The notes beneath the pieces were generated by a model, which was given only the letters and a program-made list of their open reading frames with translations, did no database searches and had not been told where the DNA came from. The position numbers and the translations under genes are program-made. 64,000 nt of DNA from Gemmatimonadaceae bacterium (GTDB lineage: Bacteria > Gemmatimonadota > Gemmatimonadetes > Gemmatimonadales > Gemmatimonadaceae): assembly GCA_035626995.1 (NCBI GenBank), contig DASPMP010000019.1, positions 9,080 to 73,079 on the forward strand, read 5' to 3'. Positions 1 through 64,000 of this stretch are shown here, in pieces. Within the stretch, counting starts at the first letter, position 1. Each line of letters opens with the position of its first letter.

Positions 1-1317
1 GGAACGGCTCGGCCCGCAGAGCGTCGAATTGTCCTGCTGCGCGCCGCACACCTGATACGGAAAGTGATTCGTCGTGATGACGTGGTAGAACTGCGCGGTC
101 GCGTAATCCTGCGCGGTCCAGTTCTGTCCTCCATCGAGTGAAACTGCGGCACCACCATCATCCGCCTCGATCATCCGGTTCGGGTTGTCCGGCGCGATCC
201 AGAGGTCGTGCGAATCCGAATGCGGGATCCGGATGGTTCGGAAGGTCTTCCCTCCGTCGGTGGATTTGCTGAACTGGACGTTGCTGACGTACACCACGTC
301 CTGGTTCTTCGGGTCCGCGTACAGCTTCGTGTAGTACCACGCGCGCTGGCGCAGCGAGCTCTGTTCGTTCGTGCGATGCCAGGTGGCGCCGGCGTCATCG
401 CTGACGTAGACGCCACCTTCGCGCGCCTCGATGAGTGCGAAGATCCGATTGGAATTCGCGCCGGATACAGCGATGCCGATATTCCCCCAGATCCCCTGCG
501 GCAGCCCCGGGTTTCTCGTGATCTCGGTCCAGCTGTCGCCGCCGTCGGTGGTCTTGAACAAGCCGGATCCAGGCCCACCCGAGACCAGTTGCCACGGTCG
601 ACGGTGCGCCTGCCAGAAGCCGGCATAGAGCACGTTCGGGTTGTTGGGATCCATCACGAGATCCACGACACCCGTGGAATCGTTCCGGAAGAGAATCTTC
701 TGCCACGTATTCCCGCCATCCCGGGAGCGATACACCCCTCGCTCGGGATTCGGGCCATACACATGGCCCAGCGCTCCCACGTACACGAGGTCGGGATTGG
801 TCGGGTGCACCACGACGTCGCCGATGTGCTTCGTCTCGCGAAGTCCCTTGTAGCTCCAGGTGCGCCCGCCATCGGTGGTCTTCCACACCCCGTCACCATG
901 GGAGACGTTTCCACGAATGGGATATTCGCCGCCGCCCGCGTACACGATGTCGGGATTGGAGGGCGAGACGTCTATGCCACCGATCGTCCCACCGAAGTAG
1001 CGGTCAGTCACCGGGAACCACGACTGGCCGCCGTCGGTTGTCTTGAAGACACCAGCTCCGGTCGTGCCCATGTAGTACTCGGTGGGACGCGCGACGCTGC
1101 CCGAGACCGCAACGGAACGACCGCCGCGATACGGGCCGAGCTCGCGCCAGCGCATGTTCGAAAGCAGGGCCGTGTCGAACGGCTGCGTCACGTCACCGGG
1201 GACGGCGCGAATGATCCTCGGCGGTACCGCCGTCAGGGGCGGAGCGCCGGTCGCCGGGCGCTGCGCAAGAGCGAGTGAGGGAGCCAGGGCGGCCAGTATG
1301 GCGGCGCTGCGGAGCAT
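1..1317 (-). CDS. Secreted BNR/Asp-box repeat beta-propeller protein (sortilin/VPS10-like, glycosyl-hydrolase-like). N-terminal 439 codons only; the C-terminus lies beyond the window start.
   Basis: My own minus-strand translation from the ATG at 1315-1317 gives MLRSAAILAALAPSLALAQ (signal peptide). Repeated Asp-box motifs follow: KTTDGGQSW, KTTDGGRTW, RSRDGGNTW, KTTDGGDSW, SDDAGATW, STDGGKTF. The window edge reads ..YHVITTNHFPYQVCGAQQDNSTLCG. The frame stays open to base 1, so the gene is absent from the ORF track. The + strand ORF 208..1278 is its antisense shadow. Confidence 0.8.
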   Translation of the reverse strand, partial: MLRSAAILAALAPSLALAQRPATGAPPLTAVPPRIIRAVPGDVTQPFDTALLSNMRWRELGPYRGGRSVAVSGSVARPTEYYMGTTGAGVFKTTDGGQSWFPVTDRYFGGTIGGIDVSPSNPDIVYAGGGEYPIRGNVSHGDGVWKTTDGGRTWSYKGLRETKHIGDVVVHPTNPDLVYVGALGHVYGPNPERGVYRSRDGGNTWQKILFRNDSTGVVDLVMDPNNPNVLYAGFWQAHRRPWQLVSGGPGSGLFKTTDGGDSWTEITRNPGLPQGIWGNIGIAVSGANSNRIFALIEAREGGVYVSDDAGATWHRTNEQSSLRQRAWYYTKLYADPKNQDVVYVSNVQFSKSTDGGKTFRTIRIPHSDSHDLWIAPDNPNRMIEADDGGAAVSLDGGQNWTAQDYATAQFYHVITTNHFPYQVCGAQQDNSTLCGPSRS

Positions 1318-1416
1318 GTGGGACACGACGAGCCTCGGGGGTGGTGAGGAGGCTCGAATTATGTGGCAGTCGAACACCCATGCAAAGCCCGCGTGACGCA
1401 CGGGCGGAGGCTCATC

Positions 1417-1442
1417 GGCGGCCGTGACTCGTCACGGCCGCC
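1417..1442 (-). terminator. GC-rich stem-loop downstream of the DUF892 gene (candidate terminator, no clear U-tract)
   Basis: Perfect inverted repeat GGCGGCCGTGAC-tc-GTCACGGCCGCC, 13 nt past the TAA stop at 1455-1457. Confidence 0.4.
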
Positions 1443-1454
1443 ATCGAGAACCGT

Positions 1455-1952
1455 TTATTTCAGCGCGTCGACGTTGACGACAGTTTCCGCGAGGTCCGTC
1501 AGCTTTTCGTCGGTGTCGCCTTCCTCGTCCAGCGTGCGCTGCAGGAGCTCTGCCTGGTCCGCGAGTCCGAGCATGTGCGCGTAGGTGCGCGCGCAGCCGT
1601 AGCCGGCGATCTCGTAGTGCTCCACACGCTGCGCCGCCGCGATCAGGCCAGCGTCGAGGACGTCGGAGTCCTGAAACTCCTTCATGATCTCCTCGCCTTC
1701 CTTCACGAGCCCTTCCATTCCCTTGCACTTATGACCCGTGAGGTCCTCGCCAAGGGCTTCGCCCAGCTTCTCGAGGCGCTGTTTCTGCTGCTCGGTCTGC
1801 TGGTAGTGCTCCTGGAACGCGCGCTTCAGCTCCGCGTGCTTCGTCATTTTCGCCATCTTTGGCAGCGCTTCGAGGATTTGCTCCTCGGCGCTGTACAAGT
1901 CCCGAAGCTGTTCGACGTAGAGCTTCTGCAGCGACTCTCTCTCTTTCGCCAT
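1455..1952 (-). CDS. Ferritin-like DUF892 family protein (YciE/YciF-like stress protein)
   Basis: 165-aa ORF. LYVEQLRDLYSAEEQILEALPKM..HAELKRAFQEHYQQTEQQKQRLE..VEHYEIAGYG..A is characteristic of the YciE/YciF ferritin-like four-helix family. Confidence 0.85.
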   Translation of the reverse strand: MAKERESLQKLYVEQLRDLYSAEEQILEALPKMAKMTKHAELKRAFQEHYQQTEQQKQRLEKLGEALGEDLTGHKCKGMEGLVKEGEEIMKEFQDSDVLDAGLIAAAQRVEHYEIAGYGCARTYAHMLGLADQAELLQRTLDEEGDTDEKLTDLAETVVNVDALK

Positions 1953-2081
1953 GTTCTATTCCTCCAGTGCAGTGACGTGCGTGGTGAGGAAGCGCACATG
2001 TGCAGGTTCCCTGCCTCGACGAATAGCGTCGGTGGCAACTATGATTGAGTTCGCTGGCGATCCATTTCCCGGAGAACGACG

Positions 2082-3035
2082 ATGCGTGTGACCTTGATTC
2101 CCGCAATGTTCATCGGCGCACTCACGCTGGGCGCGTGCGCAAAAGACCAGTCCGCTGCTGACAGTACGGGCGCCTCCGCAACGGGCGATTCCGCCACGTC
2201 GGCGACCCCGCAGAAAGTCGGTGAGACGACGGGGCTCAATGTGCCCGAATCGGTACGCTATGACGCAGACCTGGATTCGTGGTTCATCACGAACGTCAAC
2301 GGCAACCCGTCGATGCGCGATAACAACGGGTTCATCGTGCGCGTCCATGCCGATAGCCTGTCAGCGCCAACGACGATCGCGCAGGGTGGACGTGCCGGCC
2401 TGAATCTCAATGCGCCGAAAGGGATGGCGATTCAGGGCGACACCTTGTTCGTCACGGACATCTACATGCTGCGCAAGTTCAACAAGCGCACCGGCGAATA
2501 CCTCGGCGCCGTGAGCCTGCGGGACTACGGCGCGACGTTCCTGAATGACATCGCGATCGGTCCGGACGGCATCTACATCACCGATACCGGCATCCAGTTC
2601 GACGAACAGGGCGGCATGACCCATCCCGGCGCGAATCGGGTCTACAAGGTGAATGGACTCCGCGTCACCACGGTCCTCACCGGCGATTCACTGATGAATC
2701 CCAATGGCATCGCCTGGGATGCCACGAACGCCCGCTTCATCCTCGCGCCCTTCGGTGGACCGAATCTCATGGCGTGGAACCCCGGAACGTCCACCACGAC
2801 GACGCTCGTCGCGGGTCCGGGTGGCTACGACGGCGTCGAAGTCATGGCCAACGGCAACATTCTCGTATCGAGCTGGACGGATTCCACGGTGCACGTCGTG
2901 CATGGCGGCAGCCACATCATGCCGCTCGTGCGTGGGGTTTCCGCCCCCGCCGACATCGGCGTGGACACGAAGCGAAGCGTGCTGGCGATTCCCCGGTTCA
3001 ATGACGCCAAAGTGGAGTACTATCGGATCCCATAG
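2082..3035 (+). CDS. Lipoprotein with a beta-propeller fold (SMP-30/gluconolactonase/NHL-like)
   Basis: 317-aa ORF. Signal peptide plus lipobox (MFIGALTLGAC). Repeated blade-like segments are present (GMAIQGDTLFVTD, NDIAIGPDGIYITD, PNGIAWD, DGVEVMANGNILVS). The family assignment is tentative. Confidence 0.65.
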   Translation: MRVTLIPAMFIGALTLGACAKDQSAADSTGASATGDSATSATPQKVGETTGLNVPESVRYDADLDSWFITNVNGNPSMRDNNGFIVRVHADSLSAPTTIAQGGRAGLNLNAPKGMAIQGDTLFVTDIYMLRKFNKRTGEYLGAVSLRDYGATFLNDIAIGPDGIYITDTGIQFDEQGGMTHPGANRVYKVNGLRVTTVLTGDSLMNPNGIAWDATNARFILAPFGGPNLMAWNPGTSTTTTLVAGPGGYDGVEVMANGNILVSSWTDSTVHVVHGGSHIMPLVRGVSAPADIGVDTKRSVLAIPRFNDAKVEYYRIP

Positions 3036-4002
3036 CAGCTACGAGCTGACCCGCTGCATCGTCTGCGGCGGGGCGGACACCCTCGAAGTTGCCGGGCCAT
3101 CGGACATTCGCGAAGAAGCAGAAGCCCTCTGGGGTTTTCACATGCGGCGTTTGTCACCACACACGCCACCCGAGCGACTCGTCGATCGGGTGGCGTTCTC
3201 ACAGGCGCCCCCATGGCGTGTGGTGCGATGCCGGGACTGCGGACTCGTCTACCGCAATCCCATGGAGAAGCGCGAGGAGTTGTGCGCGACCTACACATCG
3301 GAAACGCCGGAGCGCGACGCGTTGCTGGCGCTGCATCGCGCGCAGACCCGGACGTACCGCGCCCAGGCGAGACGCCTTGTGCGACGGCTCGAGCGGCGCG
3401 GCACCGGGCTCGAAGTCGGCAGCTATGTGGGTGCCTTCCTGGCGGCCGCGCGCCGGGAGCGCTGGCACTTCGAGGGGCTGGACGTGAACCCGCATACGAA
3501 TGCCTTCGCGCGATCGCTCGGCTTCACGGTCCATGACGCCGATCTCGAGCACTTCGAACCGTCGCACCCGTTTGACGTCGTCGCGATCTGGAACACCTTC
3601 GACCAACTGCCGGATCCGCGTGCGGCGGTCCGCGCGGCGCATCGCCTGCTGCGTCCCGACGGCGTGCTCGCGGTGCGAGTGCCGAATGGTGAATGCTATG
3701 CCCGGCTTCGTGCCGTCTCGGTCACATCCGCCGAGCGGATGTCCGTCAGTCGCGCGGTTCTCGCGCACAACAACCTGCTGACGTTTCCGTACCGGTTCGG
3801 GTTTTCGCCTGCGTCGCTGACGCGGCTGTTGCGCGATCTTGGGTTCGACGTGATGGGAGTCATCCCTGATGTACTCGTTCCGACGGCCGACGAATGGACG
3901 CGTCGCTGGGCGGTCGTCGAGGAGCGATTGGTGAAGCCGCTCACGAAGCGCTGGACGCCCTGGTTCGAGATCTACGCGCGTCGGCGGCCTGCAGCTGCGT
4001 AG
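3001..4002 (+). CDS. Class I SAM-dependent methyltransferase with an N-terminal CxxC..CxxC zinc ribbon
   Basis: In-frame ATG at 3001 inside the long ORF 2704..4002. Zinc-ribbon cysteines CIVCGG ... CRDCGLVY. SAM-binding motif GLEVGSYVGAFL, then FDVVAIWNTFDQLPDP and LLRPDGVLAVRVPN. The part upstream of 3001 overlaps the previous gene. Confidence 0.75.
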   Translation: MTPKWSTIGSHSSYELTRCIVCGGADTLEVAGPSDIREEAEALWGFHMRRLSPHTPPERLVDRVAFSQAPPWRVVRCRDCGLVYRNPMEKREELCATYTSETPERDALLALHRAQTRTYRAQARRLVRRLERRGTGLEVGSYVGAFLAAARRERWHFEGLDVNPHTNAFARSLGFTVHDADLEHFEPSHPFDVVAIWNTFDQLPDPRAAVRAAHRLLRPDGVLAVRVPNGECYARLRAVSVTSAERMSVSRAVLAHNNLLTFPYRFGFSPASLTRLLRDLGFDVMGVIPDVLVPTADEWTRRWAVVEERLVKPLTKRWTPWFEIYARRRPAAA

Positions 4003-4789
4003 CCAGCCAGTCGCAGGCGAATTCGATATCGCGCTGCGGCGGCCAGTGTCCTCCTTCGTACCAGTGAATGGTCTTCGGTTCGCCGGCCGCGGCGTGAAGC
4101 GCCGCGGCTTGCGCCGGCGTCACAGTGCGATCGCTGCGTCCATTGACCATCAGCAGCGGGCGGCCAGCGATCGACCGGATTGAGCGGATGGGGTCGACCA
4201 CGGTTCGCACGAGCGGTCCGAACGGTATACCGCGCGGCAGGTCGCCGCTCGCCGCGAGCACGATCGCGCGTACCTCAGGGTGATCGGCGGCGACGGTGTT
4301 CGCGAGGAACGATCCCAGCGAGTAGCCGACGATCGCGATCCGGCTGGCATCGATGGAGTCATGCGCAGCCAGAAAGTCCATCGAGGTCCGCGCTTCGGCG
4401 ACGGCGTCGCTCCAACTGCCGAGGAGCTGCATGGGGCTCATGCGGCCAAGATCCTCGCGTCCTCCCTGACGCGCTCCATGGAGCGGCAGGTCTACCGCGA
4501 GGGCCGCGATGCTGCGACGCACGAGGGCGGCTCCCACCGTGTCGATCATCCGTTCCTTGCGAGACCCCAGGCCATGGAGCAGCAACGCTGCTGGTACGGG
4601 CGGGACGTTGCCGGGCAGCAGCAATACGGCGGGAATGCGGGCGCCGCGTGAAACGATCTCGAGATCCTGTCGTACGCCGGAAGGGACATCGCGCCCTGCA
4701 CGCGGGACAGCTAGAATGTCCTCTGGTTCCGGCGGCTTCGAGCCGCGTCGTTTCATACTTCCCGGATGCGCAAGATCGCTGCCCGCCAT
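3941..4789 (-). CDS. Alpha/beta hydrolase (dienelactone hydrolase/prolyl-oligopeptidase-type esterase)
   Basis: 282-aa ORF. Nucleophile elbow GYSLGS, oxyanion region LLLHGLGS, C-terminal ..YEGGHW (catalytic His). The start could instead be the internal MKRRGS. Confidence 0.8.
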   Translation of the reverse strand: MAGSDLAHPGSMKRRGSKPPEPEDILAVPRAGRDVPSGVRQDLEIVSRGARIPAVLLLPGNVPPVPAALLLHGLGSRKERMIDTVGAALVRRSIAALAVDLPLHGARQGGREDLGRMSPMQLLGSWSDAVAEARTSMDFLAAHDSIDASRIAIVGYSLGSFLANTVAADHPEVRAIVLAASGDLPRGIPFGPLVRTVVDPIRSIRSIAGRPLLMVNGRSDRTVTPAQAAALHAAAGEPKTIHWYEGGHWPPQRDIEFACDWLATQLQAADARRSRTRASSAS

Positions 4790-4806
4790 CGCCGACGAGT
4801 GCGGCT

Positions 4807-5817
4807 TTGAAACGCTGGATCGTGACCGCGGTCTCGTTCGCGGCCGTCATTGGTGTTTCGGTATACGCAGTGCGGAGCGGCGCGCCGGAAGGGATCAACC
4901 TCGCCATCCCCGCACTCGCTCACCTCCTCGCATTCAGCGCGTTCGTCGTCGAGGTCGTTACCCGGTCCGTGAAGCTCATCGCCAGTGCGAAGGCGGTTGG
5001 TACATACATGAGCTTCGGTACGGCACTGCGCACATCGTTGGGTGGCGACTTCGCGGCGTCGATCACGCCGGCGCGTGCCGGCGCCGAGCCGGCGCGCTAT
5101 CTGATCCTGGCGCAGGCAGGAATGGCCGCGTCGGATGCGCTGGTGGTGCTGTATCTCGAGCTGTTTCTCGAGATGATTTCGATCGCCACGGTGGCTTTCC
5201 TGATCGGCATGATCTTCGATGCATCCGGGACAGCGTTCGTGACGATGGTGAGCGTGGTGGGGGTCTACGCGTCGTTCGTGCTTGGCGTCGGGCTGCTCCT
5301 GTTCCTGTTATCGCGGGCGAACTATGGGGCCGAACCACCCGCCTGGGCGCGTCGGCTGCACATCCACGGGAAGCGTTGGGAGCTGGTGCTGCGCTGGGCA
5401 GAACGCATCAAGACGACAGTCGCGGCATTCCGGAAGATGCATTACGGCTGGGCCTCCATCGCGCTGCTGACGTCCATCGCGCACGTCGGCGTGCGGTTCA
5501 CCATCCTGCCGATGCTCGTGTTCGCGATCACAGATGCGCCGGTGCCCCTGGGGCCGCTCGTGGTGTGGCCATTAGGAATCATCTACGGCGCCGGCCTGCT
5601 GCCAGCGCCAGGTGGTGGCGGAGCCGTAGAGCTGGCGTTCCGCGCAGCGCTGGGTGGTACGCTGCCGGCCGCCGTCTTCGGCGCGGCGCTCGTGTGGTGG
5701 CGCTTCTACACCTTCTACATCTATATCGCGGTGGGCGCGCTGGTCGCCGGCAACACCGCGCTTCGGGCGGTGCGTGAGGTCCAGGAGACCGAGGAAACGC
5801 TCGAGAAAGATCCCTAG
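4807..5817 (+). CDS. Flippase-like integral membrane protein (lysylphosphatidylglycerol-synthase TM region / UPF0104 family)
   Basis: The C-terminal 336 codons of ORF 4180..5817 are polytopic-membrane-like (..ITPARAGAEPARYLIL.., ..GLLPAPGGGGAVELAF..). The upstream part of that ORF is Arg/Pro-rich antisense shadow of the hydrolase. The start is taken at the in-frame TTG at 4807 and is uncertain. Confidence 0.65.
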   Translation: MKRWIVTAVSFAAVIGVSVYAVRSGAPEGINLAIPALAHLLAFSAFVVEVVTRSVKLIASAKAVGTYMSFGTALRTSLGGDFAASITPARAGAEPARYLILAQAGMAASDALVVLYLELFLEMISIATVAFLIGMIFDASGTAFVTMVSVVGVYASFVLGVGLLLFLLSRANYGAEPPAWARRLHIHGKRWELVLRWAERIKTTVAAFRKMHYGWASIALLTSIAHVGVRFTILPMLVFAITDAPVPLGPLVVWPLGIIYGAGLLPAPGGGGAVELAFRAALGGTLPAAVFGAALVWWRFYTFYIYIAVGALVAGNTALRAVREVQETEETLEKDP

Positions 5818-7631
5818 CCGGTGGCGACCACCGCCTCGTTCGGCGTTGCTTCGCCGATCGCGACGTCCGGGAAGTAGGCGTTCCGGACGTACTGCTCCAC
5901 CATGCGCTGGGTGTTGAAGAACGATCCGTTGAGCGCGATCGCACTGCGCATGACTTCGGCGTACGCCACCGGGAGCCCGTAGAACAACGGCAGGATCACC
6001 CGCTCGAGCTTGAGGTACAGGTCCTGGGCGTCGCGTGACTGGTCTCCTTCGGATTCATCAGACCCGATGGACCATCCGGTGACTCCCTCCACATGTCCCT
6101 CGATCCACCAGCCATCGCGCACGGACAGGCTGGGCACGCCGTTGAGCGCCGCCTTCATCCCGCTCGTCCCGGACGCCTCGAGTGGCTTCATCGGGTTATT
6201 CACCCAGAGATCGACACCGGCGATGAACTTCGCGGCGATCTCCATTTCGTAATTCTCGATGTAGATGACGGTGATCTTGCCCTTCAGCTGTTCCGCTGCT
6301 GTGTGAATGCGCCTAATAAGGTCCTTTCCGCCGCCATCGTGCGGATGCGCCTTTCCGCCGAAGACGATCTGCATCGGACCCACCTTCTCCGCGATGTTCG
6401 CCAGGCGTGCCGTATCGGCGAACATCAGGTCCGCCCGCTTGTACGGCGTGGCCCTCCGCGCGAACCCCATGGTGAAGATCTTCGGATCCAGCTCCACTTT
6501 CTGGCGACGCGCAATTTCGTCGAGAAATACTTTCTTGGCGTCGGCGTGCGCCGCACGAATCTCCGGCAGCGGAATTCCGACCGCGTAGCGCAGGTAGAGA
6601 TTGTCCGTACGCCATTCTGGGATGCGCTTGTCGAACAGCTGGGCGAACGCGGAAGATGTCCACGTCGCTGCATGCACTCCATTCGTTACCGAGTCGATGG
6701 GGAAGCCCGGGAACATCGCGCTCGAGACTTCGCGATGCTTCATGGCCACCCCGTTCACGAACCGCGACAGGCGCAGCGCGAGATGCGTCATGTTCAACTC
6801 GCCGTTCTCGAGCACCTTCGCCGCCTCGAGGAGCGCGACGCGATCCTCAGCAATCACCCGCTTGACCAGGTCGGCTGGAAAGCGATCGTGGCCGGCCGGT
6901 ACGGGCGTGTGCGTGGTGAAGACGCACTGCCGTCGCACTGCCTCGATGTCCTGCTCGGTGACTTCGAACGGCTTGCGCCCTTCCAGCTGCCACTCGAGCA
7001 GCGTGACTGACAACAGGGAGCTGTGCCCCTCGTTCATGTGATACCGAACGTCACCTTGGAAACCGATAGCGCGCAGCAACCGGGCCCCGCCAATGCCGAG
7101 GACTATTTCCTGGCAGAGACGGTAGTGGTTGTCGCCTCCATACAGCGAGTCCGTCAGTCGCCGGTCCCACTCACTGTTCTCGGCAAGGTCGGTGTCGAGC
7201 AAGAGCACAGGCACGTCGTGTCCCGTCACTCCCTTGATCACGTACTTCCACGCGCGCACGTGAACTTCCCGCTTTTCGATCAGGACCTTCACCCGCTGCG
7301 GCAGCTCCTGGAGTCGCTGCTCGGGACTCCACTCCACGGGCGCTTCGGTCTGGTTCCCCTGCGCATCCACGTGCTGCCGGAAATACCCCTTTCGATGAAG
7401 CAGCGACACCGCGAGGAGCGGAAGCTTCAGGTCCGCAGCGGAGCGCAGTGTGTCGCCCGCGAGGACGCCCAGTCCACCGCTGTAGGTAGGAATTCCCTGC
7501 TCGAGGCACACCTCCATCGAGAAGTACGCGATGGTAGCGGGCTGGACTGGGGCCTTCCCGTTCGTTTTACCGGACTCGTTCATCATTGAGGCGTTCAGAA
7601 GATTCCGTACCAATGGTCTGGCCATGAGCAT
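5814..7631 (-). CDS. glgP: Alpha-glucan phosphorylase (GT35, short GlgP type)
   Basis: 605 aa. IAYFSMEVCLEQGIPTYSGGLGVLAGDTLRSAADL.. and the PLP-lysine region EASGTSGMKAALNGV are typical of GT35. Confidence 0.9.
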   Translation of the reverse strand: MLMARPLVRNLLNASMMNESGKTNGKAPVQPATIAYFSMEVCLEQGIPTYSGGLGVLAGDTLRSAADLKLPLLAVSLLHRKGYFRQHVDAQGNQTEAPVEWSPEQRLQELPQRVKVLIEKREVHVRAWKYVIKGVTGHDVPVLLLDTDLAENSEWDRRLTDSLYGGDNHYRLCQEIVLGIGGARLLRAIGFQGDVRYHMNEGHSSLLSVTLLEWQLEGRKPFEVTEQDIEAVRRQCVFTTHTPVPAGHDRFPADLVKRVIAEDRVALLEAAKVLENGELNMTHLALRLSRFVNGVAMKHREVSSAMFPGFPIDSVTNGVHAATWTSSAFAQLFDKRIPEWRTDNLYLRYAVGIPLPEIRAAHADAKKVFLDEIARRQKVELDPKIFTMGFARRATPYKRADLMFADTARLANIAEKVGPMQIVFGGKAHPHDGGGKDLIRRIHTAAEQLKGKITVIYIENYEMEIAAKFIAGVDLWVNNPMKPLEASGTSGMKAALNGVPSLSVRDGWWIEGHVEGVTGWSIGSDESEGDQSRDAQDLYLKLERVILPLFYGLPVAYAEVMRSAIALNGSFFNTQRMVEQYVRNAYFPDVAIGEATPNEAVVATG

Positions 7632-7678
7632 AGCGGGCCGAACCGAACACTAATTGAACCACAGCCTCCTCTGCGCGA

Positions 7679-10297
7679 TCAGTCGCCCTTCCTCTGGAAG
7701 AGCAATTCGCAGGGACGCCCTGGTTCGACGAGATCTGACAGCGGAGTCTGCACGTTCTGGCCCACGTCATCCAGCTCCACGCTTCTGCCAGTCAGAGCCG
7801 ATGTCCAGCGCCCCGCCAGCTCGCGGGGAACCGTGAGCCGGCTCTCGACGCCGCTCGTGGTTTCGCGGAACCGGGTGCGCGCGATGGTGAGCGATCGCTC
7901 CTCCGGAACCTCCCGCACGAATGCAAAAACGCCAGGATCCGACTCAACCGGAAGGTAGGAACCTTTCGATAGCAGTGCCGCGTGGTCGCGACGAAAACGA
8001 AGCAGCGCCGCGGAAAATGCCAGCTTTACGCGTGGTTCGAAAAAGCGCTCCGACTGCACCGCCGACTGCAGCGCGTTGTCCACATCCAACGCAGCGAGAA
8101 GCTTCATCCGCAGTTCAAAATCCACCGGACGACGATTGTCGGGATCGACCATGGAGAAATCCCACAACTCGTAACCCTGATACAAGTCGGGGACCCCCGG
8201 AGCGGTACACTGGATCACGAGTCGCGCGAGCGAGATGCTGAACGCCGCATTCGCCGTGAGTGCCGTGAGCCGAGCCATGTCCGGGAGAAAGTGCGATTCC
8301 TTTTCCGGCAGCAGCGTGCCCTGCACAAAGGCCTGGACCGCCTGCTCGTACTGTTCGTCGGCATCCGTCCAGCTCGTGCGCGTCTTGGCCTCACGCACGG
8401 CCTTGAGCATGTATGTCTTCAGGCGGTCTCGGGCGGTTTCCAGCCATCCACGTTCTGGCAGGTCGTCCGCACGCCGCTCCGGTCGTTGCGCGGGCCAGAG
8501 CCCGAACAACATCTGGTAGTACAGGTACTCCGCGTTGGTATCCGGTGTGAGCTTGCCGCGGACGACGCGACGCAACGGCTTGTTGAGCCGACGCCAGCGC
8601 GCTACGTACCGGGCCCATTCCGACGGCATCGTGGACAGCACATCGAGTCGCGATCGCACGTCCGCGCTGCGCTTGGTGTCATGGGTATTGGCGGTCAGCA
8701 TCGTGTGCGGCCAGTCCGTGGCACGCTGCAGGTTGCGCGCGTGCGTCCGCGCCGCCGCATCGGCCAATGGCCGGTCCGGCGCGCCACCGACTTCGTTCCG
8801 GGACGCGAGCGGGACATACACGTACAGCGCGGTGTCTTCCACGCCCTTGGCGGTGGCGGGCCCCGATGTCTGCTGCAGCCGCGCCACCAGCTCATCCCGG
8901 AGCGGGTCGGCCGCGGAGGGTTTGGCGAAGAACGCATCTCGCAGCAACGCGAGCGCCGGTGCGCTCACGCGCTGCGACCGCGCGGCTTCGGTGAACGCGC
9001 GCTCGAGTCGCGGACGGTCGGCGTGCGATACGATCCCCGGTTCGGACACGTAGGAGCGGTACACGTCGAGGTGCACGATCAGCTCGACGATAGCGTCGGC
9101 GATCTCCTTGACGGATGCGTCAAATCGCCACCGGTGGGCCAGGCGCGCAGCGCGCATGACGTCGGGCCACAGCGGCCCGGTGAGCGACCGCCGTTTTCCT
9201 TCACGAGCGATCGCGTCAAAGTTCAGCTCGGGGTTGTGTCGCAGTCCGCGATATGCCGCTTCAATGGCGTCGTATCCCGACGCGTCGATGAACAGGTCCT
9301 CGACGTCGTTCAGGAAGTCGTATCCCGTTGTCCCCTGCACAGGCCATTCGCGCGGCAGCTGCTCGTCTCCCGAGAGAATCTTCTCGACGAAGATCGGGAA
9401 TGGTTCGGGCGCCTCGGGATGCCGGGATTCGTCGACCGCGCGCCGCAGGCGCGCGAGATACCATGACGGCGAACGCAACCCGTCGACGTGATCCACGCGC
9501 AGTCCGTCCAGTAATCCCTCACGCACCCAGCCAAGGACGAGCGCATGCGTTGCATCGAATACCTCGTCCGTCTCCATCCGCACGGCGACGAGATCGTTCA
9601 CGTCGAAGAACCGGCGATAATTCATCTCGCCTGCCGACCGCCACGAAGTCAGCTGATAGTTCTGCGCGTCGAGCAACTTGCGCAGCCGCGCTCGTCCTGC
9701 CTCGCCCTCAGCCCATTGCTCCGCGGCCGGTCGGCCTGAGGGATCGAACTGCGCGAGCTGGATCTCCTTCGGAAGCGTCGCGGGATCCAGCGGAAAGGTC
9801 TTGTCGAAGTATGCGATCCGGGAACCGCTGTCCCGAATGTGCAGGGTGATCTCGTCACGCTCGAGCACCGCAGCAAGATCGTCGCCCAGTACCGGAAGGA
9901 CGACGCGCCCCTTTGCTCTCGGGGCGTCCCAGTCGATATCAAACCACTCGGCGTAGCGCGACTGCTGTCCGCGCTCGAGCACGTTGTCCCAATAGGGATT
10001 CGCCGCGCTCGCGGCCATGTGGTTCGGCACGATGTCGAGGATGATTCCCATCCGGCGCCCATGCAGGTCCGCGGCGAGCGCGCGCAGGTCGTCTTCCGTG
10101 CCCAGCTCGGGGTTGAGCCGCGTGGGATCGATGACGTCATAACCGTGGGCGCTTCCCACGCTCGCGGCGAGAATCGGCGACAGATACAGGTGGGAGACGC
10201 CGAGCGAGTGGATGTAGGGAACGGCTTCACGGGCAGCGCACAGCGGAAACTCCTTGTGCAGCTGCAACCGCATGGTTGCTGTCAGGGTTCGGCTCAT
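7679..10297 (-). CDS. treY: Malto-oligosyltrehalose synthase
   Basis: TATMRLQLHKEF.., LGVSHLYLSPILAASVGSAHGYDVIDPTRLNPELG, GIILDIVPNHMA. The start is taken at the ATG at 10295-10297, which overlaps the malQ stop (ATGA). Confidence 0.9.
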   Translation of the reverse strand: MSRTLTATMRLQLHKEFPLCAAREAVPYIHSLGVSHLYLSPILAASVGSAHGYDVIDPTRLNPELGTEDDLRALAADLHGRRMGIILDIVPNHMAASAANPYWDNVLERGQQSRYAEWFDIDWDAPRAKGRVVLPVLGDDLAAVLERDEITLHIRDSGSRIAYFDKTFPLDPATLPKEIQLAQFDPSGRPAAEQWAEGEAGRARLRKLLDAQNYQLTSWRSAGEMNYRRFFDVNDLVAVRMETDEVFDATHALVLGWVREGLLDGLRVDHVDGLRSPSWYLARLRRAVDESRHPEAPEPFPIFVEKILSGDEQLPREWPVQGTTGYDFLNDVEDLFIDASGYDAIEAAYRGLRHNPELNFDAIAREGKRRSLTGPLWPDVMRAARLAHRWRFDASVKEIADAIVELIVHLDVYRSYVSEPGIVSHADRPRLERAFTEAARSQRVSAPALALLRDAFFAKPSAADPLRDELVARLQQTSGPATAKGVEDTALYVYVPLASRNEVGGAPDRPLADAAARTHARNLQRATDWPHTMLTANTHDTKRSADVRSRLDVLSTMPSEWARYVARWRRLNKPLRRVVRGKLTPDTNAEYLYYQMLFGLWPAQRPERRADDLPERGWLETARDRLKTYMLKAVREAKTRTSWTDADEQYEQAVQAFVQGTLLPEKESHFLPDMARLTALTANAAFSISLARLVIQCTAPGVPDLYQGYELWDFSMVDPDNRRPVDFELRMKLLAALDVDNALQSAVQSERFFEPRVKLAFSAALLRFRRDHAALLSKGSYLPVESDPGVFAFVREVPEERSLTIARTRFRETTSGVESRLTVPRELAGRWTSALTGRSVELDDVGQNVQTPLSDLVEPGRPCELLFQRKGD

Positions 10298-12411
10298 GGC
10301 GACCGTCGCCGCCGCGCCCGGCACTGCATGGTATCGTCGACCTCGAAGCTCCAGCTGATCTCCTCGATCGCGCGACTCATCTTCCGTCGCCAGCTGGGAT
10401 ACTTGTCCGCGCCAACGCCAGGCACGTTCACCGGATCGGATTCACCCGTGAGATCGTCGAGTGACACGCCAACGAGCCGTGCAGGCGTCGAACAGAGAAA
10501 TTCGTGAACCGCGGCGGAGAGCTCGCGTGGAAAGTGTGACGCTTCGAATGGCCTCGGCGCCGAAAGTGCGAGGCGCGCGAGCAGCGCCTGCTTGTCCGCG
10601 GCTCGTTCCTTCCGGGCACCGCGGACGGCGGCTGGTCCGTCGAGCAGGCCAAGTTCTGAGCGCAGCTCGATATCGCTCTCGTTCCAGAATCCGCTCAGCG
10701 TCGGCATGTCATGCGTATTCGCCGTGGCCAGCGATAGCTCGGGATACCTGCTCGCGCTCTTGAATCCCCGCGTGTCACGTTCGAAGTACAGCACCTTGGA
10801 AGACAGGATGCCCCATTTCCTGAGTGCCGGCGGCACATCCTTCGGCACCGTACCCAGGTCTTCTCCAACGACGATTGCATCATGTCGCATGCTTTCGAGC
10901 GCGAGAATGCCAAGCAGGTCCTCCGACGGATACCGCACGTATGCTCCCTGCCGTCCCGACAGGCCGTCGGGAATCCAGAAGGTGCGGAAGAGTCCCATGA
11001 CGTGATCGATCCGCAGCGCGCCGGCATGCTCGAAGGCGCGACGGACGAGCTGAATCCAGTAGCGATAGCACTGGCGGCGCAACGCGCGCGGGTCGATTGG
11101 AGGGAGTCCCCAGTTCTGCCCCTCGGCCGCGTAAGGATCCGGCGGCGCGCCCACGGCAGCGCCGCGCAGGAACAGGTCGGGATAACTCCAGGTATCGCTG
11201 CCGCCAGGGTTCGTCCCGATCGCCAGATCCTGGTAAACGCCAACGCGCATCCCCAGCACGCGAGCCCGTTCGGAGATCTCGTGCAACTGGCGATGGACTT
11301 CGAACTGCAGCCACCGGAAGAAGTCCACCCGCTCGTCGTGCGCGCGCGCATACGCCACGACTGCCCCGGAGCCAGCGTCCTGCAATGCCTCCGGCCACTG
11401 CCTCCAGTCCGGCATGCGTGAACTCTCCGCGATGGCCATCCATGTTGCGAAGCGCGTAATCTCAGGCTCGCGCGCACGCACGAAGGCATCGTACGCCTCC
11501 GCATCGCTGCCGGGCTGCGCCCGAAAGGTCCGGTGGACCTCGGTGAGCACGCGCTCCTTCAATGCGATGGCTCCCTCGTAATCAACGAGACGCGCATCGC
11601 GGAGCGCCTGCAGTGCTCGCCGCGCGTCCGGTGCGTTGAGCAACGCCTTTGCTTCGGCCGACCGCTCGAAGTGCGGGATCCGCTCGACTTCGAGATACAG
11701 GTGATTCCGGAAGAGCCGGCTCACCGGGCTGTACGGACTCACGTCCCATCCGCGGTTGTACAGCGCGTGCAGCGGGTTGAAGCCGACGAAATCCGCTCCT
11801 CGATTCCCGGCCCACTCAACGATCTCCCGCAGTGTGCCGAGGTCCCCGACGCCCCAGTCGTGCTCTCGACGCACCGAGTACAGGTTCGCGACAACGCCCA
11901 TCCCCTTGTCATCGCCGAAATGCTGCTGCGGCAGCGCACAGGTCGCAGGGACGACGATGAAAGACTGCTCGGCTTCTCGCTCGTCCTGGGCGGCGGTGAA
12001 GCGGACGTGCAGGCGGTGATAGCCGTAGCTCGCCTTTGTGGGGAGCGTGATCGTCGCCGAGCGGCGTACAGTTGCATTCACCTTCCAGGTGTGCCCCTGC
12101 TCCTCGGTCAGCTCGACCTCGACCTGCGCCGTTCGCATTCCATCTGGGAGACGAATGCGCACCTGGCGCGCGGACGCGTCATCACGCCTAACGACGCGCA
12201 CTGGGTCGATGATCCGGTTGCGTTCCTCGTGATCGAGCTCGTCCAACCAGCCGCGCGCGGCGTCGGATGTCGGCGCGTCCATCCCCATGACCGAGAGCAG
12301 GGCTTCGCGCGCCGCGTCGGTGGTCCGGCGCACCTCGCGCCCCGTCTGATCGAGGTATTCCGGAATAATGCCGACGCGGTCGGCAAGTTCTCGTAGCGCC
12401 GTGCGGGTCAC
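10294..12411 (-). CDS. malQ: 4-alpha-glucanotransferase (GH77 amylomaltase) with an N-terminal extension domain
   Basis: GH77 motifs GWDVSPYSPVSRLF, LRIDHVMGLFRTFWIP, VVGEDLGTVP, ANTHDMPTL. A GTG start at 12409-12411 overlaps the glgB stop (GTGA). Confidence 0.88.
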   Translation of the reverse strand: MTRTALRELADRVGIIPEYLDQTGREVRRTTDAAREALLSVMGMDAPTSDAARGWLDELDHEERNRIIDPVRVVRRDDASARQVRIRLPDGMRTAQVEVELTEEQGHTWKVNATVRRSATITLPTKASYGYHRLHVRFTAAQDEREAEQSFIVVPATCALPQQHFGDDKGMGVVANLYSVRREHDWGVGDLGTLREIVEWAGNRGADFVGFNPLHALYNRGWDVSPYSPVSRLFRNHLYLEVERIPHFERSAEAKALLNAPDARRALQALRDARLVDYEGAIALKERVLTEVHRTFRAQPGSDAEAYDAFVRAREPEITRFATWMAIAESSRMPDWRQWPEALQDAGSGAVVAYARAHDERVDFFRWLQFEVHRQLHEISERARVLGMRVGVYQDLAIGTNPGGSDTWSYPDLFLRGAAVGAPPDPYAAEGQNWGLPPIDPRALRRQCYRYWIQLVRRAFEHAGALRIDHVMGLFRTFWIPDGLSGRQGAYVRYPSEDLLGILALESMRHDAIVVGEDLGTVPKDVPPALRKWGILSSKVLYFERDTRGFKSASRYPELSLATANTHDMPTLSGFWNESDIELRSELGLLDGPAAVRGARKERAADKQALLARLALSAPRPFEASHFPRELSAAVHEFLCSTPARLVGVSLDDLTGESDPVNVPGVGADKYPSWRRKMSRAIEEISWSFEVDDTMQCRARRRRSP

Positions 12412-14660
12412 GCCGTTCGTTCCGGGACGAGCACCAGCGCAGAAAGAGGTGGCAACGTCAACTCGATCGACTGCGGAAATCCGTGGAACGGCGCCTCGGT
12501 GGCGCGGACGCGTTCGCGCGTTCCGTGGCCGCTCCCCGCCCAATCCGCGGCGTCGGAGTTGAGGACTTCATGATACTCGACCAGCGCCGGTACGCCGATG
12601 CGATATTGCGGTCGCGGGACGGGAGTGAGATTCAGCACTACGACGGCATGCTGCTCCCCGTCGCGACGGACGTATGCGAGCACGGAGTTGTCGCGATCGT
12701 CCGCGCTGATCCAGCTGAACCCTTCCCACTCGGCATCCCGGCGCCAGAACTCGGGGCGTTTGCGGTAAATCGCGGCGAGTCGGGAGAGATATGCGAAGTA
12801 TTGCGCACGTCGGGGGTCGTCCTGCAGCAGGTTCCACTCGAGGCTCTGCTCGTGGTTCCACTCGGTCCAGGGCGCGAGCTCCATCCCCTGAAACAGCAGC
12901 TTCTTCCCGGGGCGGGTGATCATGTACGCAAGCAGCGTCCGAAGGTTCGCGAACTTCTGCCATTCGTCGCCCGCCATCTTGTTCAGCAGCGATCCCTTTC
13001 CATGGACGACTTCGTCATGTGACAGCGGCATGACGAACTTCTCGGTGTACTCGTAGATCATCGCGAACGTCAGCTGGTCATGATGCCAGCGGCGATGAAT
13101 GGGATCGAGCGCGAAGTATTTCAGCGTGTCGTGCATCCACCCCATGTTCCACTTGAAGGTGAAGCCCAACCCACCATGCGCTGGATCGTTGGTCACGCCC
13201 GGCCACGCGGTGGATTCTTCGGCGATGATCGAGCAGCCGGGATGTTCGTGCCGGATCGTCTCGTTCAGCTGCCGCAGGAAGTCGATCGCTTCGAGATTCT
13301 CGCGTCCGCCGTAGCGGTTGCGCAGCCACTGCCCTGGCTGGCGGCTGTAATCGAGGTACAGCATGGATGCGACGGCGTCGACGCGCAGCCCGTCCGCATG
13401 AAATTCCTCGAGCCAGAACAATGCATTCGCCACGAGGAAGTTCTTCACCTCGGGGCGACCATAGTTGAAGATCAGCGTCCCCCAGTCCGGATGCTCGCCA
13501 AGACGGGGATCCTCGTGCTCGAAGAGCGCAGAGCCATCGAAGCGACGCAGCGCGAAATCGTCCTTCGGGAAATGCGCCGGAACCCAATCCAGGATTACGC
13601 CGATGTCATGCTGGTGCAACGTGTCGACGAAGAACCTGAAGTCATCCGGGCTGCCGTACCGGGACGTCGGTGCGTAGTAGCCGCTCACCTGGTAGCCCCA
13701 CGATCCGTAGAACGGATGCTCCATCACCGGCAACAACTCCACGTGGGTGAAGCCAAGGCGCTTCACATGCTCGGCCAGCCGCGGCGCGATCTCGCGATAG
13801 GTGAGGAAGCGATTGCCTTCCCCGGGCACGCGCGCCCAGGATCCGAGATGCACCTCGTAGATCAGTTCCGGGCAGCGGTGCGGGTCGCGACGGTCACGCT
13901 GCTGCATCCACGCGTCGTCGTTCCACTCATATGACGACAGCGGTGGCTCCACGATCGACGCCGTGCCGGGATGCTGCTCGAGCTTGAAGGCGAACGGGTC
14001 CGTCTTCACACGGATGTCGGCTGTCTGTGTGATGATCTCGTACTTGTACAGCGCGCCCGGTGAAAGCTCGGGAATGAACAATTCCCAGACGCCCGACGCG
14101 CCGAGGGAACGCATGGGATAGACGCGGCCGTCCCATTGGCAGAAGTCGCCGACCACGCTCACCCGCTGCGCGGTCGGCGCCCAGACCGCGAAGGCGACTC
14201 CCGAGACGCCATCCCTCGTCATGGGATGCGCGCCGAGCTTTTCCCAGAGACGGCGATGCGTGCCTTCATTGAACAAGTGCGCATCGATCTCGCCGACCGT
14301 TGGTCCGAAGCGATAGGGGTCGTCACGCTCCCAGACATTGCCATCGGCGAATCGGTACCGCACGCGATACGGAAGAGGATGCGTTGCGCCAGGAAGGAAC
14401 GTGGCGAACAGCGCGTCCTCGCGCTGCATTGGCACAACATCGCCATTAAGGAGAAGTTCTGCCGAGACCGCTGCGTGCTGCATAGCGCGGATGACGATTC
14501 CCTCGACGCCTTCAAGGGTGGTGGAGTGCGCTCCCAGGATCGAATGCGGGTCGTGATGCCGCCCCTCCATCAACCGGCGCAGGGACGCGCGATCGTGCGC
14601 CAACGCCGGCCCGTCGCTCGAGCGGGTGCGCAGGGTGGGCTCGGTCGCGCGCTTTCGCAT
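12408..14660 (-). CDS. glgB: 1,4-alpha-glucan branching enzyme (GH13_9)
   Basis: WGYQVSGYYAPTSRYGSPDDFRFFVDTLHQHDIGVILDWVPAHFPKD, GLRVDAVASMLYLDY, IIAEESTAWPGVT, LSHDEVVHGKGSL. The start is taken at the ATG at 14658-14660, 10 nt after the glgX stop. The longest ORF start (14759) would overlap glgX. Confidence 0.9.
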   Translation of the reverse strand: MRKRATEPTLRTRSSDGPALAHDRASLRRLMEGRHHDPHSILGAHSTTLEGVEGIVIRAMQHAAVSAELLLNGDVVPMQREDALFATFLPGATHPLPYRVRYRFADGNVWERDDPYRFGPTVGEIDAHLFNEGTHRRLWEKLGAHPMTRDGVSGVAFAVWAPTAQRVSVVGDFCQWDGRVYPMRSLGASGVWELFIPELSPGALYKYEIITQTADIRVKTDPFAFKLEQHPGTASIVEPPLSSYEWNDDAWMQQRDRRDPHRCPELIYEVHLGSWARVPGEGNRFLTYREIAPRLAEHVKRLGFTHVELLPVMEHPFYGSWGYQVSGYYAPTSRYGSPDDFRFFVDTLHQHDIGVILDWVPAHFPKDDFALRRFDGSALFEHEDPRLGEHPDWGTLIFNYGRPEVKNFLVANALFWLEEFHADGLRVDAVASMLYLDYSRQPGQWLRNRYGGRENLEAIDFLRQLNETIRHEHPGCSIIAEESTAWPGVTNDPAHGGLGFTFKWNMGWMHDTLKYFALDPIHRRWHHDQLTFAMIYEYTEKFVMPLSHDEVVHGKGSLLNKMAGDEWQKFANLRTLLAYMITRPGKKLLFQGMELAPWTEWNHEQSLEWNLLQDDPRRAQYFAYLSRLAAIYRKRPEFWRRDAEWEGFSWISADDRDNSVLAYVRRDGEQHAVVVLNLTPVPRPQYRIGVPALVEYHEVLNSDAADWAGSGHGTRERVRATEAPFHGFPQSIELTLPPLSALVLVPERTA

Positions 14661-14670
14661 CGTCTTTTTC

Positions 14671-16857
14671 TCAGCCACTGTTCTCACTCCGTGCTGCGGC
14701 GTCCGCGCTGCTGGCACTGCGCGAGGTCGGTTCGACCGCGAGGCGGCGATCGCGTCCATAGCGCAGCAGCATCAGCGAGTACGGCAAGAGCCGGACACAA
14801 TTGTCCGCCAGCACGGTGAGCTCGGCGCGGGCGGTGTTCACGAGCTCGGCCCAGATCCCGCGGTGTGACAGCTCCGGCAGCGCGAAGGTGACGTCTTCGG
14901 GCGAGTTGCTGATGATCAGCAACAGCGTGTCATCGGAGACCGGGTGGCCGCGATCGTTCGTCTCGTCGGTGGCATTGCCATTGATGAGCATGCCGAGCGC
15001 TGTGGCGTTGGGGTCGCTCCAGTCCGCGTCGGTGAGCTCCTTCCCATCCAGGCGCAGCCAGGTCACGTCCTTGTGCCCGCTTTCGTCGACTGGCATCCCC
15101 CGGAAGAAATGACGCCGACGAAGGACCGGGTGCGCCTGTCGAATGGCGAGCACGCGCTTCGTGAATTCGAGAAGTTCCTTACGCCGCCAGTCCAGGCTCC
15201 AGTCCAGCCAGGTGATATCGTTGTCCTGCGCGTACGCGTTGTTGTTTCCGTTCTGGGTGCGGCCGATCTCGTCCCCATGGGACAGCATCGGCACCCCCTG
15301 TGAGAACGCCATGGTCGCCAGGAAGTTCTTCATCGAGCGGTACCGATAGTTCAAAATTTCCTCATTATCGGTTTCGCCTTCGACGCCCCAGTTCCGGCTG
15401 ATGTTGTCGTTGTGTCCGTCGCGATTCTCCTCTCCATTGGCTTCGTTGTGCTTCTGCTCGTAGCTCACCAGATCCCGCAGCGTGTAGCCGTCGTGCGCCG
15501 TGGCGAAATTGATGCTCGCGTACGCTTCGCGATCGCTCCAGCTGTAGATGTCCGCAGATCCGGCCAGGCGCGACGCAACTTCGGCCACGTGGCCGCGATC
15601 GCCCCGCCAGAAATGCCGGATGCTGTCGCGAAACTTCCCGTTCCACTCGGCCCATCGAATTGGGAAGTTGCCGACCTGATATCCGCCCGGGCCCACGTCC
15701 CACGGTTCGGCAATCAACTTTACCGTGGAGAGCGTGGGATCCTGGTGGATGATGTCGAAGAACGCGGACAGGCGATCGACTTCGTACAACTCGCGCGCAA
15801 GGACGGGTGCAAGATCGAACCGGAAGCCGTCGACGTGCATCTCCGTCACCCAGTAGCGCAGTGAATCCATGATGAGCTGGATCGTGCGCGGATGCTGCAT
15901 GTTCAGGCTGTTTCCCGTGCCGGTGAAATCCGTGTAAAAGCGCGGGTTCTCCGGCTCCAGCCGATAGTACGCCTTGTTGTCGATCCCCTTGAAACAGAGG
16001 GTCGGCCCGAGATGGTTCCCCTCACCCGTGTGGTTGTAGACGACGTCGAGGATGACTTCGAGCCCCGCGGCGTGCAGGGTCTTCACCATGCTCTTGAACT
16101 CGTACACCTGGTTGCCGAGTCCCTGCGCGGCGTACCGGACGTCGGGGGCGAAGTAGCCGATCGAGTTGTAGCCCCAGTAGTTCGTCAGCCCACGCTCGGC
16201 GAGATGCCGGTCGACGACGAACTGGTGCACCGGGAGCAACTCGATCGCCGTCACGCCAAGGGTGCTGAAGTACTCCAGCATCGGCTCGGAACAGAGTCCG
16301 AGGTAGGTGCCGCGCAGATGCTCCGGCACGGCCGGGTTGCGCATCGTCATCCCCTTGACGTGACACTCGTAGATGATCGTGCGGTTCCACGGCGTGTTGA
16401 GGGGCTTGTCAGCTTCCCAGGTGAATGCGGAATCCACGACCACGCACTTGGGCACCTGAGACGCGTCGTTGTCGGATGTGGGCTCGAGGTCCTCATTCGT
16501 GCTGCCAACCTTGTACGCGAACAGCGAATCGTTCCACTTGATCGCGCCCGTGAGGGCTTTCGCATAAGGGTCGATCAACAACTTGGCGGGATTGAACCGG
16601 TGCCCCGCGGCGGGATCGTAGGGCCCGTGCACCCGATAGCCGTAGAACTGTCCCGGACGAACATCCGGGAGGTAGCAGTGCCACACCTGATCCGTGCGCT
16701 CGCGCAGCCAGATCTTCTGCGTCTCCACCGCGTCGCCCGGCCCGTCGAACAGGCAGAGCTCGACGCCGGTTCCGTTCTGCGAAAAGAGGGCGAAGTTGAC
16801 GCCAGCGCCGTCCCAGGTGGCGCCCAGCGGATATGGCTGTCCCGGCCAGACTCTCAT
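14671..16857 (-). CDS. glgX: Glycogen debranching enzyme (GH13_11)
   Basis: MRVWPGQPYPLGATWDGAGVNFALFS, VILDVVYNHTGEG, GFRFDLA, LIAEPWD, ATAHDGYTLRDLVSY. The ATG at 16855-16857 overlaps the pep2 stop (ATGA). Confidence 0.9.
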   Translation of the reverse strand: MRVWPGQPYPLGATWDGAGVNFALFSQNGTGVELCLFDGPGDAVETQKIWLRERTDQVWHCYLPDVRPGQFYGYRVHGPYDPAAGHRFNPAKLLIDPYAKALTGAIKWNDSLFAYKVGSTNEDLEPTSDNDASQVPKCVVVDSAFTWEADKPLNTPWNRTIIYECHVKGMTMRNPAVPEHLRGTYLGLCSEPMLEYFSTLGVTAIELLPVHQFVVDRHLAERGLTNYWGYNSIGYFAPDVRYAAQGLGNQVYEFKSMVKTLHAAGLEVILDVVYNHTGEGNHLGPTLCFKGIDNKAYYRLEPENPRFYTDFTGTGNSLNMQHPRTIQLIMDSLRYWVTEMHVDGFRFDLAPVLARELYEVDRLSAFFDIIHQDPTLSTVKLIAEPWDVGPGGYQVGNFPIRWAEWNGKFRDSIRHFWRGDRGHVAEVASRLAGSADIYSWSDREAYASINFATAHDGYTLRDLVSYEQKHNEANGEENRDGHNDNISRNWGVEGETDNEEILNYRYRSMKNFLATMAFSQGVPMLSHGDEIGRTQNGNNNAYAQDNDITWLDWSLDWRRKELLEFTKRVLAIRQAHPVLRRRHFFRGMPVDESGHKDVTWLRLDGKELTDADWSDPNATALGMLINGNATDETNDRGHPVSDDTLLLIISNSPEDVTFALPELSHRGIWAELVNTARAELTVLADNCVRLLPYSLMLLRYGRDRRLAVEPTSRSASSADAAARSENSG

Positions 16858-18241
16858 GTGGTCAGCGCCGTGATGCCGCGCAGGGGAATCCACGCCCAGT
16901 CCGGTCGGTGATCGAGCTCGTATTGCAATTCATAGAATACCTTTTCAGCTTCGAAGAGCCTGATGAGACGCTCCGCATTCCGGCGGTCGCGGGGCAGCAG
17001 GCCGCGTACCGGAGTGTCCACGTCCGCGAAGTACCCTCGGAAGAACGCGGCGCGAGCGTCCTGTTCCCAGCGGGATGCGCGGTCGACCCCGGCCTTCCCA
17101 TTGGCGGCGCCAACCGCGGCAAGGTACGCGAAGGAGCGCAGCATGCCGGCAACGTCGCGCAGCGGCGATTGCAGCGCACGACGCTCCGCCAATGGCCGCG
17201 CGGGCTCACCTTCAAAATCAATGATGAGGAACTGGTTGGCTGCGGAACGGAGCACCTGGCCCAGGTGATAGTCGCCATGAACGCGCGTCTTCAGGCCGGC
17301 ATCGTTGGCCAGATCTCTGCCCCACCCAGCGACGAGCTCCGTGAAACGGTCGGCAATCAGCGCGCGTGCGGCGTCAGCGTGTTTCCCGGGAATGCTGTCC
17401 ACGGCGCCGCGCAGGGATTCGAGAGAGCGTCGTGCCATGCGTGCCGTCGCATCCGTCCATGCCTTTACGTCGGTCTCCTGAACTTGCGTGGGTGCGAAGG
17501 CGCTTCCCGGTGCGCCCGATGCCAGCGTTTCGTGCAGCGCGCGCGTGACAATCCCGAGTTGCTCGGCCTCGTTTAGGAACGGCATGTCCGTGCCTCGGCC
17601 GTTCCCGAAGTGCTCGCGCGTACATTCGAGCGCGAACGACCAGCCATCCATTGCCTGCGGGACGAGCTCCTGGAGCATTCCGGCGGTGGTGGTCCCCTCT
17701 GCGTCTTCGAAGCGGATGGTGCCGAGCAGTACGGGAGTGTGCAGGAACTGACGGTCGATCGTGAGAAAGCGCGTGACTTCGACGTCGGGATGGACGCCAG
17801 GCTCGAGCCGTCGGAACAGCTTCAGAATCGCCTCTCCCTCGACAAGCACTGAGGTGTTGCTCTGCTCCGCCTTCGACAGCGTAATCGTCGATGCCGGTGG
17901 CGCGACGAGCATCCGCTTCCCTTCCGACTGAATGATCCAGCGCGCGCGTCCACTGTCGAAGGCTGCGCCGTGCGCGAAGGCGTCGATGAGGCCGCGCCGG
18001 AACTGCTCGTTCTCCAGCGCGTCGCCGATCGGTTCCGACTCCGCGCCAAGAACGAGCTGGTAGGTGGACGTCCCGTCATCGGTCTCTACGTCCGCGCGCG
18101 CGACGGCGAAATCGCGGTCTGCGTTCGGCCACACCACCGGGATGCGCTCGCGAAGCCTGGCGCCGCGGATGACCTTCGTCTTGTCCCCGAACCAGCGCTT
18201 CGACTTGAGGAAGGCGATCAGCTCGCCGCCGCGATCGCCGG

Positions 18242-18245
<4 letters not shown>
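16854..18245 (-). CDS. pep2: Maltokinase (maltose 1-phosphate-forming; stand-alone, not fused to TreS)
   Basis: Aminoglycoside-phosphotransferase-like core VHGDYHLGQVLR ... FLIIDFEGEP, positioned between treS and glgX. The ATG at 18243-18245 overlaps the treS stop (ATGA). Confidence 0.8.
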
Positions 18246-19950
<1,705 letters not shown>

Positions 19951-19954
<4 letters not shown>

Positions 19955-22089
19955 CGTTCGACGCGCAGGACGTGTGCGACCTGGTCGGTGGGATCGAGAC
20001 GGACGTAGTTGCGTGGCCCCTGCCAGGTGAACCGTGCGCCACTGATCAGGTCGTGCACCACATACGGCTCGTCCGGGGCGATTCCCATCTGCTCGAGGGG
20101 AACATGCACCATCGTGGCCTGCGGATTCTTCGGGTCGAGGTTCACGGCGATCAGGACATCCGGATCATCGCTCGCCTCGATTGTGCTCGCGGCAACGGCC
20201 CGTGACGCCTGAGGCCTGACGCCCGGCGTGCCAGCCTTCCGATAGAAGAGAATCTGTTCGTTCTCGGACAGATGGAATGTGAGATTCCCGAACCGCTGTA
20301 GCGCCGGTGTTTCACGGCGCACGCGGTTCAGCAGCGTCACGTCTTCATTGATGTTGCCAGGCGCATTCCAGTCGCGCGGACGCAGCTCGTACTTCTCCGA
20401 GTTCATGTACTCTTCGCTTCCCGGCTTTACCGGCTCGTTTTCGATGAGCTCGAAGCCGGAGTAGATGCCATAGAGCGGCGACAGCGTTGCGGCGAGCACA
20501 AGACGCGCACGAAACGCGGGACGACCTCCCATGACGAGATACTCGTTGAGGATGTCCGGCGTGTTTGCAAAGAGGTTGCCGCGATAGTACTCGGTCACCG
20601 GCGGCGTATTCAGCTCCGTCATATAGTCGCTCAGGTCCCACGCCGCATTCTTCCAGGTGAAGTACGTGTACGACATGGTGAAGCCGAGCTTGGCGAGGCT
20701 CTTCATGCGCTTCGGCCGCGTGAATGCTTCGGCGAAGAAGATGACGTCCGGGTACTCGCTCTGGACGTCCGCGATCACCCACTCCCAGAACGCCAGTGGC
20801 TTGGTGTGGGGATTGTCGACGCGGAACGTTTTCACACCGTGCGACGCCCAGTACAGGAGAACGTCTCGACATGCTTCCCACAGCGCACGACGGTCCGCGC
20901 ACCAGAAATTGATCGGATAAATGTCCTGGTACTTCTTCGGCGGGTTCTCGGCGTACGCGATGGTTCCGTCTGGACGCTGGTGAAACCAGTCGGGGTGTTC
21001 CTTCACCCACGGGTGATCCGGCGAACACTGGAGCGCGTAGTCGAGTGCGACTTCGATGCTTCTTGCCTGTGCCGCATCGACGAACGCGTCGAAGTCCGCG
21101 ATCGTACCGAGGGCCGGCTCGATGGCATCGTGCCCTCCGTGCTCGTTGCCGATAGCCCATGGGCTGCCAACGTCGTTCGCCTCCGGAGTCAGCGTGTTGT
21201 TCTTTCCCTTCCGGAAGGTGCGACCGATCGGGTGAATCGGTGGCAGGTACACGACGTCGAACCCGAGCTTCGCAATACGATCGAGCTCACCGATGGCGGT
21301 GCGGAAGGTTCCGTGTTTTCCGGAACGATCGGTGGACCGCGGGAAGAACTCATACCACGAGGCGAATTGCGCGCGTTCGCGGTCCACGACGATGCTGAGC
21401 TCCCGCGCGTATCGGGTGAGGTCACGCGGCAGGTAGTTCTCGCGCATCAAGGTGGCGAGCTCCGGCTCGAGCGCGCGCCGCACGACCGCATCGCTCGGTG
21501 CGGTCTTCACACCATCGAAGGCCTTTGCCGATTGTGTCAGTGAGGCGCGTGCGGGGCCTCGCGTCGCGCGCCGCGCCGCGGCCTTCACGAGTTGCGCGGC
21601 TTCCATGAGCTCGACGTGCACGTCGACGCCGGCGTCCACTTTCTTGCGGAACCCGGCACGCCACGTCTCCCACACGTCGGTCCAGGCCTCGACCGTATAG
21701 TGCCACCGTCCCACGCGGTCGACCGTGAACTCCGCGAACCACCGATCGACATCGTTATCGAACTCCATCGGGACGGCGCGCGCAGCTTCACCGGGTGCGC
21801 GTACGACCAGGTGCGCTGCCAGCGTATCGTGGCCGTCCTTGATGACGTCGGCGCCCACACGCACGACATCGCCGACAATGCGCTTGACCGGATAGCGGCC
21901 GCAGTCCAGCTCCGGTGTGACGCATTCGATTGTGAGATGGGCCAGCCCGCGTGATGGCGAGCGTCGATCAGTCGTTCTGTCGGGCACGGGAGCGCTGGTT
22001 AATGCAAGAAAGCGGCCCCCTTGGGGGCCAGGGAAAAGGGAACGGGAAACGGGAAACGGGAAACACGAAGAGGATGGGGCTGTAGCCAA
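19951..22089 (-). CDS. glgE: Alpha-1,4-glucan:maltose-1-phosphate maltosyltransferase
   Basis: ELDCGRYPVKRIVGDVVRVGADVIKDGHD, VYLPPIHPIGRTFRKGKNN, GSPWAIGNEHGGHDAIEPALGT, FRVDNPHTKP, FFAEAFTRP. The start is uncertain: the ATG at 22089 reads through the heptad repeat, and an alternative GTG lies at 21985-21987. Confidence 0.9.
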
Positions 22090-22244
22090 AAGAAGATGGA
22101 CCCGGGAAAAGCGATAGGGTCAGGGATGGGGATGTTTATCTATCCCCTCCCCCGACCCTTTCCCTTTTCCCGCTTCCCTGTCCCCTCTGTTCCCGTTCCC
22201 TGTTCCCTCTGTTCCCGTTCCCTGTTCCCTGTTCCCTGTTCCCT
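22024..22244. repeat. Inverted heptad-repeat element. The left arm is (GGGAAAC)n on the + strand; the right arm is (GTTCCCT)n, i.e. (AGGGAAC)n on the - strand; a central palindrome lies between them.
   Basis: 22024-22060 has six G3-5 tracts with 3-4 nt loops. 22144-22243 has 15 C3-5 tracts with 1-6 nt loops. The element fills the spacer between the Vgb-like gene stop and glgE. Confidence 0.9.
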
Positions 22245-23259
22245 ATGGTACCAGTGCCTTGATCTCCCGCGGGATGTTCATGCGCCCGATCGTGCCCGCA
22301 TCAGTCCCGAACCACAGTTCGCGAGTCGCACGGTTGAAGGTCATGTGTCGGATGACGTTCCGTCCCTGCGGCGTCAGGCTCTGCACCGGAATGTTCGCGA
22401 CCCACTGCCGGGTCTTCGTATCGAACGCGACCAGCTTGTTCGGGCTGACCCCCGTCTCCGCGATCCAGATGCGATCCTGGTCGTCCTGTGCGTGGGCGTA
22501 CGGCTGTGCCGCGGGACCGGATGGCATCGGGTATTCCGTGAACTTTCCGGTCTTCGGGTCGAGGTGATTCAGGAATCCACGATAATCGCCAAACCAGATC
22601 TGGCCATCCGCCGTGATTGCAATCCGGCGAGCCCGCATCCGCTCGTCGGGATGCACGAACTCCTTGTATTCCAGCGTCTTCGGGTCGATGGTCGCGATCT
22701 TGTTCGTCTGCCACAAGTTGAAGTACGGCCGATTGTTCTGGTCGATCACGACGCCATATGGATTCGTGCGCCCTTCCCCTGGCGGACGCCACAGCTTGAT
22801 CTCACCCGTCTTCGGATCGATGCGACCGATCCGCTGCGACTGCTGGGCGGTGAACCAGCCGACCCCGTTCTTGTCAAACAGCAAAGTGTGCGGGTCACGC
22901 ACGGTCGTATCCGGCATCATGAAGTTCTTCAGCTCGCCGGTTTCGGGATTCAGCTGGACGATGCGACCATTCCTGTTCCCCGTGAACCAGATGCCGCCGT
23001 TGGGATCCGTGACGATGTTGTGCGGGTTCGTCCCGGCGTCGATTTCGTAGCGCTTGAAGTCACCCGATTTCGCGTCGAGATAAGCGACATAGTTCCCCGT
23101 CTGTCCGACAAACCAAACTCTGCCCTTTGTGTCCATGATGGGATCGCGGGGGCGGGTGCGCTCCCACGGAACCGTGAATTCCTTTGGTTCGAGGGCATTG
23201 TCCTGGGCGCCGAGCGGCAACGCCAACACGCTAAGAGCAGCAACGCGAAGCACTTTCAT
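22243..23259 (-). CDS. Secreted seven-bladed beta-propeller protein, virginiamycin B lyase (Vgb)-like
   Basis: The start is taken at MKVLRVAALSVLALPLGAQ (signal peptide). About 40-aa blades repeat in the pattern G.(I/V)WF(T/V)...N.I..(L/I)D..TG..K.(Y/F)..P, as in streptogramin-lyase-type propellers. Confidence 0.75.
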   Translation of the reverse strand: MKVLRVAALSVLALPLGAQDNALEPKEFTVPWERTRPRDPIMDTKGRVWFVGQTGNYVAYLDAKSGDFKRYEIDAGTNPHNIVTDPNGGIWFTGNRNGRIVQLNPETGELKNFMMPDTTVRDPHTLLFDKNGVGWFTAQQSQRIGRIDPKTGEIKLWRPPGEGRTNPYGVVIDQNNRPYFNLWQTNKIATIDPKTLEYKEFVHPDERMRARRIAITADGQIWFGDYRGFLNHLDPKTGKFTEYPMPSGPAAQPYAHAQDDQDRIWIAETGVSPNKLVAFDTKTRQWVANIPVQSLTPQGRNVIRHMTFNRATRELWFGTDAGTIGRMNIPREIKALVP

Positions 23260-23410
23260 GATGTCCAACCCTGGCAGAGTGTCCGAATACCGTACGCATA
23301 GCCCTCGCAAAGCGCTATGCGTCCCATGAAACATTTGGGGCTTCCTGCGCCTAGTAAATAGCGCTTTGATTCATGAGACAGCCCTGTTCCGCACTACAGT
23401 TTCCCTTCAT

Positions 23411-24853
23411 ATGGTAGCCATGCACCTCCCACGCACCAGCATTGCCCTGCTTGGGCTTGCTCTGGCGTCACCGGTTGTCGCCCAGCGCGCACCGGCCCAG
23501 CCGGCCAGCCCGACCATCAACATCCCCTTCGAGCGGTTCACCCTGCCGAACGGGCTCACCGTCGTCCTGTCCCCCAATACCGCGACGCCTACCGTCGCCG
23601 TAGACGTGTGGTATCACGTCGGTTCGAAGAACGAAGCTCAGGGAAAGACCGGCTTCGCACACATGTTCGAGCATGTGATGTTCACGGGTTCCGGAAACAT
23701 CGCGTACGGGTTGCACGACCGTCTGACGGAGGGGGTTGGCGGCAACAACAACGGCTCGACGAACGAAGACCGGACAAACTATTACGAAAACGTCCCGTCC
23801 AACTATCTCGAGACCGCGCTGTGGCTCGAGTCGGACCGCATGGGATTCCTCCTGGACAAACTGGATTCGGCGAAGTTCGTGGCGCAGCGGGAGATCGTGC
23901 AGAATGAGCGCCGCCAGGGAATCGACAACCAGCCGTACGGCCGTGCCGGCGAGATCCTCACCCACGGGTTGTATCCCGAGACGAATCCGTACTCCTGGCC
24001 AGTCGTCGGCTACATGACCGACCTGCAGGCGGCGACCGTCGAAGACGTGAAGAACTTCTTCCGCACGTATTACGCGCCGGGCAATGCGACGATCGCGATC
24101 GTTGGCGACTTCGATCCGACGCAGGCGAAGGCGCTCGTGACGAAGTATTTCGGTGACCTGCCCAAGGGGCGCCCGTTCACGCGTCCGGCCGCCAAGCCTC
24201 CGATGCTGACCACTGAGAAGCGCATGGTGTTCGAGGACCGCGTCCAGGTTCCGCGCCTCTACATCGCATGGCCAACGGTCGGCGTGAAGGAAACGGACTC
24301 CCATGCCCTGACCGTCCTCACGTCCATCCTTACGGGCTCGCGTACCGCGCGACTGACAAAAGGACTCGTCTACGACCGACAGTCCGCGGCCAACGTCGGC
24401 GCATTCCAGTCATCGAACGAGCAACTCGGTGACTTCACCATGATCATCACGCCGAGGCCGGGGAATACGCTGACGCAGCTCGAAGCGTCCGCTGATTCCA
24501 TCATCTCCCGGCTCAAGTTCGAAGGGCCGACGGCTGAGGAAATGGCGCGTGCGCTCGCGGGGATCGAGTTCAACTTCGTCGCGGGGCTCCAGTCCAATCT
24601 TGGAAAGGCGGAAATCCTCAACAGCGGCTCCGTCTACTTCAACGACCCGGGCCACTACCGGACGAACTACGCGCGGCTCAAGGGCGTAACCGCGGCTGAC
24701 GTCAAGCGCGTCGCGAACACCTACCTCGGCGCCGGGCGCGTCGTCCTGAGCGTCGTCCCCGAAGGCAAGACAGATCTCGCGGCGAAGTCGCAGGCGAGCA
24801 GGAAAGTCACGGTCGCGCCTGACGGCGGACACTACATCGTGGAGTCCAAATGA
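23411..24853 (+). CDS. M16 family zinc peptidase, catalytic subunit
   Basis: Inverted zinc motif HMFEH (HxxEH) in GFAHMFEHVMFTGS, plus downstream NGSTNEDRTNYYE. Signal peptide MHLPRTSIALLGLALASPVVAQ. An alternative ATG lies at 23420. Confidence 0.88.
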   Translation: MVAMHLPRTSIALLGLALASPVVAQRAPAQPASPTINIPFERFTLPNGLTVVLSPNTATPTVAVDVWYHVGSKNEAQGKTGFAHMFEHVMFTGSGNIAYGLHDRLTEGVGGNNNGSTNEDRTNYYENVPSNYLETALWLESDRMGFLLDKLDSAKFVAQREIVQNERRQGIDNQPYGRAGEILTHGLYPETNPYSWPVVGYMTDLQAATVEDVKNFFRTYYAPGNATIAIVGDFDPTQAKALVTKYFGDLPKGRPFTRPAAKPPMLTTEKRMVFEDRVQVPRLYIAWPTVGVKETDSHALTVLTSILTGSRTARLTKGLVYDRQSAANVGAFQSSNEQLGDFTMIITPRPGNTLTQLEASADSIISRLKFEGPTAEEMARALAGIEFNFVAGLQSNLGKAEILNSGSVYFNDPGHYRTNYARLKGVTAADVKRVANTYLGAGRVVLSVVPEGKTDLAAKSQASRKVTVAPDGGHYIVESK

Positions 24854-26373
24854 ACATAACCTCGGCGCTTGGGCCTCGGCCCTCGGCTCTCGGCTCTCGG
24901 CTCTCGGCGATGCTGATCCTGGTCATTGCTGTGGCACCTCTCAGCGCGCAGCAGCGGCAGGCGGCGACGCCGGCACGTCCGCGAACGGTGGCGATCGATC
25001 GCACCAAGCAGCCCACGCCCGCGAAATCTCCCGAGCTGAAGGTGCCCGCGTGGACGAAGATGCGGCTCTCCAATGGTGCCGAACTGGTGGTATCCGCCAA
25101 GCGCGACCTGCCACTGGTATCGGTGTCGATAAACTTCCTCGGCGGCGCGAATCAGTTCGAGGACGCGGCAAAGCTTGGCGTCGCGTCGTTCACGACATCG
25201 ATGCTCAACGAGGGCACGACGTCACGCAGCGGTGACCAGCTCGCCGACGCGCAGCAGTTGCTGGGCACTCGAATCACCGCGAACGTCGGCGACGAGAGCG
25301 GCAGCATCGGCTTCACCGCGCTGAGCGACAAGCTCGAGCCCGCGCTCGATCTCCTGGCCGACATGATGCTGAACCCTGTGTTCCCGGCGCAGGGACTCGA
25401 GCGCCTTCGCGCCCAGCGCCTCGTTTCGCTGACGCAGGCAAAGGATCAGCCGGGCGCGATCGCGAACAATGTCTTCTCGAAGGTCGTGTACGGCGATGAA
25501 CACCCGTACGGGCGGGTTGTGAACGAACAGACGACGCGTGCGATCACGCGCGAGGATGTCGTCGCATTCCATCGCGAGTACTTCAAGCCCGGCCGCGCGA
25601 GCATCACCGTTGTTGGTGACGTGGATCCCGCGCGCGTGAAGGCGGCCTTCGAGAAAGCCTTCGCGAACTGGAGTGCTGGTGGTGAGAAACCCGCGTTTAC
25701 GTATCCGCCAGCACCGGCATCGAAGTCCACGACCATCTACCTCGTCGACAAGCCGAAGGCTGCGCAGTCCGTCATCAACATCGGCCTGCCAGGTCCGTCG
25801 CGCGATACGCCGGACTATTACGCGATCAGCGTAATGAACCACATCCTCGGCGGGCTGTTCCAGTCGCGACTCAATCACCTGATTCGTGAGGTGAAGGGCT
25901 ACAGCTACGGCGTGGGCTCGGGCTTCAGCTATGGACGCGGACCGGGCGCGTTCTCCGCGGGCGGTGACATCGTCTCGGAGAAGACCGACAGCGCATTGAT
26001 CGACTTCATGAACGAGCTGCGTGGCGTGCAGGGTTCTAAGCCGTTCACGGAAGATGAGATCAAGCAGGGGAAGGAGTCGCTGATCCAGAGCCTGCCGCGT
26101 CGCTTCGCGTCGGTTGACGGGGTCAATGGCGCGATTTCGGGACTGTACGTGAACGACCTGCCCGAGTCATACTATCAGGAGTATGCCGCAAAGATCGAGG
26201 CGGTGACGCCCGACGACCTGCAGCGCGTGGCGAAGAAGTACATCGACCTGAACAACCTCAATATCGTGATTGTCGGTGATCGCGCGACGATCGAGGAGTC
26301 GCTGCGGAAGACTGGCATCGCTCCCATCGTCATCCTGGATATCGAGGGCAAGCGGGTTCCGGCGACGCCGTGA
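24850..26373 (+). CDS. M16 family peptidase, non-catalytic partner subunit (no HxxEH)
   Basis: 507-aa ORF, homologous in layout to the upstream M16 gene but lacking the zinc motif. The ATG at 24850 overlaps the upstream stop (ATGA). The signal peptide MLILVIAVAPLSAQ starts at the second ATG (24910), after the repeat-encoded 20 aa. Confidence 0.85.
   Translation: MNITSALGPRPSALGSRLSAMLILVIAVAPLSAQQRQAATPARPRTVAIDRTKQPTPAKSPELKVPAWTKMRLSNGAELVVSAKRDLPLVSVSINFLGGANQFEDAAKLGVASFTTSMLNEGTTSRSGDQLADAQQLLGTRITANVGDESGSIGFTALSDKLEPALDLLADMMLNPVFPAQGLERLRAQRLVSLTQAKDQPGAIANNVFSKVVYGDEHPYGRVVNEQTTRAITREDVVAFHREYFKPGRASITVVGDVDPARVKAAFEKAFANWSAGGEKPAFTYPPAPASKSTTIYLVDKPKAAQSVINIGLPGPSRDTPDYYAISVMNHILGGLFQSRLNHLIREVKGYSYGVGSGFSYGRGPGAFSAGGDIVSEKTDSALIDFMNELRGVQGSKPFTEDEIKQGKESLIQSLPRRFASVDGVNGAISGLYVNDLPESYYQEYAAKIEAVTPDDLQRVAKKYIDLNNLNIVIVGDRATIEESLRKTGIAPIVILDIEGKRVPATP
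24861..24909. repeat. Seven tandem heptads, CTCGGCY (complement of GCCGAGR)
   Basis: ctcggcg cttgggc ctcggcc ctcggct ctcggct ctcggct ctcggcg, lying between the two M16 cistrons. Confidence 0.95.
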
Positions 26374-26374
26374 T

Positions 26375-26468
26375 GAGGGGTTGAGAGCTTGAGGGTTTCC
26401 AGGGTTTCAGTGATTCAAGGTTTCCGGAAATCCCTAAAACCCTGAATCCTTCAAACCCTGACCTTTTG
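26375..26468 (+). terminator. Imperfect long hairpin built from AGGGTTTC-type units and their complement (AAACCCT), followed by a T-run. Likely terminator of the M16 operon.
   Basis: The left arm ..cttgagggtttccagggtttcagtgattcaaggtttccgg pairs with the right arm ccctaaaaccctgaatccttcaaaccctg (about 21/28 matches by eye), then accTTTTga. It starts 2 nt after the TGA at 26371-26373. Confidence 0.6.
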
Positions 26469-26527
26469 ATGGCTGCCACTTCCCGGTCCCGATAGTAAAT
26501 TCGCCACTCCTTCAACCCAAACAGGTC

Positions 26528-27346
26528 ATGTTGCGTCGTTCCATCCTTTCCACAGTTGCGCTGGTCGTCATGTCCTCCGGTGCCGAGGCCCAGGCTCGCA
26601 CGGTGCTCGTCACCACCTCCGATTACGCATTCTCGGCGCCCGATTCCGTGGCTGCCGGTATCACGACATTCCAGCTCGTGAATCGCGGCCCCGAGCTGCA
26701 CCACATGCAGCTGATCCGCCTCGAGCAGGGGAAGACCTTCGCGGATTTCGGCGAAGCGATGAAGAATCCCGGACCACCTCCCGCGTGGGTGACGTTTCTT
26801 GGCGGCCCGAACGCCGGGATCCCCGATGGACGGGCGATGGTCACCGTCACCGCGACGCTGACGCCTGGCAACTACGTGCTGCTCTGCATGATCCCGAGTC
26901 CGGACGGCATGCCGCATTACCGAAAGAACATGGTAAAGCCCCTGAAAGTGACCGGGCGCGGCAATGTCGCGCAGGCCGGTGCTCCGACCGCCGACTACGT
27001 GATGACGTTGTATGACTACAACTTCGATATCGACAAGCCGGTCAAGGCGGGGAACCGCACCATCCTCATCAAGAACACCGCGAAGCAGTTCCACGAGGCG
27101 CTGATTGTGAAGCTGCCTCCGAACACTCCGGCGACGGCGTTTCTCGAATGGCTGCAGGGCGGCCAGAAGGGACCACCACCGGTGATTCCGATGGGTGGCA
27201 TCGTCGCGCTTACAGCTGGGCATGAAAACCTCGTGACGATGGACCTCGAGCCTGGTGAGTATGCGCTGTACTGCTTCCTCCCCGCGCCGGACGGCAAGGA
27301 GCACGTCCAGCACGGGATGTTCAAGCAGTTCACGGTCAGCCGATAG
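26528..27346 (+). CDS. Secreted protein with two tandem cupredoxin-like domains (putative copper-binding)
   Basis: Signal peptide MLRRSILSTVALVVMSSGAEAQ. Internal duplication: each half ends with C-x9-H-x4-M (LLCMIPSPDGMPHYRKNM and LYCFLPAPDGKEHVQHGM) and has an upstream His (ELHHM, QFHEA). Confidence 0.7.
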   Translation: MLRRSILSTVALVVMSSGAEAQARTVLVTTSDYAFSAPDSVAAGITTFQLVNRGPELHHMQLIRLEQGKTFADFGEAMKNPGPPPAWVTFLGGPNAGIPDGRAMVTVTATLTPGNYVLLCMIPSPDGMPHYRKNMVKPLKVTGRGNVAQAGAPTADYVMTLYDYNFDIDKPVKAGNRTILIKNTAKQFHEALIVKLPPNTPATAFLEWLQGGQKGPPPVIPMGGIVALTAGHENLVTMDLEPGEYALYCFLPAPDGKEHVQHGMFKQFTVSR

Positions 27347-27391
27347 CGCACACTACGACAGCATTGGAGTGAAAAACGCCAGCGGGGTCAG

Positions 27392-28282
27392 CTAGGCCTC
27401 CAGCTCCTCGATCCGCCGCGGCCAGTCCTGCTTGAGTAACCGGGACAGGCCGCGGTCGGCGAGCAGCTTGCCGTCTGTCTGGCAGCGAGGGCAGTAGTTC
27501 GTCTCGTTGTCCGCATAGCGGATGCGTTGCACGGCGGTGCCGCAGAGAGGACAGGGCTTTCCGTACTTCCCGTGGACGGCCATCTCCGGACGAAACGCGG
27601 TCACCTTCTCCGGGAATCCGTCGCCGACTTCGCGACGCATCCGCTCCACCCACTCGCGCAACACGTCCTGCGTCGCGGTGAACACCCGCGACATTTCCTC
27701 GTCGGTCATGCGCGAGGTCAGCTTCACCGGCGACAGTCGCGCGCGATGCAGGATCTCGTCCGAGTAGGCGTTGCCGATGCCGCTGAACAAGCGGGGGTCG
27801 GTGAGCGAACGTTTGATCGTGTGATTCTCAGACCGGAGTCGTTCGGTGAACTGCGCCTCGGTGATCGCGAGGGGCTCGAGCCCTCCACGCTCGAACTGGC
27901 GCAGTGCGTCAACGCCGCGGACGATGTGCAGCGACGCGCGCTTCTTTGTGCCCGCTTCCGTGAGCGTGAGCGTTCCTGAATCGAATACGAAGGTGGCCAG
28001 CACATTCCTATTGCGTGCAGGCCTGGCGATGCCGTGCGTCCACTTGAAGCGGCCGGCGATCATCAGGTGGATGACCACGAACAACTCGTCGTCCAGCTCG
28101 AACGCGATGCGTTTGCCCATGCGGCGCAGCGTGCGGACTGTTGCGCCACCCACCGACTGGAGCGGCGGATCCACGGTTCGAAGGAGAAATGGCGTGTGAA
28201 CGTCGAGCGCGATGAGCGTGTGTCCCACGACGCGTCGCTCCAGCGCCTCGATATAGATGGTGATGTCAGGAAGCTCAGGCAT
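27392..28282 (-). CDS. Fpg/Nei family DNA glycosylase / AP lyase
   Basis: N-terminal MPELPD (catalytic Pro2/Glu3). H2TH region. C-terminal zinc finger CPLCGTAVQRIRYADNETNYCPRCQ. Confidence 0.88.
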   Translation of the reverse strand: MPELPDITIYIEALERRVVGHTLIALDVHTPFLLRTVDPPLQSVGGATVRTLRRMGKRIAFELDDELFVVIHLMIAGRFKWTHGIARPARNRNVLATFVFDSGTLTLTEAGTKKRASLHIVRGVDALRQFERGGLEPLAITEAQFTERLRSENHTIKRSLTDPRLFSGIGNAYSDEILHRARLSPVKLTSRMTDEEMSRVFTATQDVLREWVERMRREVGDGFPEKVTAFRPEMAVHGKYGKPCPLCGTAVQRIRYADNETNYCPRCQTDGKLLADRGLSRLLKQDWPRRIEELEA

Positions 28283-28756
28283 CTACAGCCAGCGCCGGAC
28301 CTGCCGCGTGTACGTGATGTATTCGTCGCCGAATGTCGCTGTGAGAAACGCTTCCTCGCGAGTGATGACCAGCCTTGTCAGTGCAATGAGCACGAATGGC
28401 AGGACGATGATCGGCCACGGGGAATTCACGACAAGCGATGCGCCCAGGTAGCCGAGGGTCATCCCGACGTACATCGGATTGCGTGTGAACCGGTACGGGC
28501 CATCACGAACAATCGCCGTCGATGCCCGGAACGGCAGGATCGTGGTCTTCGCGCGACGGAAGACGGACACTCCCCAGAACGCCAGTGCGGTGCCGAGAAT
28601 GAGAAGGGCAATTCCGATCATGCGCACGTCGCGCGCGTCGCCGGCGATGTTGATGGCGATCCAGAAACGGTGTAGCAGATACCCAGCCACGAATCCTGTC
28701 GCGAAGAGCAGCGGCGGAGCGACGTGGATATCGGGTCGGTGTGACTGTTCATTCAC
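28283..28756 (-). CDS. Membrane methyltransferase of the ICMT/PEMT family
   Basis: 157 aa with about 4 TM segments. Signature DGPYRFTRNPMYVGMTLGYLG ... EEAFLTATFGDEYITY. Confidence 0.8.
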   Translation of the reverse strand: MNEQSHRPDIHVAPPLLFATGFVAGYLLHRFWIAINIAGDARDVRMIGIALLILGTALAFWGVSVFRRAKTTILPFRASTAIVRDGPYRFTRNPMYVGMTLGYLGASLVVNSPWPIIVLPFVLIALTRLVITREEAFLTATFGDEYITYTRQVRRWL

Positions 28757-28799
28757 CGCTGTTCTCCTGTCTTACGCCGTAAAGCTGAGGCCGAGGCTG

Positions 28800-30062
28800 C
28801 TATCGCTTCACCACCCGGATCTCCGGCAAGGGAAAGATCATCCCCACCCCGGCATCCAGCAGCGCGGCCTCTCGCTTAACGAACTCCGCCTCGAAGTGCC
28901 ACGGCAATACGAGATAGAAGTCCGGCTTCATCGCGCGCGAATCCGCCTCGCTGATGATCGGGATGTCCGTGCCCAGGGTCTTCGCGCCGAACTTGTCCGG
29001 ATTCCGGTCCGCGGCGTAGTCGATGAGCCGGTTGTCGATGCCGCACCACTGCAGGATGGTGTTTCCCTTCGTCGACGCGCCGTAGATGTGGATGCTCTTC
29101 CCTTCCGCCTTCAACCGCTTGAGCATCCCGAGCAGCTTCTCGCGATGCACGTTGATCCGGTCCTGGAAATTCTGGTACGGCTTGTCGGTGTCGAGCTCGA
29201 GGTCGAACTCCTGCTGGCGCATCAGGGCGATCTGTCCGCGCCATTCGGGATTGATGTACTTGACGCTGTCCTTCTTCGCGACGTAGCAGCGGATGCTGCC
29301 GCCGTTGATGTCATTCTCCTCGACGCGCACCACCTTCAACTTCGCCCGCGCCATGATCTGCTCCAGCACGGCGAGGCTGTAGTACTCGAGATGCTCGTGA
29401 CAGATCGTGTCGTAGGAGTTCATCTCGAGCATCTTCGGCATGTACGACATCTCGACAATCCAGAGCCCATCCTCAGCGAGATATCGCTCGATGGACTGCG
29501 CGAACGCCACGGGATCTTCGAGATCGTAGAACATCGCGATCGATGTCACGACGTCGAGCTTCGTCTTCCCGAGGACCCGATCGAGCTCCGGCGACGGAAA
29601 GAGGTCGTTCACCACCGTGATGTCGTCGTCTTTGATCTCGGTGACGATGTCCGACGGGTCGATGCCGAACTTGCGAAACCCCTTTGGGTACGCACGCAGC
29701 AGCGTGCCGTCATTTGCGCCGATGTCCAGCACGGCGGCCTTCGATTCGCCCACCATCTCCACGGCGGTGGCCGCGATGCCCGACAGGTGGTTGCGCATCG
29801 TCTGGTTCGTTCCCGACCGGTACCAGTACGCGGAATAGAGCACCGAAGGAGGCACGGACTTGCGCATCTGCAGCAGGCCGCAGGCGTTCTCGTCCTGCGT
29901 CGGATCGCAGCGCATCAGCGAGCAGTCGATCTTCCGCATCGGCGGGATCTCCTTCCCCACCTTCAGGAACGATCCCTGGAGATGCTGCTCGCCAAGGCTG
30001 ATGACGGGTTTGAGCGCGGTCGAGCCACAAACCCTGCAGGTCTTTCGATATGTCAGATGCAT
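28800..30062 (-). CDS. NDP-hexose C-methyltransferase-like enzyme (TylCIII/zinc-ribbon + class I MT + C-methyltransferase C-terminal domain)
   Basis: 420 aa. N-terminal CRVCGS..; YWYRSGTNQTMRNHL; SAM motif VLDIGANDGTLL; EHLEYYSL; C-terminal Rossmann-like IHIYGASTKGNTILQ..DRNPDKFG. Confidence 0.75.
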   Translation of the reverse strand: MHLTYRKTCRVCGSTALKPVISLGEQHLQGSFLKVGKEIPPMRKIDCSLMRCDPTQDENACGLLQMRKSVPPSVLYSAYWYRSGTNQTMRNHLSGIAATAVEMVGESKAAVLDIGANDGTLLRAYPKGFRKFGIDPSDIVTEIKDDDITVVNDLFPSPELDRVLGKTKLDVVTSIAMFYDLEDPVAFAQSIERYLAEDGLWIVEMSYMPKMLEMNSYDTICHEHLEYYSLAVLEQIMARAKLKVVRVEENDINGGSIRCYVAKKDSVKYINPEWRGQIALMRQQEFDLELDTDKPYQNFQDRINVHREKLLGMLKRLKAEGKSIHIYGASTKGNTILQWCGIDNRLIDYAADRNPDKFGAKTLGTDIPIISEADSRAMKPDFYLVLPWHFEAEFVKREAALLDAGVGMIFPLPEIRVVKR

Positions 30063-30110
30063 GGCGCCGTCTAATATCGCGCACTAGCCAGTGGGCGGCT
30101 ATCACGTAGA

Positions 30111-33100
30111 ATGAACGTCCCTTTCCTCGCATCCCCGACCATGCGTCTGCTCGCCAGCCTGACCCTCGCCCTGCTTGTCCTCCCGGCCGCTATCAGTGCG
30201 CAGGGAACCCCCGCCGCCAATGCGTCCGCTCGCCAGGAGCTGCCGCTCCGGCCAGACCGGGCGATCACCCTCGACACGGACGAAGGCACCTGGATCTCCC
30301 TCGACGTCAGCCCCGATGGCCAGTCGATCGTCTTCGACCTGCTCGGCGACCTGTACCTGCTCCCGATCACCGGCGGTAACGCTACCGCGCTGACGAGCGG
30401 CATGGCGTACGACGCGCAGCCACGGTATTCCCCCGACGGGCAGCACATCGTCTTCACTTCGGATCGTGACGGTGCGGATAATGTCTGGATCATCAACGTC
30501 CCGACCAGACAGACGCGACAGATCACTCGCGGCCGGCAGAATCGCTTTCGCTCGCCGGAATGGACGCCGGACGGCAGCTACATCGTCGTATCCCGCTCGA
30601 CGCAACCCATCGGCCCCTCGAAGCCGTGGATGTACCATCGTGACGGTGGCAGTGGTGTGCAGCTGGTGCGCGACCCGCAGCCGCTCGCTGGCGCATTCCC
30701 CCTCAACCTGATGGGCGCCGCGTTTGGGAAGGACGACCGCTACATCTGGTTCGGCCAACGCTCGGGTGCGTGGGAATACAACGCCGGCTTTCCGCAGTGG
30801 CAGCTCGTGACCCTCGATCGCGAGACCGGGCGTCGCGACACCCGGGCCAATCTCCTGGGCGGCGCATTCCGCCCCGCGCTTTCGCCCGATGGCAGGTATC
30901 TGGTCTACGGGTCGCGCCATGAATCGCAGACCGGACTTCGCATTCGCGACGTCAACACCGGCGAGGAACGCTGGCTCGCGTACCCTGTGCAGCGCGACGA
31001 GCAGGAATCGGTTGCGTCCCTCGACGCCCTCCCGGGCTACTCCTTCACACCGGATTCGCGCGCGGTGGTCGTGTCGTATGGCGGGAAGATCTGGCGCGTT
31101 CCGGTCGACGGAAGCTCAGCAGCCGCGATTCCTTTTCGTGTCCAGTCGCGCATCGACATCGGACCGAAGCTCGCGTTCAATTATCGCGTCGCTGATTCCG
31201 CCGAGTTCACCGTGCGCCAGGTCCGCGATGCGGTCCCGTCGCCGAATGGCCGGCAGCTCGCGTTCGTCGCGATGGATCGACTCTACGTGATGGACTTTCC
31301 CGGCGGCACACCGCGGCGCCTGTCGACGTTGGAAGGGAATGACGCGCAGCCCGCGTGGTCACCCGACGGCCAGTGGATTGCCTTCGTGACGTGGACGCGC
31401 CAGGGCGGACAGGCGTTCAAAGTGCGGGCCTCCGGCGGTCGCCCGGTGCAGCTCACCCAGGCCAACGCGCTCTACACGCAGCCTGCGTGGTCCCCGGATG
31501 GCAGTCGCATCGTCATGCAACGAAGCTCTGCGCAATCCGTGCGTGAGAGCGGCGGATTCATGGGGCCGGCGGAGCTCATCTGGGTCTCCAGCAATGGCGG
31601 CGCCGCGAACTTCATTACTGCGACCCAGGGACGCAGCGGCGCACATTTCTCACGCGACACGTCACGCATCTATCTGTACAGCGGCGGTTCGGGGCTCGTC
31701 TCGATTCGCTGGGACGGTACGGACGAGAAGACCCATCTGCGGATCAGCGGCCCCCGCGCTCCCGAAGCGCAGCAGGGAACGAATGCGGCCAGCGCGAAGC
31801 TGTCCCCGTCCGGCGACCAGGTGCTGGTCCAGATCGCGAACGATCTCTACGTCATGCCGCTCATCGTCGCGGGCACCGCACCAACCATCAACCTCGCGAA
31901 TCCCGACAACGCCGAGCTTCCGGTGCGACGGCTGACAGACGTCGGCGGACAGTTCCCTGCATGGCGCAGCGACAGCCGGCATATCCATTGGTCGATCGGT
32001 AACTCGCACTTCGTCTACGATCTGACGCGCGCGCGTCAGGTGGATGACTCCATCGAGACTGCGAACCGGGCGCGTGCGGATTCCGCGCGAGCACGAACCG
32101 ACAGCGCCGCGGCCGCCGGAGACAGCACACGTCGGACACCGACCGCAGCAACGCCACCTGCGTCGCAGCGGGGACGCTACCAGGCCGTCGAGACGCGCAT
32201 CATTGTGCGCGAACGCCGCGACACACCGGACGGCACCGCGCTTTTCCGGGGTGCACGCATCGTCACGATGAAGGGCGATGAGGTCATCGAGAACGGTGCG
32301 ATCCTCGTGCGCAACAATCGTATCGTTGCGGTCGGCCCGAGCGCGTCGGTGCAGGCGCCCGCTGGCGCACGTGTCTTCGATATGAACGGCAAGACCATCG
32401 TCCCGGGGTTTGTCGACACCCACGCACATCTGGGACTGCGCTCCGGCATTCACACGCAGCCATGGTCGTATCTCACCAACCTCGTGTATGGTGTGACGAC
32501 GACCCGCGATCCGCAGACCGGCACCACCGACGTGCTGTCGTACGAAGATGCGGTGATGGCTGGAACGGCGATCGGGCCGCGCATTTACTCCACCGGTCCC
32601 GGGTTGTTCTCGCAGGTGTATATCCCCGCGGCCGGTGAGGACCTGCGCGATCTCGAGCACGCGCGTCGCGTCATGCGCCGGTACAGTGAGTACTACGACA
32701 CGAAGACCCTGAAGATGTACGTCGGCGGCAATCGCCAGCAGCGTCAGTGGATTCTCATGGCCGCGCGCGAGCAGCAGATCATGCCGACGACCGAGGGCGC
32801 GCTCGACACGCGCTACGACATGACCATGGCAATCGACGGGTATCCGGGACAGGAGCACTCCATCCCGGTGTTTCCGATCTACAAGGACGTCGTGTCGCTC
32901 TTCGCGCAGACGGGTATTGCCTACACGCCCACGCTGCTCGTCTCGTACAACGGCCCATTCGGCGAGAACTACTGGTACGCAACCGAAAACCCGTACGACA
33001 ATCCGAAGCTCCGTCGCTTCACACCGTACGAAGAGCTCGCGGGCAAGTCACGTCGCCGCGTACGCGGTCAGTATGGCGGTGGGAACGCCGCGGGCTGGTA

Positions 33101-33530
33101 TGCGCCCGACGAGCACATTTTCGATGAGATCGCGAAGGGAGCCACTGACATCGTCCGCGCCGGCGGCAAGGTCGGCGTCGGCAGCCATGGTCAGCTTCAG
33201 GGACTTGGCTATCACTGGGAGATGTGGTCGCTCGCAATGGGTGGCATGACACCGATGGAAGTGCTGCGTGCCGCCACATTGCATGGCGCCGAGGCGATCG
33301 GTCTGCAACTGGATCTGGGCTCGCTCGAAGTTGGCAAGCTCGCCGATTTCGTGGTGCTCGACCAGAACCCGCTGCAGAACATCCGCAACACCAACACGAT
33401 CAGCATGGTGATGAAAGACGGCCGGCTGTACGACGGGAATTCGGCCGATGAAGTCTTCCCGCGTCAGCGCCGGACTGATCCCGTGCTCGGCACGCCGCAG
33501 CGGCCTGTCGTCGGCGCTGGTATCCGGTGA
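30111..33530 (+). CDS. Secreted fusion protein: TolB-like PD40 beta-propeller repeats plus a C-terminal metal-dependent amidohydrolase
   Basis: 1139 aa. Signal peptide. Multiple PD40 motifs (SPDGQSIVF, SPDGQHIVFTSDRDG, TPDGSYIVVS, SPDGRYLVYGS, SPDGQWIAF, SPDGSRIVM). Amidohydrolase motif PGFVDTHAHLG, and C-terminal ..GSLEVGKLADFVVLD. Confidence 0.88.
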   Translation: MNVPFLASPTMRLLASLTLALLVLPAAISAQGTPAANASARQELPLRPDRAITLDTDEGTWISLDVSPDGQSIVFDLLGDLYLLPITGGNATALTSGMAYDAQPRYSPDGQHIVFTSDRDGADNVWIINVPTRQTRQITRGRQNRFRSPEWTPDGSYIVVSRSTQPIGPSKPWMYHRDGGSGVQLVRDPQPLAGAFPLNLMGAAFGKDDRYIWFGQRSGAWEYNAGFPQWQLVTLDRETGRRDTRANLLGGAFRPALSPDGRYLVYGSRHESQTGLRIRDVNTGEERWLAYPVQRDEQESVASLDALPGYSFTPDSRAVVVSYGGKIWRVPVDGSSAAAIPFRVQSRIDIGPKLAFNYRVADSAEFTVRQVRDAVPSPNGRQLAFVAMDRLYVMDFPGGTPRRLSTLEGNDAQPAWSPDGQWIAFVTWTRQGGQAFKVRASGGRPVQLTQANALYTQPAWSPDGSRIVMQRSSAQSVRESGGFMGPAELIWVSSNGGAANFITATQGRSGAHFSRDTSRIYLYSGGSGLVSIRWDGTDEKTHLRISGPRAPEAQQGTNAASAKLSPSGDQVLVQIANDLYVMPLIVAGTAPTINLANPDNAELPVRRLTDVGGQFPAWRSDSRHIHWSIGNSHFVYDLTRARQVDDSIETANRARADSARARTDSAAAAGDSTRRTPTAATPPASQRGRYQAVETRIIVRERRDTPDGTALFRGARIVTMKGDEVIENGAILVRNNRIVAVGPSASVQAPAGARVFDMNGKTIVPGFVDTHAHLGLRSGIHTQPWSYLTNLVYGVTTTRDPQTGTTDVLSYEDAVMAGTAIGPRIYSTGPGLFSQVYIPAAGEDLRDLEHARRVMRRYSEYYDTKTLKMYVGGNRQQRQWILMAAREQQIMPTTEGALDTRYDMTMAIDGYPGQEHSIPVFPIYKDVVSLFAQTGIAYTPTLLVSYNGPFGENYWYATENPYDNPKLRRFTPYEELAGKSRRRVRGQYGGGNAAGWYAPDEHIFDEIAKGATDIVRAGGKVGVGSHGQLQGLGYHWEMWSLAMGGMTPMEVLRAATLHGAEAIGLQLDLGSLEVGKLADFVVLDQNPLQNIRNTNTISMVMKDGRLYDGNSADEVFPRQRRTDPVLGTPQRPVVGAGIR

Positions 33531-33850
33531 CCTACGACGCCGGACTCGTCGCACGGGTGGCGGACTGTCTGGCGAACATGGGAGAGAAGCGCGTCCGCCA
33601 GAAGAATGTCTTCAGCGGGCGCGGCTTCCTCATCGGCAAGTCGACGTTCGCGATCGCCTGGCGCGACGGTCTGATCGTGAAGACCACGCCCGAGGATTAT
33701 CCAAAGGCATTGAAGGAGCGGGGCGTTACGCCGTTCGCGCCAGGCGGCGAGAAGCCCATGACGACATGGGTCGTCGTTGAACCTGAAGAGATCGCGGACG
33801 ACCCTGAGCTCACCGACTGGCTGCGGCGCGGCCTGCGCGCGATCCGCTAG
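33527..33850 (+). CDS. TfoX N-terminal domain protein
   Basis: 107 aa. LVARVADCL..V..KNVFSGRGFLIGKSTFAIAWRDGLIVK fits the TfoX/Sxy N-domain pattern. The GTG start overlaps the amidohydrolase stop (GTGA). Confidence 0.7.
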   Translation: MTYDAGLVARVADCLANMGEKRVRQKNVFSGRGFLIGKSTFAIAWRDGLIVKTTPEDYPKALKERGVTPFAPGGEKPMTTWVVVEPEEIADDPELTDWLRRGLRAIR

Positions 33851-33853
33851 GAC

Positions 33854-34337
33854 TTAGAACCTGAGCCCGACCGTCAGTGGCGCCGCTTCCATGCTGTGGA
33901 CATTCGAGCTTATCCACGGGCGGCGCAATTCGAGGAACGGCTCGCGATTTCCGAGGCGGTGTCGTATCCCCCCACCGAGGCCAAATGCCCGGCCATGCGA
34001 TCTGGTCGCCTGGTCCGGCTGTTCCGAAAACGGATCCGAGGCCCATGCTCTCTCCACGGTTGTACAACAGATCGATCCGTGATGTGATCGCGGTGGTGGG
34101 ATGTCGCCGCGACGCGCCCACAGTTACGTGGCCAAAGTACCTGGATGCTCCTGTGATCAGTGGCTGATCAGGGACGTATCGATAGCCACCGGAACCTGGC
34201 TGGTAGAACCGAACCTTCCCGGTCATATAGCTGAGTCCTCCGCCAATACCCCAGCGCCAGCGCACGCTGTCCTGTGCAATGAGAGAGGTTGCGGTGAACA
34301 ACACCATCGCGGACGCACTGGCCACTTCCCGTAACAT
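33854..34337 (-). pseudogene. Small outer-membrane beta-barrel protein gene with an apparent frameshift (or a sequencing error)
   Basis: GGAGG lies 5 nt upstream of the ATG at 34335-34337. Signal peptide MLREVASASAMVLFTATSLIAQ, followed by barrel-like alternating sequence. The barrel-like sequence then continues in another frame (ORF 33854..34057: ..AFGLGGGIRHRLGN..APLTVGLRF, with the classic terminal Phe). The original frame continues as Pro/Arg-rich sequence into the TfoX gene. Confidence 0.5.
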
Positions 34338-34352
34338 CGTTCCTCCTGCGTT

Positions 34353-35480
34353 CTACTCAGGACATGCAATCTTCTGCGACGCACCCAGCATCGTGATGCC
34401 CCGCGTTCCCAGCTGCACCCGCGCCGAGTCGCCCACGACGCCCCATGAACCGAACGTGGAATCGCCGGGCAAACGAATCACCGTGAGACCCAGCGCCGCG
34501 CGTGTGGTGTCGAGGCGGATGATCAACGCTGGTCGCGCATCAGAGAAATCCGATCGGGCGGCGACGCCCGCACTCGGCGGCGCACTTGCTGGCGCACGCG
34601 CCACGCGACCGCGCGTGGCAGCCGTCGGCTCCGCCCGTTGCACCGCTGCGCCCGCGCCGACCGATGCAACGATCGTTGCGGGATCGAGGCGATAACATCC
34701 GGCTAGCCGCTCGGTCGGCGTCATTGTGACCGAGGTAAATACCGAACGCAGCCTGGTCTCGTCCGCGACGGACTTGGCAGCCTCCGTCTGCAAGAGCTCA
34801 GCGCTGCGCGGTGGTTGTATCACATCCAAAGTTGCGGGCCGCGATGGCGCCGCTTCGGCGGTGATGGTCGCCGCTGCACGCCGTTCTGAAGCGCCGCCAA
34901 CGGCGGCGGCACCCACCGGGCCCGTCGCAGTGCCCGCGACTCGTCCCACTTCCTGCTTCGCCGCCGACCGTGACCGTGTCGCCGACTGCGGCGCCGGTTC
35001 TGCGGCGTTGGCCGCAACCGAAGTGGACACTGCAGGAGGTATTTCCGGCTCGGCTGGAGGAGCCGCATCCGCCGGTGGCGGAGGAGTCACCGCATCCGAA
35101 CCTGCAAGCGGCATCTGAGAAGTGACCGCTGACTCCTGGGATGCAGCACGATCCTGACTGAGGTCGGAGGTGCGAAGCACGACCGCCGCGAGCAGCACCG
35201 CCGCGACGGCTCCGATCCACGGAGCGCGACGACGGATGCCGCGGTGTGGCTGTGTCAGCGGTACTACGCCCGGCGTTGCCGGCTTCGGCACGACGTTGAC
35301 GCGATCGTCGTCGAGCGCGCGAAGCACTCGGGACGCCGCAGCCATGATCCCACGCGCCTCGGCAACCATCCCGGCGCACGATTCGCACGCGACGATGTGC
35401 GCCTCGATCGCGGTCGACTGCTCATCGGTCAGCGCGCCGTCGAGCCACGCGTGGATGGTGCCCTCGTCCAGATGATTCAT
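34353..35480 (-). CDS. Anti-sigma factor (zf-HC2 type, single-pass membrane)
   Basis: N-terminal HAWLDGALTDEQSTAIEAHIVACESCAGMV (H-x3-C-x2-C). TM segment APWIGAVAAVLLAAVVL. Ala/Pro-rich periplasmic part. The ATG overlaps the sigma factor stop (ATGA). Confidence 0.8.
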   Translation of the reverse strand: MNHLDEGTIHAWLDGALTDEQSTAIEAHIVACESCAGMVAEARGIMAAASRVLRALDDDRVNVVPKPATPGVVPLTQPHRGIRRRAPWIGAVAAVLLAAVVLRTSDLSQDRAASQESAVTSQMPLAGSDAVTPPPPADAAPPAEPEIPPAVSTSVAANAAEPAPQSATRSRSAAKQEVGRVAGTATGPVGAAAVGGASERRAAATITAEAAPSRPATLDVIQPPRSAELLQTEAAKSVADETRLRSVFTSVTMTPTERLAGCYRLDPATIVASVGAGAAVQRAEPTAATRGRVARAPASAPPSAGVAARSDFSDARPALIIRLDTTRAALGLTVIRLPGDSTFGSWGVVGDSARVQLGTRGITMLGASQKIACPE

Positions 35481-35986
35481 ACTGCTCTCCGGTCCTGGTT
35501 CTTTCGCAACTCTTCGTACGCTTCCACGAGCCTCCGGCGCGCACGCGACAGCGTCGTTCCGACCGACGCCACCGACAGCTCGAGCGCCTCGGCGATCTCG
35601 TGATAATCCAGTCCTTCTTCCTTCATCAGCAGCGCCTCCCGGTCGCGCTCGGTCAGCGCCTCGATTGCCTTTCTCGCAATCGCGCGCTCCTCGGCGCGCT
35701 CGGCGTCCGTCTCCGGCGGCTCGACAATGCTGTCCGCCTTCGCTTCTTCACGCAGCAGCTCGAGATGACGCCGCCGGCGCGCGTCCTTGCGCGCCTCGTC
35801 CCGGATCAGGTTCGTCGCCACGGCAAACAACCACGCTCGCTCATTGGTGAGTTCCGTCTGTCGCAGGGCGCGCACGAACGTCTCCTGCGCCACCTCTTCC
35901 GCCCAGTCACGATCGCCGAGGCGACGCGTGAGGTAGCGGACGAGGGGCGCGTGGTACTCACGAAAGAGACGTTCGACGTCGTTCAA
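35477..35986 (-). CDS. ECF (group 4) RNA polymerase sigma factor
   Basis: 169 aa. Region 2: LFREYHAPLVRYLTRRLGDRDWAEEVAQETFVRAL. Region 4 HTH: DYHEIAEALELSVASVGTTLSRARRRL. An apparent TTG start overlaps the VIT-vWA stop. Confidence 0.88.
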   Translation of the reverse strand: MNDVERLFREYHAPLVRYLTRRLGDRDWAEEVAQETFVRALRQTELTNERAWLFAVATNLIRDEARKDARRRRHLELLREEAKADSIVEPPETDAERAEERAIARKAIEALTERDREALLMKEEGLDYHEIAEALELSVASVGTTLSRARRRLVEAYEELRKNQDRRAV

Positions 35987-38274
35987 AACTTCCTCACAAT
36001 CTGCTCCAGGTCATCGGCTGACAGCTCCGCCGCGTCGCTCACCACCTCGATCGCGATGCTCCGTCCCGCAACCACAACGCGATCCCCGACGGCGAACGCT
36101 TCCTTCAGCTCCGGAATCCGTTCGACCAGCGCGAAGTACGATCGCGAATATGCCTTCACCTTGTACACCTGCAACTCGGGTTTCATCGCGGCGTCCGTCC
36201 ACACCTCGCCGCTGCGCTGGAACAGTCGCGCACCAGCACGGCGCATGTCAGAGGATGTCACGCCGCTCGCCATATCCGCGGCCGCCACTGACTTGGCTTC
36301 GCGCTGACTGGCAGACGTCCGGGCTGCTTCGAATCTCGCTTCCGGCGCGGCAGCGGCCGTGGGTGCGACATTCCCCGCAACGCTACCTACTCCCGCCCTG
36401 CGGAGACGGGTGGCGTCCTGCGGCCCACGCTGCGCGACCACTCCCGGCTCGAGCACCAGATACGACGTGAATTCCGTGGGGATGCCGAAACGCTCGCCGA
36501 GCTGGCGGATTTCCTGGTCCACTTCGCTCGAGCCACCATTGCGACGCTTCTCGGCCGCCAGCCACCCGATACGCTGCGTGGCCCAGAGACGCGGGACAAA
36601 GGCATTGTCCCGCTCTTCACGGGGGAACATCCGCTGCGACGACCAGCGCACCTGCCTGCCGCCGGACCGTCCGCTCACGACGACATTCGTCGGACCGTTG
36701 CCTTCGTACCGCGCCAGGATCACGAGATCCTGTCCCGCGAACACATCCAGTGCCCCGGACGGATAGACGCGCGACAGCCGCACGTTGCCGTCGGTCGTGA
36801 CGCGAACATCGGTCAGCAACGGCTGACGCAGACGAGTGGCCAGCAACTCGACGGCACGCTCGACGTTTTCATCCGGCCGGACAAAGTGGGCCGTGCCGCG
36901 TCCTTCGAGCGCGAGTTGCTCGATGAGGCCGACGTTCACGTCAGCGCCCATTCCGACGGAGAAGACGCGGGCATCTCCACGCAGCCGAGCGGCGCGTGCA
37001 GCGATGTCTGCCGGATCGCGCAGACCTACCGTCGGCGCGCCATCGGTCATGAACAGCACCAGTGGCATCCGGTCGGACACGAGAAGCCCTTCCTCGTCGG
37101 TCCGCGGCTCGCCGGTGGCCGGACGCCGAGCCATGGTACGCAACGCCTCTTCGAGTGCACCCGAAATGTTCGTCGATCCAACCGCTTCAAGGTCGTCGAG
37201 ATAGCGAACGGCAGCGCGGACGTTGGCTTCGGTTGCGAACACGAACTCGTCACGGAAGCTGCGCACGTCTGTCGAGAAATCGACCACGCGAAAACGATCG
37301 CGAGGATTGAGCGTGCGAAGCAACTGCCGTCCCGCGGCCTTTGCCTGCTCGAGCTTTTGCCCGCTCATGGAGCCCGACACGTCGATCACGAAGGTGACGT
37401 CACGCGGCAGCCGCGATGACGCGACATCTGCTGGTGGGGTGACCGTGATCAGCGCATATCCGGGCTCGTCCCGCCGTGCGTTCGACAGCACCGACACCGA
37501 GGCGGCTGAGGATCGACGCATCGCCACAAGCACGGTGATGTCCGGACCACCGCCATCGATGGATACCCGGCGAATTGCGGCCTCGCGGTCGATATCCAGT
37601 TCGTGGGTGGGCGAATAGGGCTCTCCGAGCTCGCCTCCGGCGCGATACGTCAGCGTGAAGGTCGTACGTCCGCGATCCATCACCGTGCCGCGCGACTGCT
37701 GCGCGGGGCGTACCAGGACCTGCGGCTCGACCACGTTCTCATTCGCGCGCCCGCGGAAATAGTCGACGCGCATCGCGTCCCCTTCCCGTTCCGCGACGCT
37801 CTCATACCGGATGACGATGCGCCGTTCCTCGCCCGCCTGGAACGGAAAGATCCGCGTGCGCAGCATGCCATGACCCATCCATTCCACCAGCGCTGGATCC
37901 TTCTGTCGGCGCACGATGTCCTCGTAGATCTGACGGGCTTCGACGGCGTTCATCGTCTCGCCGGCAACCATTTCGCCGTCGATAGACAGCTTGAGGTCGC
38001 GGAAGGCCGCGTTCTTCGGGAGCGGAAAGATGTAGTCAGCCTCGCCGATGGTGCCGCCGCGATTCACGAAGCGCTCTTCGACTTCGTATCGAAGGACACG
38101 GTCGCGGAGCTCGACTTTGACGTCGCTGCGCGTGCGCACCACCTGTGCGCGGGCGGGCATGCAATCCATGATCGGCCGGTTTGGCCGAGGTGCAGGGCAG
38201 CGGGGGATGACAATACCCTGGGCGCCCGCGATCGCGGGGAGGGCCAAGGTGAGCAGGAATGGCAGGGTTCGCAT
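35983..38274 (-). CDS. Secreted VIT (vault inter-alpha-trypsin) plus von Willebrand factor A domain protein
   Basis: The start is taken at MRTLPFLLTLALPAIAGAQG. VIT-like N-domain (..VELRDRVLRYEVEERFVNRG..DYIFPLP). vWA MIDAS motif DVTFVIDVSGSMSG. Confidence 0.85.
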   Translation of the reverse strand: MRTLPFLLTLALPAIAGAQGIVIPRCPAPRPNRPIMDCMPARAQVVRTRSDVKVELRDRVLRYEVEERFVNRGGTIGEADYIFPLPKNAAFRDLKLSIDGEMVAGETMNAVEARQIYEDIVRRQKDPALVEWMGHGMLRTRIFPFQAGEERRIVIRYESVAEREGDAMRVDYFRGRANENVVEPQVLVRPAQQSRGTVMDRGRTTFTLTYRAGGELGEPYSPTHELDIDREAAIRRVSIDGGGPDITVLVAMRRSSAASVSVLSNARRDEPGYALITVTPPADVASSRLPRDVTFVIDVSGSMSGQKLEQAKAAGRQLLRTLNPRDRFRVVDFSTDVRSFRDEFVFATEANVRAAVRYLDDLEAVGSTNISGALEEALRTMARRPATGEPRTDEEGLLVSDRMPLVLFMTDGAPTVGLRDPADIAARAARLRGDARVFSVGMGADVNVGLIEQLALEGRGTAHFVRPDENVERAVELLATRLRQPLLTDVRVTTDGNVRLSRVYPSGALDVFAGQDLVILARYEGNGPTNVVVSGRSGGRQVRWSSQRMFPREERDNAFVPRLWATQRIGWLAAEKRRNGGSSEVDQEIRQLGERFGIPTEFTSYLVLEPGVVAQRGPQDATRLRRAGVGSVAGNVAPTAAAAPEARFEAARTSASQREAKSVAAADMASGVTSSDMRRAGARLFQRSGEVWTDAAMKPELQVYKVKAYSRSYFALVERIPELKEAFAVGDRVVVAGRSIAIEVVSDAAELSADDLEQIVRKF

Positions 38275-38332
38275 GAGCAGTCCGGTTGCAGACGTATGGG
38301 AGACGTCGCTCGCGGCAGGACTTGCACACACC

Positions 38333-38529
38333 AGCTCTCGGCCATCGGCCCTCGGCCCTAAAGCCCTTGGCCGTAAGGCCTTTGGCCGTAAGCCGCTGGC
38401 AGTAAGCTCTTGGCCGTAAGCTCTTGGCCGTAAGCTCTTGGCCGTAAGCTCTTGGCCGTAAGCTCTTGGCAGTAAGCTTTTGGACCTTAGCTCTTGGCGG
38501 TCAGCTCTTGGCTGTTAGCGTTTGCCGCG
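38333..38529. repeat. Tandem array of about 14 copies of a 14-nt unit (AAGCTCTTGGCCGT; complement GCCAAGAGCTTACG-like)
   Basis: Four perfect copies at 38404-38459, flanked by progressively degenerate copies. The HD-GYP stop codon (38487-38489) lies inside the array. Confidence 0.95.
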
Positions 38530-39695
38530 TCCGGATACTCGATCGTCGCCACGCGCCCTTCGAGCTTCCGCATCATCTCGATGAACTTCCCGGCGATGTC
38601 CGGCTCGAATTCCGAGCCTGACTTCTCAGCGATGTAGTTCAGCACCTTTTCCGCCTCCCAGGCTGCTCGGTACGGCCTGTTCGTGCGAAGCGCGTCGTAC
38701 ACGTCGCACACGTGCACGAGTGTGCTGGCCTTGTGCACGTCCCGCTGGTAGTGCCGCTTGGGATACCCGCCACCGTTCAGCATGATGTGGTGCTCGTACG
38801 CCACCGCCGCGGCCATGTCCAGCTCGCGATCGCTGGTGATGATCAGCCGTGCGCCTTCCACGGTGTGGTTCTGCATCACCGACCGCTCCTCATCTGACAG
38901 CTTCCCGGGCTTGTTCAGGATTTCCATCGGGATCCGCACCTTGCCGAGGTCGTGAAGGAGGCCGGCGACGCCAAAGGTGCGGACGTCGCGTGCGTTGAGG
39001 CCGAGATGTTCCGCCAGCGCCATCGTCAACACCGACACGTTGAGGCAGTGGGTCGTCGTGTACTGGTCAAACTCCTTCAGCATCAGCAGCGGCAGCATCA
39101 TGTCGCTCTCACCGTGCATCGCCACCGAAAGCGAGCGAACGACTGCCTCGGCCTCCAGCAGCGGCAGGCCGCCGTTCTTGAGCACTTCCTCATGCATGTA
39201 CTTGATCGCGTCAATCTCCTCACCCAGGTGATAGGTGATCGTCGCTGTCGCGATCTCGCGCTCCAGAACCTTGCGCCCCTCGTCCGTTTCGCTGCGGATG
39301 CCGATGGCGCCATAGCGAATGCGACGCACGCGAGTGGTCCGCGCTTCGGACGTGTCCACCGGCTCCGTGGAATTGGCAACCCGCGCATAGACGTCATCAA
39401 GGAATTCGACGAAGTCCTCGCGGGTGACGTCGGCGTCGAACTCCAGCCGCTGGATTCCCATCCCGGCGAACCGCTTGCTCCAGTCCCAGTCGCGCAGCTC
39501 GCGGATGCTGGTCTTGCCGTACACCACCTCGTCTCCGAGAAAGGAGAACTCGGGACGCGGATTTTCCGCGACCAACTCCTGCATCAGCGCGAACGACCGG
39601 TCCACCACACGCTCCCGCGCGGGATGACCCGGTTTGTACAGGGACATCGTGCTGAGGGTTTGCGCGAGCGAGGTGAGGAAGCGGGAGACGTCCAT
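38487..39695 (-). CDS. HD-GYP domain protein (probable c-di-GMP phosphodiesterase) with an N-terminal sensor/interaction domain
   Basis: HDLGKVRIP .. HHIMLNGGGYPKR. The start is taken at the ATG at 39693-39695 (MDVSRFL), because the longer ORF N-terminus is encoded by the 8-mer repeat. Confidence 0.88.
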   Translation of the reverse strand: MDVSRFLTSLAQTLSTMSLYKPGHPARERVVDRSFALMQELVAENPRPEFSFLGDEVVYGKTSIRELRDWDWSKRFAGMGIQRLEFDADVTREDFVEFLDDVYARVANSTEPVDTSEARTTRVRRIRYGAIGIRSETDEGRKVLEREIATATITYHLGEEIDAIKYMHEEVLKNGGLPLLEAEAVVRSLSVAMHGESDMMLPLLMLKEFDQYTTTHCLNVSVLTMALAEHLGLNARDVRTFGVAGLLHDLGKVRIPMEILNKPGKLSDEERSVMQNHTVEGARLIITSDRELDMAAAVAYEHHIMLNGGGYPKRHYQRDVHKASTLVHVCDVYDALRTNRPYRAAWEAEKVLNYIAEKSGSEFEPDIAGKFIEMMRKLEGRVATIEYPDAANANSQELTAKS

Positions 39696-39716
39696 GAGTG
39701 GGTAAAGGTTATCGGG

Positions 39717-39788
39717 AGCTTGGCGGCTTGGCGGCTTGACGGCTTGACAAGCCGAGAAGCTGAAAAGCCGACACGCTGACAAAGGCCG
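39717..39788. repeat. Inverted array of 8-nt units: (RGCTTGRC)x4 followed by (AAGCYGAN)x5
   Basis: agcttggc ggcttggc ggcttgac ggcttgac | aagccgag aagctgaa aagccgac acgctgac aaaggccg. The array occupies most of the 96-nt spacer between the 758-aa gene and the HD-GYP gene. Confidence 0.9.
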
Positions 39789-39791
39789 TTC

Positions 39792-42068
39792 TTAGTCCGT
39801 TATCGCCCTCATCTTCTGTGTCACCCGCTGCGCGCTCATCGCCTTGCGCAGTTCGGGATCGTTCTGCCGCGTCGCAAGCGCGATGATCTCCTGGACCTCG
39901 GGAAGCTGGTTCCAGTACGCCGACAGCGCGCTGAGGGCTGCCAGCATCTCCGGCGACTTGTCGCGGAGCTTCCATCGTCCAAAGAAACCCTTCTGCGCCA
40001 CCCGGCTCACGAGCCAGTCGAGCGTCTTCTTCCCCGCGGTCGCATCGGCCGCGGGATTGGAATCCAGATGCATGGCGCGCATCATCTGCGAGGTGCGCCC
40101 GCTGCCACTCATTACCCGCGACGCGCCGCTGTCTGCCTGTGCGAGCACGCGGATGGCCAGCGTCATCAGCGATGAATCCAGGTCCCGGTTCTCGATGCGC
40201 TGGCGCACGATCGCCAGCGCCCGCTGCGGACAGCCGCCTTCCTGCGCGGCGGACAGTCCGTAGAACAGGGCGCGCTCGTCAGTGTCCGTCACCCCCGCAA
40301 TGATCGCCTGCTCGCGCGTCTCGACGAACTTGAGCAGCAGCCGAACAGCCTCGCGACGAACCGCTGCGTCGGTATGGAGCAGGAATCGCGATACGTCAAA
40401 GTCTCGCGGAATCTGTCCAAGCTTGCCCAGCATCAGGAACAGATCGCGCCGCAGGTCTGCCCGCGCACCGTCGATGCGACGCGCGAGATATGGCCCGATA
40501 TCGTCGCCGAGTGGGAGCAGCGTGTCGAGAAGCCGCTCGCGCGTGCGCGCGTCCTTCGTGCGCTCGACCACGTCGAGAATGGGATCCACCGCCGACAATC
40601 CCTTCCGCTTCACCAGCCGCTCGAGCACCCCAACGTCGATTCGTGCTTCCGTCAGCGCCGACCAGAGAATGTCCTTCGAGTCCACGTACTGCCACACGGA
40701 TTCGGCGAATTCCGGATCCGGCGCCGCGTCGAGATAGCTCAGCAGCTGCTCAAAGCGCGCCGAGTTGAGCATGGCCTCGAGCGCGACATCCATCCGCGGG
40801 CCGCTTGCGCTGAGTTCGAGCCCCATTTGTACGACGCGCTCGGGCTCACAGTCGATGTAGGCCGCATTGGATTCCTGACGGCCAGAACGCGCCATTCGCT
40901 GCAGCACTTTCCCGTACGCGGTGGGGTTCGGGTCGTCGAGATTCCACTCGGAGATGAGGTTGCGCATATGCTCGCGCACGGATGATTCCGCGTTGGCGCG
41001 CCGCACCGGGTCCGCGTCGTTCTCGGCGTACTTCGAGAGCTTCGAAAACAGCCGCATCATCGAATGCGAGATGGACTGTTTGCCGTCGGAGCCTGCGGCT
41101 TTCACGAGATCGACGACCGCCTCCACGGTCATTCCCTGCGACGCATTCAGCAGGAACTGACGACGCTGCACGCTGTCGCCGCCCATCTCCAGCAGCTTTT
41201 TCAGGGACGCGGGACTCAGCTGCTTCACGAGCTCGGAGATGTGCTTCTGCAGCTCGATCGTCTCAGGTCGACCACCGGACTTCTTCAGCTCCTCGGCGAT
41301 CTGGAGCAGGTAGCCAACGATGACCTGGTCATACGCTTCCTGCTGCTGGCGCTTGTCGATCGCCTCGGCGACGACGAGTGGCGTCATCGAGCTCGAATCC
41401 ACCTCGTCGTTTTCGTCGAGCATCATGGCCGCGCGCGCCATCCCTACCCAGAGCTGCGCCGCCTTCGTGGAGCCGCCGCGATGGATGCGTTCCTCCCCCT
41501 CGTCATCCTTGCCGTCGTACAACAGCTGCAGCCGCTCGTAGTTCAGCGGGTACAGCTTCACATTCTCCCATCGTTCGGAGAGGCTGGCGGCCTGGTCGCC
41601 CAGCGTCTCCGTGCTGCGTCCCGAATCCACGGCGATGGTGGCCAGTGCGTCGCCGAGCTCTTCGCGTGTCAGATCGCGGAGAAACTTGAGGGCCCCGAGG
41701 TTGTGCTTGTGCAGTCGCCCGGCCAGTTCCTTGAGCAGCGGGTGGTTGGGGTCGGTCCCAACCCCTTCGATGATCAGCTGTCGACGGGCAATGCCAATGC
41801 TCAGCGAGGACCGCTCCGCCAGGAGGATCGAGATCTTCCGCATGACGCCATCCACGGCGTCGGTGAGCAGCGGATGCCCTCCAGGGTAGATCGCATGCTT
41901 CTGCATGGCGATCGACAGCTCCACCAGGAAGTCCGAAAGCTCGCGCGAGAGGCTGGTCTTTCGGGCCGCGCTGGTGCCGTCGCCATCATCGGGTCCGCTG
42001 GGCGGCTGGATGGCGCTGTTCCGAGGCGTATAACGGCCTGGCGTCGGGACGGAACCTGAGTTGGTCAA
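39792..42068 (-). CDS. Large cytoplasmic protein of unknown function. The N-terminal domain is homologous to that of the adjacent HD-GYP protein; the C-terminal part is HEAT/ARM-like helical repeats.
   Basis: 758-aa ORF with no shadow-like composition. N-terminus: DFLVELSIAMQKHAIYPGGHP..VD..LLAE...LTREEL. C-terminal helical repeats, e.g. HTDAAVRREAVRLLLKF. Confidence 0.75.
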   Translation of the reverse strand: MTNSGSVPTPGRYTPRNSAIQPPSGPDDGDGTSAARKTSLSRELSDFLVELSIAMQKHAIYPGGHPLLTDAVDGVMRKISILLAERSSLSIGIARRQLIIEGVGTDPNHPLLKELAGRLHKHNLGALKFLRDLTREELGDALATIAVDSGRSTETLGDQAASLSERWENVKLYPLNYERLQLLYDGKDDEGEERIHRGGSTKAAQLWVGMARAAMMLDENDEVDSSSMTPLVVAEAIDKRQQQEAYDQVIVGYLLQIAEELKKSGGRPETIELQKHISELVKQLSPASLKKLLEMGGDSVQRRQFLLNASQGMTVEAVVDLVKAAGSDGKQSISHSMMRLFSKLSKYAENDADPVRRANAESSVREHMRNLISEWNLDDPNPTAYGKVLQRMARSGRQESNAAYIDCEPERVVQMGLELSASGPRMDVALEAMLNSARFEQLLSYLDAAPDPEFAESVWQYVDSKDILWSALTEARIDVGVLERLVKRKGLSAVDPILDVVERTKDARTRERLLDTLLPLGDDIGPYLARRIDGARADLRRDLFLMLGKLGQIPRDFDVSRFLLHTDAAVRREAVRLLLKFVETREQAIIAGVTDTDERALFYGLSAAQEGGCPQRALAIVRQRIENRDLDSSLMTLAIRVLAQADSGASRVMSGSGRTSQMMRAMHLDSNPAADATAGKKTLDWLVSRVAQKGFFGRWKLRDKSPEMLAALSALSAYWNQLPEVQEIIALATRQNDPELRKAMSAQRVTQKMRAITD

Positions 42069-42222
42069 CTGGGGAGGAATGTAGGGCGGACACGCCTCTT
42101 GGATGACGATTATGGCCCTGCGAGTACAACGAGGCGCTGGGCGCGCCGTGGCCCGTAAACCGGCTCAGTTGGCCATCCATTTGCACTTGATGGCTCTAAC
42201 CAATTCCAAATGGAGCCGCCTC

Positions 42223-42522
42223 ATGGCCGACAAACTCGACAATTCCGCGCCCTTCAACGACGACCAGGGGACGCGGCGCGCGCAGAAGCCCACAGGGGCT
42301 GGCGCTGAAGCCGCGGAGGGAATCCACGGGGAGCCCCGCAATCGCGACCAGAAGCGTGACCCGTCTGACAACACGTCGCTTACCGACCGCACCGACGAGA
42401 CGAATGACGCGCGCAAGGGGAGTGAACCCTTCAAGAGCAACAGCCACGAACACCTGAGCGGCTACGGCGGGAAGGGTGGCGTCCCCAAGACGCCGAACGA
42501 CGACGAAACAGGCCGCCGATAG
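42223..42522 (+). CDS. Small, highly hydrophilic, probably disordered protein (hypothetical)
   Basis: The ATG at 42223 is preceded by GGAG (42212-42215). 99 aa, rich in D/E/K/R/G/T (..NDDQGTRRAQKPTGAGAEAAEG..). The ORF-track start at 42103 adds an implausible extension. Confidence 0.5.
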   Translation: MADKLDNSAPFNDDQGTRRAQKPTGAGAEAAEGIHGEPRNRDQKRDPSDNTSLTDRTDETNDARKGSEPFKSNSHEHLSGYGGKGGVPKTPNDDETGRR

Positions 42523-42554
42523 CTCGACAGGCACTGCCGAGATACTTTTCCGCC

Positions 42555-42737
42555 ATGACAAACCCGAACGCTGGCTCCAGCGACCTCGCCGATCGCGTCA
42601 AGAAAATGCAGCGCGCCATCTATTACCTCATCTGGCGGCGTACCGGATTCGGCGAACGGTGCATTCATTGCGGGCACTCGTATCCCGGACACGAGGCGAA
42701 GTGCAAGGCGGCTGAAATCGAAGAGCTGGTCCGCTGA
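42555..42737 (+). CDS. Small hypothetical protein (60 aa) with a C-x2-C-x..H..C cluster
   Basis: MTNPNAGSSDLADRVKKMQRAIYYLIWRRTGFGERCIHCGHSYPGHEAKCKAAEIEELVR, followed by an intrinsic terminator. Confidence 0.45.
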   Translation: MTNPNAGSSDLADRVKKMQRAIYYLIWRRTGFGERCIHCGHSYPGHEAKCKAAEIEELVR

Positions 42738-42757
42738 GCTGAATCGCAGCAGGCAGG

Positions 42758-42797
42758 AGAACGCGCGAGCCGTTGAGGCCGCGCGTTCTTTGCGTTT
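42758..42797 (+). terminator. Rho-independent terminator
   Basis: Stem AGAACGCGCG / CGCGCGTTCT (42758-42767 / 42780-42789), 12-nt loop, then TTGCGTTTC. Confidence 0.65.
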
Positions 42798-42937
42798 CAG
42801 GCACAGCCCCTATCCAAAGGCATCAACCGGACCACCACGCCGGGGGTGATGGATACCTGCACCCGCGCCAGTGAATGGCATGCGCCTTGTCTTAGTGAAG
42901 TGCGAAACCAGATCGACGCACCTCACGAGGCAGTGCC

Positions 42938-44068
42938 ATGTCGTACCGCGCTTCAGTCAAAACAGGCAGAGTCGCCAGCGTAGTCGCCGGCATTCTTTTC
43001 TTATCGCTTCCCGGTTGCACGCAGGCGACGCGGTCGACGACCGCCACGCCGGGCATGGCGGCCCCGTCCTTTGCGGCGGCCGGCGGAATTCTCAGCAACA
43101 TCTACAACACCGCCCGCAGCGTCTTCGAGAACGAGACAGTCTCGCTGGCACTCGATCGCATCGACCAGAGAGAGCTGCCGCTGGATCGGACGTACCGGCG
43201 TCGCGGGACCGGTTCGGGAGTCACGGTCTACGTGTTCGACGGTGGCATCATGGAGTCGCACCCCGAGCTCGCGGGTCGCGTCCGGAAAGGCTTCGACGCG
43301 TTCGATGACGACGCACGCATCTGTAACGCGCACGGCACAGCGGTCGCCGGCGCGATCGCCGGAAAGTCCCTCGGCGTGGCTCCGGAAGCGAAGATCGTCG
43401 ACGTGAAGATGGTCGAGTGTGGCAAGCTCCGCGGCACCATCAAGGCGATCGTCGACGGTGCCAACTGGGTCATCGAAGACCATCGCCGGCATGGCGGACC
43501 GTCGGTAGCGAACTGGTCGTTCATCGCCGACACCGCCTCGCGCATTCCTGCGCTCGACAGCGCCGTCGCGGCGCTCCGCGCTGAAGGCATTGCGGTAATC
43601 GTATCCGCCGGCAACGTCGAGGTGAACGCATGCCGTGTGTCACCCGGTAACGCCGATGGCGCGATTGTCGTCGGCGCGTCCACCATCGTCCGCGATCGCG
43701 AGACGAACAAGGTCACAGACCGCCGGGCCTACAACACGGCATACGGCCAGTGCATCGACTTCTACGCTCCGGGCGATTCCGTACTCCTGCCCAGCTTCGA
43801 CGCCGCGCGCACGCCAAGCGTCCAGCTGTGGAACGGAACGTCGATGTCGACCGGCTACGTCAGTGGCGCGGTGGCGCTGTTCCTGGAGGCCAATCCCAAG
43901 GCCTCTCCGGATGACGCGCTGACGTACCTGCGCGGGATGGCAACCATGAACGTGGTGCAGAACACCTATGCCCCAATTTCGTGGCTGCTGTACGTAGGTC
44001 CGGCCCGGTCGACGGGCGAGGACCTGCAGAGCGTCGAGGAGATCCGCGCCCGCATCGCTCGGCGCTGA
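42938..44068 (+). CDS. Subtilisin-like serine peptidase (S8 family), probable lipoprotein
   Basis: Catalytic triad in D-H-S order: GVTVYVFDGGI, NAHGTAVAGAIAG, NGTSMSTGYVSGAVAL. N-terminal ILFLSLPGC. Confidence 0.88.
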   Translation: MSYRASVKTGRVASVVAGILFLSLPGCTQATRSTTATPGMAAPSFAAAGGILSNIYNTARSVFENETVSLALDRIDQRELPLDRTYRRRGTGSGVTVYVFDGGIMESHPELAGRVRKGFDAFDDDARICNAHGTAVAGAIAGKSLGVAPEAKIVDVKMVECGKLRGTIKAIVDGANWVIEDHRRHGGPSVANWSFIADTASRIPALDSAVAALRAEGIAVIVSAGNVEVNACRVSPGNADGAIVVGASTIVRDRETNKVTDRRAYNTAYGQCIDFYAPGDSVLLPSFDAARTPSVQLWNGTSMSTGYVSGAVALFLEANPKASPDDALTYLRGMATMNVVQNTYAPISWLLYVGPARSTGEDLQSVEEIRARIARR

Positions 44069-44101
44069 TCGGCCTCGGCCCTCGGCTCTCGGCTCTCGGC
44101 A
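44058..44101. repeat. CTCGGCY heptad repeats spanning the S8 peptidase stop codon
   Basis: ctcggcg ctgatcggc ctcggcc ctcggct ctcggct ctcggca. The TGA at 44066-44068 lies within the array. Confidence 0.9.
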
Positions 44102-44133
44102 CTGGTGGGGCGGGCAGACAGGTAGGTGGGCCC

Positions 44134-44167
44134 GTCGCACCCTGGCCAATTCTGGCCAGGGTGCGAC
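44134..44167 (+). terminator. Perfect 15-bp stem, 4-nt loop hairpin (candidate terminator of the S8 gene; no U-tract)
   Basis: GTCGCACCCTGGCCA-attc-TGGCCAGGGTGCGAC. Confidence 0.45.
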
Positions 44168-44237
44168 CGAATGACCTACGCCTTGCACCCCGTCTGCGGC
44201 CGTCCGTCCACAACGGAACGCCTTAGCTTTCGCGCGC

Positions 44238-46226
44238 ATGAACATCGACGAGCTCACGATCAACACCATACGCACGCTCTCCATGGACGGCGTGCAGAAA
44301 GCGGAGTCCGGGCATCCCGGCACGCCCATGGCGCTCGCCCCGCTCGCGTACAAGCTCTACATGCAGCACATGAAGCACGATCCCTCGGATCCCGCCTGGT
44401 TCGATCGCGACCGGTTCGTGCTCTCCGCGGGTCACGCGTCGATGCTCCAGTACAGCGTGCTCTTCCTCGCGGGCTACGATGTCACCCTTGACGACCTCAA
44501 GAGCTTTCGGCAATGGGAGAGCCGCACCCCGGGACACCCGGAGTACGGCTATACCGCCGGCGTGGAGACCACGACCGGTCCTCTTGGCCAAGGGATGGCC
44601 AATGCCGTCGGATTTGCGATGGCCGAGGCGCATCTGGCAGCAGTCTTCAACAAGCCCGGTCACGCAATCGTCGACCATTACACGTGGTTCATCGCCAGCG
44701 ATGGCGACCTCATGGAGGGCGTCTCGCATGAGGCTGCATCGTTCGCTGGCCACAATGGGCTCGGCAAGCTCATCGGCTTCTACGACGACAACAAGATCAC
44801 CATCGACGGGTCCACTGAGCTGTCATACAGCGACGATGCACGTAAGCGCTTCGAAGGGTATGGCTGGCAGGTGTTGTCACTGGACGACGTGAATGACCTC
44901 GCCGCCATCGATCGCGTCATCGAGCAGGCAAAGCGCGACGCAGATCGGCCCACCCTCGTGATCACAAAGACGCACATCGGCTACGGCAGCCCGAAAAAGC
45001 AGGACACGGCCTCGGCGCATGGCGAGCCCCTCGGCAAGGACGAGGTCGTCGCGACCAAGAAGAACCTCGGCTGGCAGTGGCCCGAGGAGTCGTTCATGGT
45101 CCCGCAGGAAGTGCTCGACCACACCCGCACCGCCGTGAAGCGCGGAAAGGCGGCGCACGCAGAATGGAGGCAGCGGCTCGCGGCGTATCCGGAGCGCGAA
45201 GAATTGCAGCGCCGGATCGATGGTCGCCTTCCGGATGGCTGGCAGTCAAAGATCCCATCGTTCACGAAGGAGAATGGCGGCGTCGCCAGCAGGGCAGCCT
45301 CGAACGTCGTCCTCAACGCAGTCGCTGCAGTCATGCCCGAGCTCTTCGGCGGTTCCGCCGACCTGACACCATCGAATGGCACGGCGCTGAAGGCACAGCC
45401 GGTCTTCTCGCGGGACAACAAGGCCGGACGGTACGTGCACTTCGGCATCCGGGAGCACGGGATGGCCGCGATCATGAACGGCCTGTCGCTGCATGGTGGT
45501 ATCCGCCCGTTCGGGGGCACCTTCCTGATCTTCAGCGACTACATGCGCCCGTCACTGCGTCTCGCGGCGATCATGGGGCAGCCGGTGATCTTCGTGTTTA
45601 CTCATGATTCCATCGGACTCGGCGAGGACGGCCCTACGCACCAGCCGATCGAGCAGCTCTCGACGCTTCGCGCCATCCCGAATCTCACCCTCATCCGTCC
45701 CGCGGACGCGAATGAAGCGGCAGAGGCATGGCGCGTCGCCATCGCGCACCAGGACGGCCCGACAGCGCTCGTGTTCACCCGGCAGAAGCTCGGCTTCATC
45801 GATCGCGAGAAGTACGCGCCCGCAGCGGGCGTCGTCCTCGGCGCGTACATCCTTGCGGATGTCAACGCGCAGTCTCCGAGCCCGCAGGTCGTTCTGATGT
45901 CCAGCGGGTCCGAGGTCGCGCTCATCCTCGCCGCGCACGAGAAGCTGGCTGCCGCCGGCATCCGTTCGCGCGTGGTTTCCATGCCGAGTCACGAGTTGTT
46001 TGCACGGCAGACCGAGGAGTACAGGGAGTCTGTACTGCCGGCAGGCGTGCCACGCGTTGCCATCGAGGCGGGCCACCCGATGTCCTGGTATCGCTGGGTC
46101 GGCGAGAATGGCACCATCCTGGGCGTTGATCGCTTCGGCGCGAGCGCGCCATACGAGCGGATCTATCAGGAGCTCGGCCTCACTGTGGACGAAGTCGTCA
46201 CGGCTGCGCGGCGCCTCATCGCATAG
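44238..46226 (+). CDS. tkt: Transketolase (single-chain, canonical)
   Basis: 662 aa. [36 protein letters not shown], ThDP motif [34 protein letters not shown]. Confidence 0.93.
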
Positions 46227-46230
46227 CGCC

Positions 46231-47835
46231 GTGCGCCTTCGCATCCTGGTGACGGACGAAATCGATCCCGAAGGGGTGGCACTCCTCACAGCGGTGCCGG
46301 AATTCGAAGTCGATGTCGTGCCTACGCTTCCGCCGAAGGAGCTTCTCGAGCGCATCGGGAACTATGACGCGCTCGTCGGCCGCAGCGCGACCCGAATTTC
46401 CGAAGAGGTGCTCACCAGGGGCACGCGGCTGAAAGTCGTCGGACGCGCCGGCGTCGGTGTCGACAATGTTGCTGTCGATCGCGCAACCGAGCTCGGGATC
46501 GCGGTCATCAACGCTCCCGCCGGAAACACAATCGCGGTCACGGAGCTGTTTTTTGGCGCCGTCATTGGGTTACTGCGCCAGATCCCGCAGGCGGCGCAGT
46601 CCATGGCCGAAGGGCGCTGGGATCGGTCGAAGCTCATGGGACATGAGCTGAAGGGGCGCGTCCTCGGCATCGTCGGCGTCGGACGCATCGGCAGTGAGGT
46701 GGCCAAGCGCGCGCACGCCTTCGGCATGGAGCTCGTGGGATTCGACCCGTACATCTCCGACGATCGCTTCGCGTCGCTGCGGGTCCGGCGTGCCACAGAA
46801 TTGCGCGAACTGTTTGCGGCCGTCGACATCGCCACGATCCATACGCCCCTCAACGACGAAACGCGCGGGATGATCGGCGACGAGCTGCTCGCGACGCTGC
46901 GGCCGGGAGCGATCGTCGTGAACATGGCGCGCGGTGGCATTGTTGACGACGCCGCATTGCTCGCCGCACTCAACTCCAATCACCTCCGCGGCGCGGTGCT
47001 CGACGTGTATGTCACCGAGCCGCTCCCCGCCAATCATCCGCTGCGGACGGCGCCCAATGTCGTGCTCATGCCGCACATGGGAGCATCCACGTATGAAGCG
47101 CAGCGCAACGTCGCGGTCGACGTTGCCCAGGCGGTGCGGGATGCACTCCTGAGCGGTGAGCTCTCACGCTCGCTCAATGTCGCCGCGGTATCGCGCGAAG
47201 ATTGGCTGGAGCTCCAACCGAGCATGGACGTGGCCGAGCGTGCCGCAACGGTGGCGCGAGCGCTCCTGGCGAGCCGAGGCCATCGCGAAGTGAAGCGGTT
47301 GTCGCTGCGTTGTGGCCCCGCAGCGATTGCGGGAAGTGATCTTCTGCTGGCGGCCGCCGCGGTCGGCGTCCTCAACCGCGTCGTGGAGACCGATCGGCTG
47401 AATCTCATCAGTGCGCGCGCGATGGCGGAGCTGCGCGGCATCGAGCTGTCGGTGCGCGAGACAGAACGTCTCGAGCATCCCAACGCCGTCGAGGTGACGC
47501 TGAGCGCGGGGGACCAGGAGCTGACGGTGCAAGGCGTGTCGGCGCGCGATACGCCAACGCGGCTCACACGCATCGACGGCTTTCATGTGGATGTCCCGCC
47601 ACGCCGCACGCTCATCGTCCTCACGAACAAGGACGTCCCCGGCGTCATCGGCCGCGTGGGAACACTCCTCGGCGAGTCGCGCATCAACATCGCGTCGTAC
47701 CATCAGTCCCGGCTGGCTCAGGGCGGAGACGCGCTCGCGGCGATCTCGGTCGACGATCCAGTGCCTCCGGAAGTCTGTCGCAGGTTGCTGCAGCTCCCGG
47801 ATGTGAAGTCGGCGACGGTGGTCAGCTTTCGCTGA
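46231..47835 (+). CDS. serA: D-3-phosphoglycerate dehydrogenase (long form with ASB and ACT domains)
   Basis: GTG at 46231 (VRLRILVTDEID). NAD motif GIVGVGRIGSEVA. HTPLNDETRGM..ARGGIVD. C-terminal ACT-like LIVLTNKDVPGVIGRVGTLLGESRINIA. Confidence 0.9.
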   Translation: MRLRILVTDEIDPEGVALLTAVPEFEVDVVPTLPPKELLERIGNYDALVGRSATRISEEVLTRGTRLKVVGRAGVGVDNVAVDRATELGIAVINAPAGNTIAVTELFFGAVIGLLRQIPQAAQSMAEGRWDRSKLMGHELKGRVLGIVGVGRIGSEVAKRAHAFGMELVGFDPYISDDRFASLRVRRATELRELFAAVDIATIHTPLNDETRGMIGDELLATLRPGAIVVNMARGGIVDDAALLAALNSNHLRGAVLDVYVTEPLPANHPLRTAPNVVLMPHMGASTYEAQRNVAVDVAQAVRDALLSGELSRSLNVAAVSREDWLELQPSMDVAERAATVARALLASRGHREVKRLSLRCGPAAIAGSDLLLAAAAVGVLNRVVETDRLNLISARAMAELRGIELSVRETERLEHPNAVEVTLSAGDQELTVQGVSARDTPTRLTRIDGFHVDVPPRRTLIVLTNKDVPGVIGRVGTLLGESRINIASYHQSRLAQGGDALAAISVDDPVPPEVCRRLLQLPDVKSATVVSFR

Positions 47836-47874
47836 CATTTATCGTCTAGGGTCTTCGACCGGCATCCAATCGGC

Positions 47875-48062
47875 GAAAGCGCTCAATTGGGTCTCGGATT
47901 CGGCTGAAACGCCGGATGAGGCTGATGACTGCGCTGCAGGTTGGCAAAGACCAATGCACAATTCCGAGAACAATGGGCATCAATGGAGTGGCATTGTTCA
48001 AGGAACAAATCCGGCTCTGATCCGCTGTTTCAGCCTAATCCGAGACCCCTTTGAGCGCTTTC
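47875..48062. repeat. 188-bp element bounded by 36-bp imperfect terminal inverted repeats (candidate MITE or structured RNA)
   Basis: The left arm GAAAGCGCTCAATTGGGTCTCGGATTCGGCTGAAAC (47875-47910) matches the reverse complement of 48027-48062 (GAAAGCGCTCAAAGGGGTCTCGGATTAGGCTGAAAC) at 33/36 positions. Nested stems: GCCGGAT/ATCCGGC (47911-17 / 48009-15) and GAACAATG/CATTGTTC (47968-75 / 47992-99). The interior is visibly less GC-rich than its surroundings. Confidence 0.7.
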
Positions 48063-48130
48063 ATTGAGATAGCACCAGTCGACGACGCCGAAGTAGCGGA
48101 CGACGCGCGTCGAGTCGACGAGCGGCTCCA

Positions 48131-49462
48131 ATGAGCGCTCACAGGCTTCTCAATACCGATCCAGCCGTTCGTCAGGCCTACAGCGCGGACGTCTCGGGGC
48201 TGGTCATGATTCCCGATGCGGTGGCCCGCCCCAGGACCGCCGCCCAAGTGCTGGAAGTCTTGACTTCCGCTGCAGCGAACGACACGCCGGTGACGCCTGC
48301 GGGCAGCCAGACCAGCACGACAGGCGCGTCGATTGCCGATCGCGGCATCCTGCTCTCCATGCGTGCGATGGATCGCGTCATCGACATTGATGTCGCTACA
48401 CGTCGCGCGATCGTCGAGCCCGGAGTCCTGCTGGGAGACCTGAATCGCGTCGCCGCCGAGCACGGATTGCTCTTTGCTCCGGATCCGACGAGCCTCGATG
48501 ACGTGACGGTAGGCGGAGCAGTCGCGTGCAACGCGTCCGGAGCGAGATCGCTGCTGTACGGGCCGACGCGACCACATGTACAGGCGCTCGACGTTGCACT
48601 GATGTCGGGCGCCCTGCTTCAGGTTCGACGCTCCGGCCTCGACAAGAACACGGCAGGTTATGCGTTCGCGCAGGAACCGGTGGACTGGTTCGTCGGGAGC
48701 GAAGGCTCGCTTGGAGTCATCACGCGCGCGGAGCTGTCGCTCGTACCACTTCCGCCCTCTGTCGTGGGGCTGGCATTTCCCTGTGCCGACGAAGCAACGG
48801 CGCTCTCGCTGGTGATCGCCATCCGGGAATCGCCGCTGCGTCCGCGGTGCATCGAGTACTTCGACCCGGTCGCACTGGATGTCGCGCTCCAGCGCTCGGG
48901 TGCCCTCGTCTATGTCGAGGACGCGACCGGGATGCCACTCGACGCATGGCTCGAGCTCGCGGAGCGTTTCGGCGCAGCGCAGGACATCGAGGTGTTCGAG
49001 GGAGACGCCGCGCTTCGCGAAGCGCGCAGGTTCCGCCATGCGGTGCCAGCGACGATGAATGAGCGTGGCGCCGCACGTCGCAGTGCCGGAGGCCGGAAGG
49101 TGTCCACAGACTGGGCGGTTCCATATCGCCGGCTTCCGGAAGCCATCGCGCATGCGCGGCGCCTGGTCGACGCCGCTGGCCTGGATCAACCTGCCATCTA
49201 TGGCCATGCGGGCAACGGTCACCCGCATGAAAATTTCATCGCCGCCGACGCGGACGAGCTGCATCGTGTCGAACAGGTCGTCGAGGAAACGTTGCGCTAC
49301 GTGCTCTCCATCGGAGGCACCGTGTCGGCCGAGCATGGGATCGGGAAAATCAAGCGGAGGTGGCTGCCCTTGCAGGCGAGCCTCACGCAGCTCGGGGTCA
49401 TGCGCGCGGTGAAGCGCGAGCTCGATCCGCGCGACCTTCTTGCGCCGGGGAACATCCTGTGA
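48131..49462 (+). CDS. FAD-linked oxidase/dehydrogenase of the GlcD family (possible D-2-hydroxyacid dehydrogenase)
   Basis: 443 aa. PCMH-type FAD domain (..PVTPAGSQTSTTGASI.., LLFAPDPTS...VGGAVACNASG, GSEGSLGVITRAELSLVPLP). C-terminal ..SAEHGIGKIKR. Confidence 0.85.
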   Translation: MSAHRLLNTDPAVRQAYSADVSGLVMIPDAVARPRTAAQVLEVLTSAAANDTPVTPAGSQTSTTGASIADRGILLSMRAMDRVIDIDVATRRAIVEPGVLLGDLNRVAAEHGLLFAPDPTSLDDVTVGGAVACNASGARSLLYGPTRPHVQALDVALMSGALLQVRRSGLDKNTAGYAFAQEPVDWFVGSEGSLGVITRAELSLVPLPPSVVGLAFPCADEATALSLVIAIRESPLRPRCIEYFDPVALDVALQRSGALVYVEDATGMPLDAWLELAERFGAAQDIEVFEGDAALREARRFRHAVPATMNERGAARRSAGGRKVSTDWAVPYRRLPEAIAHARRLVDAAGLDQPAIYGHAGNGHPHENFIAADADELHRVEQVVEETLRYVLSIGGTVSAEHGIGKIKRRWLPLQASLTQLGVMRAVKRELDPRDLLAPGNIL

Positions 49463-50103
49463 AGTTCGCCTCCGTTGTTCTCGACGTGGATTCAACGCTC
49501 TGCGGCGTGGAAGGCATCGACTGGCTCGCGCAACAGCGCGGTGGCGACATTGCCGAACGCACGCGCGCGCTGACGGACCGTGCGATGGATGGCGAGATCA
49601 CTCTCGACGCCGTCTATGGCGAGCGGCTCGCGCTCATCAGGCCCAACCGCGATGACATCGAAGCGCTCGCACGCATCTATCGCCAGACGATTGCCCCAGG
49701 CGCTGCCGATGCCATCCGTCAACTCATCGGGCAGCGAACGCAGGTCGTGCTCGTCAGCGGAGGGATCCGCCAGGCCATCGCACCGTTAGCGCGCGAGCTC
49801 GGTGTGCCCGTCCAAGCCGTCGATCTCCACTTCGACCCGTCGGGAGCTTTCGCGGGTTTCGACCACGCCTCCCTGCTCGCGACGCAGATGGGAAAGCGTG
49901 AAGTCGTTCGCTCCCTGTCACTTCCGCGCCCCATACTCGCGGTGGGCGACGGGTCCACCGACGTGGCAATGAAGGACGCCGTTGACCGGTTTGTGGCATT
50001 CACGGGTTTTCACAAGCGAGCACAGGTCGTGCAACAGGCGGCGGGTGAGGTGGCCACATTCGGGGAGCTCCTGCAACTCGTACGCGGCGACCGCGCTCGC
50101 TGA
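49459..50103 (+). CDS. HAD-IB hydrolase, phosphoserine phosphatase (SerB)-like
   Basis: The GTG at 49459 overlaps the upstream stop (GTGA). HAD motif I VLDVDSTLC; motif II LVSGG; motif IV AVGDGSTDVAM. Confidence 0.75.
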   Translation: MKFASVVLDVDSTLCGVEGIDWLAQQRGGDIAERTRALTDRAMDGEITLDAVYGERLALIRPNRDDIEALARIYRQTIAPGAADAIRQLIGQRTQVVLVSGGIRQAIAPLARELGVPVQAVDLHFDPSGAFAGFDHASLLATQMGKREVVRSLSLPRPILAVGDGSTDVAMKDAVDRFVAFTGFHKRAQVVQQAAGEVATFGELLQLVRGDRAR

Positions 50104-50131
50104 TTTTCACAGGTCTCGCGGGAAGGTCATC

Positions 50132-51253
50132 ATGAAGCTTCGTGCGCCGCTGCTCGTTGCCGCCCTCCTGGGCTGCAGCGATCCCAATCCGCCGCTGCCG
50201 TCTGCGCTTCGTGTCACCCCGTTCGTCAACGGCCTCTCCGCGCCCATTTTCCTCGCGTCGCCGCCAGGGGACGCACGGGTTTTCATCGCCGAGCAGGGTG
50301 GCCGCATCCGGGTCGTTGTCGACGGCGCCCTTGTGGAAGAGCCATTCCTCGACATCAGCTCGAAGATCAGCGCGGGGGGTGAGCGCGGACTCCTCGGCTT
50401 CGCGTTCCACCCCGACTTTGCCACGAACGGATTTTTCTACGTCAACTACACGGACCTCAACGGCGATACGAAGATCGAGCGATATCACGCCCAGCCATCC
50501 GCGTTGACTGCGGACGCGGCGTCGGCATCACATGTCCTCGGAATTCCTCAGCCGTTCTCGAATCACAATGGCGGGATGCTCCTCTTCGGTCCTGATGGCA
50601 ACCTGTGGATTGGCACTGGCGATGGTGGCAGCGGTGGCGACCCGCAGGGAAACGGACAGCGGACGACCACGCTGCTCGGAAAGATGCTCCGTATCAGCGT
50701 CGGCGCGGCCGACGGATATGCGATTCCCCTCGATAATCCCTTCGCGACGAGTACCGCGGTGCGCACGGAGATCTGGGGACTGGGACTCCGGAATCCCTGG
50801 CGTTACTCCATCGATCGCGGCACGGGCTTGCTCTACGTGGCCGACGTCGGACAGAACGCGTGGGAGGAAATTCACGTCGTCCGCACGAATGCGTCTCCCG
50901 TGAATTTCGGATGGGTCATCATGGAAGGCACCCGGTGCTACAACGCCGAGAGCTGTGACATGAACGGCCTCGATATTCCCGTCCTCGAATATCCACACGC
51001 CGAGGGTTGCTCCATCACCGGTGGGTTCGTCTATCGCGGGAGCTTCATTCCCGGAATCCGAGGACACTATTTCTACAGCGATTTCTGCACTGGGTTTCTG
51101 CGCAGCTTCCGCTACGCGGACGGCCGGGCGACGCAGCAGCGGGAATGGGACGTCGGTGACCTCGGCAACGTCATGTCCTTCGGCGAGGATTCCGCCGGAG
51201 AGCTGTACATCCTGTCGTCGAACGGCACGGTATACAGGATCGTTCCTCCGTAA
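50132..51253 (+). CDS. PQQ-dependent sugar dehydrogenase (soluble glucose/sorbosone dehydrogenase, GSDH family) lipoprotein
   Basis: Lipobox LLGC. GERGLLGFAFHPDF..FFYVNYT, SNHNGGMLLFGPDGNLWIGTGDGG, GLRNPWRYS. Confidence 0.85.
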   Translation: MKLRAPLLVAALLGCSDPNPPLPSALRVTPFVNGLSAPIFLASPPGDARVFIAEQGGRIRVVVDGALVEEPFLDISSKISAGGERGLLGFAFHPDFATNGFFYVNYTDLNGDTKIERYHAQPSALTADAASASHVLGIPQPFSNHNGGMLLFGPDGNLWIGTGDGGSGGDPQGNGQRTTTLLGKMLRISVGAADGYAIPLDNPFATSTAVRTEIWGLGLRNPWRYSIDRGTGLLYVADVGQNAWEEIHVVRTNASPVNFGWVIMEGTRCYNAESCDMNGLDIPVLEYPHAEGCSITGGFVYRGSFIPGIRGHYFYSDFCTGFLRSFRYADGRATQQREWDVGDLGNVMSFGEDSAGELYILSSNGTVYRIVPP

Positions 51254-51304
51254 TTCGACGACGCGACTCGATCGCGTGCGCGTCGCAAGCCCGATGCGCT
51301 TCGC

Positions 51305-52855
51305 ATGAACGAACGCGCTGGCGTCGCGGTGTCGATGTCCCGCCGGGAGCTCGCATATCTCGTAATGGCACTTGCCGGGGGCACGATCGCGCTCCTGTCC
51401 GTCAGCGGTGTGCTGTGGACGCGTCCGTTGTGGATGGATGAACTGGCGACGGCCTGGGTAACCGCGCATGCGTCCCCGGTCGATGTTGTGCGCCACATCG
51501 CGCGAGGGGGCGAATGGTCGCCGCCGGCATATCATCTTCTCGTCTGGATCGTACGCCAATTGAGTGGTGGCGGACTCGATCCCATCGTACTGCGGTCCGT
51601 GTCAGCGTTGCTCGCAACCGTCGCCATCGCGCTGGTGTATGCGACGCTTCGCCGACGCGTCGAGATCGCGACTGCTGCGGCCGCAACGCTCGTGATGGTG
51701 GGACATTCGCTGTTCATCGAGCAGGCTTTCGAGGGCCGCATGTACGCGGGTTGGCTCGCGGCGGCCGCCTTCTACGCATGGTCCCTGGGGCAACCGCAGC
51801 ACACGCGTGGAGCACGCGTACGACAGGGGCTCGCGGCCGTGTTGCTCGTCGCCGTACACTGGTTCGGCATCCTCTCACTTGGCCTGATGGCGGTCGGAGC
51901 GTTGTTGGCGCGGACTGGTGCGCTGCGGGACCGCATTCGGCTCGTCGTTCCCAGCGCTGCCGGAATCATCGCGCTGATCGCCCTGTCGCCGCTCGTGCTG
52001 GCACAACGGCGCGCTGCGTCAGGCATCCTTTGGGTGCCCGAGATCACCCTCGACCAGACGACCGTCCTGCTGCGCTTCTTCCTCCCGGCAGCAGCGATGG
52101 TAATCGTGGCGATTGCGGCCGTCGCATCTGTTCCATGGCGCGAATCGGCGTCGGCTGAAGCGAACCCTGATCCGCTCAACCCCGGTATCGCCGCGCTTAC
52201 CTCGCTCGTTCTGATGCCGCTGGTGTTGATTCTGGTGTCGCTGTTGCTGCAGCCGTCGATGCTGCCGCGTTATGCAGTCGTTACGGTGTTGGGATGGCCG
52301 GCGATTTTCGCGCTCGCCATTCATCTGCTGGATGTGCGTTTCCGGGTCGCGCTCGTGACGGTTTTTTCGTTCGTCGCTGCCCTGTCTTTCGCCGATGCAA
52401 CGGATGTGCGTCAGGTCTTCGCCCGCCGTGCTGCCGCGTTGCAGTCCGCGGTCCGTGAAGCGGGCGGCACACGTTTGCCCGTTGTGCTCCAGGCAATTCA
52501 CCCGATGTACTACGCCGCGCTTCCGACACCGGGCGCGCCACCACCAGCTCGGTACATCTCCGTCCCCGATTCCGCGATAGCCGGCATGTACGATGGACCC
52601 TACGCCCCCTACGTCCGCCGACACCTGCATCTGGAGCGCGAGATTGCCGCGGAGCATGAACGGCTGTTCGGCTTTCCTCCCTCGGTTGCGCTTGCGACCC
52701 TGGACACCACGCCCGCCTTCGCGCTCGTCGCCGACGCAGGGAGTCTTCCGCCGCAGTACGGAAGCGTGCAGCAATGGGCCAGGCGTCTGCTGCCGAATCA
52801 TTCCGTGCGACGCGTGAGCCCCCTGGTGTCCATTCTCGAGCGTCAGGCGCGTTGA
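51305..52855 (+). CDS. GT-C fold membrane glycosyltransferase (PMT/ArnT/GT39-GT83-like), paralog 1
   Basis: 516 aa and polytopic. First-loop acidic motif RPLWMDELATAW. C-terminal soluble domain of about 150 aa. Confidence 0.7.
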   Translation: MNERAGVAVSMSRRELAYLVMALAGGTIALLSVSGVLWTRPLWMDELATAWVTAHASPVDVVRHIARGGEWSPPAYHLLVWIVRQLSGGGLDPIVLRSVSALLATVAIALVYATLRRRVEIATAAAATLVMVGHSLFIEQAFEGRMYAGWLAAAAFYAWSLGQPQHTRGARVRQGLAAVLLVAVHWFGILSLGLMAVGALLARTGALRDRIRLVVPSAAGIIALIALSPLVLAQRRAASGILWVPEITLDQTTVLLRFFLPAAAMVIVAIAAVASVPWRESASAEANPDPLNPGIAALTSLVLMPLVLILVSLLLQPSMLPRYAVVTVLGWPAIFALAIHLLDVRFRVALVTVFSFVAALSFADATDVRQVFARRAAALQSAVREAGGTRLPVVLQAIHPMYYAALPTPGAPPPARYISVPDSAIAGMYDGPYAPYVRRHLHLEREIAAEHERLFGFPPSVALATLDTTPAFALVADAGSLPPQYGSVQQWARRLLPNHSVRRVSPLVSILERQAR

Positions 52856-54435
52856 GCACGCAACTGTCGTCCCGGCGTGACACGCTGATCGTTGCTGGTG
52901 TCATGCTCGCGCTGCTGGGCTGCGCGGTGAGCGTGTGGAACATCCTGCTCACTCGGCCGCTCTGGCTCGATGAAGTCCACACGCTGATCGTGGCAGAGCG
53001 CCCCACCGCGGCGCTGGTCCTGTCCGACCTTACCGGTGGCGTCGATACTGCGCCAGGCCTGATGCACCTCCTCATGTGGTCAATCGGCAGGGTGGTATCG
53101 CTCTCGCCCGTCGTGCTGCATCTCGTCCCCCTCGTCGCCGTGTGGCTGGGGCATGTGTTCCTGTTCGCGGCGTTGCGCCGGCGTTTTGGCGTCATCGCTT
53201 CCAGCGCGGGAACGCTCGCGGTGCTGACGACCCTCCTGGTCGTCCAGATGACGTATGAGGCACGGTTCTACGGGCTGTGGCTCATGTTCGCGGCAGGATT
53301 CGCATGCGCAATCGGTCGGGAGCCATCGCGCGGACGCGATCTGCTGGTCGGTGTATTCGCGATCCTGCTCTGCACCATTCACTGGTTTGGCGTCATCTCC
53401 CTGGGGATCATGTGCGTCGCAGTGATGACGGTGCACTGGCGGACATGGCGTGTCGGCCTCCGCGCAATCGTCCCTGCCGCCGCAGGCATCATTGCCCTGC
53501 TTTTCACCATTCCGGTGCTGCTCGGTCAACGCGCCGCCGTGACGGCGCCGACCTGGATCCCCGCCCCGAATTCAGGACAGATATGGGAGATGACGCGAAC
53601 GTTTTACGTCGCGCTCGTTCCCGTGCTCGCCGTTTTGATTCTGCTCGCTCAGCGACTCCGGCCGAGAGCTGACAGCCGAGACCTGACAGCCGAGGGCCGA
53701 GAGCTGACAGCCGAGAGCCGGGAGCCGAGGCCGGACGGCCGAGAGCCGAGGGCGCTATGGAACCGCAGCATCGTGGCACTCGCGTCGCTCGCCTTGATGC
53801 CCGTCGCGATGTACATGGTGTCCGTCGTGCTGCAGCCCAGCCTCCTCGACCGGTATTCAACGGTTGCATTGCTGGCATGGGCGCCCCTCGTCGCCTGCGC
53901 GACTCAAGCGCTTCCCGCGCGCGCCGGTGTGCTGTTCTCGCTCCTTTTGCTCAGCCTCGGCGCACTCAACTACCGTCGCGCTGCCGGCGGCATGCAGAGT
54001 TACCAGCGGGTGTTCGACGCCGATTTGCGCTCGTGGAACGCTGCCGTCTCCCGCACCGACCTTCCGATCGTTTTCCAGGCGCGGCATGTCCAGCTTCCCA
54101 TCGCTGCCGTAAAACCGTCAGGGCGCGAACGGATGGCATTTCTGGTGCTGCCGGACTCCACTCTCAACGCCGCCTTCAACGTGCGTGGCCCGCTGCGGCT
54201 GATGAACGCATTCTTCCGGTTCGAGCGCGAGGCCGCGCTGCTACACCATCGCGTCTATCGCTTTCCACCGGTGCGAACCCAGGCCGAGCTGGATACCACG
54301 TCCCAATTCCTGCTGCTGGCTTCAGACGCGAGCCTGCCCCCGGGCTACAAGAACGTCGAGCGATTCGCGCAGGTCTTTTTCCCGACACACACGGTGACGC
54401 GACTCGAAAGGAATCTGGCGCTGCTGAGACGGTGA
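52852..54435 (+). CDS. GT-C fold membrane glycosyltransferase, paralog 2 (carries an in-frame repeat insertion)
   Basis: The TTG at 52852 overlaps the upstream stop. RPLWLDEVHTLI. Colinear with paralog 1 along its whole length, including the C-terminal ..ASLPPGY.. region. Confidence 0.7.
   Translation: MSTQLSSRRDTLIVAGVMLALLGCAVSVWNILLTRPLWLDEVHTLIVAERPTAALVLSDLTGGVDTAPGLMHLLMWSIGRVVSLSPVVLHLVPLVAVWLGHVFLFAALRRRFGVIASSAGTLAVLTTLLVVQMTYEARFYGLWLMFAAGFACAIGREPSRGRDLLVGVFAILLCTIHWFGVISLGIMCVAVMTVHWRTWRVGLRAIVPAAAGIIALLFTIPVLLGQRAAVTAPTWIPAPNSGQIWEMTRTFYVALVPVLAVLILLAQRLRPRADSRDLTAEGRELTAESREPRPDGREPRALWNRSIVALASLALMPVAMYMVSVVLQPSLLDRYSTVALLAWAPLVACATQALPARAGVLFSLLLLSLGALNYRRAAGGMQSYQRVFDADLRSWNAAVSRTDLPIVFQARHVQLPIAAVKPSGRERMAFLVLPDSTLNAAFNVRGPLRLMNAFFRFEREAALLHHRVYRFPPVRTQAELDTTSQFLLLASDASLPPGYKNVERFAQVFFPTHTVTRLERNLALLRR
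53661..53751. repeat. GCCGAGAGCTGACA / GCCGAGR repeat array inside the coding sequence of GT-C paralog 2
   Basis: gccgagagctgaca gccgagacctgaca gccgagg gccgagagctgaca gccgaga gccggga gccgagg ccggacg gccgaga gccgagg. Translated as ..RADSRDLTAEGRELTAESREPRPDGREPRA.. Confidence 0.9.
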
Positions 54436-54452
54436 GGCGCTAGGCGCCGCTA

Positions 54453-54527
54453 GTCGGCTTGTCGGATGGTAGGCTTCTCGATGTTTTGAGAAGCTGAGAA
54501 GCCGTCAAGCAGATAAGCCATCAAGCC
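54453..54527. terminator. Imperfect inverted repeat of GGCTTNNC / GAGAAGCY units between convergent genes (candidate bidirectional terminator)
   Basis: gtcggcttgtcggatggtaggcttctc - gatgtttt - gagaagctgagaagccgtcaagcagataagccatcaagcc, lying between the stop at 54433-35 (+) and the stop at 54537-39 (-). Confidence 0.5.
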
Positions 54528-54536
54528 CGTTGCCAG

Positions 54537-55466
54537 CTACTTCAAATTCAGCGACTCCTCGATGACATAGATCGGCCGTCGCTTCGCCTCGCTGAACGTC
54601 CGCCCGATGTATTCCCCGAGGATGCCGATGCCGAGGCTGTTCACGCCGAGCCCGGCGAGCACCAGCACGATCAGCGTCGTGAGACCTGGCGGTGGTGAGC
54701 CGCGCAACCAAAGCGTCACGTACACGATCGCGAGCAGGAACGACACGCCGAGCACCATGAACCCGAAAAGGGTGAACAGGCGCAGTGGCCGTAGGGAAAA
54801 GCTCGTGATCGCGTTGAACGTGAACAGCAGGATGTCCGCGAGCGGCGCGTTGCTGCGTCCGGTCGTACGGGGACGCCGCTCGTACTCCACGCCGATCTGC
54901 TTGAACCCGACCCAGGCGATCATCCCGCGCATGTAGCGGTTCACTTCACCCATTCGCAGCACGGCGTCGCGGACCCGTGAGCTGATGAGCCGGAAATCGC
55001 CGGTGTCCTTCGGGATCGGGACGTCAGAGAGCCACGCGATCATCCGATACGCGAGCCACGCGCCCGCGTTGCGCCACTTCGGGTCTCCGGCGCGCACGGT
55101 GCGCACGCCGTAGACCACGTCATACCCCTGCTTCCATTTCTCGATGAACCGCGGAATGACTTCAGGGGGATCCTGCAGATCCGAATACAGCACAACCATC
55201 GCGTCACCATTCGCGTGCTCATAGCCGGCGGTGATCGAGCCTTCGACCGAGAAATTCCGGCTGAACCGGATGTATCTCCATCGCTTGTCTCGCTGACAGA
55301 GCTCGGCGGCGAGCCGGCCGGTGTCGTCGGTGCTCGCATTGTCGACGATGATGAACTCGAAGTCGTCCGGCTGGGACGCCGCCAGCGCCGTCACCTCGGC
55401 CTCGACGCGCGCCATGTTCCCCGCCTCGTTCCGGGCAGGGATGATGATCGTAATGAGCTTTTTCAC
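54537..55466 (-). CDS. GT2 polyprenyl-phosphate glycosyltransferase (GtrB/ArnC/Dpm1-like) with two C-terminal TM helices
   Basis: IIIPARNEAGN.., FIIVDNASTDDT, VLYSDLQDPPEVIPRF.., C-terminal FMVLGVSFLLAIVYV and LIVLVLAGLGVNSLGIGILGEYIGR. Confidence 0.85.
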   Translation of the reverse strand: MKKLITIIIPARNEAGNMARVEAEVTALAASQPDDFEFIIVDNASTDDTGRLAAELCQRDKRWRYIRFSRNFSVEGSITAGYEHANGDAMVVLYSDLQDPPEVIPRFIEKWKQGYDVVYGVRTVRAGDPKWRNAGAWLAYRMIAWLSDVPIPKDTGDFRLISSRVRDAVLRMGEVNRYMRGMIAWVGFKQIGVEYERRPRTTGRSNAPLADILLFTFNAITSFSLRPLRLFTLFGFMVLGVSFLLAIVYVTLWLRGSPPPGLTTLIVLVLAGLGVNSLGIGILGEYIGRTFSEAKRRPIYVIEESLNLK

Positions 55467-55634
55467 GTCTCGGTCAGCGGTGGGCGCATTGCCTCAGATA
55501 ACGATTAGCCGATGCAGAACGAAACGCTTGCGTCCCTGTTGTCATGCGGGCGGGGGAGCCCGCCTGCCCTCTGGGACGCCCGGCCCTCTGAATCGTCCTA
55601 TGGGGGCTGGATTCACTGTAGGCCCAAGCACTTA

Positions 55635-55720
55635 GCGCCGAGGCCGAGGCGGAGCGCCGAGGCCGAAACCGTTAGCTGTCAGCCGAGAGCCGAGAGCTGA
55701 AGGCCGAGAGCCGAGAACCG
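55635..55720. repeat. GCCGAGR heptad array directly upstream of the rfbF start codon
   Basis: gcgccgag gccgagg cggagc gccgagg ccgaaac cgttagctgtca gccgaga gccgaga gctgaag gccgaga gccgaga accgataaaATG. Confidence 0.9.
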
Positions 55721-55725
55721 ATAAA

Positions 55726-56502
55726 ATGAAAGTCGTCATTCTGTGCGGTGGCCAGGGCACACGACTGCGCGAGGAAACCGAGTTCCGGCCGAAGCCACTC
55801 GTCGACGTCGGCGGACGCCCTGTGCTCTGGCACATCATGAAGTTCTACGCACACTTCGGGTTCAAGGAATTCATCCTCTGCCTCGGCTACCGGGGCGCGA
55901 TGATCAAGGAGTACTTCCTGAACTACGAGGCGATGAACAGTGATTTCACCATCAGCCTCGGCGAGCACCACGCGATCAAGTACCACGAGCCGCATGGCGA
56001 GCAGGATTATCGCGTCACCCTCGTGGACACCGGGCAGGATACCGCAACCGGAGGCCGCGTCGCCCGCACGCGCGGCTACGTCAAGGACGATCTCGTGATG
56101 GTGACATACGGCGACGGTCTCGTGGACGTCGACATCGCCAAGGCCATGGCCTTCCACAAGGAGCATGGCAAGCTCGCGACCGTGACCACCGTGCGTCCCA
56201 CGTCGCGCTTCGGGATTCTCGAGCTCGACGATCGCGCTGGCGTCGAGCGCTTCTCGGAGAAACCCCAGGTGGATGGCTGGGCCAGCGCCGGATATTTCAT
56301 CTTCGACCGCAAGATCTACGACTATCTTGGCGGCGACGACTGCGTTCTCGAGCGCGAGCCACTGGAGCAGCTGGCGAAGGAGAAGCAGCTGATGGCCTAT
56401 CGCCACGACGGATTTTTCTTTGCGATGGACACCTATCGTGAATACCTGCAGCTCAACGAGCTGTGGAACACCGGCACCGCCCCTTGGAAGGTCTGGAAGT
56501 GA
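55726..56502 (+). CDS. rfbF: Glucose-1-phosphate cytidylyltransferase (CDP-glucose synthase)
   Basis: [65 protein letters not shown] is nearly diagnostic of RfbF/DdhA. Confidence 0.92.
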
Positions 56503-57518
56503 AGCCGAGAGCCGAGGGCCGAGAGCCGAGGCCGAGGCTCAAAGCCGAGGCCAATTTCTGGACCGACCGCCCAACCCTCGTCACAGGCGGCACGGGCCTC
56601 GTCGGCAGCTGGCTTGTCAAGCGACTGGTGGAGCACGGCGCATCGGTCGTGTGTCTCGTGCGCGACTGGGTGCCGCAGAGTGAGCTCGTGCGCACGGGAA
56701 CGCTCGAGAAGGTCAACGTTGTTCGTGGCGACGTGCGCAGCCAGCGGGTACTGGAGCGCGCGATCGGCGAGTACGAAGTGGACACGGTCATACATCTCGC
56801 CGCGCAGACCATCGTGGGGATCGCGAACAGAAATCCGGTGTCGACCTTCGAGTCGAACATCCAGGGAACCTGGGCACTCCTCGAGGCGTGCCGGCGGAGT
56901 CCGCTGGTGAAGCAGGTGGTGATCGCATCGTCGGACAAAGCGTACGGCGACCAGGAGAACCTTCCGTACCGTGAAGACGCGCCGCTGCAGGGACGCAATC
57001 CCTACGACGTCAGCAAGAGCTGCTCTGATCTCATCGCGCAGTCGTATGCGTCGGTCTACGGGCTGCCCGTTGCAATCACGCGCTGTGGCAATTTCTACGG
57101 TGGCGGCGACCTGAACTGGAATCGCATTGTACCGGGGACCATCCGCTCGGTGCTGCGCAACCAGCGCCCGGTCATCCGCTCTGACGGCACCTACATCCGC
57201 GATTATTTCTACGTCGAGGACGGTGCGGCGGCCTACATGCTGCTCGCGGAGAAGATGTCGTCGAACCCCACGGTTCGCGGACAGGCGTACAATTTCTCGA
57301 ATGAGATCCAGATACCGGTGCGGGATCTTGCGAACCGGATCCTTCAGCGGATGGACTCGAAGCTCGAGCTCGACATCCGCAACGACGCCGTGAACGAGAT
57401 CAGGCACCAGTACCTGTCGGCGGACAAGGCGAAGCAGGAGCTCGCGTGGACGCCCCTGTTCAATCTCGACCAGGGACTCGACCGCACCATCGCGTGGTAC
57501 CGTGATTTCTTTGGCTGA
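56499..57518 (+). CDS. rfbG: CDP-glucose 4,6-dehydratase
   Basis: [25 protein letters not shown] matches the RfbG N-terminus. The SDR catalytic residues are SSDKAYG..YDVSKSC. The only in-frame start before the Rossmann motif is the GTG at 56499 (or 56463), so the heptad repeat is translated ([17 protein letters not shown]). Confidence 0.88.
56504..56552. repeat. GCCGAGR heptad array at the rfbF/rfbG junction (inside the rfbG 5' coding region)
   Basis: gccgaga gccgagg gccgaga gccgagg ccgaggctcaaa gccgagg cc. Confidence 0.9.
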
Positions 57519-57572
57519 ACAGGCACAGACGTTCATGCGAAAAGGGAACTCATTCAATCAGTCCCTTCGTCG

Positions 57573-58928
57573 GTGGAGCTTGCGTGGGGTGGAAAGGTGA
57601 CCACGCGATCCCCCCAGGAACTGCGCAAAGCGGTCCTGAAGCTCGTCGCCGAGTATCATGGGGCGGCTTTCCAGAAGGGCGAGTTCGTGCCCGGCGAGAC
57701 GCCGATCCCGGTGAGCGGGAAGGTGCTCGATGCCCGCGACTTCCAGATGATGACGGAGGCGGTGCTTGACGGCTGGCTCACCACCGGACGCTTCGCTGCC
57801 GATTTCGAGCGCAAGTTCGCGCGGTTCTTCGGCATTCGTCACGCGATGCTCGTGAATTCCGGGTCGTCGGCGAATCTCTGCGCATTCTCCACGCTGACGT
57901 CGCCGTTGCTCGAGGGCGACGAGCTGCAGGCGGGTGACGAAGTCATCACGGTCGCCGCGGGATTCCCAACGACCGTGAACCCGATCATCCAGAACCGGAT
58001 GGTCCCTGTCTTCATCGACGTCGAGCTTGCGACCTACGGCCCGGACGTCACCCAGCTCGAGCGCGCCCTCTCGAAGAAGACCCGGGCGATCATGGTCGCG
58101 CACACCCTCGGCAATCCGTTCGACCTCCGTGCGATCACCGAGTTCGCGAAAGCGCACGACTTGTGGCTCATCGAGGATTGCTGCGACGCGGTCGGCGCGA
58201 AGTACGACGGCAAATCCGTCGGCACCTTCGGGGATCTCGCGACCGTCAGCTTCTATCCCGCGCACCATATCACGATGGGTGAAGGGGGCGCGGTGCTCAC
58301 GAACACGCCGTCCATGAAGCGCATCGTCGAGTCCATCCGCGACTGGGGACGCGATTGCTGGTGCGATCCGGGGAAGGACAACACCTGCGGGAAGCGCTTT
58401 GACTGGCAGCTCGGCGATCTCCCGCACGGGTACGATCACAAGTACATCTACTCGCACATCGGCTACAACCTGAAGCTCACCGATATGCAGGCTGCCATTG
58501 GCGTCTCGCAGCTGGAGAAGCTTCCGGATTTCATCGATGCGCGCCGCCGGAATTTCGAATACCTGCACAACGCGCTGGGCGACCTGGACGACGTGCTCAT
58601 TCTGCCGCGCGCGACGCCAAACAGTGAGCCAAGCTGGTTCGGCTTTCCGTTGGCCATTCGTCCGGGCGCGGGCGTGACACGGAAGGCGATCATTCGCCAC
58701 CTCGAGAGCCGCATGATCGCGACTCGCCTGCTCTTCGGCGGCAATCTCGTGCGGCAGCCGGCGTACAGGAACGTCGAGCATCGCGTGGTTGGCACGCTCA
58801 AGAATTCGGACTTTGTCATGAACAACGTCTTCTGGATCGGCGTCTACCCTGGCCTCACCGAAGAGATGCTCGCGTTCGTGAGCCAGAGCATTCACGAGGC
58901 CGTCGCACTTGCTCACTCCGCCGCGTGA
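57573..58928 (+). CDS. rfbH: CDP-4-keto-6-deoxy-D-glucose-3-dehydrase (E1; PMP- and [2Fe-2S]-dependent)
   Basis: DegT-fold sequence with His replacing the PLP lysine ([14 protein letters not shown]). Cysteine pattern C-x57-C-x-C-x7-C (..EDCCDAV.. then [17 protein letters not shown]), counted by hand. The start is the GTG at 57573 or the GTG at 57597. Confidence 0.9.
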
Positions 58929-60028
58929 CGCACGTCTCCGAGCTCGGCGCGAATCCCCTCGATGTCGTTCGCGATGACTGCCAGTCCATCGCCGAGCGGC
59001 TGGGCGACGACGTGCAGCGGTTTGCCGGGAAGACGGTTTTGATCACCGGCGCCGCCGGGATGCTTCCGGCGTATCTCGTGGATGTGCTGGCGCATCTCAA
59101 CGACACGAAGCGCCTGGCGAAGCCTGTCGAGATCCTTGCCGTCGTCCGCTCACCGGATTCGAACGAATTCCGTCTCCGTCATCTGCGCGGCCGCAAGGAC
59201 GTGCAGTTCATTCTCGCGGACGCCGCGATGCCGTTTGAAGTGGAGGAACGGGTGCACTTCTACGTTCATGCCGCGTCGCCTGCGTCGCCTACCGCGTACC
59301 GTGCAGACCCGGTCGGGACGCTTGAGGTCAATGGGCCAGGCACTCGCCACGTGCTGGAGTTGGCGAAGCGTGACGCCGCCGAAAGCGTTTTGTATTTCAG
59401 CACGAGTGAGGTGTATGGCAGCCCCGATGCAGCCAACATCCCGACGCCTGAGACGTACGTTGGCGCCACGCAATGGCTCGGCGGCCGCGCCTGCTACGTG
59501 GAGGGAAAGCGCTTCGGCGAGGCCCTCTGCGCCGCGTCGTGGGAGCAGCATCGCACGCCCGTGAAGATCGTGCGGCCGTTCCACATCCAGGGACCGGGGC
59601 TGCGACTCAATGACGGCCGCATTGTCGCAGAGCTCATCCGGATGGGCATCGAGGGGCTCCCCTTCGAGCTCAAGTCAAACGGTATGGCGACACGGACCTA
59701 TGGCTACATCTCCGACGCCGCATTCGCATTCCTGAAGGTGCTGCTCAGCAATGAAGATGGAGAAGCATTCAACGTGGGCGCAGACAATCCCGAGACGTCG
59801 ATGAAGGAGCTGGCGTCCATCGTGTCCCGGATTTTCGGCCGCACAGAGCCGGTTCGCGTCGGTGCGGACACCCGCGCCGCGCATCTCGCTGGCGCGCCCG
59901 ATCGCGTGCGACCCGACCTGGCGAAGATCCGCGATCGGCTGGGCGTGGTCCCGATGGTGAGTCTCGAGGATGGCTTGCAGCGCACCATCCACTGGCATCG
60001 GTCCCGCCTCGCGGTGGCTGCCTCATGA
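58925..60028 (+). CDS. Extended SDR, NAD-dependent epimerase/dehydratase/ketoreductase family
   Basis: [18 protein letters not shown] (Rossmann), [15 protein letters not shown] (YxxxK). The GTG start overlaps the rfbH stop (GTGA). Confidence 0.8.
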
Positions 60029-60933
60029 ATGTCGCCAAGCTGCGGGGCGCCTACGAGCGGGGCGAGCTGCCTCGCGACGAGTTCTGGCTCAGGGCGCAGG
60101 AAGAGTACCGCCGCACGCGCGAGCATTCGTCGCTCCCGTCGAACGGCGCGGTCAAGGGCATTCGCCGCGTGGATGATGACCTGATCGTCGAGCTGCGTGA
60201 CGGCATCCGCATGCGCTGGGACATCGAGGACATGCGCACCGCGCCGAACATGCTGCTCAATCACGGCGAGTACGAGAGCCGCGAGCTGCAGGTGCTGCTG
60301 GACGCCGCGCGTCAGGCGCAGATCGTGTTCGACGTCGGCGCAAACGTCGGCTGGTATACGATCAACATCGCCCGAGCCATCGCGCGGCGTGGCGGACACC
60401 TGTACGCCTTCGAGCCCATCCCGCGGACCTTCGCGACCCTGCAGTACAATGTGCGCCTCAACGCGCTCCAGAGCTGCACCACCCTGTCGAACGTTGGGCT
60501 CGGCGACGCGGAGCAGCAGGTGGAGTTCTACCTGCCGAAGGTAACAGGGAGCGTCGCGGCCTCGCAGAAGCCCTTGTTCGAGCAGCAGGAGAACGAGAAG
60601 GTGACGGCGAAGATCGTGCGCCTCGACGAATTCATCGCGCAGAAAGGGATCAAGCGACTGGACCTGCTCAAGTGCGACATCGAGGGTGCGGAGCTGCTCA
60701 TGCTGCGCGGCGGCATGGACAGCATCGCGCGCTTTCGTCCCGTGATCTTCCTCGAGCTGCTGCGAAAGTGGAGCAAGGTGTACGGCTACCATCCCAATGA
60801 TGTGATCGCGCTGCTCGCCAAGGTGGGCTACCAGTGCTTCGCGATCGGTGATGATGAGCTCGTGCCCATCGCGAGTATCGACGACGAGACCACGAGCACG
60901 AACTTCCTGTTCACGCACGGAGACCCGCGATGA
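60025..60933 (+). CDS. FkbM family methyltransferase
   Basis: VFDVGANVGWYTINIA..HLYAFEPIPRTFATLQYNVRLN..VGLGD..LDLLKCDIEGAEL. The ATG overlaps the SDR stop (ATGA). Confidence 0.85.
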   Translation: MNVAKLRGAYERGELPRDEFWLRAQEEYRRTREHSSLPSNGAVKGIRRVDDDLIVELRDGIRMRWDIEDMRTAPNMLLNHGEYESRELQVLLDAARQAQIVFDVGANVGWYTINIARAIARRGGHLYAFEPIPRTFATLQYNVRLNALQSCTTLSNVGLGDAEQQVEFYLPKVTGSVAASQKPLFEQQENEKVTAKIVRLDEFIAQKGIKRLDLLKCDIEGAELLMLRGGMDSIARFRPVIFLELLRKWSKVYGYHPNDVIALLAKVGYQCFAIGDDELVPIASIDDETTSTNFLFTHGDPR

Positions 60934-60955
60934 ACTCTGGGTGTGGAGGACAGCC

Positions 60956-61759
60956 GTGACTGACACAGTTCACCTGGCGCGGGCAATCCGCGGACACGCC
61001 CTGCGCATGTGCTCGCACGCCGGCTCGTCGCACATCGGCACCTGCCTCAGCATGGCCGATCTCCTCGCGGTGCTGTACGCCAAGGTGTTGAAGCACGATG
61101 CGAACAATCCCACCTGGGCCGAGCGCGACTGGTTCCTGTTGAGCAAGGGGCATGGCGCAGCCGCACTGTATGCGGTGCTCGCGGAGCGCGGGTTCTTTCC
61201 GGTGACAGAACTGCATCGCTATGGAGACGAAGGTTCACCGCTGCTCGGGCATGCCAGTCATCACGTCCCGGGAGTCGAGCTCTCCACCGGCTCACTCGGC
61301 CACGCGCTGCCCGTCGGCTGCGGAATCGCGCTTGCCGCGAAGCGCGACGGCAGGAAGAATCGCGTCTTCGTGCAGCTCAGCGATGGCGAGCTGGATGAAG
61401 GCTCCAATTGGGAAGCCATCCTCTTCGCCCCGCATCACAAGCTCGACAACCTGTTCGTGCTCGTGGACTACAACAAGATCCAGAGCTTCGGCCGGGTCGA
61501 GGAAGTGCTGGGGCTCGAGCCTCTCGTGGACAAGTGGAGCGCGTTCGGGTGGGAAGTCCGCGAGATCGAAGGGCACGATCACACAGCGATCGCGCGCGCG
61601 CTGCGGAAGCCGTCGCGAGCCGGCATACCTGTCGTCGTCCTCGCGCATACGGTCAAAGGCAAAGGCGTCTCCTTCATGGAGAACGATCTCGCCTGGCATT
61701 ATCGGTCTCCGAGTACAGATCAGTTGCGCTCAGCGCTCGTTGAGCTGGGTGACGCATGA
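60956..61759 (+). CDS. Split transketolase, N-terminal (ThDP-binding) subunit
   Basis: GGAGG lies 6 nt upstream of the GTG at 60956. GSSHIGTCLSMADLLAVLY, SKGHGAAALYAVL, ThDP motif LSDGELDEGSNWEAI...VDYNKIQ. Confidence 0.85.
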   Translation: MTDTVHLARAIRGHALRMCSHAGSSHIGTCLSMADLLAVLYAKVLKHDANNPTWAERDWFLLSKGHGAAALYAVLAERGFFPVTELHRYGDEGSPLLGHASHHVPGVELSTGSLGHALPVGCGIALAAKRDGRKNRVFVQLSDGELDEGSNWEAILFAPHHKLDNLFVLVDYNKIQSFGRVEEVLGLEPLVDKWSAFGWEVREIEGHDHTAIARALRKPSRAGIPVVVLAHTVKGKGVSFMENDLAWHYRSPSTDQLRSALVELGDA

Positions 61760-61796
61760 CGGCTAGCCAGCCGCGTCGTGCAGCGCTGGTGCCGTC

Positions 61797-62714
61797 ATGA
61801 GAACCACATTCATACGGACGCTGATCGAGGTCGCCGCGGAGAACGACAATGTCTGGCTCGTGGCGGGCGATCTTGGCTATTCAGTCCTCGAGGCGTTTTC
61901 CGAGAAATACCCACAGCGCTATCTCAATGCCGGTGTCGCCGAACAGAACATGACGGGGATCGCAGCCGGTCTGGCGCTCGCCGGGAAGACGACGTTCACG
62001 TATTCGATCGCGAACTTTCCGGTATTTCGCTGCCTCGAGCAGGTGCGCAACGACGTCTGCTACCACAACCTGAACGTGAAGGTCGTCGCTGTTGGCGGGG
62101 GGCTGGCATACGGGTCTGCCGGCTACAGCCATCACGCCGTGGAGGACCTGGCGGTGATGCGTTCGCTGCCGAACATGGTCGTGTTCGCGCCAGCGGATCC
62201 TGTGGAGACGCAACTCGTGACCCGCGCCGCGGTGCAGCACCAGGGACCCTGCTACATCCGTCTTGGAAAGGCCGGCGAGCCGGTACTGCACACCGCGACC
62301 CCGGCATTCGCCATCGGCAAGGGGATCGTCGTGCGACCGGAGGGCGACGTCGCAATGATCTCGACCGGCGGGATGCTCGGCACTGTCCTGCGGGCGGCGG
62401 ACGAGCTGGGACAGCACGGGGTGAAAGCGCGCGTGATCAGCATGCCGACAGTCCAGCCCATCGATCGGGACCTCATCGAGCGCCTTGCGAGGGAGACCCG
62501 GGCGATCGTGACCGTCGAGGAGCATGGCATCGGCGGGCTGGGGAGCGCAGTCGCCGAAGTGCTGGCCGAATGCGTGGAACGCCCCCGCTTTCGTGCTATA
62601 CGCCTCGATGGCGCGCCATCAGCGCTTGCGGGTACTCAGGACGCACTGCGCGGCGCCCACGGCCTGAGCGCGCCGGGGATTGCGGCTGCTGTGCAGGCGC
62701 TCGTTGCCGGGTAA
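61797..62714 (+). CDS. Split transketolase, C-terminal (pyrimidine-binding plus C-domain) subunit
   Basis: RYLNAGVAEQNMTGIAAGLALAGK, GGLAYGSAGYSHHAVEDLAVMRSLPNM, VTVEEHGIGGLGSAV. Confidence 0.85.
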   Translation: MRTTFIRTLIEVAAENDNVWLVAGDLGYSVLEAFSEKYPQRYLNAGVAEQNMTGIAAGLALAGKTTFTYSIANFPVFRCLEQVRNDVCYHNLNVKVVAVGGGLAYGSAGYSHHAVEDLAVMRSLPNMVVFAPADPVETQLVTRAAVQHQGPCYIRLGKAGEPVLHTATPAFAIGKGIVVRPEGDVAMISTGGMLGTVLRAADELGQHGVKARVISMPTVQPIDRDLIERLARETRAIVTVEEHGIGGLGSAVAEVLAECVERPRFRAIRLDGAPSALAGTQDALRGAHGLSAPGIAAAVQALVAG

Positions 62715-62717
62715 GGC

Positions 62718-63575
62718 CTAGGCCCTCTCCGCCTTCGAGTTCACCACGGGTTCGGGAGAGCTCGACGGCCGCACGTAATCCCCGCGCGAGAAATACTTCT
62801 CGATCAAACAGTACAGGATGATGAAGAGGTACCGGCTCCCCATCTCCTTGATCACGAACTTCGATTCGCCTGTCGCGCGCCCCAGCCAGTTCGTCGGCAC
62901 TACCGTCCAGGTGTAACCCCGCACCATGGCCTTGAGCGGCAGCTCCACGGTGAGGTTGAAGTGGTTGGACAGGAAGGGACGCAGCCCTTCGACCACCTCT
63001 CGACGATAGCACTTGAAGGCATTCGTCGTGTCGTTGTAGCCCGTGCGGAACAGCAGCCGGATCGCCTGGTTCCCCATCCGGTTCAGCCACAGCTTGAGGG
63101 GTGGATAATTCCGCACTGACGCCCCCGCGGCGAAGCGCGAGCCGAAGACGCAGTCGTAGCCTTCCTCGAGCTTGCGATAGTACTGCACGATGTCGCGCGG
63201 ATCGTCGGAGGCATCCGCCATCACGATCGCGACCGCGTCCCCCTGCATCGAGTCCAGGCCGCGACGCACGGCCAGGCCGAAGCCGCCGGCGCCGCGATTC
63301 ACGACAGTTCGCAGCACCGGAACGTCCGATCGCATGGCGTTCAGCACGGCCGCGGTGTTGTCGGTGCAGTGATCCAGCACGACGAGAATCTCGTGCGGCA
63401 CCGACTCACCACGCAACGTGCCGTAGATCGCGTGGATGGTGCGCGCGATCCCCGCCTCTTCGTTGTGCGCCGGGATCAGCACCGTGAGCTTCCCCGCCCA
63501 GCGCACCGCGGTCGCGGCGTCTGGACCGGCTGCCACCGGCACCTGGGGTGGCGACGTCGTCAGGCTGTCAGCCAC
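62718..63575 (-). CDS. GT2 glycosyltransferase, Dpm1-like (polyprenyl-phosphate sugar synthase type)
   Basis: [11 protein letters not shown].., [28 protein letters not shown].., [10 protein letters not shown], with a C-terminal hydrophobic segment [10 protein letters not shown]. Confidence 0.82.
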
Positions 63576-64000
63576 CGGTCCCGGTTCTCCCCGATGATTT
63601 CAGTGAGGATGCGATCGCAGTCGTAGGTGATCTTCCACTGCGGATAGTGCATCTGGAATTTGGCGAAGTCCGTGATGTACCACATGTGATCACCGATGCG
63701 CGCCTCGTCCTTGTACGACCATTTCATCGGCTGCCCGGTGACGCGCTCGCAGGTGGTGATCGCCTCGAGCATGGAGATGTTGCTGTCGCGTCCACCACCC
63801 ATGTTGTAGACCTCGCCGGCGCGTGGGCTCTCGAAGAACGCGTCGAACGCGGCGATGAGATCTGCCGAATGGATGTTATCGCGCACCTGCTTCGCCTTGT
63901 ACCCGAAGACCGTGTATTCCCGGCCGGTCACGGCACACTTCGCCAGGTAGGCGAGGAACCCGTGGAGCATGGTGCCGGAGTGATTCGGGCCGGTGAGGCA
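63560..64000 (-). CDS. NAD-dependent epimerase (CDP-paratose 2-epimerase-like), C-terminal part. The N-terminus lies beyond the window end.
   Basis: The frame is open to base 64000 (..[18 protein letters not shown]..). [53 protein letters not shown]. Subfamily assignment is from memory and not certain. Confidence 0.7.

Follow-up and report, generated by a model that had tools for sequence, protein, structure and literature searches.

The split transketolase-like gene pair that closes a CDP-sugar operon in a Gemmatimonadaceae bacterium probably encodes an enzyme that adds a two-carbon branch to a CDP-linked dideoxy sugar, which we regard as the best reading of the pair; to judge from its residues, the enzyme is not a spare member of the pentose phosphate pathway. 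The operon as a whole would make a modified CDP-3,6-dideoxyhexose, in which the pair would branch C4, an SDR and an FkbM methyltransferase would tailor the product, and GT2 glycosyltransferases and two membrane paralogues would deliver it, a scheme to which we give roughly even chances.

Results

Seven genes on the forward strand form one operon at positions 55726 to 62714 of the window (the whole stretch of 64,000 nucleotides that was analysed), in the order RfbF, CDP-glucose 4,6-dehydratase, RfbH/E1, UXS-like SDR, FkbM methyltransferase, TK-N and TK-C; neighbouring genes overlap or are spaced by 54 nt at most, and no terminator signal stronger than chance was found within the operon. Profile matches and ORF coordinates bore out all the gene placements of an earlier, sequence-only reading of this DNA, and the GTGA (rfbH/SDR) and ATGA (SDR/FkbM) overlaps that it claimed proved real when the junction sequences were read. 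The genes that enter the argument are the following:

44238-46226, forward strand: canonical full-length transketolase, the housekeeping comparison, outside the cassette (TIGR00232, 891 bits, cut-off 682)
51305-52855, forward strand: polytopic membrane protein, paralogue 1 (at least 8 hydrophobic segments)
52852-54435, forward strand: polytopic membrane protein, paralogue 2 (hydrophobic segments; likeness to paralogue 1)
54537-55466, reverse strand: GT2 polyprenyl-phosphate glycosyltransferase, PgfS/ArnC/GtrB-like (PF00535, E 7.5e-27), divergent from the operon
55726-56502, forward strand: RfbF, glucose-1-phosphate cytidylyltransferase (TIGR02623, 330.9 bits, cut-off 300)
56499-57518, forward strand: RfbG, CDP-glucose 4,6-dehydratase-like SDR (best family TIGR02622, 216.7 bits, below the cut-off of 278)
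57573-58928, forward strand: RfbH/E1, PMP and [2Fe-2S] CDP-4-keto-6-deoxyglucose 3-dehydrase (NF011936, 725 bits, cut-off 423)
58925-60028, forward strand: extended SDR, UXS-like, the proposed ketoreductase and YerF analogue (PF01370, E 1.3e-33)
60025-60933, forward strand: FkbM-family SAM methyltransferase (PF05050, E 1.8e-23; TIGR01444, 105.7 bits, cut-off 37.7)
60956-61759, forward strand: TK-N, PP-domain subunit of the split transketolase-like enzyme (PF00456, E 2.5e-41)
61797-62714, forward strand: TK-C, subunit with the Pyr and C-terminal domains, its acceptor site remodelled (PF02779, PF02780)
62718-63575, reverse strand: GT2 glycosyltransferase, Dpm1/AglJ-like (PF00535, E 1.4e-19; weak NCBIfam matches), convergent with TK-C

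With some electron donor, RfbF, the 4,6-dehydratase and E1 would yield CDP-4-keto-3,6-dideoxy-D-glucose, a step predicted from well-matched families. The RfbG ORF opens at 56463, its likely start being the GTG at 56499 that overlaps the rfbF stop, and its relatives are 325-329 aa long; its position and its orthologues in related cassettes appear to fit the role of a CDP-glucose 4,6-dehydratase. RfbH matches the Yersinia E1 (3BCX) with E 4.5e-171, and the alignment conserves His220 and Cys193/251/253/261, that is, the histidine replacing the PLP lysine and the four [2Fe-2S] cysteines that we take to be the hallmarks of an E1. The SDR that follows has the human UDP-glucuronate decarboxylase as its best solved relative (E 6e-46), keeps the STSEVYG and YxxxK motifs, and reaches the cut-off of no NCBIfam family.

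On either side of the operon lie genes that might serve in glycan assembly. The two membrane paralogues are 33% identical to each other (E 1e-71) and have an N-terminal RPLW(M/L)DE motif in common; paralogue 1 has no Pfam or PDB match and paralogue 2 no Pfam family match, and the former is possibly a GT-C-type glycosyltransferase. The divergent GT2 scores below cut-off with both PgfS (NF047588, 229 bits) and the ArnC-type family (NF007986, 133 bits) and carries two C-terminal hydrophobic segments, and a GT2 gene takes the same divergent position in two related loci (L083 and L085). A 77%-identical copy of the convergent GT2 adjoins the TK pair in another genome (G007).

TK-N starts at a GTG with a GGAGG 7-11 nt upstream, and the ATG of TK-C is the only possible start because of an in-frame TAG at 61764. 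The ThDP motif claimed earlier for the N-terminal subunit holds up: the ThDP/metal motif LSDGELDEGSNWE...VDYN is present, and LSDGELDEG...VDYN aligns with the ThDP/metal-binding motif (G/S-D-G ... N) of 6YAK, of human TK and of the genome's own TK. The closest solved structure is the split transketolase of Carboxydothermus hydrogenoformans (TK-N against chain A of PDB 6YAK, E 1.9e-71; TK-C against 6YAJ, E 4.1e-68), which is likewise encoded by two genes and agrees with the pair in its cofactor-binding and catalytic residues. Glu411 (in E. coli transketolase numbering, used for all residue positions of the enzyme) is Glu49 of TK-C, in GVAEQN, and is invariant in all 80 relatives that we examined, and the five catalytic and donor-side histidines (His26, His66, His100, His261 and His473) all align with histidines in TK-N or TK-C. 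Against NF004559 the subunits score 271 bits (TK-N) and 204 bits (TK-C), each below the cut-off of 488. A YerE-like enzyme, a single chain with TPP_enzyme N, M and C domains, was considered and rejected, as only transketolase, DXS and E1 families match the pair (E1_dh at 21.9 bits, just under its cut-off), and a profile search found no YerE-like gene at 51-64 kb of the window. The genome holds only two TK-N-type genes, TK-N itself and the complete canonical transketolase at 44238-46226, correctly recognised in the sequence-only reading, which is 32% identical to TK-N and has all acceptor-site residues.

It is on the acceptor side that TK-C departs from true transketolases, having Gly for His461, Ser-Ala for Glu468-Asp469, Lys for Arg520, and GDLGYSV against ADLSKST or ADLTPSN in the Ser385 region, while it keeps the equivalents of Arg358, Glu411 and His473. 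The phosphate-binding set of a bona fide transketolase (EC 2.2.1.1), Arg358/His461/Arg520/Ser385, is not intact in the pair, and neither is Asp469 found, the residue that in transketolase normally binds the C2-OH of the acceptor aldose. Position 461 is Gly in all 81 clade sequences (the 80 relatives and the window's pair), position 469 is Ala in the window and L, H, A, Q, M or N in the relatives, with Asp in none, and position 520 is Lys in the window and most relatives. The acceptor pocket has been remodelled systematically across the clade rather than lost, and Gly461, no Asp469 and usually Lys520 make a signature by which annotators can tell such pairs from housekeeping split transketolases.

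These residues bear on the alternative that the sequence-only reading had itself raised, namely that the pair is an ordinary transketolase isozyme supplying a ketose or pentose phosphate precursor. The fold and the cofactor residues are those of a transketolase, Arg358 and a basic residue at 520 remain, and the best solved relative is a real, biochemically characterised split transketolase (PMC7661550). That working enzyme, however, keeps His461, Glu468-Asp469 and Arg520, and none of the 80 members of the clade retains His461 or Asp469. Moreover, a canonical transketolase is already present in the genome, and the pathway begins at glucose 1-phosphate and needs no special ketose.

The 80 relatives and their loci come from about 15 phyla. 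Edaphobacter sp. HDX4 and Novipirellula sp. SH528 are examples of carriers in culture. In a tree that includes primary-metabolism transketolases, of the kind that the sequence-only reading had proposed, the pair's clade stands apart, with support of 99/96, from the C. hydrogenoformans split TK, human TK and a canonical split TK of the same bacterial family. TK-C is adjacent to TK-N in 79 of the 80 loci; 41 loci have rfbF nearby, 42 have rfbG, and 29 have an E1 with 45% identity or more. Among the 61 informative loci, 48 have an E1 or DegT enzyme upstream and 32 are without E1 (19 with DegT only, 13 with neither), and the clade is therefore not specific to 3,6-dideoxy substrates. The complete seven-gene order also occurs in Planctomycetota, Ignavibacteriota and Bacteroidota. 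Beside the pair, a second SDR is found in about 20 of the 29 E1 loci, with a DegT gene there in most others. The gene immediately before the pair often codes for a methyltransferase, which is TylF-like in 15 loci, a sugar C-methyltransferase in 10 and an FkbM protein in 9, FkbM being in the equivalent position in L011, L017, L021, L027, L049, L051, L064, L083 and L085. By contrast, a control set of 20 canonical split transketolases from the window's phylum shows no such neighbours in any case, sugar-nucleotide genes included; the association exceeds chance, as the order recurs in unrelated phyla and is absent from this control.

The distribution of the pair is patchy. Only one of ten genus-mates has it, and the 16 further E1 loci found in the phylum do not, which makes it an optional add-on. 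Because of the synteny across phyla, the separate clade, the lost acceptor residues, this patchiness and the canonical TK in the genome, precursor supply is weakened to the point where we think it very unlikely, and the same observations uphold the earlier view of the pair as a second, dedicated ThDP enzyme tied to CDP-sugar genes.

The sequence-only reading had also presumed an E1/E3 product. That premise is incomplete here: the E1 is in place, by its NF011936 and 3BCX matches, but a reductase with Fer2, FAD and NAD domains in one protein was not found in the genome (a MAG 98% complete), whose one FNR-type protein, on contig C294, has no ferredoxin domain and whose five Fer2 matches lie on other contigs. 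The 14 kb that follow the window have no E3-type gene either, and a motif screen of the 80 loci, run without a positive control, found no Fer2-FNR type E3. Formation of the CDP-4-keto-3,6-dideoxy intermediate is therefore itself assumed. One could imagine that the pair replaces the missing reductase, an oxidisable ThDP-enamine giving up its electrons to the [2Fe-2S] cluster of E1; the absence of E3 from these searches would suit such a role, and transketolase-bound dihydroxyethyl-ThDP does reduce artificial acceptors. We consider this highly improbable, however, as neither subunit has an iron-sulfur or flavin motif, the pair occurs in the loci without E1 counted above, and the 16 further E1 loci found in the phylum have neither the pair nor a neighbouring E3, so that there is no complementary pattern.

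Discussion

In the pathway that we favour, TK-N and TK-C would form an alpha2-beta2 ThDP enzyme loaded with a two-carbon ketol unit, probably as dihydroxyethyl-ThDP from hydroxypyruvate or a ketose, since the donor-side histidines, His100 included, are kept. Addition of this unit to the C4 ketone would give a 4-C-(hydroxyacetyl) tertiary alcohol, whose new side-chain ketone might be reduced by the UXS-like SDR in the manner of YerF, one hydroxyl then being O-methylated by FkbM, and the flanking polyprenyl-phosphate-type GT2s and the two membrane paralogues would hand the sugar on to a glycan of the cell surface. The pocket would suit such a substrate on geometric grounds: the Asp469 site matches C3 of this sugar, where the oxygen has been removed, Arg358, which is kept, could hold the sugar-1-phosphate group together with Lys520, and the number of bonds between this group and the C4 carbonyl would equal that between phosphate and aldehyde in erythrose 4-phosphate. 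Besides the missing E3 and the 32 loci without E1, it counts against branching as drawn that the SDR resembles UXS-family decarboxylases and not any known side-chain reductase, and that if it reduced C4 first, no ketone would be left for the transketolase. To our knowledge, neither a ketone nor a nucleotide-sugar is an established acceptor of any transketolase.

The intact donor side could also serve another end: the pair might produce glycolaldehyde or glycolyl as an activated two-carbon unit, which would become a substituent on the glycan or another acceptor and not a C-C branch on the ring. Transketolase-like enzymes feed glycolyl units into some non-ribosomal peptide lines (quinocarcin, naphthyridinomycin), which is the model for such a reading. 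The clade occurs with DegT aminotransferases and without E1, and is therefore not bound to one ketosugar, and methyltransferases of several families accompany it. Nevertheless, we find this unlikely: a profile search found no carrier protein, lipoyl/E2 domain or acyltransferase gene in the operon, the sugar made here would offer no amine for acylation, given the E1 dehydrase hallmarks of RfbH, and the acceptor pocket is remodelled in a systematic way rather than lost.

Branching of the ring has close parallels in known systems. The yersiniose A pathway of Yersinia pseudotuberculosis (DdhA-D, YerE, YerF), together with the YerE-like ErwE and JanthE, adds a ThDP enzyme and a reductase to a CDP-glucose/4,6-dehydratase/E1 core, as here, and its product goes to a cell-surface glycan, the fate that we propose; YerE-type enzymes branch the C4 ketone of CDP-4-keto-3,6-dideoxyglucose (PMC12247030). 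The analogy to DdhA-D, YerE and YerF drawn in the sequence-only reading seems apt, given the second SDR beside the pair in most E1 loci and the methyltransferases upstream of it in many. YerE, however, is a single chain of the decarboxylase (acetolactate-synthase-like) superfamily that uses pyruvate, whereas the enzyme here is a two-subunit member of the transketolase superfamily whose retained His100 points to a hydroxylated C2 donor, and here no E3 (DdhD) gene was found and a methyltransferase is added. Transketolase and YerE belong to different ThDP superfamilies and have cofactor-binding folds in common, so that calling them non-homologous was an overstatement.

The claim of a new route has to be narrowed as well, as split-gene transketolases have already been proposed for keto-sugar branching in miharamycin, amipurimycin and 13 Streptomyces clusters (Krug et al. 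2024, cited by PMC12247030). These clusters likewise pair TK-N with TK-C among sugar-modifying genes and are proposed to transfer a hydroxyacetyl group to a keto sugar, as we propose here, but they belong to Streptomyces antibiotic pathways, in contrast to a CDP-3,6-dideoxyhexose surface-glycan operon whose clade spans about 15 phyla; the miharamycin and amipurimycin proposals, the nearest precedents, are themselves unproven (PMC12247030). In avilamycin and everninomicin-type sugars, the AviB1/AviB2 and KbDH-type enzymes, also of two subunits, extend a 4-keto sugar at C4 by a C2 branch in pathways that, as here, include a UXS-like SDR (PMC12247030; PMC10338323). They act on UDP-pentoses in antibiotic pathways, unlike the operon here, and they belong to the alpha-keto acid dehydrogenase 2 superfamily, unlike the pair, which scores just under the E1_dh cut-off.

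ThDP-dependent branching of deoxysugars is known for YerE-type and two-subunit dehydrogenase-type enzymes, with transketolases entering only as a proposal from two antibiotic pathways; a conserved, mobile cassette, with an altered transketolase after the E1 dehydrase in at least 29 loci of many phyla, would alter this view. Tentatively, and with somewhat less than even confidence, we suggest that this clade may be the first of the transketolase superfamily to take a nucleotide-activated ketosugar as acceptor and a second, independently evolved route to C4-branched 3,6-dideoxyhexoses, giving an undescribed sugar such as a 4-C-(1,2-dihydroxyethyl)-3,6-dideoxyhexose, O-methylated here, in the surface glycans of hundreds of species in about 15 phyla. 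If so, the clade would offer a biocatalyst for turning ketones into hydroxylated tertiary alcohols, an open goal named by reviewers of the field (PMC12247030), such chemistry would be common in environmental bacteria, and new monosaccharides would be predicted in their surface glycans.

Operon organisation and gene content

The split transketolase-like ThDP enzyme, whose subunits are called TK-N and TK-C here, is encoded at the 3' end of a seven-gene operon that lies on one strand of the window (55726-62714) and is arranged as follows:

55726-56502, forward strand: RfbF (TIGR02623, 331 bits, over the cut-off)
56499-57518, forward strand: RfbG, a CDP-glucose 4,6-dehydratase-like SDR (TIGR02622 is the top family, with a score under its cut-off)
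57573-58928, forward strand: RfbH, the CDP-4-keto-6-deoxyglucose 3-dehydrase E1 (NF011936, 725 bits against a cut-off of 423)
58925-60028, forward strand: second SDR, between rfbH and the FkbM gene
60025-60933, forward strand: FkbM methyltransferase, between the second SDR and TK-N
60956-61759, forward strand: TK-N (PF00456)
61797-62714, forward strand: TK-C (PF02779 and PF02780)

Profile matches and junction sequences bear out the coordinates, the ThDP motif and the overlaps given by the sequence-only reading: rfbH and the second SDR gene share a GTGA, and the SDR and FkbM genes an ATGA. The start of rfbG is probably a GTG overlapping the rfbF stop, the other gaps measure 23 to 54 nt, and GGAGG precedes the GTG start codon of TK-N. 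A promoter and terminator scan of the operon returned no site above chance. Heptamer repeats of the GCCGAG(A/G) type fill 55467-55725, the divergent intergenic region between a GT2 gene and rfbF, and occur again at 56503-56540, where they enter the 5' end of the rfbG ORF right past the rfbF stop. The complete canonical transketolase that had been claimed at 44238-46226 is present (TIGR00232, 891 bits), and beyond this gene and the pair no further TK-N-type gene was found in the 4.09-Mb MAG, which is 98% complete.

A remodelled active site in a separate clade

True transketolases, such as those of E. coli and yeast, use His461 and Arg520 to hold the phosphate of the substrate and Asp469 to contact the C2 hydroxyl of the acceptor (E. 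coli numbering). When the pair was aligned to the split enzyme of Carboxydothermus hydrogenoformans, to human transketolase and to the genome's own transketolase, TK-N was seen to retain the ThDP/metal motif and the equivalents of His26, His66, His100 and His261, and TK-C those of Arg358, the cofactor-activating Glu411 and His473. The same alignment gives three substitutions in TK-C, namely His461 to Gly, Glu468-Asp469 to Ser-Ala, and Arg520 to Lys. Both chains of the C. hydrogenoformans enzyme, an active alpha2-beta2 transketolase (PMC7661550), are the nearest solved structures (E 1.9e-71 and 4.1e-68). Because His100 is kept, and is replaced by Phe in the pyruvate-using DXP synthases (PMC7661550), the residue pattern speaks for a hydroxylated donor.

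Among species-representative genomes, scanning confirmed 567 relatives; the analysis covered the best 80, which share 56-71% identity with TK-N and are spread over about 15 phyla. Position 461 is Gly in all 80, position 469 is Asp in none of them (L, H, A, Q, M or N being found instead), and position 520 is Lys in most. The sequence-only reading had suggested a phylogeny against primary-metabolism transketolases, and the maximum-likelihood tree does set the two apart: the relatives of the window's pair form one clade (support 99/96), and human transketolase, the C. hydrogenoformans enzyme and a canonical split pair from the window's bacterial family form another (99/97). Taxonomy is mixed within the remodelled clade, with, for instance, a Bifidobacteriaceae MAG amid Verrucomicrobiota, and this scrambling indicates horizontal transfer. 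Further divergent split pairs were seen in relatives of the same family or order, at loci L089 (contig C95 of genome G013) and L091/L092 (genomes G039 and G025), and the remodelled family is therefore wider than the 80 loci studied. One of them, 40% identical to TK-C, keeps Gly461, has lost Asp469 and adjoins an ArnC-like GT2 gene, and two others carry a third motif type, GVLSEANGPTHQ.

Gene context across loci

TK-C directly follows TK-N in 79 of the 80 loci, and within 10 kb of the pair rfbF occurs in 41 and rfbG in 42 of them. Among the 61 informative loci, defined as those whose upstream sequence reaches 6 kb or more, E1 (counted at 45% identity or more) was found in 29, a DegT-type aminotransferase only in 19, and neither in 13. 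For such context counts tblastn was preferred to crude ORF clustering, which miscalled some genes in high-GC loci, so that ORF-derived methyltransferase counts are lower bounds. The complete order rfbF-rfbG-rfbH-SDR-FkbM-TKN-TKC was found again in Planctomycetota, Ignavibacteriota and Bacteroidota, and on two metagenome contigs whose TK-N is 73-82% identical to the window's and which both have a divergent GT2 gene upstream. As a control we used 20 canonical-type split transketolases of the window's phylum, with His461, Asp469 and Arg520 kept: homologues of rfbF, rfbG, rfbH, the SDR, FkbM and GT2 lay within about 9 kb of none of them (0/20), a figure to be read as a contrast and not as a statistical test, given that the control genomes are kin.

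The partners of the pair vary. The second SDR, which in the window is nearest to human UDP-glucuronate decarboxylase (E 6e-46) and retains the STSEVYG and YxxxK motifs, is found next to TK-N/TK-C in about 20 of the 29 loci of the E1 type, and in most of the others a DegT aminotransferase takes its place. Directly 5' of TK-N, the methyltransferase is TylF-like in at least 15 loci, a sugar C-methyltransferase in at least 10 and FkbM in at least 9. A DegT-type aminotransferase stands directly 5' of the remodelled pair, instead of the SDR, at loci L010, L013, L019, L060, L065 and L067 and at the 19 DegT-only loci, which include L018, L022, L030, L036, L041, L046, L048, L058 and L059; many of these loci lack rfbF, rfbG and rfbH. 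DegT-TKN-TKC is a second conserved module, whose product may be an amino-branched sugar.

Within the phylum, a bona fide E1 was found in 17 of 401 sampled genomes, and the other 16 E1 loci have no transketolase pair, often having an SDR and mostly having rfbF and rfbG adjoining (one of them, L173, showed neither). The pair itself occurs in 1 of 10 genus-mates, where it is 79% identical and has FkbM and GT2 as neighbours. Given this patchy presence and the 16 loci without it, the pair, FkbM and the UXS-like SDR form an add-on to a standard E1 pathway, much as yerE and yerF are added onto ddhA-D in Yersinia.

Electron supply to E1

RfbH resembles the Yersinia E1 (3BCX, E 4.5e-171) and, since His220 and the four cluster cysteines are retained, should need an electron donor. 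The sole FNR-type protein of the 98%-complete MAG (C294:7434-8009, locus L086) is encoded on a different contig from the operon, has FAD_binding_6 and NAD_binding_1 domains and no ferredoxin domain, and the five ferredoxin-domain matches in the genome all lie away from this gene and from the operon. The FNR-type gene adjoins a sulfite-oxidase/YedY-like gene. No ORF like E3, the E1 reductase, was detected in the 80 pair loci or in the 16 E1 loci without the pair, using a motif screen that had no positive control and that unusual E3 forms could escape. We considered the pair as a stand-in for E3 and rejected it, because the pair and E3 do not replace one another across loci: in the phylum's 16 further E1 loci, both the pair and an adjoining E3-like gene are missing. 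Judging from these loci, E3 is thus absent from these lineages in general, with no link to the transketolase pair. In four loci, among them the Verrucomicrobiota-type L060, L065 (6621-7364) and L067, E1 and the pair are separated by the gene for a 247-aa FNR-like reductase with no ferredoxin domain, which could be a local E3 substitute.

The surrounding glycan island

The operon sits in a glycan island that extends past the window into locus L099 of the same genome (G000:C19:72000-86000, about 640-9629, where position x corresponds to window position x + 62920). Its other features, and those just 5' of it, are:

46000-51253, just 5' of the island: SerA-like 3-phosphoglycerate dehydrogenase with an ACT domain, GlcD-like FAD oxidase, HAD hydrolase, glucose/sorbosone dehydrogenase
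51305-54435: two membrane paralogues in tandem, 8 or more hydrophobic segments in each, 33% identity (E 1e-71)
Between the membrane paralogues and rfbF: PgfS/ArnC-like GT2 with two C-terminal hydrophobic segments
3' of the operon, convergent on TK-C: Dpm1/AglJ-like GT2
Beyond the window (L099): three more extended SDRs
Beyond the window (L099): PglF-like UDP-GlcNAc 4,6-dehydratase with a CoA_binding_3 domain
Beyond the window (L099): Bac_transf phosphoglycosyl transferase
Beyond the window (L099): PglE/PseC-like aminotransferase and GNAT

Both membrane paralogues have an N-terminal RPLW(M/L)DE motif, had no family match in Pfam and PDB searches, and may represent an undescribed family of GT-C-type transferases. 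The PglF-like dehydratase, the phosphoglycosyl transferase, the aminotransferase and the GNAT constitute a bacillosamine-type module which, with the GT2 genes and the membrane paralogues, suggests that the sugar is delivered to a surface glycan via a polyprenyl-phosphate carrier. Hydroxypyruvate could in principle come from the enzymes encoded at 46-50 kb (SerA-like dehydrogenase, FAD oxidase, HAD hydrolase), but in close relatives these genes are not kept next to the cassette, and we treat their proximity as coincidence.

Proposed reaction

In the route that we propose, TK-N/TK-C would load a two-carbon ketol unit, which would then be joined to CDP-4-keto-3,6-dideoxyglucose at its C4 ketone; the SDR would reduce the newly formed ketone, and FkbM would methylate a hydroxyl. 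A tentative geometric argument of our own concerns the pocket: the C4 carbonyl lies as many bonds from the C1-O-phosphate as the aldehyde does from the phosphate in erythrose 4-phosphate, so that the retained Arg358 and Lys520 could hold the sugar-1-phosphate, and Asp469 would face the deoxygenated C3 and hence be dispensable. Reduction or amination of the new side-chain ketone, followed by methylation, would explain the pattern of SDR, DegT and methyltransferase partners. The nearest functional analogue is DdhA-D with YerE and YerF, even though YerE belongs to another ThDP superfamily. For miharamycin, amipurimycin and 13 Streptomyces clusters, keto-sugar branching by split-gene transketolases is a published proposal, as yet unproven in vitro (PMC12247030). 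Literature searches returned no paper on this CDP-sugar cassette and no characterised example. As for the proposal of a dedicated branching ThDP enzyme in a CDP-sugar operon, synteny, clade and residue losses uphold the dedication, and branching itself is what we infer from them; that the pair branches the CDP-ketosugar has, in our estimate, roughly an even chance. It is quite probable, more broadly, that the pair serves nucleotide-sugar or glycan modification in this organism, and not central metabolism.
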